Shown here in pieces: positions 1 to 64,000 of a DNA stretch of 64,000 nucleotides; position 1 is the first letter of the stretch, and every line of letters starts with the position of its first letter. Location: the NCBI RefSeq assembly GCF_044704955.1, contig NC_092001.1:19778001-19842000 (forward strand), in the 5' to 3' direction. The position numbers and the translations under genes were made by a program. Under the pieces are notes generated by a model that was not told the DNA's origin, made no database searches, and saw only the letters and a program-made list of their open reading frames with translations. The DNA comes from Pristiophorus japonicus (taxonomy: Eukaryota).

Positions 1-800
1 GGAGAGACAACCAGTTGGCTGGAAAATGCCGCCACTTGAAGAATGAAGAGCAGCTTACGGGGGAACAGCAGAAAAGGGAGCTGATCTTCAGTCGGGCATT
101 CTCCACATACTGCTGGCGACTAACCAAGTAGCCGAGGAGGATGGGAACGGAGGCGAAAACGACCAGGACAGATATGATAAATTGATCATTACTCATGAAT
201 GCCACAGTGCTGGAATACTCAAATCTGATGGGCATTCCATCTCAACAGCCAGCCCACCAATCAGAAACTGGCAAGATCCAAATCCAGGTCATGATGTTTC
301 AGTTTACTGTTAGGATCTGGCGCTGCACCCGTGAATAACACTTACTTTGATCAATGTGTCCTGGGAGCCGGAGAGTCTGTTCCCTTGCAGAATCCGCTCT
401 TCTCACCCTGAGTACCAGTTGGTCAGTGTCCAACAGTGCGTGGAGCATGTTGGAATGAAAAATAAAGATTTCCTAAATAAAAAGTAGGCTTGTCTTTAAT
501 CTTCAAATGACTCCTCTGTGAATTCAGACCGGCAATATTTAACACCAGGGTATATGAGAACACGGTTTGTGATGCAAAATAAAGGGTTATCCAGAAGCCA
601 CTTCTGCTGCGATGTTCTGTCGCATCCTGGAGATCAGACAACCCTGAGCAACAGATTCTAGAAAGGAAAGAACGAAAGACTGTTCAGCCTACGCCCTGAC
701 TGCCTGAGGTCCTCGAGCAGAGAGGTGATTGTCTGCTGATACGAAAAGTCGATCAATCTGGAAACCCACAAAGAGCTGCAGATATTATGGACTACGTCAG
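1..800 (+). mobile_element. Highly degraded Ty3/Gypsy LTR-retrotransposon integrase relic
   Basis: Motif-like pieces occur in order across frames: EKGADL..GILHILL (cf. KVGADLF..G..YLL), WAFH.TASP.HQS..GK (cf. WGF.H.TSSP..PQSNGK), DLAL, LGSRRV.SL....LL, NERLFSLRPDCLR (cf. G..YRRNR..LR), SRSIWKP. Many stops and frameshifts. Confidence 0.35.
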
Positions 801-904
801 TGTGGACCATCCACGGGTCAGGGTGAACCACAGAGCAGCTGAGTGTGCCGACTGTAGTATTGTCCACCCCGGGCTAAAGTGACAGGAAGATTGTCATCCC
901 GTCG

Positions 905-1400
905 TTCAAGCACTAAATCCCCACAACCCTCTGCGTAAAGAAGCCCCGCGCCGTCAAATCCCTTCTAAAACTTTCACTAATCACCTTAAAACTATGCACC
1001 TCATAATAGAACACTCCACCAATGGAAATAGACACTTACTCTCCACTATGTCCGGGCCCCTCAATATTTTGTTGACCTCGATGACCTCTCCGCTTACCTC
1101 CTCTGTTCCAATGAGAACAAACCCAACCTATCCAATCTGCCCTCATAACTAAATTTCGCCAATCCAGGCAGCATTCCAGTTAATCTCCTTTCCATCCTCT
1201 CGAGTGCAGTCACGTCCTTCCTTTCATAGGGCGATCAGAACTGCACACAGTACTCCAGCTGTGGCCCAAACACAGTATCAAAAATGTAATTAGAACCTCA
1301 CTGCTCTTATATTCTATGCCATCGGCCAATAATTCAAGCATTACGAATGCCTTCTTAACTACCTTATCCACCTGGCCTGCTACCTTCAGGGATCTGCGGA
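905..1400 (-). mobile_element. CR1 LINE, 3' part of ORF2 (split from 8203-9020 by the Tx1 insertion)
   Basis: ORF 1210-1404 RSLKVAGQVDKVVKKAFVML...GIEYKSSEV is typical CR1 post-RT sequence. It directly continues QRDLGELVHRS at ~8205. Confidence 0.85.
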
Positions 1401-2330
1401 TCAATGGTGGAGATTTGGAGGCGTGGCCTATTCAGTTGGAGCTCTGTTGCTGTGAGGGAAGGAGCTACCCGCTTTGCTCCTGCCTGGCAGGCGTAGAGTG
1501 AACCCTGAGACCAGCCCAGGAAGTGGAGGAAGCAGCTGGATTTCTACAATTCAACGTCCAGAGGCAGAGGAGGAGAGCAGAAAATGTTTCAACTTATAAC
1601 TACCACAGAGAGTTGGAGAGAGGGGGAAAAGAACAACAACCTGAGAAAACACCATCCAGTGTGGAAGGAGGGAGAGCCACTTCTACACTCTTCACAGGTG
1701 GGTGTGTTTTGGATCATTTCCCGAAAGACTTTGTTGTATCGGTGGGGGAAGGAAAGAAGATAACTCGAGGGCCGGAACATCGCGGGGGGTGTGTGTCTGT
1801 GGAACTGTGTGTGGGGGTCGTGCTTGCAGCTAGGCCCCACACACCACTGAAGCACCCCTCCCCCATCGCCTAGCCTGGGATAGCTGGAGCTACCTGGCTG
1901 AAGAATCATTAATTACCCTATTTAACATCGTTGGGAGTGTGTGCCTGGTGGCTCCAGCTATCCCAGGTGAAGACACCTTCTCGCCCCACCCGAAGAGCAT
2001 CTACAAAGACTGCGTTTTTTTTTGCCATTTGGGGAGTGCACCCCAAGAAACACCCACCCTTCGCTGTGAGGGGAGACCTGCCCTCGCAGCTTCCCTCTTT
2101 TCCACCACGTCTCGCTTTTTCTCTCTCTCTCTGTCTCTCGCCTCTCTCTCTGAGAGCCCTTTCCTCCTAATTTGGAAATAAGACAATTAAGACAACTGAG
2201 CAAAGGGAGCAAGGACCCTCCCCAATTTTCAACTAGGGGAGAGGTGTGCCACTTTTCGAGCTCTCTCTGATCAAACACCATTAAGGCCTGTGACTTTGGG
2301 ATGGGTGTGGCCCTGAAAAGGGACCCCGTG

Positions 2331-4378
2331 ATGGCGATCAAATCCACGCCGCTGGCAGGGCCAGCAAAGACATATGTGCAGTTGGCGTCCACATCCATGG
2401 TGCCTCCTGCGACTCCTGCTGCCCTGCCACCGTTCAGACGAATAAAAAATAAACACGGGGTCAAGAGCTACACTCACCCCACAATGAGAATTGAGGAGTG
2501 CGTGCGGGCGATAGCTGGGGTAGTCGGCCCCTCGGCCATTGTCGCAGCCTCCAAGATGTGTGGGAAGGCTGTATTCTTCCTGGCGTCGGAGCGGGCGGTG
2601 TCCCTGGCCATTGAAAAGGGGCTCACGGTGGGCGAGATGTTCCTGCCGTTGGACCCACTCGAGGCCAACGCGCACGGGGTCATCCTTTCAAACATCCCGC
2701 CCTTTCTTCCCGCTGAGCTCCTCCTCCCTCACCTGCACCAACTGGGGGAGGTAAGGTCAGGGATCAACCCCATACCGCTCGGGCTCAGGGAGATCAGCCT
2801 GCGCCATGTGTTCTCCTTCCGCCGCCAGCTCTTTGTCCGGCTGGCGTGGGAGGAGACGACAGAGGGCAATTTTAATGTGGTGCACGAGTGGACTGCCTAC
2901 CGCGTCTTCTGGACGTCGGACGGCGTTCGGTGCCAATCCTGTAGGGAGGTGGGGCACGTTTGCAAGAATTGCCCCGCCTCCAAGGCCACCAAACCACCGA
3001 AGGCGGCCAAGGCTGGCGCTGCCGCCACCCCTCCCCCTATTAGCGTCCGCTTGCCAGGAGCTGTGCGTGCGCGGGCATCGTCGGGGGCCTTTGTTTTCAC
3101 GGCCGCCGGCGGGGGGGAGGGAGTGTGTCCGATCGGATGGAAGGCGCGGAAGAAGACGAAACATCTAGAGGCGGGTACCCTCGGTACGCCAGACAATTTG
3201 TTTATCGCGCTCAGCCCAACCCCGTCACCGGCGAGCGCGGGGTGCCCTGATCCTGTGCCCGAGCCCTTGACCAATACCGCAGAGGGATTCGGGCCTGGCA
3301 AGATAAGAAAAAGGGGGGAGTGGAGTGGGAGGCCTCGGCAGACACGGAGGTCTCCCTGCCTCCGCGTTCCCCCAGGAACAAAAGTAGGCACCGCCCCAAT
3401 GAGGCGGAGGGGGAACAACATCTCTCCGTGGAGGAGTCGGTGCCCACCGCGTGTCCTGCGTCCCCCAGCATCGCCGCCAAACTGCGTCGTAGGCGGGAGG
3501 AATCTGTCCCGGGGTAGGGTGAGACAGTCGAGGCTGCCCAGCCGATGCCTCCCGGGGATGGCGTGAAAGATCTGCCTGTCGTCGGGGGCGTGGGGCCAAC
3601 GGAGGAATGCATTGCTGCCACGCCCAGCGTCCCGGCGACTGAGGCGGTTGGGGCCGAAAAGTCCGAAACTGAGCACGCCCAGCTATTAACCAACCTCCCC
3701 TAGGATTTGCTCCACCGGGCAGAAAATGAAATAATTTTAAAGATTCTATACATGCTGGGCCGGGGGGTGGCGGCGGGGAGGGGGAAGAACAACAACCCTC
3801 GCCCCCCACTTTGGAGCTGGGGTACTTGGTGGACCTGGAGAATTTATTTGGCTGTCGCTTCCTGACCCAGCACCGCATTTAAAAGAGCCCAGTTGGGACT
3901 GCTCTGCCGACGATCCTGGGGGTGGGATCGGGGCAGAGCCAGGGATGGATGGAGCGGCCGGGCCGTTTGCCGTACCTCGTGCGGTCGATGGGCCGGCTGC
4001 TGGCGGCGACCTCCCAGAGGAGGACGGGGATTCGGTGGAGGACGCGGGTGAAGATCTCGAGTCCATCGCCAGTGAGGCGGTGAATCTCCTCGTGCCCGCC
4101 GCTGAGTCCCCCCTCATTCCCGTAGAGGAACTCCGGGACTTTTTGGTCCAGATGCTGGGTCGCCACAACGGAACCCATCTGGCCCTGGAAAGATGGTCCG
4201 AGCTGGGGCTGCTCATCACATCCGTCCGCGTCGCCTCTTATACCATGGACGCGGGCGCGCCCTGATCAAAGGCGCAAGGCCTTGAGCTGCGCCGGCTCAA
4301 AAGTTTCCTCGCTGGGCTGCTGAAGAAGTGGAGGTCAACAAACGACTCCAACCCCGCCCCCCCACAATTGGGTAGGTA
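2331..4378 (+). pseudogene. Tx1 ORF1 (nucleic-acid-binding, zinc knuckle), frameshifted
   Basis: KHGVK...VGPSAIVAASKM...VILSNIPPF...HVFSFRRQ and CQSCREVGHVCKNC knuckle in ORF 2301-3566. Acidic C-terminal part (DLESIASE...IPVEELRDFL) continues in another frame at 3945-4265. Confidence 0.8.
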
Positions 4379-4400
4379 GATGTTGCACTATGCTCTAATC

Positions 4401-7400
4401 ATGAAGATAACCATAGCTAGCCTCAACATCAACGGCGGCAGAGAGGCACGCCGTAGATTTAACAATTTTTCGCTCCTGCGGGAGGGAAAATATGCGACGT
4501 GCTTCCAGCAAGAAACCCACACAGTTCCAAGAGACAAAGACACGTGGCTCCTGGAATGGCAAGGAGAGGTCAGCATGAGCCACCTCATGACCACTTCTTG
4601 TGGGGTGGCCATCTTGTTGGCCCCGCATTTTCAGCCGGAGATCTTGGGGGTCGAGGAGCCCGTCCCAGGCCGCTTGCTGCACGTAACGGTTCCCCTGGGG
4701 GACGTGCCGCTCCATATCGTGAACGTGTACGCCCCTCAGGACGGCCCGCAGCAAGCGCGATTCATCGAAGAAGTGTCCGCTCTTCTTGGCTCCGTCGACG
4801 TCGGCGACTGCATTGTCCTCGGGGGATATTTTAACTGCACCCTCGAGGTGAGGGACCGCTCCGCTGCCCCGCAGAGCATGACGGCGATGGAGAAGGTGAG
4901 GGACCTGGTCAGGTCCTTCGACTTGGTGGACGTCTGGCGAAATCTCCATTCCGACTCCAGCGCCTTTACATGGCTGAGGCCTGGAGTAGGATGGTCCAGA
5001 GTCGACCGCCTTTACGTTTCTCGTTCATACGTTTCCTGTGTCGCGGCGGCCTCCATGCGGCCGGTGCCATGTTCGGACCACCAACTGGTATGGGCGGAGC
5101 TCGCTTCGCTCCGCGCGAGGACGGGGTCCGCGTACTGGCATTTTTACAACCAGCTGCTGGAGGACGTGCGGTTCCAGGACTCGTTCCGTCGTTTCTGGGC
5201 CGACTGGAGAAGGAAGCAGGAAGGCTTCCCCTCCTTGAGGCTATGGTGGGACGTGGGCAAAGCTCAAGACCGCGTCTTCTGTCAAGAGTACGCGAGGGGG
5301 TCGACCAAGGGGCGGGCGGCCAGCGTCGGGCACCTAGTAAAAGAGGTGCTCGACCTGGAGGCCCGTCTCGGTAAAGTCATCGAGGACCCGGCCCTGCGGA
5401 CGGTGTACGAAGTGAAGAAGGCCGCGCTGAAGGACCTGCAGCTCGTCGGGTCCCGAGGAGCGTTCGTGAGGTCGCGGATCCGGTTCCTGCGTGATCTGGA
5501 CCGCGGCTCCCCCTGCTTCTACTCAATGGAAAAAACCGAGTGCCCGTCAGCAGCTTTTGATGCTGCTGGCCAACGACGGCTCTCTCATCTCGGATCCGGA
5601 GGGCGTCAACAACAGGGCCCGTGAATATTATGGGGCTCTGTTCTCTGCGGCGCCGTCCAGCAAGGAAGCACGTAGAGTTTTGTGTGAGGACTTGCCGAAG
5701 GTCGGCCCGGCGGGCGGCGAAAATCTGGAAGCTCCGCTAAGCCTGGTGGAGCTGACCGGCGCCCTCGACCGGCTCTCGAGGGGAAAAGCCCCGGGGCTGG
5801 ATGGGCTGACCGTGGAGTTCCACAGGGCGTTCTGCGACGTCCTGGGGGGCGACTACGCGCGGGTCCTGGGGGAAAGTCTGGCGACCAGGGAGATGCCCCT
5901 CTCTTGGCGCAGGGCAGTCATCGTCCTGTTGCTGAAGAAGGGTGATCTCCGCCTCCTTAAGAACTGGCGCCCGGTCTCCCTCCTCAGCACGGACTACAAA
6001 ATCTTCGCCAGGGCGATGTCTGCTCACCTTGGCACCTTGCTGGACCACATGATCCACCCCGACCAGTCCTACACGGTCCCGGGCCGGACAATCCACGATA
6101 ACATCCATCTGGTCCGGGACCTCATCCATCATTCCCAGGAGGCTGGTCTGTCGGCCGCCTTCCTATCTCTCGACCAATAGAAGGCGTTCGACTGGGTGGA
6201 TCACGACTATCTGTTCGGAACTCTGCGCGCTTTCGGGTTCGGGACGCATTTCATCGCCCGGATCCGACTTTTGTACGCTGCCGCGGAGTGTCTTGTAAAG
6301 GTTAATGGGTCCTTGATGGCGCATCTTCGCTTTGGGAGAGGGGTGCGCCAGAGATGCCCCATGTCCGCCGATTTATATGCCTTCTGCGTGGAGCCTTTCC
6401 TGCGCCTCCTGCAGGCGAGGTTGACGGGACTGGCTCTGCAAGGGCCGGGCGTGAAGGTCGTCCTCTCGGCTTAGGCCGATGACGTGCTCCTCGCGGTAGA
6501 GGATCCCGCTGACCTGTGGAGGATGTGTGAGTGCCAGGAGATTTACTCGGCCGCATCCTCCGCCAGGATCAACTGGGAGAAATGTTCCGGACTCCTGGTG
6601 GGTCAGTGGTGGGTGGACTCGCTGCGGGAGGAGCTCAGGGCTTTTGCCTGGAGCACGATCCATCTCCTCTACCTGGGAGTCTACCTTAGCCCCGACGAGG
6701 AAGCCTGGCCGGCGAACTTGCAAGAGCTGGAGGCCAAGTTCGCCGCTCGCCTAGGGCGCTGGACAGGCCCCCTCCTCGCTGGCGTGCTCTGGCGATGTTT
6801 TTCTTCCGCCAGCAGCACGGCCTCAACCATGACCCGCAGCTCCTGTTTGTGAGCTTGGGGGGCTTCAGGACCAACTTCCAGGAGCTGCCTGTATTTTACA
6901 AGGAACTCACCAGGGTCTGGAACAAAGTCTCCACCAAGCAGAGCTCTCCACCGACTGGAGTGGCGGTGTCCTGCAGGCGCCGTTGCTTGGGAATCCATAC
7001 CTCTACGACCGAGGTTTTAGGTAGCAGTCGGACAAGAGGGCTGTGGCTGGTGAGGTGACCAGGGTCAGGGACCTGCTCGATGGCGGAGGAGCGGGCTGGA
7101 TGGCGCCAGACACGCTGGCGCGGCGCCTAAATTCTGCCAACGTCCGCCGCGCGGCCGATGCCATCGAGTGGCTAAAAACAGCTCTGGTCTCTGACTCTGT
7201 TTGCTGCATCGAGGAGTCCTGTCCAGTCCGGACGGAATTCCTCATCGGCACCAAACCCCGGAACCTCCCTCGGGAGCCGGCGCCTCACAACTTGAGCCGC
7301 CTCGAGGAAATCCCTTCCGTGCCTTTCAGTTCCGCGCGGAAGGGTTTCCTGTCCGGGCTGCTCCTGCACACTCTCAAGTTTGCAATCCTCGCCTGCCAGC

Positions 7401-7978
7401 CGGACACGCCATGGCGTAGCATCTTGCCGTCCGGAGGAGGCGGGAGTCCCCGATGGAGGGCACTCTATGCGGGAGTCCTCCCAGTATTTATCGGGGACTT
7501 GGCCTGGAGGGTGTTGCATGGAGCAATAAATTTTTAAGCCGGTTCACGGGCTCCCAGGCCGCCTGCAATTTCTGTGGGCTGGAAGAGTCCATGTTCCTTG
7601 TTTTTATTGAGTGCACGAGGTTGCAGCAACCTGTTTTATTATTTAAAGGGGCTGATCCTGAAATTCTGGCTGCACTTCAGTCCCACACTCCTGATCTTTG
7701 GGCACCCTGTGCGGAGGGGAGCGGGTAGGTCCGAGGGCCTCCTCGTTGGACTGCTCCTGGGCACGGCCAAGGGTGCCATCAGGCGGTCCAGGCAGCGGGA
7801 GGTCGAAGGGGTCGTTCAGGCTGACTGCCTGCCTCTCTTCCGCGCGTACATCCGCAGCAGGGTGTCCTTGGAGATGGAGAACATGGTGTCCACCGGTATG
7901 CTCGCGGCCTTCCGCGAGAGGTGGGGACCAGAGGGACTGGAGTGCATCGTCACGCCAGGCAACCAAATTTTAGTTTGA
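4401..7978 (+). pseudogene. Tx1 ORF2 (APE endonuclease - reverse transcriptase - Zn ribbon), disrupted
   Basis: MKITIASLNING, QETH, NVYAP, GG(Y)FN, SRVD, SDH; KAPGLDGL, KNWRPVSLLSTDYKI, GVRQRCPMS. YADD reads *ADD (TAG at ~6472). C-terminal CNFCG.EES..VFIEC. Frameshifts and an apparent internal deletion after RWTG (~6770). Confidence 0.9.
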
Positions 7979-8202
7979 TGTTATGTTTTAAAGTTTAATT
8001 TGTTTTAATTGCCAGTGTTTTTAGTGTCCCCCTCCCCTTTTGTAGGGGGCACTTGGAGAAAAAAATATAGATATGATTTCAGTGCCCAAAAAGAAAACTT
8101 AAAAAAAAAAATACAAAAAAAAAAAGAAGTGCCTTGTAAATGTTTGCTCGTCCCCCAGATCGGGGGGCCACGATTTAATGTTTTCTTTTCCCCCAAAAGA
8201 CT

Positions 8203-9020
8203 TCTGTGGACAAGCTCTCCAAGGTCCCTTTGTTCATTTAAACTAGTAAATCGCCTACTGCATAATGTGTATACCCTTTCCTTATTAGCCCTCCCAAATG
8301 GCATCACCTTACACTTCTCTGAATTAAATTCCATTTGCCACTGCTCTGCCCACTGACCAGTAGACTGATATCCTCCTGCAGCCCATGACGTTCCTCTTCA
8401 TTATCAACCACACAGCAAATATTAATTTCGTCTGCAAACCTCTTAATCGTACTCCCTATATTAAAATTTAAATCTTTGATAAATACGCTAAAAAGTAAGG
8501 GACCGCATTCTGAGCCCTGCCGAACGTCCCTGGAAATATCCTTCCAGTCACAAAAACATCCATCAATCATTATGCTTTGCTTTCTACCTCCAAGCTAAAT
8601 TTGGATCGAACTTGACACTTTGCCCTGTATCCCATGGGATTGATCCTTCATGACCAGTCTACTATGTGGGACTTTATCAAAGGCTTTGCTAAATTACATA
8701 TACACTACATCATACGCACTACCCTCATCGACCCTATTGGTTAACTCCTAAAATGTTTTTTATCTATTTCGTCAGACACGATCTCCCCTTAACAAATCTG
8801 TGCTGAATGTCTCTAACTAATCCTTGCCTTTCCAAATGAAGATTTATCCTGTCGTTCAGGATGTTTTCGAATAATTTTCCCACCACTGAGGTTAGGCTGA
8901 CAGGTCTGTAAATACTCTGCCTATCCCTTTTTCCCTTCTTAAACAAGGGTACTACATTAGCAGTCCTCCAATCCGCTGGCACCATGACCAGATCCAAAGA
9001 GGACTGGAAAATGAGAGTAA
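8203..9020 (-). mobile_element. CR1 LINE RT fragment (5' part of the split CR1)
   Basis: VPADWRTANVVPLFKKG...YRPVSLTSVVGKL, QGS..GPLLF, FADE, MEFNSEKCKVM, QRDLG. Confidence 0.9.
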
Positions 9021-9059
9021 TCTGAAAAAATATACATTCAGCCACATAAATTGGGTTTC

Positions 9060-10030
9060 TTTATGGAGAGGAGACCAAAAGCTTCGTCAAAAAGTTAAGC
9101 TTTGAGGAGATTTGCAGGAGAGAGCAAGGTACAGCGGCAGAGAGGTTTATAGAGGGAATGTCATAGCTTAGCTTCTCGGCAGCTAAACGCACACCCACCA
9201 CTGGTGGGGCGATGACAATCGGGGGCGACGTCGCCAGTTTTGGAGGAATACAGAATTCGCAGAAAATGGTAGAACTCGACGAGGCTACAGTGGTAGGGAG
9301 TGGAGAGGCCACGGATGTATTCAGAAACAATGGTATGATTTTTCAAATTGAGGTTTTGCCAGAAACTGGAGACAATGTAGGTCGCCGAACACAGAGGTGA
9401 TGGGTGTAAAAGGGCTTGGTGCAAGACAAAATATAGGCAGCAGAGTTTTGAATAAAATGAAACTGAAGGAGGGTGGAAGTCGGGAGGCTGTCGTGTTCAA
9501 TATTGGAATAGCCAAGGCTCGAGGTAACGAAGGCATGGCTGAGGGTTTCAGCAGCAGATGATCTATGACGGGGCAGAGACAGGAAATATTATGAGGTAGA
9601 AGTAGTTGGTCATGTTGATGGAGAAGATATGGATTCGGAAGTGCAGCTTACGGCCAGTTATGTTGCCAGGCTTCCAAACTTTCATATTCAGGCTGCGACA
9701 ATGGTCAGGGAGAGGAATGGAAGCGGTGGTCAGGAAACGGAGTTTGTGGCAAGGTCCAAAAACAGTGTCTCCGCATTCCTATTATTTAATGCGAGGAAAA
9801 TTATGCTCATCCAGTACCAGTTAGCGGCCAGACAGCGTCACAAATCAGAGACAGCGGTTGGGTGCAGAGAGGTGGTGGTGAGATGGAGCTGGGTGTCTTC
9901 AACGTACGTGTCGGATCTGATGTAGGATGATGTCACCGAATGGCAGCATATAATTAAAGAGGAGGGTTAACAATCGGTAACAGTGAGGGAGACGAAAGAG
10001 ACGTCAATGCGGGAGATTATCTGGCTACCA
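9060..10030 (-). mobile_element. L2-type LINE fragment
   Basis: Minus strand gives YVEDTQLHL (cf. YADDTQLY), PITSVFGDLHCL (cf. ITPVL.DLHWL) and GLSTPY. Confidence 0.7.
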
Positions 10031-10363
10031 ATGCATAGGTAAGTGGCAATCGCCAGTCTTCGTGAATAATTGACTTTCTAATCGCGACCCGATGTTCGTT
10101 CGCCTTTATACATTGCCTTCCACAAATAGACATCTCATTGGCCAATTGCACACCACAGGAGCTCCAGATGCAGTCAATAATGGTGAGGATCAGTGCAAGC
10201 TGATTCAAAGCACCAGTAATGACTCCACAAAGTGGGGCAATGGGAACGTGCTGCACAGGCGGAACATTTAATAATGATTAAACATATGTGTCTGGATCAA
10301 GTTGTAAATCATTCTCACAAATATCACGCGCATACAAACAAAATTCCAGGAAGATTGTAAGTA

Positions 10364-10380
10364 TTTATTCTGCTTTTATT
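10364..10380 (-). terminator. Two tandem AATAAA polyadenylation signals for secretory IgNAR mRNA
   Basis: TTTATT at 10364-10369 and 10375-10380, ~350 nt downstream of the secretory-tail stop. Confidence 0.55.
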
Positions 10381-10730
10381 ACAAAAAGCGGAGGCACTGA
10401 CAGACATAAGCTCAATTTCATACTCATCCAATAACGTCACGGAACCCTTCCAGGGATCTTCAGAAATATTGCAGCTTTATATAAAACGGCCCTAAGGTTA
10501 ATTGTAGTTATCGAATTCCAACCGCAATTAGGCAACATTGACTGAAATAGTTTGACATATTAACGGAATGAAACATCAATTGTTTTCTGATCTGAAGGGT
10601 GACAGTGACGGAGGGTAAATGGGAGATTCGCTGACTCAGAAACACAAACACTGATGAACATCAAAGCAGCAACACTTCTATAAGAAATATGTACTCAACC
10701 ATTGGAGGGAAGTGGGCGGAGGGGGTGGGG

Positions 10731-11113
10731 TTAGATGCAGGATCTAAAAGTGTCGGTTAGAACAAGTGAAACGTTAACTAAAGTAGGTTTACCGTGAGAT
10801 TTATTGATGCTCCTGATTAAATGCATTTTAAGGGACTGCTGTCCCACTAAGCAGGAGTAAGTGGCACCGCTGTTCCACGCCGCCGCGGTCAGGCTCAGCC
10901 CGCTGCCAAGGGAGCTGGAACCGGCTTTATTCTCAGTGTCCAGTTGGCTCCATGAAGCTGAATCCAATAGGGTGTCGTTGACCATCCAACTGATATAAAC
11001 CTCAGCAGGGTATTAACCGCTCGCCAGGCTTACCAGCGTAGCCGTCTTCTCAGTGTCAATCTCGTCTGTGGATGGAGGCAGCAAGTAGACTTTAGGACGA
11101 TGCATTTCACCAA
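10731..11113 (-). pseudogene. IgNAR: IgNAR C5 exon plus secretory tail
   Basis: TTTCCAG acceptor; EMHRPKVYLLPPSTDEIDTEKTATLVSLASG*YPAEVYISW...WNSGATYSCLVG...SINKSH/GKPTLVNVSLVLTDTFRSCI*. First Cys is replaced by Ser and there is a TAA at 11013-11015. Internal G/GTAAAC donor for the TM form at 10791-10792. Confidence 0.95.
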
Positions 11114-11537
11114 CTGGAAAGAGAGCAATATTTGTTTAACCAAGTCTGTCTCTTGTCACGCCTTTCTTCCCGTCCCGCTCTTCCAGTGAAACTCCGCATT
11201 TGGGAACTTGGAGCTCTGTCCTATCCGTGACAATGTACACATTTCTCTGTCTGGTCAGGTGTGTCTTTGTGGGCTTTTTCATTTCTGGATGTATTGTGGT
11301 ATGATGTTAGTTTGCAAGGTTTGGAGACAGTCACTAATTTATAAAGTACTGTCAGTGTTGGGACGCAACATGTTCAAACCCCTTGTATTTTGCATGCTAG
11401 TCTTTACCTGTGTGATGAATAGCATGATCCAAGAATTTATTTCACTGACTAATGGAGCATTTATTGTAGACAGAGGATGAATCGAACCGATCATTGATCA
11501 TCGGATCAGTGTGCGGACGAATATTATCTGTGCTTAG

Positions 11538-11847
11538 ACTTTGCTTTCCTTGTGGAGATTTTCACTGGAGTCGGCAATTCGCGGTGCTCTACGATGCACA
11601 GATATTCAACCCCACTGTCCCACTCTGCTATGGAGACTTTCAGTTTGCTCACGACGGCGGATTTACTTCCGCTCCACTCAGGAGTTAGATTCTCTACTCC
11701 TTCCGTTCTGTGGCTGCCAACCACTTGCCAGGACACGCTAAATCACCGAACACGACTGCACAAGCAATGGTCGCTGTCTGCTCGGTCCAAAGCTCTTCAA
11801 AAGAGGGTTCAGCATCTTGACAGAAATGACTGCCTCACGAAAACCAT
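11538..11847 (-). pseudogene. IgNAR: IgNAR C4 exon
   Basis: ISVKMLNP/FEELWTEQTATIACAVVFGDL/VSWQV...TPEWSGSKSAVVSKLKVSIAEWDSGVEYLCIVEHRELPTPVKISTRKAK. Two frameshifts; the donor reads CTAAG instead of GTAAG. Confidence 0.92.
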
Positions 11848-13446
11848 CTCGAAAAAAAGGGTATGCTTATTTCAAACCGTCATGTTGAAACCACGGGAAG
11901 CAACAACAGTAACTCACTCAAAGAGATGTGAGTAATTCCACTTACTGTAGTGAGTTATGTGTTTTTTCAGTTTATTTCTTCTGAGCTAAAAAAGGTTCCC
12001 CATTCTGGTCCAGATGCTTTCGGCCTTCTGCCTTCTTTGGATGATGCCCTCAATAATATTTCCGATCATTTATTCCACAGCTCGAAAGTTTCCCTGCCTT
12101 GTATTTAATGGGGCTCACTGTCCTCGCTCCGGTGATGCAAACCTTTACTCATCATACTGACCGATGTTGGAGCACAAACGCCGCCCTGTGACCTGTGTGT
12201 GGCAGGTTCCAGTACAGCTCATATAAAGTGGCCAGAAGTTCTATCCATGGCAGTGCTAAAATTTGGATCTGACTTGAACTTGACTGTGTACGGGCAATGG
12301 ACGGAACAGTGCCTGCCCTCACCACTCGCACCAACCATCAGATGCTCTGTATCATTTGACACCGCTTTGGCTGTCTCACTTATCGAGTAGAAATGTTTAC
12401 CGGAACATCGCAGCTTCCCCTCGGGGCAAAGAAGGAGCGGTGTTGGTCGGTTGTGGTTAAATACACCATTATTTGAAAAGTGTAAATTGAAGAAACTATA
12501 ATTTTACGATGAGATACCTGACCGGCAGTGCACAATATTGCCATTAGTGACAGTGGAAATGTTTCTGTGATATCCGTAACTTGACAACATTAAGGGAATT
12601 ACTATCAGAAATTTTAAAACAGGTCTTAAATTTTTTAAGTAAAATGTCACTCTGGTCACAGAAATCGTTAACTTATTTATGCATGAGATAAAATCTAAAA
12701 AAATGAACTTTCCCATTCATTGTTTTCACTAAAAGCTAAAGTTTGAATGCTTCCCCGTCACTCACAGGGAGGAGCCCGGACGATTATTGCACAAACATTT
12801 TGATTTGATTGAAAAAGAACAATTAGAAGCGAGAAGGTAATCAAAGGGTGGCGTTTGCACCCATCAAAACATAGAGTCACATAATTGGGTTCAGTCCATG
12901 GAGACAGTATACGTCTCCTCCTGTGACATTTAACACAGGTGGTACAGAAGGCTTGAATACTTGAAATGCTGCATCGTTACGCACATCGATTGCATGCGCC
13001 CATTGGTTACTTTTGTCATTTCATTCACTGCCAGCAACCATTTAGTGTTGTGCTAGATTTAAATCAGGAAGTGCAGACTGAAAAAAAACACCACTCAAAA
13101 GCTACTGCTCACATAGTGAACATAAGTAAACTCTCTCTTTAATATCTGCATATTTCCACTTAAAGATAGCCGACAATCACCAGTTGCCGTGCATTGAAAT
13201 TAGACAAATCCTAATCCTGCCCCTTCTTACCACTGATCCTCACATCGCTTGTGGCGGCGCACATATTGAGCGCTGATCATTTTGTCGGCCACTTACTGCC
13301 TGAGAGTTTGGGACGCATAAATTTATGTTCCTACGTTTGTTATAGCAAGAGGTATCTGATCGCAAGGGTGTGCCTTGTTCGGTGCTGGCTTTAGAACAAA
13401 GAACAAAGCACTGATTGTGTGATGGTATTAGAGGAACGCTCCTTAC

Positions 13447-13763
13447 CTTTCGGGCTGCTGATGGATCCCCTCACGGAGGATTGTGAAGGTAGATGTGAGG
13501 CGTCACAGATGTACGTTGATCCTTTCTTCCATTCCGCTGATGGTAAAACAAGCAGGCTCCTTGTGCTGAAGGTCAGTTCCTGCCCAAGAGCAGTGGGGAA
13601 ACGGGTACGTTCACGCTCAAAGCAGTTCCTTCTTTCTCCCAGGACACGGTGATGTTGTCAGCGTAGAATCCTCTGATCAAACATGTGAGGGTGGCGGCGC
13701 CCGTAGTTTGAATCTCGGCTGGTGAGGGAGGCAGGAGGCGGAGCTTTGGCCTCACGGGCTCCA
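13447..13763 (-). pseudogene. IgNAR: IgNAR C3 exon
   Basis: TTACAG/..EPVRPKLRLLPPSPAEIQTTGAATLTCLIRGFYADNITVSWEK.../FPTALGQELTFSTRSLLVLPSAEWKKGSTYICDASH...SSPK/GTAAG. One frameshift near 13602. Confidence 0.95.
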
Positions 13764-13836
13764 CTGTAACAGAAGTACAACAGTGTTAGTGTCCCATTCG
13801 CTGCCATTCGAAAACAAGCTATATATTGTGACCCAC

Positions 13837-14139
13837 CTTTTGCTTTTCCCATTCGTTTTGATATCGTAGCCGATGATTGACCCTCCTGTGCTAAACACAC
13901 GTACTCTACCCCAATCTCCCACTCTTTCACACTGGATGTCAAACGGCCAATTGTTCGGTACTAATCTCCATACTTAGTTGCTGGTTTGGTCAAAATTCCT
14001 TCAGTCCTCATCTTTCCCCCCACTGTCCAAGAGATCGAAACCTCAGTGGGAACTGTAGAGAGCACTTCACACACCAAGGTGGCAGTTCTATTGATCCAAA
14101 TTTCCTCCACAGAAGTGTCTTTGAGAAACACTGCGAGCT
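13837..14139 (-). pseudogene. IgNAR: IgNAR C2 exon
   Basis: ELAVFLKDTSVEEIWINRTATLVCEVLSTVPTEVSISWTV...GD*YRTIGRLTSSVKEWEIGVEYVCLAQ...KAK/GTGGGT. Stop at 13961-13963; 73-nt intron to C3. Confidence 0.95.
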
Positions 14140-14349
14140 CTGTCAGTGAGGAACCAGAGGTTCAGAATCGGGACAATGTTTTAGCGTTGTCAATTTCGGT
14201 AGTTGAACAAGAATTTTAATTTAATTGATAATTCATTCCATGCCAAGATGTGATCATACCTCTCTCTGAGTATTATTGAACATAAAATATCATTTTGGTG
14301 TTTCCATATATGTTGAGTCACATCATAACTTTGTAAAACTGATCTAAAG

Positions 14350-14600
14350 TGAGCGAGAGGCAGAGAATGAGGGAGACATCGTGAGACAGAGATATAGGGA
14401 GATACATAAAGATAGATAGATGGAGAGAAATGGATACAGACAGAAAGAGAGAGAATCAGAGATTGAGAGGCATTTTGTATTTGGTAGAGAGGGAGGAAGA
14501 CAGAGAGACAAAGGCACACATATGTAAATATATACATATATATGTGTGTGTTTGGGTGTGTGTCTATAGGTATATATATATATATATATGTGTGCATAAA
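14350..14600. repeat. GA-rich and (AT)n/(GT)n simple repeats
   Basis: gagagacagagatatag... and tatatatatata tracts. Confidence 0.8.
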
Positions 14601-14629
14601 AATTTATTTATACAAACAATGATATACTG

Positions 14630-15996
14630 GTAAAGTCTATCTGGTCCATCGAGTCTGTCCCACACAATTGCGATACATTGTGTATCATAACATATACATT
14701 CCACCCCACCAGAAAACATGTGATCTCCTGGGTGAGGAAGAGATAAAGGTAAAAAATTCAAGACAACAGAAGAAAAGCAATATGTGAAATTCCTCTCCGA
14801 CCATCTAGGCGATTTGTACTAGTGCAGGAGATAAATATGTCGTTGACTTCCCTGCCTTATGTAAGAATTGGTCCCCTCAACAGCCAGTAACAAATGCAGC
14901 CGTCGCTTGACGGAATTCAGCAATTCTGCATCCACCACATGAAACCTTGCGGCTAGTTCCATTCGGCTGCCATTCTCTGGGAAGAGAACACCTCCTGACT
15001 ACTAACCAATATCAAGCCCTACACAACTTAAATTTGTGACTCGTTTCCTGAATATCCTTTTTAATTGAAATAAACTTTCAGCTGGAATACCGCCTATTCC
15101 TTTCATTATCTTATAAACCACAATCAGAAACTACACCTCCAAATTATATGTAGCTCTAAGGTAAAGTATCGCAACTAGTTCAGCCCATATTTATAAATAC
15201 GATGTTTCTGACTTCTGCATTTTGTCCAGAGTCTCAAAATAACCAACATGTGAGAAGACCAAAAGTGGATACAGTATTCCAAGTGCGTCCTGACTAAGGT
15301 CTTGCACAAGGACAAAACATTTCACCTTGTCTTGTAATCAATTGCTCCATGGATACACTCCAACTCCCTATTTGCTCTAATTATTGTTGCAGGAATTACT
15401 CGTGTACATTTAAGGATGTAGGCACTAAAAGCACAAATGTCTTTCTCGCTCCACCATCTTAAATACCTTTCCATTCAGGTTCTATAAATTTTGAGTATTT
15501 GATCAGCTCACATGCATGATACTGCGCTTAAAAAAGTTAATTATAATTTTTCAGTGTTGAGACCAATCTCGCAACACATTAAGATCTGCGTGAAGCAGAC
15601 GAGCATCTTCTAGCACGCGCATTGATCTTGCTGTCATCTGTAATTGTGCAAATTGTGTCCCCAAACCCAAAATCCAAATCCTTAATAGAAATAGTAAAAC
15701 GCGACTTTTCCAGTACTGACCCCTGCGGGACACCACTCGTGACCACTCTGCAAACAGATCTGAATCCATCTCTCACTAATTTTAGCCATCGTCCTGCCAG
15801 ACAGTTCTGAATCGTACTCATTCCATTTCCAATTATACCAGAGCTTGCGACCTGATAGAGAAGCTTCTTATGCGGTACCTTATCCAAAGAATTTTAGAAA
15901 TCTACGCAGACAATTTCAACGGGGCTTTCCTCATCCACTAACTTTGTAATTTTTTTTAAATTTAAAAGATTTGAGAGACATAACCTTATTTTAATG
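14630..15996 (-). mobile_element. CR1 LINE (RT 3' half and 3'UTR), continuing at 17058-17150
   Basis: DKVPHKKLL, VTSGVPQGSVL, DDSK. The continuation at 17060-17150 reads GPVRDTPHSF..RSCLSNL. Confidence 0.75.
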
Positions 15997-15999
15997 GTC

Positions 16000-17040
16000 A
16001 GACTGCTGGGGCTGGTTTAATAAAATAAAGCTACAGCATTCGGAAACGTGCTGCTCACAATCTGCAAAACACTAACATGAAGACATGGGGAATCATTCAA
16101 AAGCTTCCACTCGAACTCGGAATATGTGCTGTGGGCGAGATAGGGTTCGCACACTGAACGTGTTACAGCGAATATACTAACTAACAATATACTTTAAAAA
16201 TGCAATGGACAGAAGCAGAGCTGTATCCGTAAAAGAGCCGATGAAATAATGCTGGCTGAAAGAATGGAACAGTCAGAGAAAAGAGGTGCTTCTCAAATTA
16301 CCACTGATGATGTTTTTTAAAAAGTTTGAGTGAAAACAATGATAAAACTATTTAAATCAATGAAAGAGAAAGACAGGAAATGGCGTGTTGGACAAAAACA
16401 TGTCATGGAACTCGACAACGCCTCTAAAAGCACGCATAGAATCTACGATCCTTGGCCAGGTTGAAATATGAAAAAAAGTTTTCTCTATGATAGTGGTGAT
16501 GTGAATAACAATGACAGAGGTATTAATAGCATTGCTTCACACGTTACTTTCAGCAAGAGGAGGCAAGGAATGAAATTAACCATAAAATCACCGTTGCCCA
16601 TCTCAGGGAACAAGGCTTAACGCTTGACATTCCACATTCATCCTTCCACTGGAGGGACTCAGCCATGTTAAATAGACAAGTTAATGCCTGGGCTAATGAA
16701 GCGGACAGATGTCAGTGGTTGGGCCTGTACTATCATAAGAAAAAAGTGGCAGGGATATCAGTGTTTAAACTGGAGAGTTCCAGTTGTTTGGGGAGGGAAT
16801 TCCCTGGTGGAACAATCCACATGGAGCCCTGTAATATAACCATTCGGCGTTTCTCGGCGCGCACATGATGGCTTTCTCAGAACGGCATTCCTTCCGGTAA
16901 GTGACGAGTTCTGTGTCTGCGAGGAAGCCCAAACCCCCAGCAAAGTTTCCAGCCCAATCTATACCTCACCGCCCCTTTCAAAGTCAGTGTTCTGCGATGT
17001 TGCTGCCTTTCACATTGTCGGTGTTTTACGCCAGGTTCAT
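16000..17040. repeat. ~1-kb segment, copy 2 (C1-C2 intron), homologous to 21170-22200
   Basis: Collinear shared blocks such as gctcacaatctgcaaa, tgatagtggtgatgt, gcttaacgcttgacattcca and gttgtttggggagggaattccctggtggaacaa. Confidence 0.85.
16795..16804. promoter_or_regulatory. NF-kB consensus palindrome GGGAATTCCC (copy 2)
   Basis: Perfect GGGRNNYYCC match, identical in both duplicated copies; function not shown. Confidence 0.4.
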
Positions 17041-18026
17041 TCCCAGGTGAGAACCAGCTTTGCAATTTTGTCAAAAAATTAAATAGATTTGAGAGACATG
17101 ACCTTATTATTATGAAGGAATGAGGGGTGTCCCTAACAGGTCCTTTCCTACATGTAAATATATACACAGAGATAGAGAGAGAGTTGGAGTGACAGAGAAA
17201 GGAATGAATTCTACAAAGTAGATGGTCCTTCGGTCTATGGCTGAGTATCTCGACTCGTTTTTTTTTCCTGGCCCTTACCCATGCCTTTTTGGAAACAGAA
17301 GGGCAGCTCATTGTTGAATGGTTTTGTGATCGTACCAGTCAGATTAATCTAATGACAGCTTTCTCTCACTGTCTATCTCCAACTCTGACTGTTATTTCTT
17401 TCTCGGTCCCTCTCTCATCCATTTCATTTCTGTACGGATATCCTGTATCGCATACAATGCACCCTCCAACGTTTAACGAGTAACAGAAACAAACTGATAC
17501 GGTTTGTTCCTCCTTGTCCAAGGTAGGCTATGTGTTTTGCCTGAATGTGATTTGGGGAAATAATTATATAGACTGTTTCATAATTCTGTATAAATTGTTT
17601 GTAATTTCATTAAAGTTTACGATCGATGTGTTTGTTGACCATAGCATACTGTTAATGTACGTGTTAACACATCAAAAAATACCCTTTGTATCCTCCGCTG
17701 CATAGAGAACACCTTCACGTACCTCAACATAAAATGCTAGAATGATACCGCACTGATGGAAGACATTCGGTCCATCGTGCCTGTGCTGGTTATTTGAAAG
17801 AACACCTTCAGTTACCTCCGCCATTGCGTCTAAAACATTCCAAACTAGCTTTAATGTAGTATTGCACTGTGCAATAAATTCTCACCGATCTTACTAAGGT
17901 CCCGTTTAGGGATGTTTGATCCTCATCGATAAATGATCACAATAACTTCCCACCTGATTCAATACTGGTAAAGGAATTGAGAATGTTTCACCTATACAGC
18001 CGTGTGAATTGGTTACATTGGCTCAC

Positions 18027-18348
18027 CTGATGTTGATCGAATTTCTTTCCGCTGGTTACTTTTGGTTGGCGGGTGGGAGGCATGACAGCTGTACAGGGAA
18101 CCGCTGGCACATTCCTGCAGGGGAACCTTTAAGGAGGCTCGTGGAGCTAAAGACTCCGTTGGAATTCTTAGCTTGTGATGAGGTGGTAAAGCCAGACTGT
18201 AATGCGTTTCCGTTCTTTTCTCAGCTTATTGCAATGCTTTTTGGCTGGTATTCGCTGACGAGGCAGACCAGTTGCACAAAACCCTTTGCTCTCAGTTCGT
18301 CAGTTGCAGAGTGGAGGAGACTGCTGATTGGTGGAGTAGGTTGCACTG
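18027..18348 (-). pseudogene. IgNAR: IgNAR C1 exon
   Basis: AVQPTPPISSLLHSATDELRAKGFVQLVCLVSEYQPKSIAIS*EKNG...SGFTTS...STSLLK/VPLQECASGSLYSCHASH...NQRKEIRSTS/GTGAG. The conserved Trp is TGA (18221-18223) and there is a +1 frameshift. Confidence 0.95.
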
Positions 18349-18429
18349 CTAAAATTGCAAAGAATGACTTACTCTCTCTCTCTATATAATGACGGATAGA
18401 CAGCTTCTCACACTGGACAATATTATCCT

Positions 18430-18620
18430 TCAATCAATATATAAAACAGATGATCTGTTCATTATCACTTTGTTGTTTGTAGGACCTTGCTGTGCACAAA
18501 TTGGGTGGCAGTTTTCCTCCGTTAGAAAAGTGACTGCACTTCAAAAAATACTTAATTGGCTGTAACTGGCTTTGGAGCATCCCTAGGACATAAACGCGCT
18601 ATATATATGCAAGTCTTTCT
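18430..18620 (+). mobile_element. Deu-domain SINE 3' part (similar pieces at ~25890-26030 and ~28760-28860)
   Basis: ggaccttgctgtgcacaaattg...gtgactgcacttcaaaa..tacttaattggctgtaa...gcgctatatatatgcaagtctttctt. Confidence 0.6.
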
Positions 18621-18889
18621 TATTTTTTATATTTTATGTCTGTGGTTAATTACCGTTTATTTTACTTCACTTAACGGTGCTTTGAAATTTGACGCCAGCT
18701 TTAATATATATTTACTAAATGGCCGATAATAATTTGTTTGTTTCGCAGCCAATCGCTCGGAAGAATTTAACACATGTGGATGACATATCATAGAGACGTT
18801 ATAAAATTAACTGCGTAATAAATGTCACTGATCCGTTCACATTCACAAATATATTATTGATTTTTGAGTAACAGTTTGGTGAAACTTAT

Positions 18890-19960
18890 AAGAACACAAG
18901 ATTAAAGGAACATAAGGCATAGGTGCATGAGTGGGGCATAAGACCCTGTAGCCCGCTCCACCATTCAATATCATAGTTGATCATCAACCTCAACTCCACT
19001 TTCCCGTCCGATATCCCCTCGACTCTAAAAATCTACGTATCTCAGCCTTGAATATATTCAGAGACGCAGCATCCACATTCGTCTCGGGTCCAGAATTCCA
19101 AAGATTCACTTCCCTCTGTGTGAAGCAATTCCTCCTCGAATCTCTCTTAAATGGCCTCCCGCTTGCACTGAGACAGTGCCCCCGAGTTCGAGACACTCCA
19201 GCTCGAGGCACGAATCTCTCACCAGTTATCCTGTCAATCCTTGTAATAATATTGCACGTTTCGATAAGGTCAGTTCTCAGTCTTCTAAACTACAGAAAGT
19301 ACAGGCCCGTTCGAGACAATTCCTCTTCATTTGATAATACTCTCAACCCAGGAATCAATCTAATGAACATATATTGCACCACCTCCAAGGCATCTATACC
19401 CTTCTTTAGATAAGGAGATCAAAACACCACACATTACTCCATGTATGCTCTCACTTAGGCATTGTACAATTTCAGCAAGACTTCCTTACTCTGATGCTGC
19501 ATCCCCTTACAATAAAGGGCAAGATGCCATTTGCCTTCATTATTGCTTGTTCTGCCTGCTTGCTAGCGTTCTGTGTTTCTTGCACAAAGACACACATAAC
19601 TCTCTTAACACCAACTTTTAAAGATTTCTCAGCATCAAAAAATTGTTTTGTTATTCTTCCTACCAAATTGAAAAACGTCACATTTCCCCACGCACTGATT
19701 CTATCTGTATCCCTTTGCAGAAGGTTTGTGTTCTCACATCTAACTGTTCGACTTAGCTTTGAATCCTCTGAAAACTTAGATATATTACACTCAGTCTCTT
19801 CATCTAGGTCATTAATATAGATTGTAATTAGTTGAGGCCCAAGCACTGACCTTGTGGCACCCCACTAGTTATAGTCTGACGAGCTGAAAAATAACCCGTC
19901 TATCCCTAATCTCTATTTTTGGTCCGTTAACGAATCCTCTATTCTTGCTAGTACACAAAC
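18890..19960 (-). mobile_element. CR1 LINE 3' fragment
   Basis: LGPQLITIYINDLDEETECNISKFSEDSK; SRTRGHCL...RRNCFTQREVNLWNS. Confidence 0.85.
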
Positions 19961-20019
19961 TCCAATGCAAATAGATAATCTAGATTAAGCTTATCAAAAG
20001 GCATCATAACTTTCTGCCC

Positions 20020-20740
20020 CTTAGTTGTTTCTCATGAAAAGAGACCGTATTTCGCTTTGTTCCCGAACTACCGAAACCTTCCTCCTCTTTGACCACAGTC
20101 TGAGGTTGAACCAGGCTGTTCGTAACCTTCACCTCCCACATAACTTTGGGCTGAGTTTCCGACACCATATCCTCGCCATCTCCAAGTGCGCCTACTTCCA
20201 CCACCATTACATTGCCCGATTCCGCCCCACCTCAGCCCATCTGCTGCTGAAACCCTCACCCCTGCCTTTGTTATCTCTCGACTCGACCATTGCAAAATTC
20301 TGCTGGGCGGCCGCCCATTACTTCACTCCATAAAGTTGAGTTGATGCAAAATTCTGCTGTCCATACCTTAACACACACCAAGTCCCGTGCACCCACCACC
20401 ACTGTTCGCGCGGACCAAAATGGCTCCCAGTTGAGCAACACTTCCAATTTAAAGTTCTTATACTTGTGATATCTCTATCAGTTCCGAAAACCCTTAAGTC
20501 ATTTGAGATAGTTGCACTGTTCAAATTCTGGCCTCTTGTACAATCCCGATTTCCATCGCTCCACCACTGGATGCCACGCCTTCGGCTACCTGAGCCCTAA
20601 GCTGCACAATTTGCTCCGTAAACCTTTACACCACTCTTCTGCCTATTCTCCTTTAAGACACTCCGTAAATCCAACCTATTTTCAAGATTTCGGTCACCCG
20701 CACCCCAATTTAAGTTAAAGTTGCGATATAAATGCAAGTC
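20020..20740 (+). mobile_element. L2 LINE 3' fragment
   Basis: LRLNQAVRNL...LSFRHHI; HAFGYLSPKLHNLL; gcgatataaatgcaagt tail. Confidence 0.7.
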
Positions 20741-21169
20741 ATTCTGGCTGACTTGATGAATGTGTTTGTATCTTTAACGTTGCTGAATAATTTGTGTTAT
20801 ATTCGAGAATAATTTCAACTGTACGGCGCAGAAACTAAATTCGGGCTTACAACCATTGTAGGTAATACAAATTGTGGAGCTTTGGGGAGCGGATCGGTGA
20901 AAAATGATTGTGCAAATTTGTTCAAAACCAGTTCAACGGGTAAAGCGCGGATCTGTTTGAGCCTGTTGCAAGTGATGAAGAAATAAATTATGGAGCAAAA
21001 TTTGCCTTTCTGCATTTCAAGCACAGATCAGGAAAACATATCAGGAAATGGTACAATCCTAGCGCTAGCATTATCAATGGACTGAGAACGAGGTGCTGGG
21101 TGTGCATTGTTTCCCGTCCGTTTCAAAGAAAGACAGCGAGATACAGAGCAGAGTGGTTTGGTGGGAGTT

Positions 21170-22200
21170 CAGAATGTTGGGGCTGGTTTTATAAAATCAG
21201 GCATCAACAGTCTGGAATGTGCTGCTCGCAATCTGCAAACCACTTAAATGAAGAAATGGAGAATCATTGCTCAGCTTTCTCCCGAATTCACTAAATGTAT
21301 CTGTGGGCCAGAGGGCTTTCGTTTCATGAACGTGTTACATTGAATATACATAACACCACATATACTTTAAAAATGCAAGGGCCAAACAGAGACAGGGCTG
21401 GTGCTGTGTGCATGCAAGAGCCGACAAAATAATGGTAGCTGATAAAATGGAACAGCCATAGAAGCTAGGTGAATCACATATTACCACTGATGACATTGTA
21501 CAAAATCTTGAGTGAAACATGAAACATGGAAAGAGGAATTCATGAAATAGCGAATTCGAAGCAAACAAGTCATTTAGCTCAGCAACGATGATAAATGCAA
21601 GCATTGAATTCACAATCCTTGGCCAAGTTGAATGATGATACAAAATGATTTCTCAATGATAGTGGTGATGTAAATACCATTGACAGAGGCATTAATAGCA
21701 TAGCTTCACTCGTTGTGTTCAGTAAGTGGAGGCAAGGAAGGAAATTAATCCTAAAATCACCATTGCCCATCTGAGGGAACCAAGCTTAACGCTTGACATT
21801 CCAAAGTCACTGTTCCACGAGAGGGGCTAAGCCATGTTAAATGGACAATGTAACGTCTGGACGACTGCACTGGGAAGTGTAAAGTAGTTGGCCCTTTAAT
21901 ATCACTACAGAAAGGTGGCAGTTTTAGCGATGTTTACACGGGGAGTTGTTTGGGGAGGGAATTCCCTGGTGGAACAAACCATATTGAACCGCGTAATAGA
22001 TTCAATCTGCATTTTTCGGCGCGCATTTCCTGATGTCTTTCGAACGGGGATCCTTTTGATTAGGGACATCTTCTGTCTCTGAGAAGAAAACCTAAACAGC
22101 TGCAATGTTTCTCGTCCAGTCTGCATCTCAATACCCACTTCAAAGACAGCGTTCTGCTTATGTTGCTGACTGCCATATTTTGGGAATTTAAGCCAGGCAT
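21170..22200. repeat. ~1-kb segment, copy 1 (J-C1 intron); candidate intronic enhancer region
   Basis: Homologous to 16000-17040; contains GGGAATTCCC at 21957-21966 and tttcggcgcgca. Confidence 0.8.
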
Positions 22201-23094
22201 GGGCGCAGGTCAGGGAGCACAATGCTGAACTGACCTGTCAACCGTTATGATTCGCGTGTACTTTCTCCTCGGGACATAGTGTGGAGCAGCTTGAACTGAC
22301 CTGGAAGTGTTTGGTGGGTTGGTGTAGATCCAATTTAACGTTGTTTCACGCGATGCGATTTTCAAGGTACTTATTGTAGCAGACTTGCTAACGCTTGCTA
22401 CTCGTGTTTGTGGGCTCCTTCCATTATTGACTGCTTCACAGAGAAAAATGTAGTCTTTGACGCGCTGTTTATATTTTGCTATATTTTACTTAATTTATTT
22501 GAAGAAGCAATCTGTTTATTTAGAATCTGCGTATTGGTCTGTTTGACAGTACATTCAGTCAGTATTTCAACGAGAGGAAAGTCCCAAAACTGCTGTGCAG
22601 ATTATAGATTTGTTGTTGCCATCCCATGGTCTGGGTACCGCTTGCCTGGAGATTGGATTAGGTAATATTTGTTACAGCGGAACTGGTTCAATCTTACACA
22701 AAAAAACCATTTGTTAACACAAATATGGTTGTCTCTGTAAAAAGTCTTCCACAGAATAACAGCTCTGTCACTGAAGTGTGCGCCGTTAATCCAGATCCAC
22801 AAATGACAAGACTCAAGGGACAGCATATTTGCACGTCTGTGCTGATAATAATTTAGCAGTTATTGTTTTATATAATTCAAATAATATACGAAATAAAATG
22901 TTGCATTCAATCCATGTCTGCAATAAACATTTATCAACCCAGAAATATATTTCATCTTCGAATTAGAAATACTGCATATCAGGTTTATACTGGGATATAT
23001 CAGTCGGGAGTACTTTCAACTGGTCGGATCCGTTTTTACTATTTAAACTATTACAATCTTTTTGGATAAACATCTTAAATGCTCAATGCGGTCT

Positions 23095-23550
23095 TATTTG
23101 GGCGTAAGTTATATGTTAAAATATTGGTTAATTTGGAGGAAATTTATATATTTAAATACAGGTTTGTTTGGAGTTTCGTTATAAATTTAAATACAGGTTT
23201 GTTTCGAGGAAAATTATATATTTAAATACAGGTTTATTTGGAGTTGTGTTATGTATTTAAATACAGGTTTGTTTGGAGGACAGTTATTATTTAAATACAG
23301 CTTTGTTTGGAGAACAGTTATATATTTAAATATATGTTTAATTGGCGATAAGTTAGGTTTGTATATATAGGTGTGTTTTGAGTTAAGTTATATATTTAAA
23401 TATAGGTCTGATTGGAGGTAAGTAATATACTTAAACAAAGGTTTATTTTGGATAATTTATATATTTTATTGTAGGTCTGTTTGGGGAGAGTTATATATTA
23501 AATACAGATTTGTTTGGAGCCAAGTTATATAATTAAATACAGATTAATTT
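23095..23550. repeat. AT-rich ~33-bp minisatellite in J-C1 intron
   Basis: About 13-14 units of atttaaatacaggtttgtttggagga(c)agttatat. Confidence 0.85.
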
Positions 23551-23745
23551 TATTATTGGTAAAAATCTCCATTGAAAAAGATTTTAAGTTTTTGCCAAAT
23601 AAGCTGACAGCGAACTTAGCCAAGGCAGCAAACGAGCTTCAGATATTGGGTTATGCATTTCAGACCATTTTAACCAGAACACTTTTCCTTGATATCCTCC
23701 ATGAACAAAACCTTAGCAGTAAAAGTAACAAGATCGGGCACTTAC

Positions 23746-23793
23746 CAGCTTTCACAGTCAGCGTGGTGCCAGCTCCGTACTCATCCTACTAGC
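23746..23793 (-). pseudogene. IgNAR: IgNAR J segment
   Basis: **DEYGAGTTLTVKA G/GTAAGT. The GxG motif is intact, but two in-frame TAG codons lie at the 5' end. Confidence 0.93.
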
Positions 23794-23832
23794 CACAGTA
23801 AGTCAGCTCCTAGTCAGCGCAGGTAAAAAAGC
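23794..23832 (-). other. J recombination signal sequence (23-bp spacer)
   Basis: GCTTTTTTA - 23 nt - TACTGTG immediately 5' of J. Confidence 0.75.
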
Positions 23833-24132
23833 GTCATTGAAGCAAAGGTCCGATAATACGTATACCAAAACAACTAGGCTCAAAGGAACTTGCTGAAAAA
23901 TTAGAGTCAGTCATACATTTCAATTTCGGCCAATTTCAATCTATGTCGAGATATATTATGTGCAGTGCGAAATCCTGTAAGAGTGAAGAATAAAATCCAT
24001 CTGGGAATTCGGATATATTTAAACCAAATGACGGATTGGAATTGATTACTAACTTTATGCAGTAACAACCTTTAATAAGAAGCACATTGTACAGCCACCG
24101 TCACGAGTAGGAAACCAGATAACTGTTGGTGA

Positions 24133-24200
24133 GGTTTGTGCTATGGGCCGAGTCACTGTGCCACCCCATAGACACATAATTTCACATCAGCACAAGAACT
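24133..24200 (-). other. IgNAR: J-proximal D segment (24161-24172, TCTATGGGGTGG) with 12/12 RSSs
   Basis: Plus strand: GGTTTGTGC-12-CACTGTG [D] CACATAA-12-ACAAGAACT. Confidence 0.85.
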
Positions 24201-24550
24201 CCATTGTTGCAAACATCACAGAAATTCCTTCATATTCCAACATATTGATTGAAAGTTGCAGTAAATATGGTTCAAATCATTGCTTTATATTGGGTTCTCT
24301 ATAAAGAGTTATATTTAACAGCCGCTCATAAAGATCCTCGAAAGAATTCATTGTGCACTACGATTATGATTTAACATTTAGACAAAAATCACATAACTGA
24401 AAAGAGAAAACACTTTAAAGATATAATCTAGTGTCTGACACAGGCAATGTGTATTTAATCAGGACGTTATTAGCCACCGTGAGAATAACCTGTATTAATA
24501 TTCTATTAAGTCGTGTGGGGACAGCTTATTTATTGCGAGGATACTACATT

Positions 24551-24595
24551 CAATGTATAACCACTCGCACAGTGACAGAGAGCAGTACAAAAAGG
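24551..24595 (-). other. IgNAR: V-proximal D segment (~24558-24567, CGAGTGGTTA) with intact 5' 12-RSS and damaged 3' RSS
   Basis: Plus strand: CACAGTG-12-ACAAAAAGG at 24568-24595. The other heptamer reads TACATTG on the minus strand, with no nonamer at 22-23 nt. Confidence 0.75.
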
Positions 24596-24784
24596 TCCAC
24601 TGCGCATTAATACAAGAGCCTCAGACCGGGACAAATACTGCGATCCAGATTCCTGCCTCAATACATCTTGCGAGATATTTTCTTGTAAGAAAGAATTTTA
24701 TTTTTCCAAAATATTGAGTGTCTGCACTTCATGATCAAGCAACAGGTAAATATTGATCTTGTTCGTAAAACAAAGTGAGCTGAC

Positions 24785-24823
24785 AATTTGTATATTGCAG
24801 GGACCTTCTCCTCCAATGCTGTG
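24785..24823 (-). other. V recombination signal sequence (23-bp spacer)
   Basis: CACAGCA - 23 nt - ATACAAATT. Confidence 0.75.
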
Positions 24824-25097
24824 GGATCATAAGCGTTGCAGATGTACGTGGCACTGTCTTCAACTTTCAGGTTAGTGTTTCGCATAGAAAATGTTTTTGC
24901 TCTGCTGTTGACTGCTTCAACATGTCGTCCGCGAATCGACATCAGCTCCTTGTTTGATGAACTCGGATTTTTCCGGTAGCAGCACGTGCTACCCAAAGCA
25001 TAGCTGGTATCAGATCGGACACAGTTGATGGTCATGGATTCGTCTGTCTTTTTCGTTGCCGTTCTTGGTGTTTGGTCTATTATCCTACCAGAGGCAC
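24824..25097 (-). pseudogene. IgNAR: VNAR variable exon
   Basis: ASGRIIDQTPRTATKKTDESMTINCVRSDTSYALGSTCCYRKNPSSSNKELMSIRGRHVEAVNSRAKTFSMRNTNLKVEDSATYICNAYD. It has the short VNAR layout (no CDR2) and an open frame, but the acceptor reads CAT and the core Trp is Cys. Confidence 0.95.
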
Positions 25098-25171
25098 ATG
25101 AATGGAGAAAATATATTTAATGCATCGCGTATCTCAACAGAAAAAGAGTTTTAAGCCGGGACAGTTTCTAC

Positions 25172-25218
25172 AATGTAGAAGGAGCAACATCAGAGAGCAG
25201 GAGTACCCCGTGCTGCAT
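25172..25218 (-). pseudogene. IgNAR: Probable IgNAR leader exon (frameshifted)
   Basis: ATG CAG CAC GGG GTA CTC CTG CTC TCT g ATG TTG CTC CTT CTA CAT T/GT gives MQHGVLLLS/MLLLLH, ~75 nt upstream of V. An alternative strong donor at ~25245 lacks a convincing ATG. Confidence 0.5.
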
Positions 25219-25259
25219 ATAGACTGAGGTTTTCATATAACTTACAGAAATTAAAACTA

Positions 25260-25460
25260 AGAGATGAGTCAGTGAGTACAATTATACGACAGGTAGCAGT
25301 GTCAGATCACCATGTGTGGGGTGATGTGCAGCTGGCTGAGTGAGATACACTGTCACATGCACTTTGCTCATAGTCCCGGGGAAAATGGACATTGTGTGAG
25401 CTCCATTCCCCTGGCAGGTAGCATGTAATGTTAGAATAAAGCAGGTGGAATTTCCGCGTG
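25260..25460 (-). promoter_or_regulatory. Candidate V promoter (AP-1/CRE-like TGACTCA, several E-boxes, GGAATTTCC; no octamer)
   Basis: TGAGTCA 25265-25271, CATGTG 25311, CAGCTG 25329, CAGGTG 25442, GGAATTTCC 25447-25455. Motifs only. Confidence 0.3.
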
Positions 25461-26299
25461 TAAACCTGGGCTTTTTGAACTGTTGTCCCTCATTGGACAG
25501 CAGTTATACAATCCATAGATCTGCCAGTTTGAGCTGGGTTTTGCTGCTGTTTAGTGCATTGGCGATCTCACCCACATTCCCATCCATAGAGCACTCTGCA
25601 CACTAAACCTCAACATAGCACTCCCACTCTCGCTTCTAGTGCAAACCCAAAGCACTTCACAGTCCTGCGCATGTGATTATACATCTGCATAACTTAACTG
25701 TGTGGGAATTCAAATCAATCTCTATAAATCTAAATATTAGCCTAGTTATTAAATGGGGAAAGGGTAGTTGGTAATAATTGCGGCGTGTGGTGCATCAAAT
25801 TTATAAATTGGGATTAATTTCCACATCTTGTTTTACATTGAAACTGCTGGCGCCGAATATCTCATAAAATGAGGCACTGGTGAGAGGAAACACGTTGGCT
25901 GCGTTTCCAACATTACGACAGGAACTACAGTTCCAAACGAGTTAATTGGTTGTAAAGTGATTTAGAACGTCCTGATTTCGTGCAAAGTGGTTTGGAAATG
26001 CAAGTGTGTTTTTTTTTTCTTTCCTTTGTAAACTCAGCCCAGACTTCAGTAATTGTACTTCCCCTTTCTCATGAAGCCTATGATCTCAGCACTGTATTCG
26101 ACAGTGTCAGGGCTGAGCCATTCTCCTGGTTTAGAAGCTCAATTATCCCGAAATCCATTCCGTTTCCCAGCTGGCTCACTTGCTCTTTGTCCCTGTCACT
26201 GTTGTCTTACTGGCCTCACTGGGCTGATCATTGCAAATAACCAGCAGCTTTCACTTCTAATAGATTGCAGGATATTAACTTCACATAAAGACCATGAGA

Positions 26300-27100
26300 T
26301 ACGGCAATCCAGTGGACTGGGAGATTGAGAGAGAAAAACAAAGGGACACAAATACAATATTAAGAGCTGTAAATAGAGAATTTGAAAAAGCTTCCAAGTA
26401 ATAGAACGACTTACAGTGAACGAGTTGATAACCATATAAGCAGTGAGGCAGTGGCGAAGCCAATTGTAGGCCCATTAAAGAACGACACTGATAATACTGC
26501 AACATATATTGAGTTACTGGCAGATTTATTAAATGAGTGCAATGTATCCGTTTTCACCGTAGAGGAAGAGGATAGAGTAACAGATGATGAAATAGAAAAT
26601 AAATAAATGTAGCAGAAGACATTTCTACTTTCAGTATTAACAACAAAATCTGTAATGAAATAAATAATGCGACTTAGCACAGATAGATCTGCAAAGGCTG
26701 GTAGTTTCCACCCCTGCATATTAAACAAAGTTGGTGCGAAAATTGTAGACGTTTTATTCAGAATCTTGTAAAGCTCTCTTGATTCGGGAAGATTGGAAAA
26801 TTTCGATAATCACTCCATTATTTAAGAAGACATGGACAGAGGAACAGGTAACTACAGGCCCGTCAATGTAATGTCAGTTGTGGTAAAGCTGCTGGAGTCT
26901 GATATTTGAGGAAAGAGTGTTGAGCACGTGAACAGATGTCAGGTGATCAGAGAGAGCCAGCTTTTTAAGGGTAAGTCATGTCTGACTAAACAAGTTTAAT
27001 TTTTGAGGAAGTCATTAATAATTTAAACAATGATACGTCTATGGATGTTAATTATATGGACATTCTGAAGGCAAAGCTTCCTATAAGGTTGCAGAGAAAA
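26300..27100 (+). mobile_element. Old CR1 ORF2 fragment
   Basis: VGPLKND...ADLLNE...SVFTVEE; NYRPV; KGKSCLT. Confidence 0.7.
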
Positions 27101-27837
27101 GAATATCAGCAAAAGGGATTTATTACATTCAATTCCGAAGCAGCGCTGGTTAAACTTGAAACCACAACGCTGGATTATTGCTGGAAGGCCTCCGGATTAC
27201 AAGTCCAGTAACAGAACCACTACGGTGCCGTTACAGAAAGAGCTATGAAACAACATCAGTAAATGCTCGATTATTTAGCCTTTAAATGAGGCGAACGTAT
27301 AAGTAACAGAGGAAAGGTTAAACCTGAGCTCTACTTCAAGTTAAACCATGACTCAGGACGATGAGACGCTGGTACAAATTGATAAAGGCCAGTTCAGGAC
27401 TGACGGAAGGGAGGACTTCCATACACAAAGAATGACCAATCACTGGGGTCGCCTTTCAAGTGGAAGTGACATCTTTAAATCAGACAAGAGGTGGTTGGGA
27501 TTTCTAATAATGGCAAACTTAGTATAAACAAAATGCTCTCTCACTTTTATTTATATCTAAACTCTATATCAATGACACCAGCCTTGTTATTACTATCTCA
27601 GTGACAGTAGCACTGATGTATTCCGTTGGTTCATGCTCTGTATTGTGCATTTCCTCAGTTTCATGTCGATATTGGCAATAACATTAAAATTACCCGCATT
27701 AATCAGCATAATTAGAGACACCCCTTGCATCGCTCACCCAGACACTAATGTCAACATCCACGTCACTCAAAAGCAATGCTGATGCAAAATGTTCCCCTCT
27801 TTGCAGAATGCGCTGATTCTCGTTGTACTGACGTTCC

Positions 27838-28479
27838 CACGCTTTGCGCACCATCTTGCCATCCGGCGGAAGCGCTGATCCCCAGTTGGGTGCTCTCTAC
27901 ACAGGAGTACTCCCTTTGTTTATTGCAGAATTGACCTGGAGGGTGTTGCACGGGGCAGTTCCGTGCAATCGATTTTTAAGTCAGTTCACGGACACCCATG
28001 TGTACGTCGAATTTGTGAGGTTGCAGCCCACATGAAATATTAGATGGGGCTGCTCCTCAAATTGTGGTTGCACTTCAGTCACACGTTCCTGATCTTTGAG
28101 CACCCTTTGCGGAGGGGAGAGTGCAGGTTGGAAGATCTCCTCCAAGGACTGCTGCGGAACATGGCCACGTTGGCCAGTAACGATCCAGGCTGCGGTCAGT
28201 CGAGGGGGTCGTTCAGCCCGACTGCCTGCCTCTCTTCCGCATTTAGCTTTGAGCCAGGGTGTCCCTGGAGATGGAGCATGCGGTGTCCACCAGAATGCTC
28301 GCAGCCTTCCGCGAGAGGTCGGTGCCGGAGGGACTGGAATGCATCATTTCAACCGGGATCAGAGTTTTAATTTGATTTAATTTGAAAAAGATTCCCTGAA
28401 TGTTCAATTGTTAATTTGTGGTTTTTGGTGCCCTCAAAAAAACAAGGGAGCACGTGAATGAATGTTTCCACCAAAATTA
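27838..28479 (+). mobile_element. 5'-truncated Tx1 copy (3' end) with target-site duplication
   Basis: Homologous to 7405-8200. Flanked by TTGTACTGACGTTCC (27823-27837) and TTGTACTGTGGTTCC (28480-28494). Confidence 0.85.
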
Positions 28480-29399
28480 TTGTACTGTGGTTCCACGGTC
28501 GCTCCCAGTTCTTGGAAACCTAAAACAACTAATTATTTCCCATGTCGAGTCAAGCCAATAATCTTTTGTAAGAGCATCTTGTCCCAGGGATAAAGAGACA
28601 CACCTTTATTTCAGCAATAACGATTAGGTGGCCAAGTTGTACAGAACAGATTTTATGCTGAACTATTCTCTGTGAATATAAATTAAGCAATGCGGGTCCA
28701 AGTGAACGAGGACCTCGTTTCTCACCCCAAATGCTGGGAATGAGCAATATATAGACATGGCTCTTATACTACAATGACTACACAAAGTTTTTCAGTGGCT
28801 GGGAATCACTTTGGGATGGCATGAGGTGGTGGAATGCGCCATAGAAATACAAGTTCTATTGCATATATTGAATGTTTCTTTCTCAATGCGGTCCTGTGCT
28901 AATAGAGATTACATTTTTTAACATAAAAACATTCAAACAAATCAATTCATAAATAGTATTGATGGAGTTCCAATCCGAATGGTGCTTAACAAGTAAATGC
29001 TGCCTTGAGTTCAGCCAATCAATGCTGGCGGCTCTCAACGCAACACACAGGCGGGGTTTGCCCAGGTGTCACCTACAGCGCAAAGTTTCAAATCAAAAGT
29101 GAAATAAAACAAGGAGCTGATAATTTGTTGGGTGTGATCACCATTACCTCCCACATCCATATTATCAACTAATAATACAGATCTACTCCTTACATCTGTC
29201 GCCGTGCACAAGAAACTGCACAACTTGTTAAATAAAATAGACTTGAGATGGACAAGGAGTAAGATGATTGCACACATCTCCATGTATAAGATATTTTGTC
29301 CTTATCACCGCATTTATAGTAATTGAGCTTTAGGCTGTTTGGGATTTCCACATTACAAGTTATGGTTGAAGCGGTGGGATCCGAGTCCAGATATTATGG

Positions 29400-30350
29400 G
29401 TATACAGGGCAAGATTTCAAAATTTGCAGATGAAACATAACTTGGATCTATAATGAACGGTGTGGAGGATGGCGATATAGTTCAAGAGCATATAGATTGG
29501 CTGGCAGAATGGGCAGACACGTGGCAGATGAAAGTTAATGAGAAAAGTGCGAATTGGTACATGTTGGTAGGATGAACGAGGCGTGGCAAAATACACTAAT
29601 GGGTACAAATCTAAAAGGGGTGCATGCAAAGACAAACCTGGGGGTATATGTGCACAAATCGTTGAAGATGACAGAGCATGTTGCTAAATCGTTTAATAAA
29701 TCATACGGGATCCTTTGCTTCATAAATAGTGCTATAGAGCACACACCAAAGGAAGTTATGATGAACCTTTATAAAACTATGGTTTGGCCTCAACTGGAGT
29801 ATTTTGTCCAATTTTGGACATCGCAATTCAGGAGGGATGTGAAGTCCTTAGAGAGGGTACAGAAAAGATTTACTAACAATTTTCCAGAGATTCAGGTGGC
29901 TAGCAATCTTCCAGAGATTCTTGTGATGCTGTGGCAGTGCTCCACAGAGCAGCGGAGACTGTGAGAAGACTTGATAGCTTTCTCCAAAATCATGAGGTTT
30001 ATAGACAGACTAAATAGAGAGAAAATGTCTCCGTTGGCATATCGGTTGGGAACCAGAGGACACATATTTAAGTTGATTTGCAGAAGAACCAAAGGCGACA
30101 TGACTAAAAATGTGTTCATGCAGCGATTCATTAGGCTTGAAACTTACTGCCAGAAATGACGGTGGAGGCATATGCAATCGTGGCTTTCAAAAGGGATTTG
30201 GATGAATACCGGAAGGAGACACATTTTCACGGCTGCTGGGAAAGCGCGGGGGAGTGGGATTAGCTGAGGTTTTCTTGCCGAGAGCTGGAACGGGCTCAAT
30301 GTGCCGAACGGTCTCACGCTGTCATGTAAGCATGTCATAATTCTATGGTT
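29400..30350 (+). mobile_element. CR1 LINE 3' fragment
   Basis: ISKFADET...LYKTMVWPQLEYFVQFW...LERVQKRFT...TRGHIFKL. Confidence 0.85.
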
Positions 30351-31439
30351 CATTTCCTCTTACAACATTTCAGCCAGAATTTGTCTTAAAATGAGTAGAC
30401 GTTAAGGTCCAATTTTTTCGGATAATACTTAGAGCAGCCGTTTGTGAAACATCTCAGTCCTGCAAGTTCCTTCCTGGAAAATGATTGAGAAACGTGCAAA
30501 ACATATTTGGGATCTGACCGAATGAAGCTTCATTCAGCGAGTGACTGACAGAGGCTATGTTAGTTTTATTGATAGGAATCACAGACTGATTACAATTAAA
30601 ATAATTGTCATCTTGGCAACAGGTCAAAGCTTTGCAAACAGTCCTCTCAGCATAGCCACGAAGAAATATTTTAACTTTTTCTCGGCACCAGTACTTGTAT
30701 TATTTGTCTGTAAGTCACAATCTAACGACAGGCTGCGGATAGCTGGTGCGGGACCAGCGCTCAGTCATGGCCCTATGGTAGCATCCTGCGAGCTGAGCTC
30801 AATTCTGCAGCATACTAACAAGGTTTTACAGCTAAAAGTTAGATCCTAAATCAGTTTTCGTCATAAAGGCACGCAGGTAAAGCCACTTTTCAACAAGTCT
30901 TGCTGTCTGTCTATCAACTGAATCATTTCAGCTGAATCGATTAGTGCAAAATCTGTATTGAATAATGGAATTTTTAGGTTAGGCTATATTTGTCACTAAC
31001 TGCTCAGTTCTGATTTCCTGTAGACTTAAAATCATCAGTAATCATGTAAATGAGGGGCCGAACGCGCCCCACTTTGAGCAGCTCAAACAGCTGCAGCTAA
31101 AATCTAAAGATCTGGTTTGTCTTCTTCTGAACCGTGCGACCTTTGAGGGTTTTGGTGGAGATGAACAGCAAAAAGGAAACACCGTACGCTGTAACGTAAA
31201 GATATCAAGGCTGACATCGCCAAGGAGGTCCATTTGATTCATTTTGACAAAATGATCAAAGCCTGCTGTGTGACCCTGAGGGTGTGCTCTGGAGAATGCA
31301 CTAATACAAATCGACAATGTTTGGGGATAAATTTTAAAGGGGGCGGGGTGGGGACTGAAGAACCAGAGACCGGGGGCTCACACACACGCACACATCGGTG
31401 AATTGACAGGAGAAGCTAAGTATGTTAATTAAACATATG

Positions 31440-33090
31440 AGATCTTTGGTTTTATTAAAAACGATAGAGTACAAAAGCACGGATGTCCTGCTGCAACTGT
31501 GTAGGGTATTGGCGAGGCCGCACCTGGAGTACTCTGTGCTGTTTTGGTCACCTTACTTAAGGAAGGATATACTAACTTTGGAGTGGGTACAGAGACGATT
31601 TGCTCGGGTGATTCCGGAGATGAGGTGGTTACCTTATATTGATAGATTGAGTAGACTGGGTTTTTACTCGTTGGAGTTCAGAAGAATGAGGGGTGATCTT
31701 CTAGAAAAATTTATAATAATGAAAGGGATAGACAAGATAGAGGCAGAGAGGTTGTTTCCACTGGTCGGGGAGACTAGAACTAGGGGCACAGTCTCAAAAT
31801 ACGGGGGAGCCAATTTAAAACCGAGTTGAGAAGGAATTTCTTCTCCCAGAGGGTTGTGAATCTGTGAAATTTTCTGCCCAAGGAAACAGTTGAGGCTAGT
31901 TCATTGAGTGTATTCAAATCACAGATAGATAGATTTTTAACCAATAAGGGAATTAAGGGTGACGGGGAGCGGGCAGGTAAGTGGAGCTGAGTACACGGCC
32001 AGATCAGCCATGATCTTTTTGAATGGCGGTGCAGGCTCTAGGGGCTAGATAGCTTACTCCTGTTCCTAATTTTTATATTATATAGAGTATAAACACAAGG
32101 AAGTTATTCTAAATCTTTGTAAATTAGAGATGAGGTATAATCTGGAGTAATGTGTCCAATGCCTGGCTCCACGTTATATGAAGTATATCTGCCTTGAAGA
32201 TGATGATGAGGGATTTAACACAAAGATCCCAGGGATGAGGGAATCCCGTTACGTGGAAGGAGAGGCTTCGATTCTTCTTCTTAGAGCAAAGTGGAATACG
32301 TCGAGGTTTAACAAGGGTGTTGAATATTATTATTTTTTTTTACTGGACAGATAGGGTAGACTGCTTCCACTGGAAAGAGGGGATGTACTATAGGACACAT
32401 ATTTACATAAGAACATATGAACATAAGAAATCGGAGCAGGAGTGGACCATATGGCCCCTCGAGCCTGCTCCGCCATTTAATATCATCATGGCTGATCCGA
32501 TCATGGACTCAGGTCAACATTCCTGTCCGCTACCAATGTCCCCGTATTCCCTTATCCGTTTAGAGACTGTCTCTCTCTGTCTTAAATTTATTCAATGACT
32601 CAGCTTCCACAGCTCTCTCAGGCAACGAATTCCGCAGATTGACAACCCTCTGAGAGAAGAAATTCCTTCTCATCTCAGTGTTAAATTGTCGGCCCTTATT
32701 CTAATATTATGCCCCCTAGTTCTCGTCACCCACATCAGTGGAAACATCCCATATGCATCCACTTTGACGAGACCCTCATAATCTTGTACGTTTCGATAAG
32801 ATCACCTCTCATTCATATTTAAATATATGCCAAATAACTAGCCACTTGGGTGATGAGGAGAGATTTTTATGCACCACGTTATCATGGTCTGGAATGCACT
32901 GCTCGAAAAGGTTTTTGAAGCCGCTTCAACGGTAACTTTCAAAATGTAATTGGATATATAGTTTAAAGGAAAACATTCACAGGGCAATGGGGAAAGAGCA
33001 CTGTAGTCGCACTAATGGGTAGCACTTTCAAAGAGCTGCACAATCATGATGGTTCGAATGGCCTCATTCTGTGCTGTGTCATTCTGTGAT
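31440..33090 (+). mobile_element. Cluster of CR1 3' fragments (plus 31440-32080; older plus copy 32080-33090 interrupted by minus copy 32405-32815)
   Basis: IEYKSTDVLLQL...RPHLEYSVLFWSPYLRKDILTLE; acataagaacat-type CR1 tails. Confidence 0.8.
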
Positions 33091-33759
33091 TTGTTTTACA
33101 TGTAATTAGTTTGGTTATATATGATTTGGTTTATTATTAATTGTGATGGGTTACCATCCTTGTATTTACTGACTTGCTATAAGGGGTAGATTAATGCATC
33201 GGGTTTTGGTTTGGGGAATAATTTGAACGCTGTTGGTAATAAAATCATTGATATCAGGCATGTGGCAAAAGCGACTAAAGAAAGGCTGACTGTTTGTGTA
33301 CATAATGACATGGAATCTGAGCAAGTAGATGGGGCCTTGGTTTCATATCTCACACAAAAGGCCGCACTATGGACGTTGGCCCACACCCTCAGTACTGCAC
33401 TGGAATGCTAGCCTAGAGCATATGCTGAAGTCTGTGGTGTGGGACTCGAATCTCTGCCATTCCGCCACTGAAGTGAGTGCTCCCATTGAGTCACAGCTGA
33501 AACTTTGATGCCAGATCTCGATGTCGAGTGCTTACATTCGGAATTATCCTCCATGCCCTCCCTGTTTGCAGAAATCGGCCTGCCTTCTTTGGTTATTCTA
33601 TGTAGATCTTGCAGAAAAGGTCAATGGTATTGAGGAGCTTTTGTTTTTGAAGCCTGGGAAATATTTTCATTGTTAACTATACCATTGTTGGTAGCAGCCT
33701 ATAGTGTTGCTGGAAGTGTACAAGAAAGTTCCACTGGTGCAGGGTTCCTTTTATGTATT

Positions 33760-34205
33760 CGTTCAAGGGATCTGGCCCTCGCTGGTAAAGCCGGGATTAA
33801 TTGCCTATTCCCTAACAGTCCTTGAGAATGTGGTGGTGAACCGCCTTCTGCAACCCTTGTTCTCGGTAGAACTGAATAGCTCGGTAGACCGTTTCAGAGA
33901 TCAGTTAGACCTAAACTAAATCTGGATATACGCTCTTGGTCTGGAGTCACAAATATATGCCAGACTGGGTTAGTATGGTAGATTTACCTGTAATGAAGGA
34001 GTTTAATAGATGGGCTTGTAAGACAATCCGGAAATTGTGTGTTCACAATTACGGTAGCTTCCTGGTCACAATTACTGCCAATAACTTTTTATTGCAGATT
34101 TAATTAAATAACTGTACTTAAATGCCCCAGATGCCATAGTGGGCTGTTATATCTCGAGGTCATTACTGGATTACTAGTTCAGTAACATAACCACTATGCG
34201 ACCGT
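33760..34205 (-). mobile_element. tRNA-derived shark SINE (HE1-like); related copies ~27150-27230 and 58110-58510
   Basis: Minus-strand head gcatagtggttatgttactgaactagtaatccag (A-box-like). Confidence 0.6.
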
Positions 34206-34689
34206 TCTCGGTTATGTGAATTGAAATGATTATTTGGCAATAAACAGGTTAAAGATATCTGGGAACAGGAGGAGGTACCTCGTCTGTTTATGTTTCACGG
34301 GATGCCAATAGCGTTGAGAATTAAGCAAATATCATTGCGAACGAGGGTGGTGCTTTTGTCAGTGATATCCTTTTCATTCCTCCGCGCCCTGTAGGATTGT
34401 GATCAGGGGTTGACGCTGCTCCTGACGCAATCTGCTACAACCCCTCATTTCCCCTTCCCCAACAACCCTGAACAGAGTGCAATCCCGGACCATCAACAAG
34501 CGCCTCTCACTCAAATACTTGGTACATTATCATTAGGTACCAACCCACTGTATCCACCTGCAAATATTGTTGTCGAGATAGGATTACTTATTCTCCGTAT
34601 GAAACAATGTCCCTCAAATGAAAACTACTTGAATTATATAATTTTTATACTAATATTTGTTACTGTAATCTACACGCGAAAATCAGCAC

Positions 34690-36060
34690 GATCATAGAAT
34701 CGTAGAAATTCACAGCACGGAAGGAGCCCATTTTTGACCTATCATGTCTCCGCAGGCCGACCAAGAGCTATCCAGTCTAACCCAACGTTCCAGCTCTGGG
34801 TCCGGATCCCTGTGGGTTACAGCAGTTTAAGTGCACATTCAAGTACTTTTTAAATGTGGTGAGCATTTCTACATTTACCTCCCTTTCAGGCAGTGCGTTC
34901 CAGACCCACACCCCTCTTGGCATGAATACGTTTCCCTTCAAATCCCCTCTATCCGTCTAACAATTACTTTCACTATGTGACACTGGTTTTTGGCCACTCT
35001 GCTAAGGGAAATATCCACTCTATCTCGTCCCTTCATAATTTTATACACCTCAAGGAGGTTTCCCCTGATCAGTTCGAAAGCAAACAAACGCAGCCTATCC
35101 AATTTTTCGTCATAGCTAACATTCTACAGTCCAGGCAACATCCTCGTAAATATCCTCTGTACTGTCTCTTGTGCAATCACATCTTTCCTGTAATGTGGTG
35201 ACCAGAATTGCACTCTAACTGTGGCTGAACCAGTGTTTTATGCAGTTGAAGCATAACCGGTCTGCTCTTATATTCATCGTTGATATTCTCAGTGAGACTG
35301 AATTAAATGTTCAGTTGGGATATAGTTGTTGAAGAAGAAGTTTGTCAGTGAATGTTCCGATTAGGGAACTGGTACCCATATCGCTGAGGGTGTCACGTGT
35401 TCACTATGAGGTGGCTGATTGACACGATATATAATTAACCATCTCTTCATGAAGTATATATGAGAAATAACCGGTTATTCTGCTTTGACGGGGGGGGGGG
35501 GAGAAATCTATAATATTTTCCCATGGGACATTGTATGTCCATAATTTCCTGGGCCATGGTTTGACGTCTTATTCGAAAGTACTAAGCCACTGAGTTCTCT
35601 GTCAGTACTGCGACAGAATTCGATTAAATGTCCAAGTTCAAAAAGTGGCGTGAGTCATCGAGACATTTGAATAATTACGGACAGGTAAAGACACTCTGTT
35701 CCACGCTGCTTGGAAAACACAATTCTGACACCTTCTGTACTTCAATATATACACGCCTACCAAACAGAACCAGTGTGATCTCCTGAGACAGGCAAACAAA
35801 CAGAAACATACACTCCAATTTGGGGGGAAAAATCTATGAAATTCCTCTGCGTCCAATCTCGGTTATAGAAACGTTGTCCAGAAGATCACTCCAACCGTGA
35901 ATTCGCTTTGATCCAGCTCTTGGTTGAAGGAACTTAGCGAAATTGCATTTACCACATGAAATGACACATTGTTCCAGATGTCCATTATTTACCTCGAAAA
36001 TAACCAGCTCCTTGCAGCTGACCTAGTGCTAGCATTGTACAACTTAAATGTGCGACCCCT
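34690..36060 (-). mobile_element. CR1 3' fragments (34690-35280 and 35680-36060)
   Basis: catagaatcgtagaaat tail; 3'UTR block tgtgatctcctg..ggca shared with ~14720 and ~59680. Confidence 0.65.
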
Positions 36061-39000
36061 GGGTCTGGTTCAGACTGGGACAGCGGGTGATTAGGGAGGG
36101 TCTGGTTCAGACTGTGACGGGGGCTGATTAGAGATGGTCTGGTTCAGACTGTGGCAGGGGACTGATTAGCAAGTTTCGGGTTCTGAAAACGACAGGGGCT
36201 GATTCGGGAGTTTCTGATTCAGACAGGGACGGGAGTGATTAGGGTGTTTCTGATTCCGACTTGAACAGGGACTGATTTGCGAGTTTCCGGTTCAGTCTGA
36301 GACAAGGACTGATTAGATAAAGGTCTCGTTTAGTCTGGGAAAGGGACGAATAAGGGAGATTCTGTTTCAGACTGGTACAGGGACTGATTAGGAAGGGTCA
36401 GGTTCAGTCTGGGAAATGGAACGCTGAAGGAGTTTCTGGTTCAGACTGGGACAGGGAAAAATAGTGAGGCTCTGGTTCAGACAGGGCTAGGGATTGATTG
36501 GGGAGTTTCTGGTTCAGACTGGGACCGGGGCTTATTAAGGAGTTCATGGTTCTGTCTTGGACAGAGAATGATTAGGGAGGGTCTGTTTCAGACTGTGAAA
36601 GTGTCTGATTAGGGAGTTTCTGGTTCAGACTGGGGCAGATACTGATTAGGGAGGGTCTGGTTCAGTCTGGGACAGGGACTGATTAGAAAGTTTCTCATTC
36701 AGTCTGGGAGAGGAACAGATTAGGGAGGGTCTGGTTCAGACTGAGACGGGGAAAGATTAGGGAGCGTCTGGTTCAGACATGGAAAGGCAGTGATTAGGCA
36801 GTTTCTGGTTCATTCGGGGATAGGTACAGATTAGGGCGTTTCTGATTCAGCCTGGGACAGGTAATGATTATGCAGTTTCTGGTTCAGACTGAGATAGTGT
36901 TTGATTAGGCAGGGTCTGGTTCACTCGGGAAAGGGACTGATTAGGGAGTTTCAGGATCAGTTTGGGACAGAGATTGATTAGGGAGTTTCTGGTTCAGTTT
37001 GGGACAGGGACAGATTATGGAGTTTCTGGTTCAGTCGAGAACATGGATTGATTAGGGGTTTTCTGGTTCAATCTGTGTCAGGAACGTATTCGGGAGTTCC
37101 TGATTCAGTCTGGGACAGGGACTGATTAGGGTGTTTCTGCTTGAGACAGGTACAGATATTGATTATGGTGTTTCGGGTTCAGTCTGGGACAGGGACTAAT
37201 TCGGGAGTTTCTGGTTCAGACTCAAACAGGAACTGATTAGGAATCGTCTGGTTCAGACTCAGACAGGAACTCATTAGGAAAGGTCTGGTTCAGACTGGGG
37301 CAGGGCTGATTCGTGAGTTTATGGTTTAGCTTGGGACAGGGTCTGATTAAGGATTTTCTGGCTCAGTCTGGGACAGGGACTGATTAGGGATCTTCTGGTT
37401 CAGTATGTGATAGGAACTGATAAGGGAGGGTCGACTTCAGATTGAGACACGGAATGATTATGGAGTTTTTTTTTCAGTCTAGGAAAGGACTGATTAGGAA
37501 TGTTTTGCTTCACTCTGGGACAGTGATTGAGTAGGGGGTTTTGAGTTCAGACAGCGACAGTTGCTGATTAAGTAGTTTCTGTTTCAGTGTGTGAGAGGAA
37601 CTGATTCGGGAATTTCTGGTTCAGTCTGTGACAGGAACTGATTAGGGAATTTCTTGTTCCGTCTGGGACATGGACTGAATTGGGAATTTCTGGTTCAGTC
37701 TGTGACAGGAACTGATTCGGAATTTCCTGATTCAGTCTGGGACAGGGACCGATTAGGGTGTTTCTGCTTCAGAGAGGGACAGATACTGATTCGGGTGTTT
37801 CGGGTTCAGTCTGGAACAGGGACTGATTCCGGAGTTTCTGGGTCACACTGCGACAGGAACGGATTAGGGAGTTTCTGGTACAGTCTGGGACAGGGACTGA
37901 TTGTGATCTTTCTGTTTCAGACTGGAAGAGGTAATGGTTGGGGAGTTTCTGTTTCAGACTGGGGCAGGTACGAATTAGAGCGTTTCTGCATCAGACTCGG
38001 AAAGCGACTGATGTGTGAGTTTCGGGTTCAGACTGTGACTACGACTGATTAGGGAGTTTCTGGTTCAGAATTGGAGAGGTACTGATTAAGGTTTTCTTGG
38101 CTCAGACGAGGACAGGGACCGATTCGGGAGGTTCTGGTTCAGGCTGGGACAGGAAGCGATGAGGTAGTTACTGGTTCAGTCTGGGACAAGAGCTGATTAG
38201 TGAGTCTCCGGTTCAGACTGGGATGGAGACTCATTAGTGAGGGTCCGGTTCAATTTGGGGCATGGAAACATAGAAACATAGATTCATATAAAATAGTTGC
38301 AGGTGTAGGCCATTCGGTCCTTCGAGCCTGCACCACCATTAAATAAGATCATGGCTGATCATTCACCTCAGTATCCCTTTCCTGCTTTCTCTCCATATCC
38401 CTTGATCCCCTTATATATAAGGGCAATATGTAAGTCACTCTTGAATATATCCAATGAACTGACATCAACAACTCTGTGCGGCAGGGAATTCCACAGGTTC
38501 ACCACTCTCTGAGTGAAGAAGTTTCGTCTCATCTCGGTCCTAAATGGCCTACCACTTATACTAAGACTGTGTCCCCTGATTATGGGCTTCCCCAACATCG
38601 GCAACACTCTACCCGCATGTAACCTATCCTGTAACCGTCAGAATCGTAAATGTTTCTATGAGATTGGGACAGGGTCTGATTAGGGAGGTTCTCGTTCAGT
38701 CTGGGACAGGGGCTGATTTGGGAGTATCATTTTCAGACTTGGAAAGGGAATGATTAAGGAATCTCTGGTTCTGACTGGGACAGGTGCTGATTCGGGAGGG
38801 TCTGGTTCACTCTGGGATGGGGACTAATTATGGAGTTTTTGGTTCATTCTAGGAGATGTACTGAATAGGGAGTATCTGGTTCAGTCAAGGATAGGGACTG
38901 ATTCGGGATTTTTTGGTTCAGTCTGGGATAAGGACTGATTATGCAGTTTCGAGTTCAGACTGCGACATGGTCTTATTAGGGAGGGTCTGGTTCACTCTGG

Positions 39001-40810
39001 GATAGGGACTAATTGTGGAGCTTCTGGTTCAGACTCGGATATTTAATGAATAGGGAATATCTGGTTCAGTCTGGGATAGTGACTGATTCGGGAGTTTCTG
39101 GTTCAGACTGGAAGAGGGACTGATTAGGACGTTTCTTGTTCAGATTGGAAAAGTGACTGTTTCGCGAGTTTCTGGTTCAGATTGTTTAGAGGGATTGATT
39201 AAGGTCTTCCTGGCTTTGTCTAGGACAGGGACCGATTATGGAGTTTCAGGTTCAGACTGGGACAGGGACTGATTCGGATGTTTCTGGTTCAGACTGGGAC
39301 CGGGACTGATTCGGGAGTTTCTGGTTCCGATTGGGAAAGACACTGATTATGGCTTTTCTAGTTCAGATTGGGACAGGGACTGATTGGGAGTTTACAGTTT
39401 CAGAATGGGATAGGGAGTGATTAGTGATTTTCTGGTTCAGACTGGAAGAGGGACTGATTCGGGCCTTTTTGGTTTAGAATGGGAAAGGGACTGGTTAGGG
39501 TGTTTCTGGTTCAGATTGCAAGAGGGATTGATAAGGGCGTTCCTGGCTAAGACTAGGACAGGGACCGATTAGCGCGATTCTGGTTCAGACTGGGACAGGG
39601 ACTGATTAGGGAATTTCTGGTTCAGACTGGGACAGGGACTTATTAGGGAGTTACTGGTTCAGACTGGGACAGCGACTGATTAGGGAGTTTCTGGTTCAGA
39701 ATGGGCGAGGGACTGATTTGGGAGTTTCTGTTTCAGTCTTGGAGAGGATAGATTAGGAATGTTCTGGTTCAGACTGGAACAGGTACTGATTAGGGATCTT
39801 TTGGTTCAGAATGGGATAGGGTCTGATTAGTGAGTTACTGGTTCAGACTGGGAGTGCGACTTATTAGGAAATTTCTGGTTGAGACTTGGAATGCGACAGA
39901 TTAGGGAGTTTCTGGTTCAAACTGAGACAGGGACTGATTAGCGAGTTTCTGGTTTAGACTGGGACAGGGTCTGATTAGGGAGTTCCTGGTGCAGTCTGTG
40001 GTAGGAACTGATTCGGGAGTTTCTTGTTCAAATTGGGAGAGTGACTGAGTCGGGAGTTTCTGCTTCAGCCTGGTTTAGACCTGGACGGTGGCTGGGGCAG
40101 TAGGTTTGGTTCAGTCCAAATCTGTCTGGTACAGGGGCTGGCGGGGACGGGTCTGGGTCATTCTGGTTCAGACTGGACAGTGAAATGTGAGGGAGGTCTG
40201 GGTCAGTCTTATTCTGCATTGGTCAGTGGACTGTGAGGATGTGTCTCGTTCAGTCTATTTGAGGATGGTACAGGGGCTGGTGATTGAGGGTTTGCCTCAG
40301 TGTGGTTCAGACTGCGACAGGAGAGGGTGAGGGATGGTTTGGGTCAGTCCTTTTCAGACTGGGACAGATGATGGTGATGGAAGTTTAGTTCCGTCTGGTG
40401 CATACTGTGACAGTGCCTGGTTAGGGGGTCTATTTCACTCTGTTGGAGACTGTGACTGTAGATGGTGAGAGCATCTGGTTCAGTCTGATTCAGTCTGGTA
40501 CATGCGCTCGTGAGGCAGTGTCTGTTTCAGTCTGCTACGGAATGGGACAGGGGCTAGTGGGGAAAATGTTGCTTCAGCATTGTACAGGGACGAGTGAGCG
40601 GATCTGGTTCCGTCTGCTTTACCCTGAAACAGAGACTGGTGAGAGTATCTGAATTAATCTGCGACAGAACTGGTGAAGGCGGGTCTGTGTCAATCTGGTT
40701 CAGACTGGGACAGGGGATGGTGAGTGAAGGTGTGGTTCAGTCTGCACAGGGACTGGTGAGGGAAGGTCGGACAGGAGACCGTGATTGAGGTTCTGGTTGA
40801 GTCTCGTTCA
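36061..40810. repeat. 37-bp tandem minisatellite (roughly 95-100 units) grading into a ~47-bp variant after ~40080
   Basis: Consensus TCTGGTTCAGACTGGGACAGGGACTGATTAGGGAGTT. Confidence 0.95.
38265..38663 (-). mobile_element. CR1 3' fragment inserted in the 37-bp array
   Basis: IRGHSLSISGRPFRTEMRRNFFTQRVVNLWNSLP; aaacatagaaacatag tail. Confidence 0.9.
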
Positions 40811-41799
40811 GTGGCCGATGAGAGTTTTCAATTGTATGAGTTGTGGTGTTCATCGAAGATGACCAGTGATTAATTCAGCCCCTTGCCCGAGTCAGCTTCT
40901 TCAAGGGAGTACAGCATATGTGGAGAAGTGATAAAGCTGCTAACCTGTGGGATCTGGGATGGGGGAGAGAATTCTTCTCAAGTTTCGTGACCCAATCGCC
41001 CAGGTCTGTTAGCCAATGCTTTGGATTCTGGGAGAGAATAGAGCAAACAATCCCTTGGGGAGACAATGTTCCCACTGTCCCAGGTCGATTGCCCAAACCT
41101 GTGGCGTCTGCGTTGGGAGCGAGTGTAATTTTCTGTCGGGTACGTGTGATTCCCGTGGTGTCTGTGGCTTCACAGATCGCAGCCGGGAATGGCAGGATTC
41201 GGTCCGGAACCGATTCTGGATTCATGGCAAGAAGGTGTGGAGCAGATTCCCTTCGAGCTGGAATTCCTCTTACACTGACTTCCCAGGGTGGGGGCAGTGT
41301 GCGCATCGCCGCAAGTGTGCAGCCTTTTCAATTTATGATGCCGAGCTACCTCGGGGAGGTGGCCGTGTGTGATGTCCCTGTGTAAGATTAAATTGGAAGT
41401 CACTTTGGATTGTCTGATCAATGTACTGAAGGTGAAACTACATTATTTATTATTTTCAACAGTTTGCAAATTTTCTGTGTGAATCGACCTTGAACGAAGC
41501 GAGATGCGCGATAAACTAAGAACTTTCTGAGCTCCCCGGTGTTATTTCCCAGTGATAATACGTGTGTTTCCCAGTGATAATGTGTGATTCAAACACCATA
41601 GTCACTGGTGACAGAGCCAGATCCTTGCGTCAGCAGAAACTCCAAAGCCATGTGTTAGTCATTGCAGATGCAAGTTTTTCAAATAAAGTCTTTGGTTCAT
41701 TTTACACTTGCAATGCCTCATCCTGAAAAATACTCTCCAGAGCCAGTGTTCTAACAGGTGGATGCAGATTGTGATCTCCATGTGAGGTACAGTTTCTTC

Positions 41800-43255
41800 A
41801 GGTCATGTCCCTGAGCAGCCACATGGATTGGGAAAGTGTGTGATGTCCCTGTGGGGTTCATTACGTTCAGAATCTGACCCTGAGCTGCCCCATGGAGGGA
41901 GCAGTGTGTGATGTCCCTGTGGGGTGCAGTTTGTTCAGACTCTGACCCTGAGCTGCCCCAGGGAGGGGGCAGTGTTTGATGTCCCTGTTGGTGCAGTGTC
42001 TGACCCTGAGCTGCTCCAGGGAGGCGGCAGTGTGTGATGTCCCTGTGGGGTGCAGGGTCTGGACCTGAGCTGCTCCAGAGAGGCGGGAGTGTAAGATGTC
42101 TCTGTGGGGTGCGGTGTCTCACCCTGAGCTGCCCCAGGGCGTGGGCAGCCTGTGATGTCCCTTAAGGGTGCGGTGTCTGACCCTGAGCTGCCCCAGGGAA
42201 AGGGCAGTGTGTGATGTCCCTGCAGGGTGCGGTGTCTGATCCTGAGCTGCCCCAGGGAGTGGGCAGTGTGTGATGTTCCTGTAAGGTGCGGTGTCTGACC
42301 CTGAGCTGCCCCAGGGAGGGGGCAGTGTGAGATGTCCCCGTGGGTTGCAGTGTCTGACCTGAGCTCCACCAGGGAGGGGGCAGTGTGTGATGTCCATGTA
42401 GGGTGTAGTGTGTTCAGTGTCTGACCCTGAGCTGTCCCAGGGAGGGGGCAGTCTGTGATGTCCCTGTGGTTTGAAGTGCCTGACCTGAGCTGCCCCAGGG
42501 AGGGGGCAGTGTGTGATGTCCCTGTGTGTTGCAGTATCTGACCTGAGCTGCCCCAGGGAGGGGGCAGTGAGTGATGTCCCTGTGGTGTGCAGTGTCTGAC
42601 CCTCAGCTGCCCTAGGGAAAGGGAGTTGCGTGATGTCCCTGTGGGGTGCAGTGTCTGATCCTGAGCTGCCCCTGGGAGCGGGCAGTGTGTGACGTCAATA
42701 TGTGGTCGGGGGCGGGGGGAGCACTTTGAGGAGTGAGTGACTGTGAGCTGCCCCAGGGAGGGGGCAGTGTGTGATGTCCCTGTTTGGTGCAGTGTCTGAA
42801 CCTCAGCTGTGCCAACGAGGGAGCAGTGTGTGATGTCTCTGTGGTGGGTTGGCATTTTTTCCAGCGAGTGACCCATGAACCGGCCGTGTCTAATGTCTCT
42901 GTGGAGAGCAGTATGTTCCAATTATGACCCTGAGCTGCCCCAGGGAGGGGACAATGTGTGATGTCCCTGTGGAGTGCAGTGTGTTGAGTGTCTGACCCTG
43001 AGCTGCCCCAGGGAGTGGATAATGTGTGATGTCCCTGTGGAGTGCAGTGTGTTCAGTGCCTGACCCTGAGCTGCCCCAGGGAGGGGGAAATGTGTGATGT
43101 CCCTGTGGAGTGCAGTGTGTTCAGTGCCTGACCCTGAGCTACCCCAAGGTTGGGGCAGTGTGTGATGTGCTGCGGGTTGGTGGGCCGGGTGGAACTTTGA
43201 GCAGTGAGTGACTGTGAGCTGCCCGGACGAGGGGGCAGTGTGTGATGTGCCTGCG
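41800..43255. repeat. 59/69-bp GC-rich minisatellite, array 1
   Basis: CTGACCCTGAGCTGCCCCAGGGAGGGGGCAGTGTGTGATGTCCCTGTGGGGTGCAGTGT(GTTCAGTGT). Confidence 0.95.
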
Positions 43256-43318
43256 GAAGATGAGATTGGAACTCTCTTTTGGACTGTCTGCTCAAAAGAC
43301 TGAAGCTGACACCACACT

Positions 43319-44425
43319 GCGAATAATTCAGATTTTATTTAAGGATAAGCGAGAATTAATAACGGAGTTGAGCAGAAGTTATCGAATTAAAAATGAGAAT
43401 TATATTGCTCGTGATGGTGATTTGGGAAGGAGGAAGGATTATTCCTCGTTCCTGCAACTGGTATACCTTCTGCCCCTCTCTGGATCGGTGCCTTTCCTGA
43501 CACGACCACGATGAGAATAATCCAAATTCACGAAGATACACCCCAGGAACGGAGCCACCGAAAAATCTGTCCAAGGGTGTATCTCCTGGTGTGGGTTATT
43601 AAAAATATAACACTCACACGAAATGTCATTTATCGAGAAAAGTGTTGTTTATTAAAACCAGATTAATCAACGGAGATCCAGCCTCATTAGTACCGTTACT
43701 GACTGCTCTCAACGCCGATCTCATGGGACAAGCTACGCAGTTACATTCTTATACAGTTCAAATACAGTCAAAATGGTGGAACTACGCGGGGAAGTGTTCC
43801 ATTGGTTAATACAGGTTCCAGCAATTTCATTAATGTTATTGGATGCAGTAAATTCTAATGATTCCATTGGTACATTCAGTTCTGGCGACTGTTGCTGGGG
43901 AAAAGCCTCTGCAGGTTTTGTGTTACTTTTCTGCGAAGGTCTTTCCAGGCTAATTCTCAGGCTAATGTTCTTGGCAGACTATGGCTACCCTCTGCTTAAA
44001 AGAGGCATTGTCCCTGTTATCTCCTGTGGCTGGAACATCGTGGCCTCATCTCATTATATTTGTGAGGTGTCGACATAAATCTTATGGGTGCACTAATATC
44101 CTGAGAAAATTTCTCTGACTGCAGTGTTTCTGCCTAATACAGCTGTTCTACCATGAACGCACTTTAAATTTTGCTCTCAGACTTTCTTACTTTATTTAAA
44201 TTACACCTAATTACTTTACCCCTAATTCAGGTATTTCGCTCTTACACTCATATAGATTCACATCTTCCCACTCTGGAGCCTGGGACCCTCTGTCTCCAGG
44301 CATTGGTTTTGACAGATCTTATCTTCAACCTCAGTACAAGCTTTTTCTGTTATGTTTTTCAGCTTCCATGCTGACGACGCAACACAGGATTTTGATAGTA
44401 ATGAGTCCTAACGAAGTGTATTACA
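43319..44425 (-). mobile_element. ERV-like 5' LTR (43568-44425) with PBS and leader fragment
   Basis: Minus strand TGTAAT...GGACA, with CCAAT (~43803), TATAAG (~43750) and AATAAA (~43650) in order. PBS-like CGGTGGCTCCGTTCCTGGGG follows, bracketed by the inverted repeat GATACACCC/GGGTGTATC. Confidence 0.6.
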
Positions 44426-44799
44426 ATTTCATTTGTAAAAACGATTTATCATTTATTATTTTCAACAGTTTGCAAATGTTCTTTCTGATTCTACGCTCAG
44501 AGAAGCGAGATAAGCGATAATCTAAGACAGATCTGAGCTCCTCGGTGCTATTTCCCAGTGATAATAAGTTTGTTTCCGAGTGATAATGTGTGATGTAACA
44601 CCATTGTAACTGGTGACAGAGCCAGAACCTTACGTCAGCAGAAAATCCAAAGCAGTGTCTTTGTCTTTGCAGAAGCAAGCTTTTCAATGCACGTCTTTGG
44701 TTCATTTTACACTTACAATACCTAATCCCTCAAAATATTCTCCGAAGCCTGTATTCTTACTGGTGCATGCATGTTGTGATCACCCTGTGAGGTGCAGTT

Positions 44800-46075
44800 T
44801 GTTGAGGTCATGTTCCTGAGCTGCCCCAGGGAGCGGCCAATGTATGATGACCCTGTGGGGTGCAGTTTCTGATTCTGAGCTGCCCCAAGGAGGGTGCAGT
44901 GTGTGATGTCCCTGTGGTGTGCAGTGAGTTCAGTGTCTGGCCCTGAGCTGCCCCAGAGAGTGGCAGTGTGTGATGTCCCTGTGGGGTGCAGTAAGGCGTG
45001 AGTCTGAACCTAGGCTGCCCCAGGGATGGGGAAGTGCGTGATATCACTGCGGGGTGCAGATTCTGACCTGAGATGCCCCAGGGAGGGGCGGTGTTTGATG
45101 TCCTTTTGGGGTGCAGTGTCTGACCCTGAGCTGCCCCAAGGAGCGGGCAAAGTGTGATGATGATGTGGGGTGCAGAATGCTCAGTGTCTGACCCTGAGCT
45201 GCCCCAGGGAGGGGGCAGTGAGAAATGTCCCGGTGGGATGCAGTAAGTGGTGAATCTGACGCTGAGCTGCCCCACGGAGGGGCAGTATGTGATGTCCCTG
45301 TGGGTGCAGTATGTTCAGTGTTTGACCCAGAGCTGCCCCAGGGAGGGTGCAGTGTGTGATGTCCCTGTGGGTGCAGTATGTTCAGTGTCTGACCGAGAGC
45401 TGCCCCAGGGAGGGTGCTGTGTGTGCTGTCCATGTTCGGTGCAGAATGTCACTGTCTGACCCAGAGCTGCCCCAGGGAGGGTGCAGTGTGTGATGACCCT
45501 GTGGGATGCAGTAAGTGGTGAGTCTGACCCAGAGCTGCCCCAGGGAGTGTGCAGTGTGTGATGACCCTGTGGGTGCAGTATGTACAGTGTCTGACCCAGA
45601 GCTGCGCCAGGGAGGGTGCAGTGTGTGATGACGCTGTGGGTGCAGTATGTACAGTCTCTGACCCAGAGCTGCCCCAGGGAGGGGGCAGTGTGTGATGTCC
45701 CTGTGGGATGCAGTAGGTGGTGAGTCTGACCCAGAGCTGCCCCAGGGAAGGTGCAGTGTGTGATGTCCCTGTGGGTGCAGTATGTACAGTGTCTGACCCA
45801 GAACTGCCCAGGGAGGGTGCAATGTGTGATGACCCTGTGGGTGCAGTATGTACAGTGTCTGACCCAGAGCTGCCCCAGGGAGGGTGCAGTGTGTGATGTC
45901 CCTGTGGGTGCAGTATGTACAGTGTCTGACCCAGAACTGCCCCAGGGATGGTGCAGTGTGTGATGTCCCTTTGGGTGCAGTATGTTCAGTTTCTGACCCA
46001 GAACTGCCCCAGGGAGGGTGCAGTGTGTGATGTCCCTGTGGGGAGCTGTATGCTCAGAATCTGATCCTGAGCTCT
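44800..46075. repeat. 59/69-bp GC-rich minisatellite, array 2
   Basis: Same unit; distal units homogenised to cccagagctg...gggtgcagtatgtacagtgt. Confidence 0.95.
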
Positions 46076-46499
46076 CCTCACACATACTTTTCTCGGAGAC
46101 ATTTCCGCGTTTCTCAGTTGGAATTAAATTGTGGGACATCCCCATCTGCTGGACGCAGGTGGCACTACTGAACAGATCGTGATGGCTCAGATCATTCACA
46201 GAGCAATCTAATTGCAACGTCCGGCCAGAAGAATTAATCTTATCTTCGGTTGTATTGACGACATACTTATTAATTTACAGTATTGGAAGTAAGCCGTTAA
46301 AATGCCCATCACTCTATACTTTATTTGAAAAATATATCCAGAATATTAACCACAGCTCAGGTAAAGTTTAGACCTTGATGTGATTAAAACTAGCACTAAC
46401 ATCCGAAGTGAACAGGGAGAATCTTTTGTGAACTGCTCGGTGTGTGTATTTCAGCAAATAACTCTAATAAGTACCTCCCTTCCCACACTGGGAGCAGGT

Positions 46500-49400
46500 G
46501 AACATAGACAGAGAGAAACAGAGAAAATAGGAGCAGGAGTAGGACAATCTGCACTTCGGGAGTGCACCGTCATTCAATAAGATCATGGCTTGAACATTCG
46601 CTCAATACACCTTTCGTGCTTTCTCTCCATATCCCTTGTTCCCTTTAGCCGTAAGGGCCATATCGAACTCCCTCTTCAATATATCCAATGAAGTGGCATC
46701 AACAACTCTCTGCGGCAAGGAATTCCATAGGTTAAGAACTCTCTGAGTGAAGAAGTTTCTCCTCATCTCAGTCCTAAATGGCAAACCTCATGTCGTAAGA
46801 CAAAGTCCCTGGTACTGGACTTCCCTAACATCGGGAACATTCTTCCCACATCTAACCTCTCCAGTTGCCTCAGAATCCTACACGTTTCTGTGAGATCCCC
46901 TCTCATCCTTCTAAACTCCAGTGAATCAAGGCGCAGTTGATCCAGTCTCTCCTCACATGACAGTCCTGCCATCCCGGGAATCAGTCTGGTGAACCTTCGC
47001 TGCACTCCCTCAATAGCAAGAACGTCCTTCCTCAGATTAGGAGAACAAACTGAACACAATACCCCAAGTAAGCCTCACCAATGCCCTGTACAACTGCAGT
47101 AAGACCTCCCTGTTCCTATCCACAAATCCCCGTGCTATAAAGGCCAAACTGCAATTTTCCTTCTTCACTGCCTGCTGCTACCTGCATGTCAACTTTCAAT
47201 GACTGATGATACCAAGGTCTCGTTGCATCTCCCCTTTTCTTAATCTGCCGCCATTCAGATAATATTCTGTGTTTCGTATTTTTGCCACCAATTGCACATT
47301 ATACTGCATCTGCCATGCATTTGTCCACTCACCTTACCTGCCCAAGTCACCCTGCAGCCCTTTAACGTCCTCCTCACAGCTCACACCGCCATCCAGTTTA
47401 GGGTCATCAGCAAACTTGGAGATATTACACTTAATTCCTTCATCTAAATCGTTAATGTATATTATAAAGAGCTGGGCTCACAGCACTGTGCACTGCTGCA
47501 CTCCACTAGTCACTGCCTGCCATTCTGAAAAGGAACATTTATCACGACTCTCTGCTTCCTGTCTGCCAAACAGTTCTCTATCCACGTCAGTACACTACCG
47601 CCAATAACATGCGCTTTGATATTGCAGACCAATCTCTCGTGCAGGACCTTGTCAAAAGCCTTTTGAAAGTCAAATACGCCACAAACAACTGGTTCTCCCT
47701 TGTCCACTCTGCGAGTTGCATCCCCCAAAAATGCCATACAATTCGACAAGCATGATTTCCCTTTCATAAATCCATGCTGACTTGATCCCATCTTGTCGCT
47801 GATTTCCAAATGCACTGCTATTCATTCTTAACGATTGATTCCAACATTTTCCCCACGACTGATGTCAGTCTAACTCGTCCATAACTATCAGTTTTCTCTC
47901 TCCCTTCTTTTTTAAAAAGTGGTGTTACGTTAGCTACCCTCTAGTCCATAGGAACTGATCGAGAATCGAGAGACGGTTGCTAAATGATCACCAATGCATC
48001 CACTATTTCGAGGGCCACTTTCTTAAGTACTCTGGTTGCAGACTGTCAGGCTCCCGGTTTTTATCGGCCTTCAATCCCATCAATTTCCCGATAATAATGT
48101 CCTGCCTAATAAGGATATCCTTCAGTTCCTCCTCACTGGACCCATTGTCCGCTAGTACATTCGGAAGGTTATTGTTGCATTCCTTCATGAAGACAGAACC
48201 GAAGTATTTGTTCAATTCATCTGCCATTTCTTCGTTCCCCATTATAAATTCACCTGAATCCGATTGCACGCGATCTACATTTGCCTTCACTAATCTTTTT
48301 CTCTTCACATTTCTTTAGAAGCTTTTGCAATCAGTTTTTATGTACCTGCAAGCTTCCTCTCGTAATCTATGTTCCCCCTCTCAATTAAATCATTAGTCCT
48401 CTTCTGTTGAATTCTAACCTTCTCCCAGCCCTCAGGGTTGTTGCTTTTTCTGGCTAATTTATATGCCTCTTCCTTGGCTTTAACACTATCCTTAATTTCC
48501 CTTGATAGCCATGGTTGAGCCACCTTCCCCGTTTTATTTTTACTCTAGACAGAGATGTACAATTGCTGAAGTTCATCCATGTGATCTTTAAATGTTTGCC
48601 ATTGTTTAACCAGCATCAACCCTTTAAGTATCCTTTGCAAGTCTATTCTAGAAATTAACGCCTCATACCGTCGAAGTTACCTTTCCTTAAGTTCAGCACC
48701 CTAGTTTCCGAATTAATTGTGTCACTCTCCATCTTAATAATGAAATCTACCATATTATGGTCATTCATACCCAAGGGGCCTCGCACAAAAATAGCCCCCT
48801 CTCATTACACATCACATTATGATGGCCAGCTCTCCAGTTGGTTTCCAGACATATTGGTCTAGAAACCATCCTTAATACACTCCAGGTTTTTATCCCCCAC
48901 CACATTGCTACCAGTGTGGTTAGCCCAATCAATATGTAGATTAAAGTCGTCCATGATAACTGATGTACATTTATTACATACACCTCTTATTTCTTGTTTG
49001 ATGCTGTCCCCAACATCACGACTCCTGATTGATGGTCTCTACACAAGTCCCACTAACGTGTTCTGCCCTTTGGAATTCCAGAGCTCCACCCATACCTATT
49101 CCACATCATCCAGGCTAATGTCCCTCCTTACTATAGCATTAATTTCCTCTTTAATCAGCAACGCCACTCCGCCTCCTTTTCTTCTCTCCAATCCTTCTAA
49201 ATGTTGAATACCTCTGGCTGTTGCGTTCCCAGCCTTGGTAAACCTGGAGCCATGTCTCTGTGATGCATAATACATCATATCCATTCTCTGCTGTCTGAAC
49301 AGTTAATTCGTCCACCTTATTCCGAATAATCCTCGCATTGCGGCACAGAGCTTTCAGGCTTGTCTTTTTAACACACTTTGCCTCTTCAGAATATTTCTGT

Positions 49401-50220
49401 TATGCGGCCCTTTTGGTTTTTTGCCTTGGGTTTATCTGCCCTCCACCTTTACTATTCCCCTTTCTATCTTTTGCTTCTGCCTCCATTTTACTTTCCTCTG
49501 TCTCCCTGCATAGGTTCCCATCCCCCGTGATGTTAGTTTAAGTCCTCCCCAACATCACTAACAAACGCTCCCCCTAGGAATTGGATCCGGTCCTGCCCAG
49601 GTGCAGACCATTCTGTTTGTACTTTTCCCGTCTCCCCCAGAACCGGTTCCCATGTCCTAGGAATTTGAATCCTGACCACTTGCACCACTCCTCAAGCCAC
49701 GTATTCATCTGAGCTATCCTGCGATTCCTCCTCTGACTAGTACGTAGCACTGGTACCAATCTTGTGATTAAGAACTTTGAGATCCAACCTTTTAATTTAG
49801 CTCCGACCTCGCGAATTTCGTCTCGTAGGATCTCATCCCTTTTTTTTCCCTAGATCGTCGGAACCTACAGCATCATGACAATTGACTGTTCACCCTCCCT
49901 TTTCAGAATGTCCTGCACCCTCTCCGCGACATTCTTCACTGTTGCACCAGGGAGGCAACATAACATCCTTGCGTCTCGGTTGCGGCTCCAGAAACGCCGA
50001 TCTGTTTCCCTTACAATCGAATCCTCTCTCACTAGAGCTTTCCAACTGATTTTCCTGCCCTGCTGTGCAGCAGAGACATCCACTGTGCCTTGACCTTGGC
50101 TGCTGCTGCTAGCACCTGATGAGTCATCCCCCTCAAAAGTACCCAAAGCCGTGTATCTGTTTTGCAGGGGGCTGGACGCATGGCAGCCCTGCACTACCTT
50201 CCTTGCACTGCTCTACTCAG
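46500..50220 (-). mobile_element. Nearly complete CR1 LINE (ORF1 SGNH-esterase part, ORF2 endonuclease and RT), degenerate
   Basis: LQNRYTAL...DSIVRETDRRF...CCLPGATVK; RKGGGVALLIKEEI; QHGFMKGKSCLSN...DFQKAFDKV; LAIEGVQRRFTRLIPGM. Confidence 0.92.
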
Positions 50221-50499
50221 TGTGAACTCGCTGATGCACCATCAAGCGGGAGGGATGGGTGGACACATTGCCATACATGGTACATTTAAAGCATAAAGAC
50301 ATAAGAACATAAGAAATAGGAGCACGAGCAGGCCACACGGCTCTTTGAGCCTGCTCCACATTTATTCCGAACAAGCCTGATCTGATCACAACTGGAGCAT
50401 GGTCTCGCTACAAAGCATAGTTCCCTCTACACTGTCCAATAAACATTCCCAAGGTATCACACGGGTTATGTCTTGTGTAAATATCCCACTAGGGTTGGA

Positions 50500-51800
50500 G
50501 CAGACAGGAAGCGACCGGGGTGGGCAGAGAGAGAGAGAGCGTGGCAGGGAGAGAGCGAGCGGGGAGGGAGAGAGATAGCAGGACAGGGAGAGAGAGAGCG
50601 TGGCAGGGAGAGAGCGAGCGGGGCAAGGAGAGAGATAGCAGGGCAGGGAGACAGAGAGCGGGGCAGTGATAGAGAGAGCGGCGAAGGGATAGAGAGCAGG
50701 ACAGCGAGAGAGAGAGAGTGGGGCAGGGAGAGAACGGGCAGGGCAGGGAGAGAGAGCGGTGCAGGGAGAGAGAGAGCGAGGCAGGAATAGAGAGTTGGGC
50801 AGCGAGAGAAAGAGAGCGCAGGGCAGGTCGAGAGAGTGGGTCAGGGAGAGAGATAGAGAGAGTGGGGATGGTAGTGAGAGAGAGCGGGGCAGGGAGAGAG
50901 AGAGGTGGGGGCAGGGAAAGAGAGAGCGGGCAGGGAGAGAGAGAGCGGTGCAGGGAGAGAGAAAAGAGCGGGACAGGGAGAGAGTGCGCGGGGCAGTAAG
51001 AGAGAGCCGGGCAGGGAGAGAGGGAGAGCAGGTCAGGGAGAGGGAGAGAGTGAGAGTGGGGCATGAAGAGGGAGAGAGGGGGCAGGGAGAGAGAGAGAGC
51101 GGAGCAGGGAGAGAGAGAGCGGGTCAGGGAGAGAAAGCGGGACAGGGAGAGAGAGAATGGGGCAGGGAGAGAGAGAAAGGCGTCAGGAAGTCAGAGCGGA
51201 TGGCAGCGAGAGAGAGCGGCGGGTAGGGACAGAGTGAGCAGGGCAGGGAGAGAGACAGGTGGGGAGGGAGATAGAGCGTGGGGGGCAGGGAGATAGCGCG
51301 TGGCAGGGAGAGAAAGTGGGGGGCAGGGAGTGAGAGCGGGGGGTTTGCAGAGAGAGCGAGCGGTGGGTCAGGGAGAGAGAGAGGGAGGCAGGGAGAGAGT
51401 GAGTGGGGCAGAGAGAGAGAACGGGGGGGCAGAGAGGCATTGCAGTGGGGCAGTGAGAGAGAGCATCGCATGTGACGAGAGAGGGAGGGCAGGGAGAGAG
51501 AGAGCGGGGCAAGGAGAGAGAGATGGAGCAGGGATAGAGAGCGAGGCAGGGATAGAGAGCGCGGCAGGGATAGCGAGCGGAGCAGGGATAGACAGCGGGA
51601 CAGGGAGAGACAGCGGGGCAGGGGAGAGAGTGGTGCAGGGAGAGAGAGCCGGGCAGGGGAGCGGGGGAGGGAGAAAAAGTGGGGCAGGGAGAGAGAGCGG
51701 AGCAGGGCGAGAGAGCGGGGCAGGGAGAGAGAGCAGGGCAGGGAGAAAAATCGGGGGCATGGAGAGTGAACGGGGGCAGGGAGAGAGAGAGGTGGCAGGG
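50500..51800. repeat. Polypurine degenerate repeat (GGGCAGG(GA)n GCG)
   Basis: 1.3 kb of gggcagggagagagagagcg variants. Confidence 0.95.
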
Positions 51801-52670
51801 AGTTTTTATGTTCCCTGCAAGCTTCCGCTCATACCTTATTTTCACCATCCGAATTAGACTCTTTGTCTTCTCCTAAATTCTAAATTTCACCCAGTCCTCA
51901 GGTTTGCTGTTTTTTCTCGGCAATTTAAATGCCTCTTCCATGGATTTAACACTATCCATAATTTTCCTTGTTAGCCACGGTTGTGCGACCTAACCCGTTT
52001 TATTTTTGCTCCAGAACGGAATGTTCACTTGTTGAAGTTCATCCATGTAATCTATAAATGTGTGCCATTGCCTATCCACTGTCAATACTTTCAGTAGCAT
52101 TTTCCAGTCTATCCTAGCCAATTCACATCTCATACCTTCGGAGTGACCTTTTCTTAAGTTCAGGACCCTTGCCTCTGAATTAATACTGTCACTCTCCACC
52201 TTCATAAAGAATTCTACCATATTATTGTCATTCTCTCCCCAGGGGACTTCGCACAACAAAATTGCTAATTAGTCCTCTCTCATTACACAACACCCAGTCT
52301 AGGATGGCCAGCTCTCTAGTTGGTTCCTCGACATATTGGTCTCGAAAACCATCCCTCATACACTCCAGGAAATCCTCCTCCACCGCATTGCTCCCAACTT
52401 GGTTAACCCAATCTGTATGCAGATTTATTCGCCCATGATAACTGCTGTACCTTTATTACATGCATCCCTTTTTTCTTGTTTGATACCATCCCCAACCTTA
52501 TTACTACTGTTTGATGGTCTGTGCACAACTCCCACTTGCGTTTTCTGCCAATTTATTAATCTGCTGGTCTACCCATACAGATTCCACATCATCCAGGCTA
52601 ATGTTCTTTCTTGCTATTGTGTTCATTTCCTCTTTAACCAGCAACGCTATCCCACCACTTTTTCCTTTCT
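51800..52670 (-). mobile_element. CR1 ORF2 endonuclease/tether fragment
   Basis: DNNMVEF...RVLNLRKG...MRCELARIDW. Confidence 0.8.
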
Positions 52671-52954
52671 GCCTGCCTCCCCCTGGAGCTTTACTCTGTA
52701 TCTAACCCCGTGCTGTATCTGCACTGGGAGTGTTTGGTGGGACAGGGCAGAGGGAGCTTTACTTTGTATCTAACCCCCTTTACCTGCCCTGGGCGTGTTT
52801 GATGGGATCGTGTAGAGGGAATTTTACTCTGTATATAACCGCGTGCTGTACCTGCCATGGAAGAGAAATGCGTGACTCTATAATTGTTATAAATTATTTA
52901 TTGACATTCAGACATGACAGTTTTAGCTATAACGATGTTGTACAACCATAATGT

Positions 52955-53085
52955 GCGGAGTGTTGCTCAGACCCTGGATGATCAGGACCTGATTGTGAGG
53001 AGCCCCGCTCAGACCCGGGATGAACAGGACCTTATTGTTGGGAGCGTTGCTCAGACCCGGTGTGACCAGGACACAATTGTGGGAG
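52955..53085 (+). repeat. 3 x 42-bp tandem repeat in an exon-like segment
   Basis: gctcagaccc at 52965, 53007 and 53049. Confidence 0.8.
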
Positions 53086-53199
53086 ATAAGAGGATGTTCC
53101 CGATATTCTTGCTGGAATTCTTGCCTGTGGATCTCCCGGCATCGCTGTAAGTCTGGGTATTTTCCAACCTTCGCGTCCTGGGTTTGTTGCTGGGCAGAA

Positions 53200-54360
53200 T
53201 ACAACATTTGTAAAGCATTTGTAATAAAATAGATGAGTTGACAGCAAAAATAGATGCAAATGGGTATGATCTGATAGCCATTACAGAGAAGTGGTTGCGA
53301 GGCGACCAGGACTAGGAATTAAATATTCAGGGGTACTTGACAATCCTGAAGGACAGACAGAAAGGAAACGGAGGTGGGGTAGCTCTATTGATAAAGGATG
53401 GTATCACTGCAATAGTAAGAAACGATATTGGCTCAAACGATCAGGATGTTGAAAGAGTTTGGCTGGAGATAAGGAACAATAAGGGGAAAAAGTCACAGGT
53501 GGGCGTAGTCTATAGGCCCCCCAATAGTAGCAACTCTGTTGGTCGGAACATAAAGCAGGAAATAGTGGGGGCTTGTAAAATGGGAACAACAATAATCATG
53601 GGTGATTTTAACCTCCATATTCTTTGGACAAATGAAGTTGATCAGGTAGCCTTGAGGACGAGTTCACAGAGTGTATATCGGAAGGGTTCCTTGAGCAGTA
53701 TAGAACGGAACCAACCAGGGGGCAGGTTATCTTAGATCTGGATCGACAAACAATCTCCTAGTAAAGGATCCCCTTGGAATGAGTGATCATCACATGATTG
53801 AAATTCAAATTCAGATAGAGGGTGAGAAAGTTGGATCTCAAGCCAGCGTACTAAGATTAAATAAAATAGATTATGAAGGTATGAGGACATAATTGGGCAA
53901 AGTGAACTGGGAATATAGTTAAATTCTAGGACGATTGATGAACAGTGCTCTATATTTTAGGATATATTTCACAATTCCAAGAAAAATATATTCCAGTGAG
54001 AAGGAAAAGGTTTCAGAGAAAGGATAGCGATCTGTGGCTAACGAAAGAAATAAAGGATGGTATCATGTTAAAAACAGGGGCATACAAAGTGGCCAAAACT
54101 AGTGGGAGGACAGAAGCCTGGGAATTTTTGAAAAGCCAGCAAAGAACGACTGAAAATGATTAAGAAAGGGAAGGTAGACTGTGAAAGTAAACTAGCACGA
54201 AATATAAAAATCAGACAGCAAGAGTTTTCAATATGTATATGAAAAGGAAAAGAATGGCTAAAGTAAATGTTGGTGCCTAAGAGGACAAGCCGGTCAATTA
54301 GTAATGGAGAATTTGGAGATTGCAAAAACACTGAACAAATATTTTGTATCAGTCTGTACA
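53200..54360 (+). mobile_element. CR1 ORF2 endonuclease fragment
   Basis: DLIAITEKW, KDRQKGNGGGVALLIK, GVVYRPP, IMGDFN, SDH. Confidence 0.88.
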
Positions 54361-55020
54361 CCTGTCCTAGGAATGCTTGATTGGATATTGTGCAGGAGGA
54401 TACCTTTGTATCTTACCCGCTGTACCTGACCTGGGAGTGTTTGATCGGGACAGTGTAGAGGGAAGCTTACTCTAAATATAACCGGTGCTGTACCTACGCT
54501 GGAAGTATTTGATGGGCATTATAGAGGGAGCTTTAATCTGTATCTAGCCTGTGCTGTACCTGCCCTGGACATGTTTGATGGGCCAGTGTAGAGAGAAATT
54601 TACTCTGTGTCCAACCCCCTCTACCTGCCCTGGGAATGTTTGATGGGACAGTGTAGAGGGAGCTTTACTCTGTGTCCAACCCCCTGTACCTTCCCTGGGA
54701 GTGTTTGATGGGACAGTGTAGAGGGAGCTTTACTCTGTATCTATCCCTCTGTACCTGCCCTAGGAGTGTTTGATGGGACAGTTGAGAGAGAAATTTACTG
54801 TGTATCTAACCCCCTGTACCTCACTGGGAGTGTTTGATGGGACGGTGTAGAGAGAAATTTACTCTATATATAACCCCCTGTACCTGCCCTGGGAGTGTTT
54901 GATCGGACAGTGTAGAGAGAGCTTTACTCTGTATCTGACCCCCTGTATCTGCCCTGGGTGTGTTTGATGGGAGGGTGTGGAGAGAAATTTACTGTGCATC
55001 TAACCCCGTGCTGTACCTGC
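54360..55020. repeat. ~65-bp minisatellite (also 52680-52870, and inverted at 50405-50500)
   Basis: CTGTACCTGCCCTGGGAGTGTTTGATGGGACAGTGTAGAGGGAGCTTTACTCTGTATCTAACCCC. Confidence 0.92.
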
Positions 55021-55479
55021 CGGTGGAACAATTTAACCTGAACTGGTTGTCATTCTCCACGCCTCAAATTGCTGAGCATTTAACACAGATGCAGCATTTT
55101 TGTTGGTCAGTCGTATTATTACAAAACTCATTCTGTTCACACTGGTAGTTTCTGTCTCTGGCTGGGTTTCGGGTTCCTCAGGCACTTCATTCACCCGTCT
55201 GCGCTGAGTGTTCCGATTGAAGCATCGGTGGCATCATGTTCTGTCTCCATCGTGATTTGCACCTTCATAACTTTGATTGTCTGCCCTCCTGCCCGATCTT
55301 CTCTTCTGCTGCAACCTTCATCTGTGATTTAGTTACATTTATCCCTGATATACTTAGAGGAAATGGATACAAATAATGTAATAGGAATCAGAGCATTGAT
55401 TTATAATGCGTGGATTGAATCCCGGCGCGGGATGTGATCAGAGCGGGGCTCATGCTCCGCTAAGCAAATGATATATCAC

Positions 55480-57310
55480 GCACAGCACACAAAGCAGACA
55501 TTCGGACCGACTGCTCCATGCTGGCGTTTATGCACCACACACACCACCACCCTTCCCCCACACAATCCCCACAACTCTGCATCTTTCCCTATTAGCAGAA
55601 TCTTCCAATGTTTTCTGCCTGATTTGTTTATCTCGCTTCCCATTAAATGGTTCTGTACTACTCGCCTCAACCACTGCCTGTGGTGGTGGGTTCCACATTC
55701 TCACCTCACTGGGCACACAGGCTTTTCCTGAAATCCTCATTGGATTTATTGGTGACGAATTTATCATCATTGCCCAATTTTTGGTCTCATAATTATTTCA
55801 TGATTTCAGTTTTTTTAAACTCTATTTCAAACTATGCTTGCTTTTCCGCTATTGCATTTATCACAGCACAAGTAACGATTAGAAACAGGCTCAAAAAGAG
55901 CACAGCCTCGATTCTGCACACGAGACAAGGACGTAATGGCTTCTGTTATCATAGGACCACAGAATCATACAGCACAGAAGAGGCCATTCGATCCATCATG
56001 CTGCTCCAGGCTCTGTGATCGAGCTATTCAATCAGCCCCACACCCCTGTTTTTTTCCCTGATTCCTTCAAATGCCACACTTCCAGTATTGATTCAAATTA
56101 CAGTTGAACATAAGAACACAAGAATTAGGAACAGGAGTAAGCCATCTAGCCCCTCGAGCCTGTTCCACCAATCAACAAGATCATGGCTGATCTGACCGTG
56201 GACTGAGCTCCACTTACCCGTCCGCTCCCCGTAACCCTTAATTCCCTGAATGGTTAAAAAGCTATCCATCTGTGATTTGAATACATTCAATGAGCTTGCC
56301 TCAACTGCTTCCTTGGGCAGAGCATTCCACAGATTGACAACCCTCTGGGAGAAGAAATTCCTTCTCAACTCCGTTTAAATTGCACCCACCCCGTATTTTG
56401 AGGCTGTGCCCCCTAGTTCTAGTCAATCCGACCAGTGGAAACAACATGTCTGCCTCTATCTTGTCTATCCCTTTCATTATTTTACATTTTTCCGTAAGAT
56501 CACCCCTCATCCTACAGAACTCCAACGAGTAAAGACATCGTCTACTCAATGTATCATCATAAGGTAACTCCCTCATCTCCGGGATCAGCCGAGTGAATCG
56601 TCTCTGCACCCCTTCCAAAGCTAATATATCCTACCTTAAGTAAGGTGATCAGAACTGCACGCAGTACTCCTGGTGCGGCCTCGCCAATACTCTGTACAGT
56701 TGCAGCATGACCACCCTGCTTTTGTATTCCATCCCTCTCGTAATGAAGACCAACATTCCATTCGCCTTCCTGATTACCTGCTGCACCTGCAAACTGACGT
56801 TTTGGGATTCATGCACAAGGACCCCCAGGTCCATCTGCACCGCAGCATGTTGTAATTTCTCCCCATTCAAATAATATTCCCTTTTACTGTTTTTGTTTCC
56901 AAGGTGGCTGACCCCACATTTTCCGACATTGTATTCCATCTGCAAAACCTTAGCCCATTCGCTTAACTTATCTAAATCTCTTTGCAGCCTCTCTGTGTCC
57001 TCCACACAAACCGCTTTCCCACTAATCTTTATGTCATCTGCAAATTTTTTACGTTATTGTTGAATCTGCTTCCATCCCATTTTCAGCGGGAACAATCCAG
57101 GTCATGCAAACTCGCAGTGTAAGACAAATTCTCCTCATCTTCCCTCTGCTAATTTTCGTAAAACTCTTCTCTCTGGTTAACAACTCTTTTACCACTGGCA
57201 GAGTTTCTCTTCAGTTACTTTATCCAAAGCCCTCATAGTCTTGAAAACCTCTATTGAATCTCTAATTAATATTCTCTGATCGAACGGGAAAAATCACAGT
57301 TGCTTATATG
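55480..57310 (-). mobile_element. Nested CR1 3' fragments (younger copy 56105-57050 inside an older copy)
   Basis: LQRDLDKLSEWAK..MEYNVGKC; RRNFFSQRVVNLWNALP. Confidence 0.85.
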
Positions 57311-57319
57311 TACTTATAA

Positions 57320-58040
57320 CTCTCAAGGGGGTTCCAGTGCACCAGTGCAGCCTTCGGTCACATGAGGAAGAGAGTGTTGGAAGATCACGCCATAAAATCT
57401 GGCACCAAACTCAATGTCTACGGGAATGTAGACATAGCCAGCCTACTTTACGGATCACAAACGTGGACAGTATGAAGTAGTTACCACAAATTACTGGATA
57501 TATACCTATGGCTCCTCAAGATCCTGCAGACCCCTTGGGATGTCAGACGTTAGCGCCCTCGATCAGGCCAGCATGCCCACAGCGAAGCACTGAGCACAAT
57601 TGATCAGCTCCGCTGGGCGGGCCACATTGTCCGCATGCCTGAAACGAGACTCGCAAAGCAAGCGCTCTACTTGGAACTCATCGAAGGCAAACAGGCGCCA
57701 CGTGGGCAACGTTGCAAGGACACTCTCAAAGTCTCCTTGAAAAAGAGGAACATTCCCACTCACAGCTGGGAGTCCGTGGCCATAGACTGCACTAATGGAG
57801 GATGAACATCTGGGAGGTCGTTGAACACCTCGAGGCTCGTCGCCAAGAGCATGCAGAAAACAAGCGCAGAGAGCGGAAGGAGTGTGAGGCAAACCAGGAC
57901 CACCGACCCTTTCCCTCAACCATTATCTGCCCCACCTGGTACAGAGACCGTAATTCTCATATATGTTCAATTACCTAAGAACTCACTTTTAGAGTTGAAG
58001 CAAGCAATCCCCGATTTCGAGGTACTGCCGATGATGATGA
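57320..58040 (+). mobile_element. RTE-clade LINE 3' fragment
   Basis: QLRWAGHIVRMPETRLAKQALYLEL...KDTLKVSL; atgatgatg tail. Confidence 0.8.
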
Positions 58041-58529
58041 TTAAATTAGTTCCACATCTTCTCCAAGGCTTTCCTAATGTGTGCTGCCGAATCGTCATTC
58101 AGAGATTAACCGATGTTTAACAGAAATTTATTGCACCTTCATTCTGTGTGAATCGGTGGTGTGGGCAGCACTTAATGTCCATCCCAAATTCCACCTTAAC
58201 GCTGCTGGTGAATGCATCGATTACATCTGGAGGGCTATTTAGAGTTAACCATATTGCTGCGGGACTGGGGTCATATATATGCCAGTCTACGTAAGGACGG
58301 GTGAGTTCCATCCCGAAAACACGTTACTGAACGAGATGGGTAATGACAATAGAGAAACACACGGTCACCATTGCCGACACAATATTGTAATTATCGATTT
58401 ATTTAATTCACCTTAAATTGCACAGCAGGTGGGATCTGAACTCATGCCATTGGATCTTTAGTCCAGGTCTCTGGATCATTAGTACAGTAGCAGAATCACT
58501 TTGCCACCATACGCGATGATTCATAAAGT

Positions 58530-59770
58530 CAAAGATTCTTAATGCGTTTTTAACAGTTTTATTAACACCTTCAAAGATTTGTGCACATCGGCTCCAAGGT
58601 GTCTCTGCACCAACACACCATTAAAAAAAAATATTTCTAACTTATATTGCCTCTAGTCATGTTCCTTCCCAAAATGTATCACTTCACACATGTTTAATTT
58701 TACCTGCCATGTGTCTCCCATTTAACCAGACTATCGCTGTCCTCATGAAGTCTGCTATGCTCCCCACTGCTTACTACATTTCTGAATTTCGTGACATCTG
58801 CAAATTTGAAATTATGCCTTTAGTCTTAAGTCCTGGCTATTAATCTCTATCAGAAAGAGCACTGCCACTAATATAGAACCCTGGGTTTCAACACTGTATA
58901 CTTCCCTTCTCTCTGAACGCCAACTTTTCACCACCACTCTCTGTTATTTGTTCCGGTGCCAATGTTGTATCCACACATCTACTGTCCCTTTAATTCCATG
59001 AGGTTCAGTTTCCCTATCAAGTCGATGAAGTGACATTTTATCAAACGCCTTTTGAAAGTCGTGAGACACAACATCAGCTGCACTACGCTCATCAAACCGT
59101 TAGGTTATTACATCAAAAAACTGAATCAGGTTTTTCAGATACACTTCGACATTAACACAATTTGTGCTGGTTGTCATTTAGTAATCCAGGTTTTTCCAAG
59201 AGACAGATAATTTCATACAGGCTTATGGCCTCTAGAAGTTTCCCCACCAGAGACGTTAGTCTGACTGGCCTGTAGCTACAGGTATTATCCCTCTTTCCTT
59301 TTTTGAACAGGGTGTACCATTTTCGAACCTCCAGTCCTCTGTCACCACTGACATATCCAAGGAGGATTAATGATTCTGGCCTGAGCTATTTCCATCATTC
59401 CTTCACTCAGCAACACTCATACATCCCATTCGGACTAGTTATAGAGAAACATAGAAACATAGAAATTTACAACACAGGAGGCCATTTCCAGCCCATCATG
59501 TCCGCACCGGCCGACAAAGACTCACACGACCATCGGTCAGCAGACCTCAAGCTTACATGTAATCGTTTGAACCATTAACAATGGGGAAAAGTAAAGATCA
59601 CCAAGCACAAGCAGACTGCCCCACACAACTGTGACACACCTTTAACTGAAATATTCTACACTCCAAACCAACCGGAGCCATGTGATCTCCCGGCAGAGGC
59701 AAAAAACAATTTAAAATCCAGGTCAATTTTGGGAAAAGTATCCAGGTGATCAAAACTACTACAGGAGCTC
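58530..59770 (-). mobile_element. Old CR1 RT fragment plus a CR1 3'UTR piece
   Basis: Minus strand YRPVRLTSLVGKLLE, DFQKAFDK, SKFAD; aaacatagaaacatag tail at ~59450. Confidence 0.7.
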
Positions 59771-60038
59771 TACCTTATTGTGGTACATAAAGGGTTGGAT
59801 TGAAAGTGGTTAATTCAAAATGTTTGTTCAGGGACTGTAATTAATTCCAGTCTCCACGGGTTCACAGAAGCTGGTTGTCCAGTGACTGTAATTAATATAA
59901 ATCACTATTTACAGAATGGTGTCACTGGAGTGATTCTCGCTCATATTAATAAGGCACTCCTTTCAATGTGTTGCCCATAGTCACAGTGAGAGCATTACCT
60001 CTGGCACGAACACCGATCATCGCACTGTTCCACAGAGA

Positions 60039-60261
60039 GCGGGTCGGAATCTGAGAACAGTAGATTCGAATGTTACAACAGTGGATCAGAATCTGAAAAA
60101 AATTGATTGGAATGTTACAACAAATGGCAAGAGTTTCATCTTGTATTTTAACTATCTTGTTGCACATTATGAGGAACTACCATTAGTATTGCGAATGCGT
60201 AATGCATTTCGTATTATTTAATACATTTACTATCCCGTCCTTGCTGTTGTTGGTTTTGCTG
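60039..60261 (+). pseudogene. First coding exon of a GPR139/GPR142-like class A GPCR (shark-expanded family), damaged
   Basis: (A)GRNLRTVDSNVTTVDQNLKKIDWNVTT...RII*YIYYPVLAVVGFA G/GTAAGT: N-glycosylation repeats plus a YYP.LA..G TM1 start with phase-1 donor. The presumed ATG reads GCG and there is a TAA at 60219-60221. TATAAA at ~59896. Confidence 0.65.
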
Positions 60262-61299
60262 GTAAGTCTATCTAGTTATTCCAGTAACCATGGTTCAATG
60301 TATTACTGATCTCATATTTTACTCGCCCCCTCCTTGCTGCATTTGTTGTTCCTGGCAGTCTCTGTATCGAACTGTTAACTCTGCAAACCATGTTTCGCTG
60401 TATTACTAGACTTGTAAATTGCTTTGTCATCATTGCTTCAATTGTTGTTCCTGTGACATCTCTGCATCCAGCTATTAACTATGCATATGTTGTTAATTGT
60501 ACGAGTGTTCTTTTAATTTATTCCACACTCTTTGGTGTTGTTGGTGTTCCTCGTAAGTCTCAATATCCAGCAATTATAACTCTAATCTATATTTCACTGC
60601 ATTATTGAGTATGTCACTTAAATCTTTGGAAGTCTTCGTCACACTGTATATCTAGCGACTCAGTCCCCTCTGAGGCCAATGTCTGAGGCTGATCGAGATT
60701 GTTCGCAAATTCGGCATTCTGTTTTACCCTGAGTTCAGTTCTGACCTCATCTCCTCTGAATTACTGGTCCTGCCCACTATCATCTCCATGATACTGCCCA
60801 ACCCATTCCTTCGCCGCAATAGCCCAGTGACTTTGTTAAACAAGAATTGACCATTGCAATGCTTTCCTTGCCCACCTCGCAGTGACAGTCCACTATAAAT
60901 TAGAGCTCACCTAAATAATTTGCTCTTCATATCCTAACTCCACGAAGTCCTGTTCACCCATCAACAATCTGCTCTGCGACCAACATTGGATCCCGATGAA
61001 GTCATGCCTCATTTTTATTATTTTCATCCATGTATTCAACTCCCACCATGGTCTCACCCCCTCCAATTAGTCCCATTCCCCTGCTCGATTCCCATAGTCC
61101 AGAAATTTTTCTCCTTCAAGTGTTTAACCAATTGCCCAATAAATGTTAATTTACTTCCCTTTATACGTCCTTCAGACATACTCTCTTTATTCTCTTGTTC
61201 TCATTCATTCTGGCACGTTGTAACTTTCTCACTTCCTCTCTGTCTCTCTGTCAGTTTCATTCTGTCTCTCCACATTTCACTCTCTCTGTCTCTTGCTCA

Positions 61300-61680
61300 T
61301 AGAATGTTAGATTAATACAGGAAAGAAAGTTAACTCGGTCCATAGTGTCCATGCCGTCTCTTGGATAGAACTATCTCAGATGTCCAACTCTTTCGCCAGA
61401 AAAATATAAATATATCTCCTTCCACGAATAAAGTTATTCCCTTTCGAAAATAACGATTGAATCTTCTTCCACCATGTTCTCACAAATCGCATTCCAGATT
61501 GTAACAGCTCACTGCATAAAGGACACTCTTCCCATCTCTCCTGTGGTTCTTTTGTCAATTACCTTAAACCTGTCTCCTCTGGTTATGCACCATTGTGCAA
61601 CTGAAAACATTTTCGACTTACTCGCTCTCTCAAAACCCATCATAGTTTTGAAAGTCAATATTAAATGTTAAATCTTTGCT
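61300..61680 (-). mobile_element. CR1 3' fragment
   Basis: catagaatgttaga tail and CR1 3' ORF remnants. Confidence 0.6.
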
Positions 61681-61699
61681 GATGGTACAACGTCATCAT

Positions 61700-62165
61700 T
61701 GTAGACAGTCACTTTAAATAGAGGAAGGCTTGCTTCCACTCTAAAAATGAGTTCTTGTGTAACTGAACAGTCCAATACGGAAATTAGAATCTCTGTCACA
61801 CGTGGGACAGAGAGTGGTTGAAGGAAAGGGTGCGTGGGGCTCGTTTGCCGCATGCTCCTTCTTACTCATGCGCTTGGTTTCTGCTTGCTCTCGGTGACGA
61901 GACTCGAGGTGCTCAGTGCCCTCCTGGATGCATGTCCTCCACTTCAGGCAGTTTTGTGCCAGCGACTTCCAGCTGTCGGTCGGAATGTTGCATTTAATCA
62001 AGGAGGCTCTGATCGTTTCATTCAAAAGTTTCCTCTGCCCACCTGGGGCTCGCTTACTGTGTAGGAGTTCAGAGAAGAGCGCTTGCTTGCGAGTCTTGTG
62101 TCAGGCATTCGGAAGATGTGGCCCGCCAATAGAACTGTCCAGGTGTACCAGCATCGAAGCACTGA
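61700..62165 (-). mobile_element. RTE-clade LINE 3' fragment
   Basis: WAGHIFRMPDTRL..QAL; ASLIKCNIPTDSWKSLAQ...CPTCDRDSNFRIGLFS. Confidence 0.8.
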
Positions 62166-62169
62166 TAAT

Positions 62170-63000
62170 AAAAAGATAAGTTTGAAAGCATGTTGTGAGG
62201 AGGACGCAAAAAATCTGCAAAGGCATATCGATAGTCTAAATGGATGTGCTAAAATAATGGCAGATGGGGTATAATGTGGAAAATGTGACGTTATCTTCTT
62301 TGTTATGAAAAATAAATAAGCAAATTATTATTAAATGGGGAGGGATTCCAAATTGCTGTGGTCCAGATTGGTCAATGGTTCTTGTACATAAAACACAGAA
62401 GGTTAGCATGTAGGTACAGCTAGCAATTAGAAAAGGCAGCAGAATGTCTGGCTTTATTTCAAGTGGGACAGAATATAGAAGTCCTGCTAAAACAATACAG
62501 GTTGGCAATAAGACTACAGCTGGAGTATTATGTACAGTTTGGTCACTTTAGTTGAGAAACGATTTACTTGCATTGGAGGCAGTTCAGAGAAGGTTCACAA
62601 CTTTGATTACTCGGATGAAAATGTTGTTATAAGAATAAAGGTTGAGCAGGATGGGTGTGTATACATTGGAGTTTAGAAAACTATGAGGTGATCTTATTTA
62701 AATGTGTAAGATTCTATAGTGGCTTGATGGGGTAGACGCAGAGATGCTGCTTCCTCTAGTGGGGGAAATCTAGAACCAGGGGACATAGGTTCAGAATAAC
62801 GGATCGCCCATTTAAATTACAAATGAGAAGAAGCAATTTATTCTCTCAGGGGCGCGTGAATCTTTCGAATTCTCTTCGACAGAGAGCTGTGGAGGCAGCT
62901 TCTATGAATCTTATTAAATGGAGATAGACTGATTTTTAAACGAGAAGGGAGTTCAGGGTTATGTGGAGTGGGCATGGAAGTGGAGTTGCGGCCAAGATCA
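62170..63000 (+). mobile_element. CR1 3' fragment
   Basis: CEEDAKNLQRHIDSL; LEAVQRRFT; SRTRGHRFRI. Confidence 0.8.
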
Positions 63001-63764
63001 GATGTTCTTCCCAAAGACTCAGGTCCAATCACAGAGGCGAGAGCGGAGTAAAATATTTGGCTCTCGGAATGAAATTCCTGGACCGACCTGAGAGCACTGA
63101 AAGTTAGGCGAACCTGCGAATGACATTTCTCGACAGAGGTGGGTGTAGTGTAATGTAGGTGAACCTGGTCCTTAAATATCTAGACTGACTGAGGGAGCAG
63201 TGTAATCTAGGGAGATGTTGTGTGAACTCCTGGAGTGAGATGGGAGCCCTATCTGGGAAGTCCCATCATCGTATCACTGGAATCATCTCAGAGATCCTGA
63301 TGTCATGATTATTTATTTATTCTGAATGTTTTACCGTTATTTTCTGTAATGCAATAATTCAGAAATCATTTTAGAGGCCGTCCATTTTTTATTATTTTAT
63401 TCCTTCCTTTTATCAGCCAATTTCTCGTCTTTTGTTCTCACTTGGAGTTGAATAGAGGAAGCGAAACTCTGTTCGCTCTGTTCTGTCCACGCTATGTTAT
63501 TGGCGGTTAAATATCCGCTGATCATTTAGTTCCAGTCAGTGTCTCCTTTGTCACGATCTCAAGTTCTGCAATAATGGCACTGCTTCTGATGGGTGGAACA
63601 GGATTACAAGCGTCATTAACATTCACAAACAAAATGTTCGTTCAGCCAGATTTCATTCATTAATTTCCAATCTTTAATTTGAATTTGCAATTTGGTCCCA
63701 TGCCGATCTGTCACAGTTCAGTGCGTCTCTCAGCGAGAAACAGAGTGGAAATACCTGTTGCCTC

Positions 63765-64000
63765 TGGCTGTACACTCCTGATCTTTGGCCCCTCGTGCGG
63801 AGGGGGAGCGGAAGGTCAGAAGGCCTCCTCGTCGGACTGCTCCGGGACATGGCCAAGCGGACTATCAGCTGGTCCAGGCAGCGGGCGGTCGAGAGGATCG
63901 TTGAGCCCGGCTGCCTCCCTCTCTACCGCGGATGCATTCAAGCCAGCGTGTCCCTGGAAATGGAGCACGCGGTGCCCACCGGAACGTTCGCGGCCTTCCA
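63765..64000 (+). mobile_element. 5'-truncated Tx1 copy (runs off window)
   Basis: cacactcctgatctttgg...gtcagaaggcctcctcgtcggactgctc matches 7685-7915. Confidence 0.85.

What the first reader, a model, noticed from the sequence alone, without database searches (positions are those of the whole stretch)
15942..22200. ~1-kb J-C1 intron segment with an NF-kB palindrome copied into the C1-C2 intron, flanked by a ~55-bp direct repeat
Seen: 21170-22200 and 16000-17040 are collinear but visibly diverged. A block of ~33 nt (gttgtttggggagggaattccctggtggaacaa) containing GGGAATTCCC is identical in both, and gcttaacgcttgacattcca and ttt(ct)cggcgcgca are also retained. Copy 2 interrupts a CR1 and is bracketed by duplicated CR1 sequence (15942-15996 and 17058-17114), so it is an insertion. 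Known: Ig intronic enhancers lie in the J-C intron, and the mammalian kappa one uses an NF-kB site. Inference: this may be an IgNAR intronic enhancer that was duplicated, or an unannotated mobile element carrying an NF-kB site. The long flanking duplication suggests template-switch or repair copying rather than ordinary TPRT.
Basis: partly seen in the sequence, partly recalled or inferred. Interest (0 to 1): 0.7.

Follow-up and report, generated by a model that had tools for sequence, protein, structure and literature searches.

The report
Copied shark antibody-gene intron segment
A 1-kb piece of a shark single-chain antibody (IgNAR) gene's first intron was copied into the next intron, likely once and by DNA-repair copying; it is not a jumping element and mostly decays like ordinary intron DNA, though a 52-base cluster of B-cell-type binding sites inside it remains an untested enhancer candidate.

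Summary
In detail: 15997-17052 is a 73%-identical direct copy of 21168-22214, inside an IgNAR pseudogene, between two ~61-nt repeats. Only 5 copies were found in the 5.9-Gb genome, all in IgNAR clusters. Two clusters carry the insert; two others show the empty site with one repeat, so it is a target duplication. The donor is old intron DNA whose homology runs through both ends, so it is no mobile element. Best reading: a one-off local templated insertion. The enhancer idea is weak but open. The segment diverges at intron rate; the 33-nt block is not significantly conserved in copies not used to pick it (6 changes, 9.2 expected, P 0.19); the intact, transcribed cluster lacks the insert and has the palindrome broken; an intact joined cluster and 5 of 5 IgM J-C regions lack the block. 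Yet the ancestral segment holds a kB/E-box/kB/E-box cluster in 52 nt, its best-kept window, and every copy keeps one kB site. The scan had not noted this sequence before; it noted similar local copies elsewhere in this genome.

The parts
15997..17052 (.). E2: inserted direct copy (1056 nt) of J-C1 intron DNA, in the C1-C2 intron
   Evidence: orthologue in cluster B at C2090:655.64-656.70k; absent from A and D
15937..15996 (.). left copy of the target duplication (60 nt, LINE-like DNA)
   Evidence: one 63-nt copy at the empty site in cluster A
17053..17114 (.). right copy of the target duplication (62 nt)
   Evidence: 49 of 62 columns match the left copy
21168..22214 (.). E1: donor segment, old J-C1 intron DNA; inferred ancestral ends both AGGTCAGA
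   Evidence: homology runs through its left end in D and its right end in A, B, C
16772..16823 (.). kB-type site / E-box / kB palindrome (16795-16804) / E-box cluster in E2; first site degraded in this copy
21945..21977 (.). 33-nt block in E1 with the kB palindrome (21957-21966); the second kB site and both E-boxes are lost in this copy
14690..15996 (-). decayed LINE (CR1-like, label recalled) that hosts the insertion; continues right of the insert
   Evidence: translation motifs; continuous across the empty site in A and D
18030..18350 (-). IgNAR C1 exon (broken), between the two copies; limits approximate
13850..14170 (-). IgNAR C2 exon (in-frame stop); limits approximate
23740..25100 (-). 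IgNAR V-D-D-J region, unrearranged, without leader

Best explanation
About 1.06 kb of ordinary IgNAR J-C1 intron DNA was copied, likely in one germline repair or replication template switch, into a decayed LINE 5 kb away in the C1-C2 intron, re-copying about 61 nt of the target, and both copies have since likely drifted with little or no constraint. Shown: the copy, the target duplication, the empty sites, the low copy number, intron-rate divergence. Inferred: synthesis left the LINE, ran along the donor in the same orientation and returned about 61 nt upstream of where it left; this happened once, in the common ancestor of this cluster (W) and cluster B, after cluster D and probably cluster A had split off; the insert is a passenger that IgNAR expression does not need.
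For: 5 matches of 5 candidates in 5.9 Gb, all in IgNAR clusters, while the same search on the neighbouring intron piece returns 50 matches and on a LINE tail 9505 candidates. Empty site with a single repeat in A (C2090:228855-228917) and D (C11:26645738). Donor homology crosses both ends. No poly(A) tract and no terminal inverted repeat seen at the junctions, at most 1 nt of microhomology (read by eye). No Pfam hit above a family cut-off in 12 frames, no Rfam match. W-B identity: E2 78.7%, E1 78.3%, flanking introns 82-84%; A-B: E1 90.7%, neighbouring intron 89.7%. In the three copies not used to choose them, the 33-nt block has 6 changes against 9.2 expected (P 0.19), the palindrome 1 against 2.8 (P 0.24), the 20-nt block 5 against 5.5. 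Cluster A is intact and unrearranged, lacks E2, has GCGAATTCCC, and one run holds a spliced C2-C3 contig and a V contig that differ from A at 1 of 318, 1 of 204 and 1 of 226 nt against 19, 6 and 35 for B.
Against: The kB window is the best-kept window of the segment in 5 copies (10 changes in 50 columns against 27.8; permutation P 0.006-0.057 for windows of 23-80 nt), though P is 0.03-0.62 with four more independent copies. All 5 copies keep at least one consensus kB site; the only two E-boxes shared by 3 or more copies lie in the same 52 nt; outside E, close kB pairs occurred only in one minisatellite in 524 kb. Junctions lack the microhomology usual for template switches. The donor begins and ends with the same 7-mer, which random segments do at 0.0025 (exact) or 0.057 (one mismatch); the model does not explain this. 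Expression of A rests on one run of unrecorded type and low depth.
Confidence: 0.62

Rival explanations
1. Same origin, but the segment carries a real IgNAR intronic enhancer: a 52-nt kB/E-box/kB/E-box module about 1.8 kb downstream of J, with redundant kB sites; cluster B gained a second copy.
For: Position in the J-C intron; best-kept window; motif cluster; intact clusters keep 3-4 of the 4 motifs per copy while E1 of the pseudogene keeps 1, and W's exons show relaxed selection (pN/pS 0.60 against 0.22 in A). Ig enhancers can keep motifs while spacers drift, and Ig-kappa Ei has a kB site with E-boxes (PMC3972084, passages).
Against: No significant conservation after correcting for the choice of block. 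Palindrome broken in the transcribed cluster A. Intact joined cluster C keeps only about 220 nt around the donor's right end, without the block. No consensus kB site between J and the first detected C exon in 5 of 5 IgM regions with a J, and no profile hit to E. No shared octamer, MEF2, IRF or RUNX site. B's exons are as relaxed as W's (pN/pS 0.61, few changes).
Confidence: 0.28
2. Two simple steps instead of one: a tandem duplication of about 6.3 kb (target repeat to donor end, with C1), then a deletion of about 5.1 kb that removed the extra C1 exon, leaving repeat-E2-repeat.
For: Gives the same two junctions, needs no microhomology, and explains the long 'target duplication' as a leftover; removal of a duplicate exon could be selected (inference from the layout).
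Against: Needs two events within the short stem shared by W and B (0.048 substitutions per site on the E2 stem); no intermediate among 7 IgNAR loci.
Confidence: 0.22
3. RNA-templated insertion: an excised intron of an antisense transcript (the insert reads GT...AG on the + strand, with splice-like ends) was reverse-transcribed into a staggered break.
For: Insert starts at GT of AG|GTCAGA and ends just past TTCTCAG|GTCAGA; would account for the non-random ends.
Against: Landed 5 kb from its source in the same orientation; no poly(A); 1-6 extra bases past the AG; no antisense transcript is shown by any search.
Confidence: 0.07
4. An unannotated mobile element carrying a kB site, inserted twice.
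For: Direct 8-nt repeat at the donor ends resembles a target duplication.
Against: Five copies only; the 8-mers were copied along, which transposases do not do; homology crosses the donor ends in C and D; the 6 non-IgNAR hits of a 25-nt pattern share only 22-36 nt with E in the 4 of 5 fetched that align, and those 4 are LINE tails.
Confidence: 0.03

Closest known systems
'Cycle' of templated insertion / local copy-and-paste rearrangement (PMC7025897; passages and section 9 read)
   Same: A copied template inserted with return to the host chromosome and re-replication of a host segment; source close to the break, copy number gained.
   Different: Germline, old (about 0.35 substitutions per site between the window copies), one template, direct orientation, no clear microhomology, ends fall on an 8-nt direct repeat.
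Mammalian Ig-kappa intronic enhancer and related Ig enhancers / DIVAC elements (PMC3972084; passages)
   Same: J-C intron position; kB site with nearby E-boxes.
   Different: Heavy-chain-type locus; two E-boxes, not five; no shared PU.1-IRF, MEF2 or octamer site; motifs not uniformly kept; no activity measured.
Shark LINE 3' tails (L2- and CR1-like; labels recalled)
   Same: An about 20-nt stretch around the palindrome resembles the L2 tail and a kB-like site inside a CR1-like tail in an IgM intron.
   Different: Unbiased profiles give 1.4 bits or less against a 99th-percentile null of 1.6-1.9 and no CR1-tail hit: origin from a LINE is not shown.

Membership tests
Local templated insertion ('cycle') | Inserted segment is a copy; source stays in place | tested here: met
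   E1 intact in W and B beside E2
Local templated insertion ('cycle') | Return to host with a re-replicated host segment | tested here: met
   60/62-nt repeats; one 63-nt copy at the empty site
Local templated insertion ('cycle') | Both junctions made in one event | not testable with these tools
   Two-step duplication plus deletion gives the same product
Local templated insertion ('cycle') | Microhomology at junctions (MMBIR type) | tested here: not met
   0-1 nt at reconstructed junctions
Transposable element | Dispersed copies | tested here: not met
   5 of 5 hits in IgNAR clusters; copies below about 70% or short can be missed (D's 200-nt piece was)
Transposable element | Discrete ends (TIR, LTR, poly(A)) and an empty site for the donor | tested here: not met
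   Homology crosses both donor ends; junctions
Transposable element | Coding remnants | tested here: not met
   No Pfam family above cut-off in 12 frames
Ig intronic enhancer (kappa Ei type) | Lies in the J-C intron | tested here: met
Ig intronic enhancer (kappa Ei type) | kB site clustered with E-boxes | tested here: met
   two kB-type sites and two E-boxes in 52 nt
Ig intronic enhancer (kappa Ei type) | Motifs conserved beyond neutral expectation | tested here: inconclusive
   P 0.006-0.057, 0.03-0.62, 0.19-0.24 after correction
Ig intronic enhancer (kappa Ei type) | Present and intact in functional clusters | tested here: inconclusive
   B keeps all; transcribed A has the palindrome broken but keeps the other three motifs; intact joined C lacks the block
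Ig intronic enhancer (kappa Ei type) | Conserved across species | not testable with these tools
   No relatives of this genome are held
Ig intronic enhancer (kappa Ei type) | B-cell-specific activity, open chromatin | not testable with these tools
   needs reporter and chromatin data

The most novel reading that the evidence does not exclude
The 52-nt kB/E-box/kB/E-box module is the intronic enhancer of this shark's IgNAR genes: a kappa-Ei-like switch in a heavy-chain-only locus, with redundant kB sites, duplicated by repair copying so that cluster B carries two; it would be a first sequence-defined shark IgH-type enhancer with a natural series of alleles (4, 3, 1 and 0 motifs) to test.
Probability: 0.25. 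Interest if true: 0.62.

Novelty: new member of a known kind. Interest (0 to 1): 0.3.

Why it matters
As a rearrangement it is a clean, datable germline example of a known process, with empty-site controls, and it shows a side effect: the insert appears to shield about 1.8 kb from gene conversion between two IgNAR clusters. If the 52-nt module is an enhancer, it would give a handle on how single shark Ig clusters are switched on, which PMC2435157 (passages) discusses only as a model; three searches listed no paper describing a shark IgH or IgNAR intronic enhancer, but the library lacks most subscription journals. As things stand it is mostly ordinary genome turnover.

Tried and rejected
LINE-tail origin of the kB block: the first profile (E 2e-4) was circular because seeded from pattern-selected loci; unbiased L2 profiles were within or at the edge of the null and CR1-tail profiles gave nothing. 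Loss of E2 from A by recombination between the repeats: considered because A and B are sisters in most blocks and A's single repeat shares one site with the left copies; disfavoured because around the insert A groups with D (86% and 93% support; informative sites 26 WB|AD, 16 WA|BD, 10 AB|WD), but not excluded. RAG cleavage: heptamer-like words lie near both donor ends but no matching nonamer (read by eye); not supported. Hidden exon, protein or structured RNA: none. Control introns in the window-permutation test also gave low P values (near the C1 and C5 exons, and in the C4-C3 intron where C has a gap), so that test is not specific. No RNA holder listed for the C2-C3 query; run X1 gave no cover on cluster C's exons and none on most of A's E1: no evidence either way. 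IgW J-C introns were not reached (no J in the fetched stretches). Literature searches on conversion near insertions and on shark switching gave nothing usable. Supplementary figures of PMC3972084 were seen only as legends.
Full report
Observation. The two stretches are collinear direct copies, 73.3% over 1058 columns. They lie in a minus-strand IgNAR cluster (here W): V about 25100-24780, J near 23779, C1 about 18350-18030, C2-C5 14170-10780 (isotype named from recalled domain sequences). W is a pseudogene: stops or frameshifts in C1-C5, no leader, pN/pS 0.60 (57 N, 29 S). Refined limits: insert E2 15997-17052; repeats 15937-15996 and 17053-17114; donor E1 21168-22214.

Relatives in the genome. 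A DNA search with E1 returned 5 matches from 5 candidates: two here, three on contig C2090. Searches with C1, C5 and the J-side intron gave seven IgNAR loci in all, a lower bound. A (C2090:223-236k): all exons open, unrearranged with leader and signals; E1 only, its first 107 nt deleted. B (C2090:647-664k): exons open, V-D and D-J joined; E1 and E2. C (C23): exons open, V-D-J joined; only about 220 nt around E1's right end (E 1e-17). D (C11): broken; first 200 nt of E1. F (C18; V, J, C4, C5) and G (C2167; V-J only): no E. E2 is thus in 2 of 7 loci, and the kB block in 5 copies in 3 of 7.

It is an insertion. A and D align to both window flanks through a single copy of the repeat: the repeat is a target duplication of about 61 nt. 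Its two window copies are 79% alike, in keeping with one old event. E1 is the source: D aligns through its left end, A, B and C through its right end. That and the copy number exclude a mobile element; the search does see dispersed repeats (50 matches next door; 9505 candidates for a LINE tail), though it missed D's 68%, 200-nt piece. A 25-nt pattern found the 5 copies and 6 other places (controls 0); 5 of the 6 were fetched, 4 are LINE tails sharing 22-36 nt with E and 1 did not align.

History. A and B are about 90-92% alike in most blocks and sisters in trees, but 80-83% in the C1-C2 intron, where A groups with D. In 300-nt steps A-B identity falls from about 0.90 to 0.77-0.85 over about 1.8 kb around the insertion point while A-W and B-W stay level; informative sites there are 26 WB|AD, 16 WA|BD, 10 AB|WD, against 60 AB|WD, 19 and 10 in two other blocks. 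I infer gene conversion between A and B that the insert blocks locally, and a single insertion in the W+B ancestor. Early loss from A is not excluded.

Mechanism. The product is repeat-E2-repeat, direct orientation, source 5.17 kb away, 0-1 nt microhomology, no tail. This matches the 'cycle' of templated insertion, which returns to the host and re-replicates a host segment (PMC7025897, passages and section 9). A tandem duplication followed by deletion gives the same sequence and cannot be told apart here. One oddity is unexplained: the inferred donor begins and ends with AGGTCAGA; random segments share a terminal 7-mer at 0.0025, or 0.057 with one mismatch.

Is it an enhancer? Against. Whole-segment identity is no higher than flanking introns (W-B 78-79% against 82-84%; A-B 90.7% against 89.7%). 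A has GCGAATTCCC and no E2, yet one run holds a contig joining C2 to C3 and a V contig, each within 1 nt of A and 6-35 nt from B (one run, type not on record, depth 5-11). C lacks the block. In 5 of 6 IgM regions fetched a J was found, and none of the 5 has a consensus kB site between J and the first detected C exon; no profile hit to E in any of 9 regions.

For. The kB window is the best-kept one in five copies (P 0.057, 0.035, 0.006, 0.029 for 23, 33, 50, 80 nt), weakening to 0.03-0.62 with four copies, and it is not the best window among the three E1 copies alone. The ancestral segment has kB (16772), E-box (16781), kB (16795), E-box (16818) in 52 nt; these are the only kB sites and E-boxes shared by 3 or more copies (one shared E-box is itself no more than shuffles give, 0.47). 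B E1 keeps 4 motifs; A E1, B E2 and W E2 keep 3; W E1 keeps 1. Background is 0.11 kB sites per kb, with close pairs only in one minisatellite in 524 kb. Known Ig enhancers can keep motifs while spacers drift, and kappa Ei pairs a kB site with E-boxes (PMC3972084, passages). No octamer, MEF2, IRF or RUNX site is shared. I put the enhancer at about 1 in 4.

Papers. PMC7025897: passages and section 9. PMC3972084 and PMC2435157: passages. PMC2193156: abstract and outline only (germline joining in sharks). Searches for a described shark IgH or IgNAR intronic enhancer listed none; coverage is limited. Earlier notes of this scan describe similar local copies into LINEs in this genome (unchecked); a look-up by sequence found nothing.

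Verdict. Real, well resolved, a new member of a known kind. Not a transposon. Enhancer role unproven and more likely absent than present. Interest 0.3.

Noticed in passing
G000:C2090:227960-229810 (cluster A) vs cluster B: A-B identity dips from about 90% to 77-85% around the insertion point: likely a gene-conversion shadow cast by the insert.
   Followed up: partly
G000:C2090:647300-648900 (cluster B): IgNAR with V fused to the first D and the second D fused to J in the germline, exons open: one rearrangement left.
   Followed up: partly
G000:C23:64658226-64675700 (cluster C): Fully germline-joined IgNAR V-D-J with open C1-C5 and a short (1.6-kb) J-C1 intron holding one consensus kB site of its own.
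   Followed up: partly
L042 about 9100-9450 (A), and B, C, F promoters: An octamer word lies upstream of the leader in A, B and C, with one change in F; W and G lack this region.
   Followed up: no
G000:C2167:12614000-12619700: V-D-D-J-only copy that shares W's promoter and leader deletion.
   Followed up: no
window 2271-6177: Long frames resembling a Tx1-type non-LTR retrotransposon (gag-like, endonuclease, RT; label recalled), broken by frameshifts.
   Followed up: no
window 36061-46073, 50500-55020: Large diverged tandem arrays (37-nt and 67-nt type units) upstream of V.
   Followed up: no
G000:C23:26309501-26329500 (L075-L076), about base 17310 of the joined stretch: kB-like palindrome inside a CR1-like tail in an IgM C-C intron, sharing about 18 nt with the E block; present in 2 of 6 IgM regions.
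   Followed up: partly
L020:7448-7795 region (C11:26.63 Mb): The DNA beside cluster D has at least 17 copies at 91-93% on many contigs: a multi-copy segmental family.
   Followed up: no
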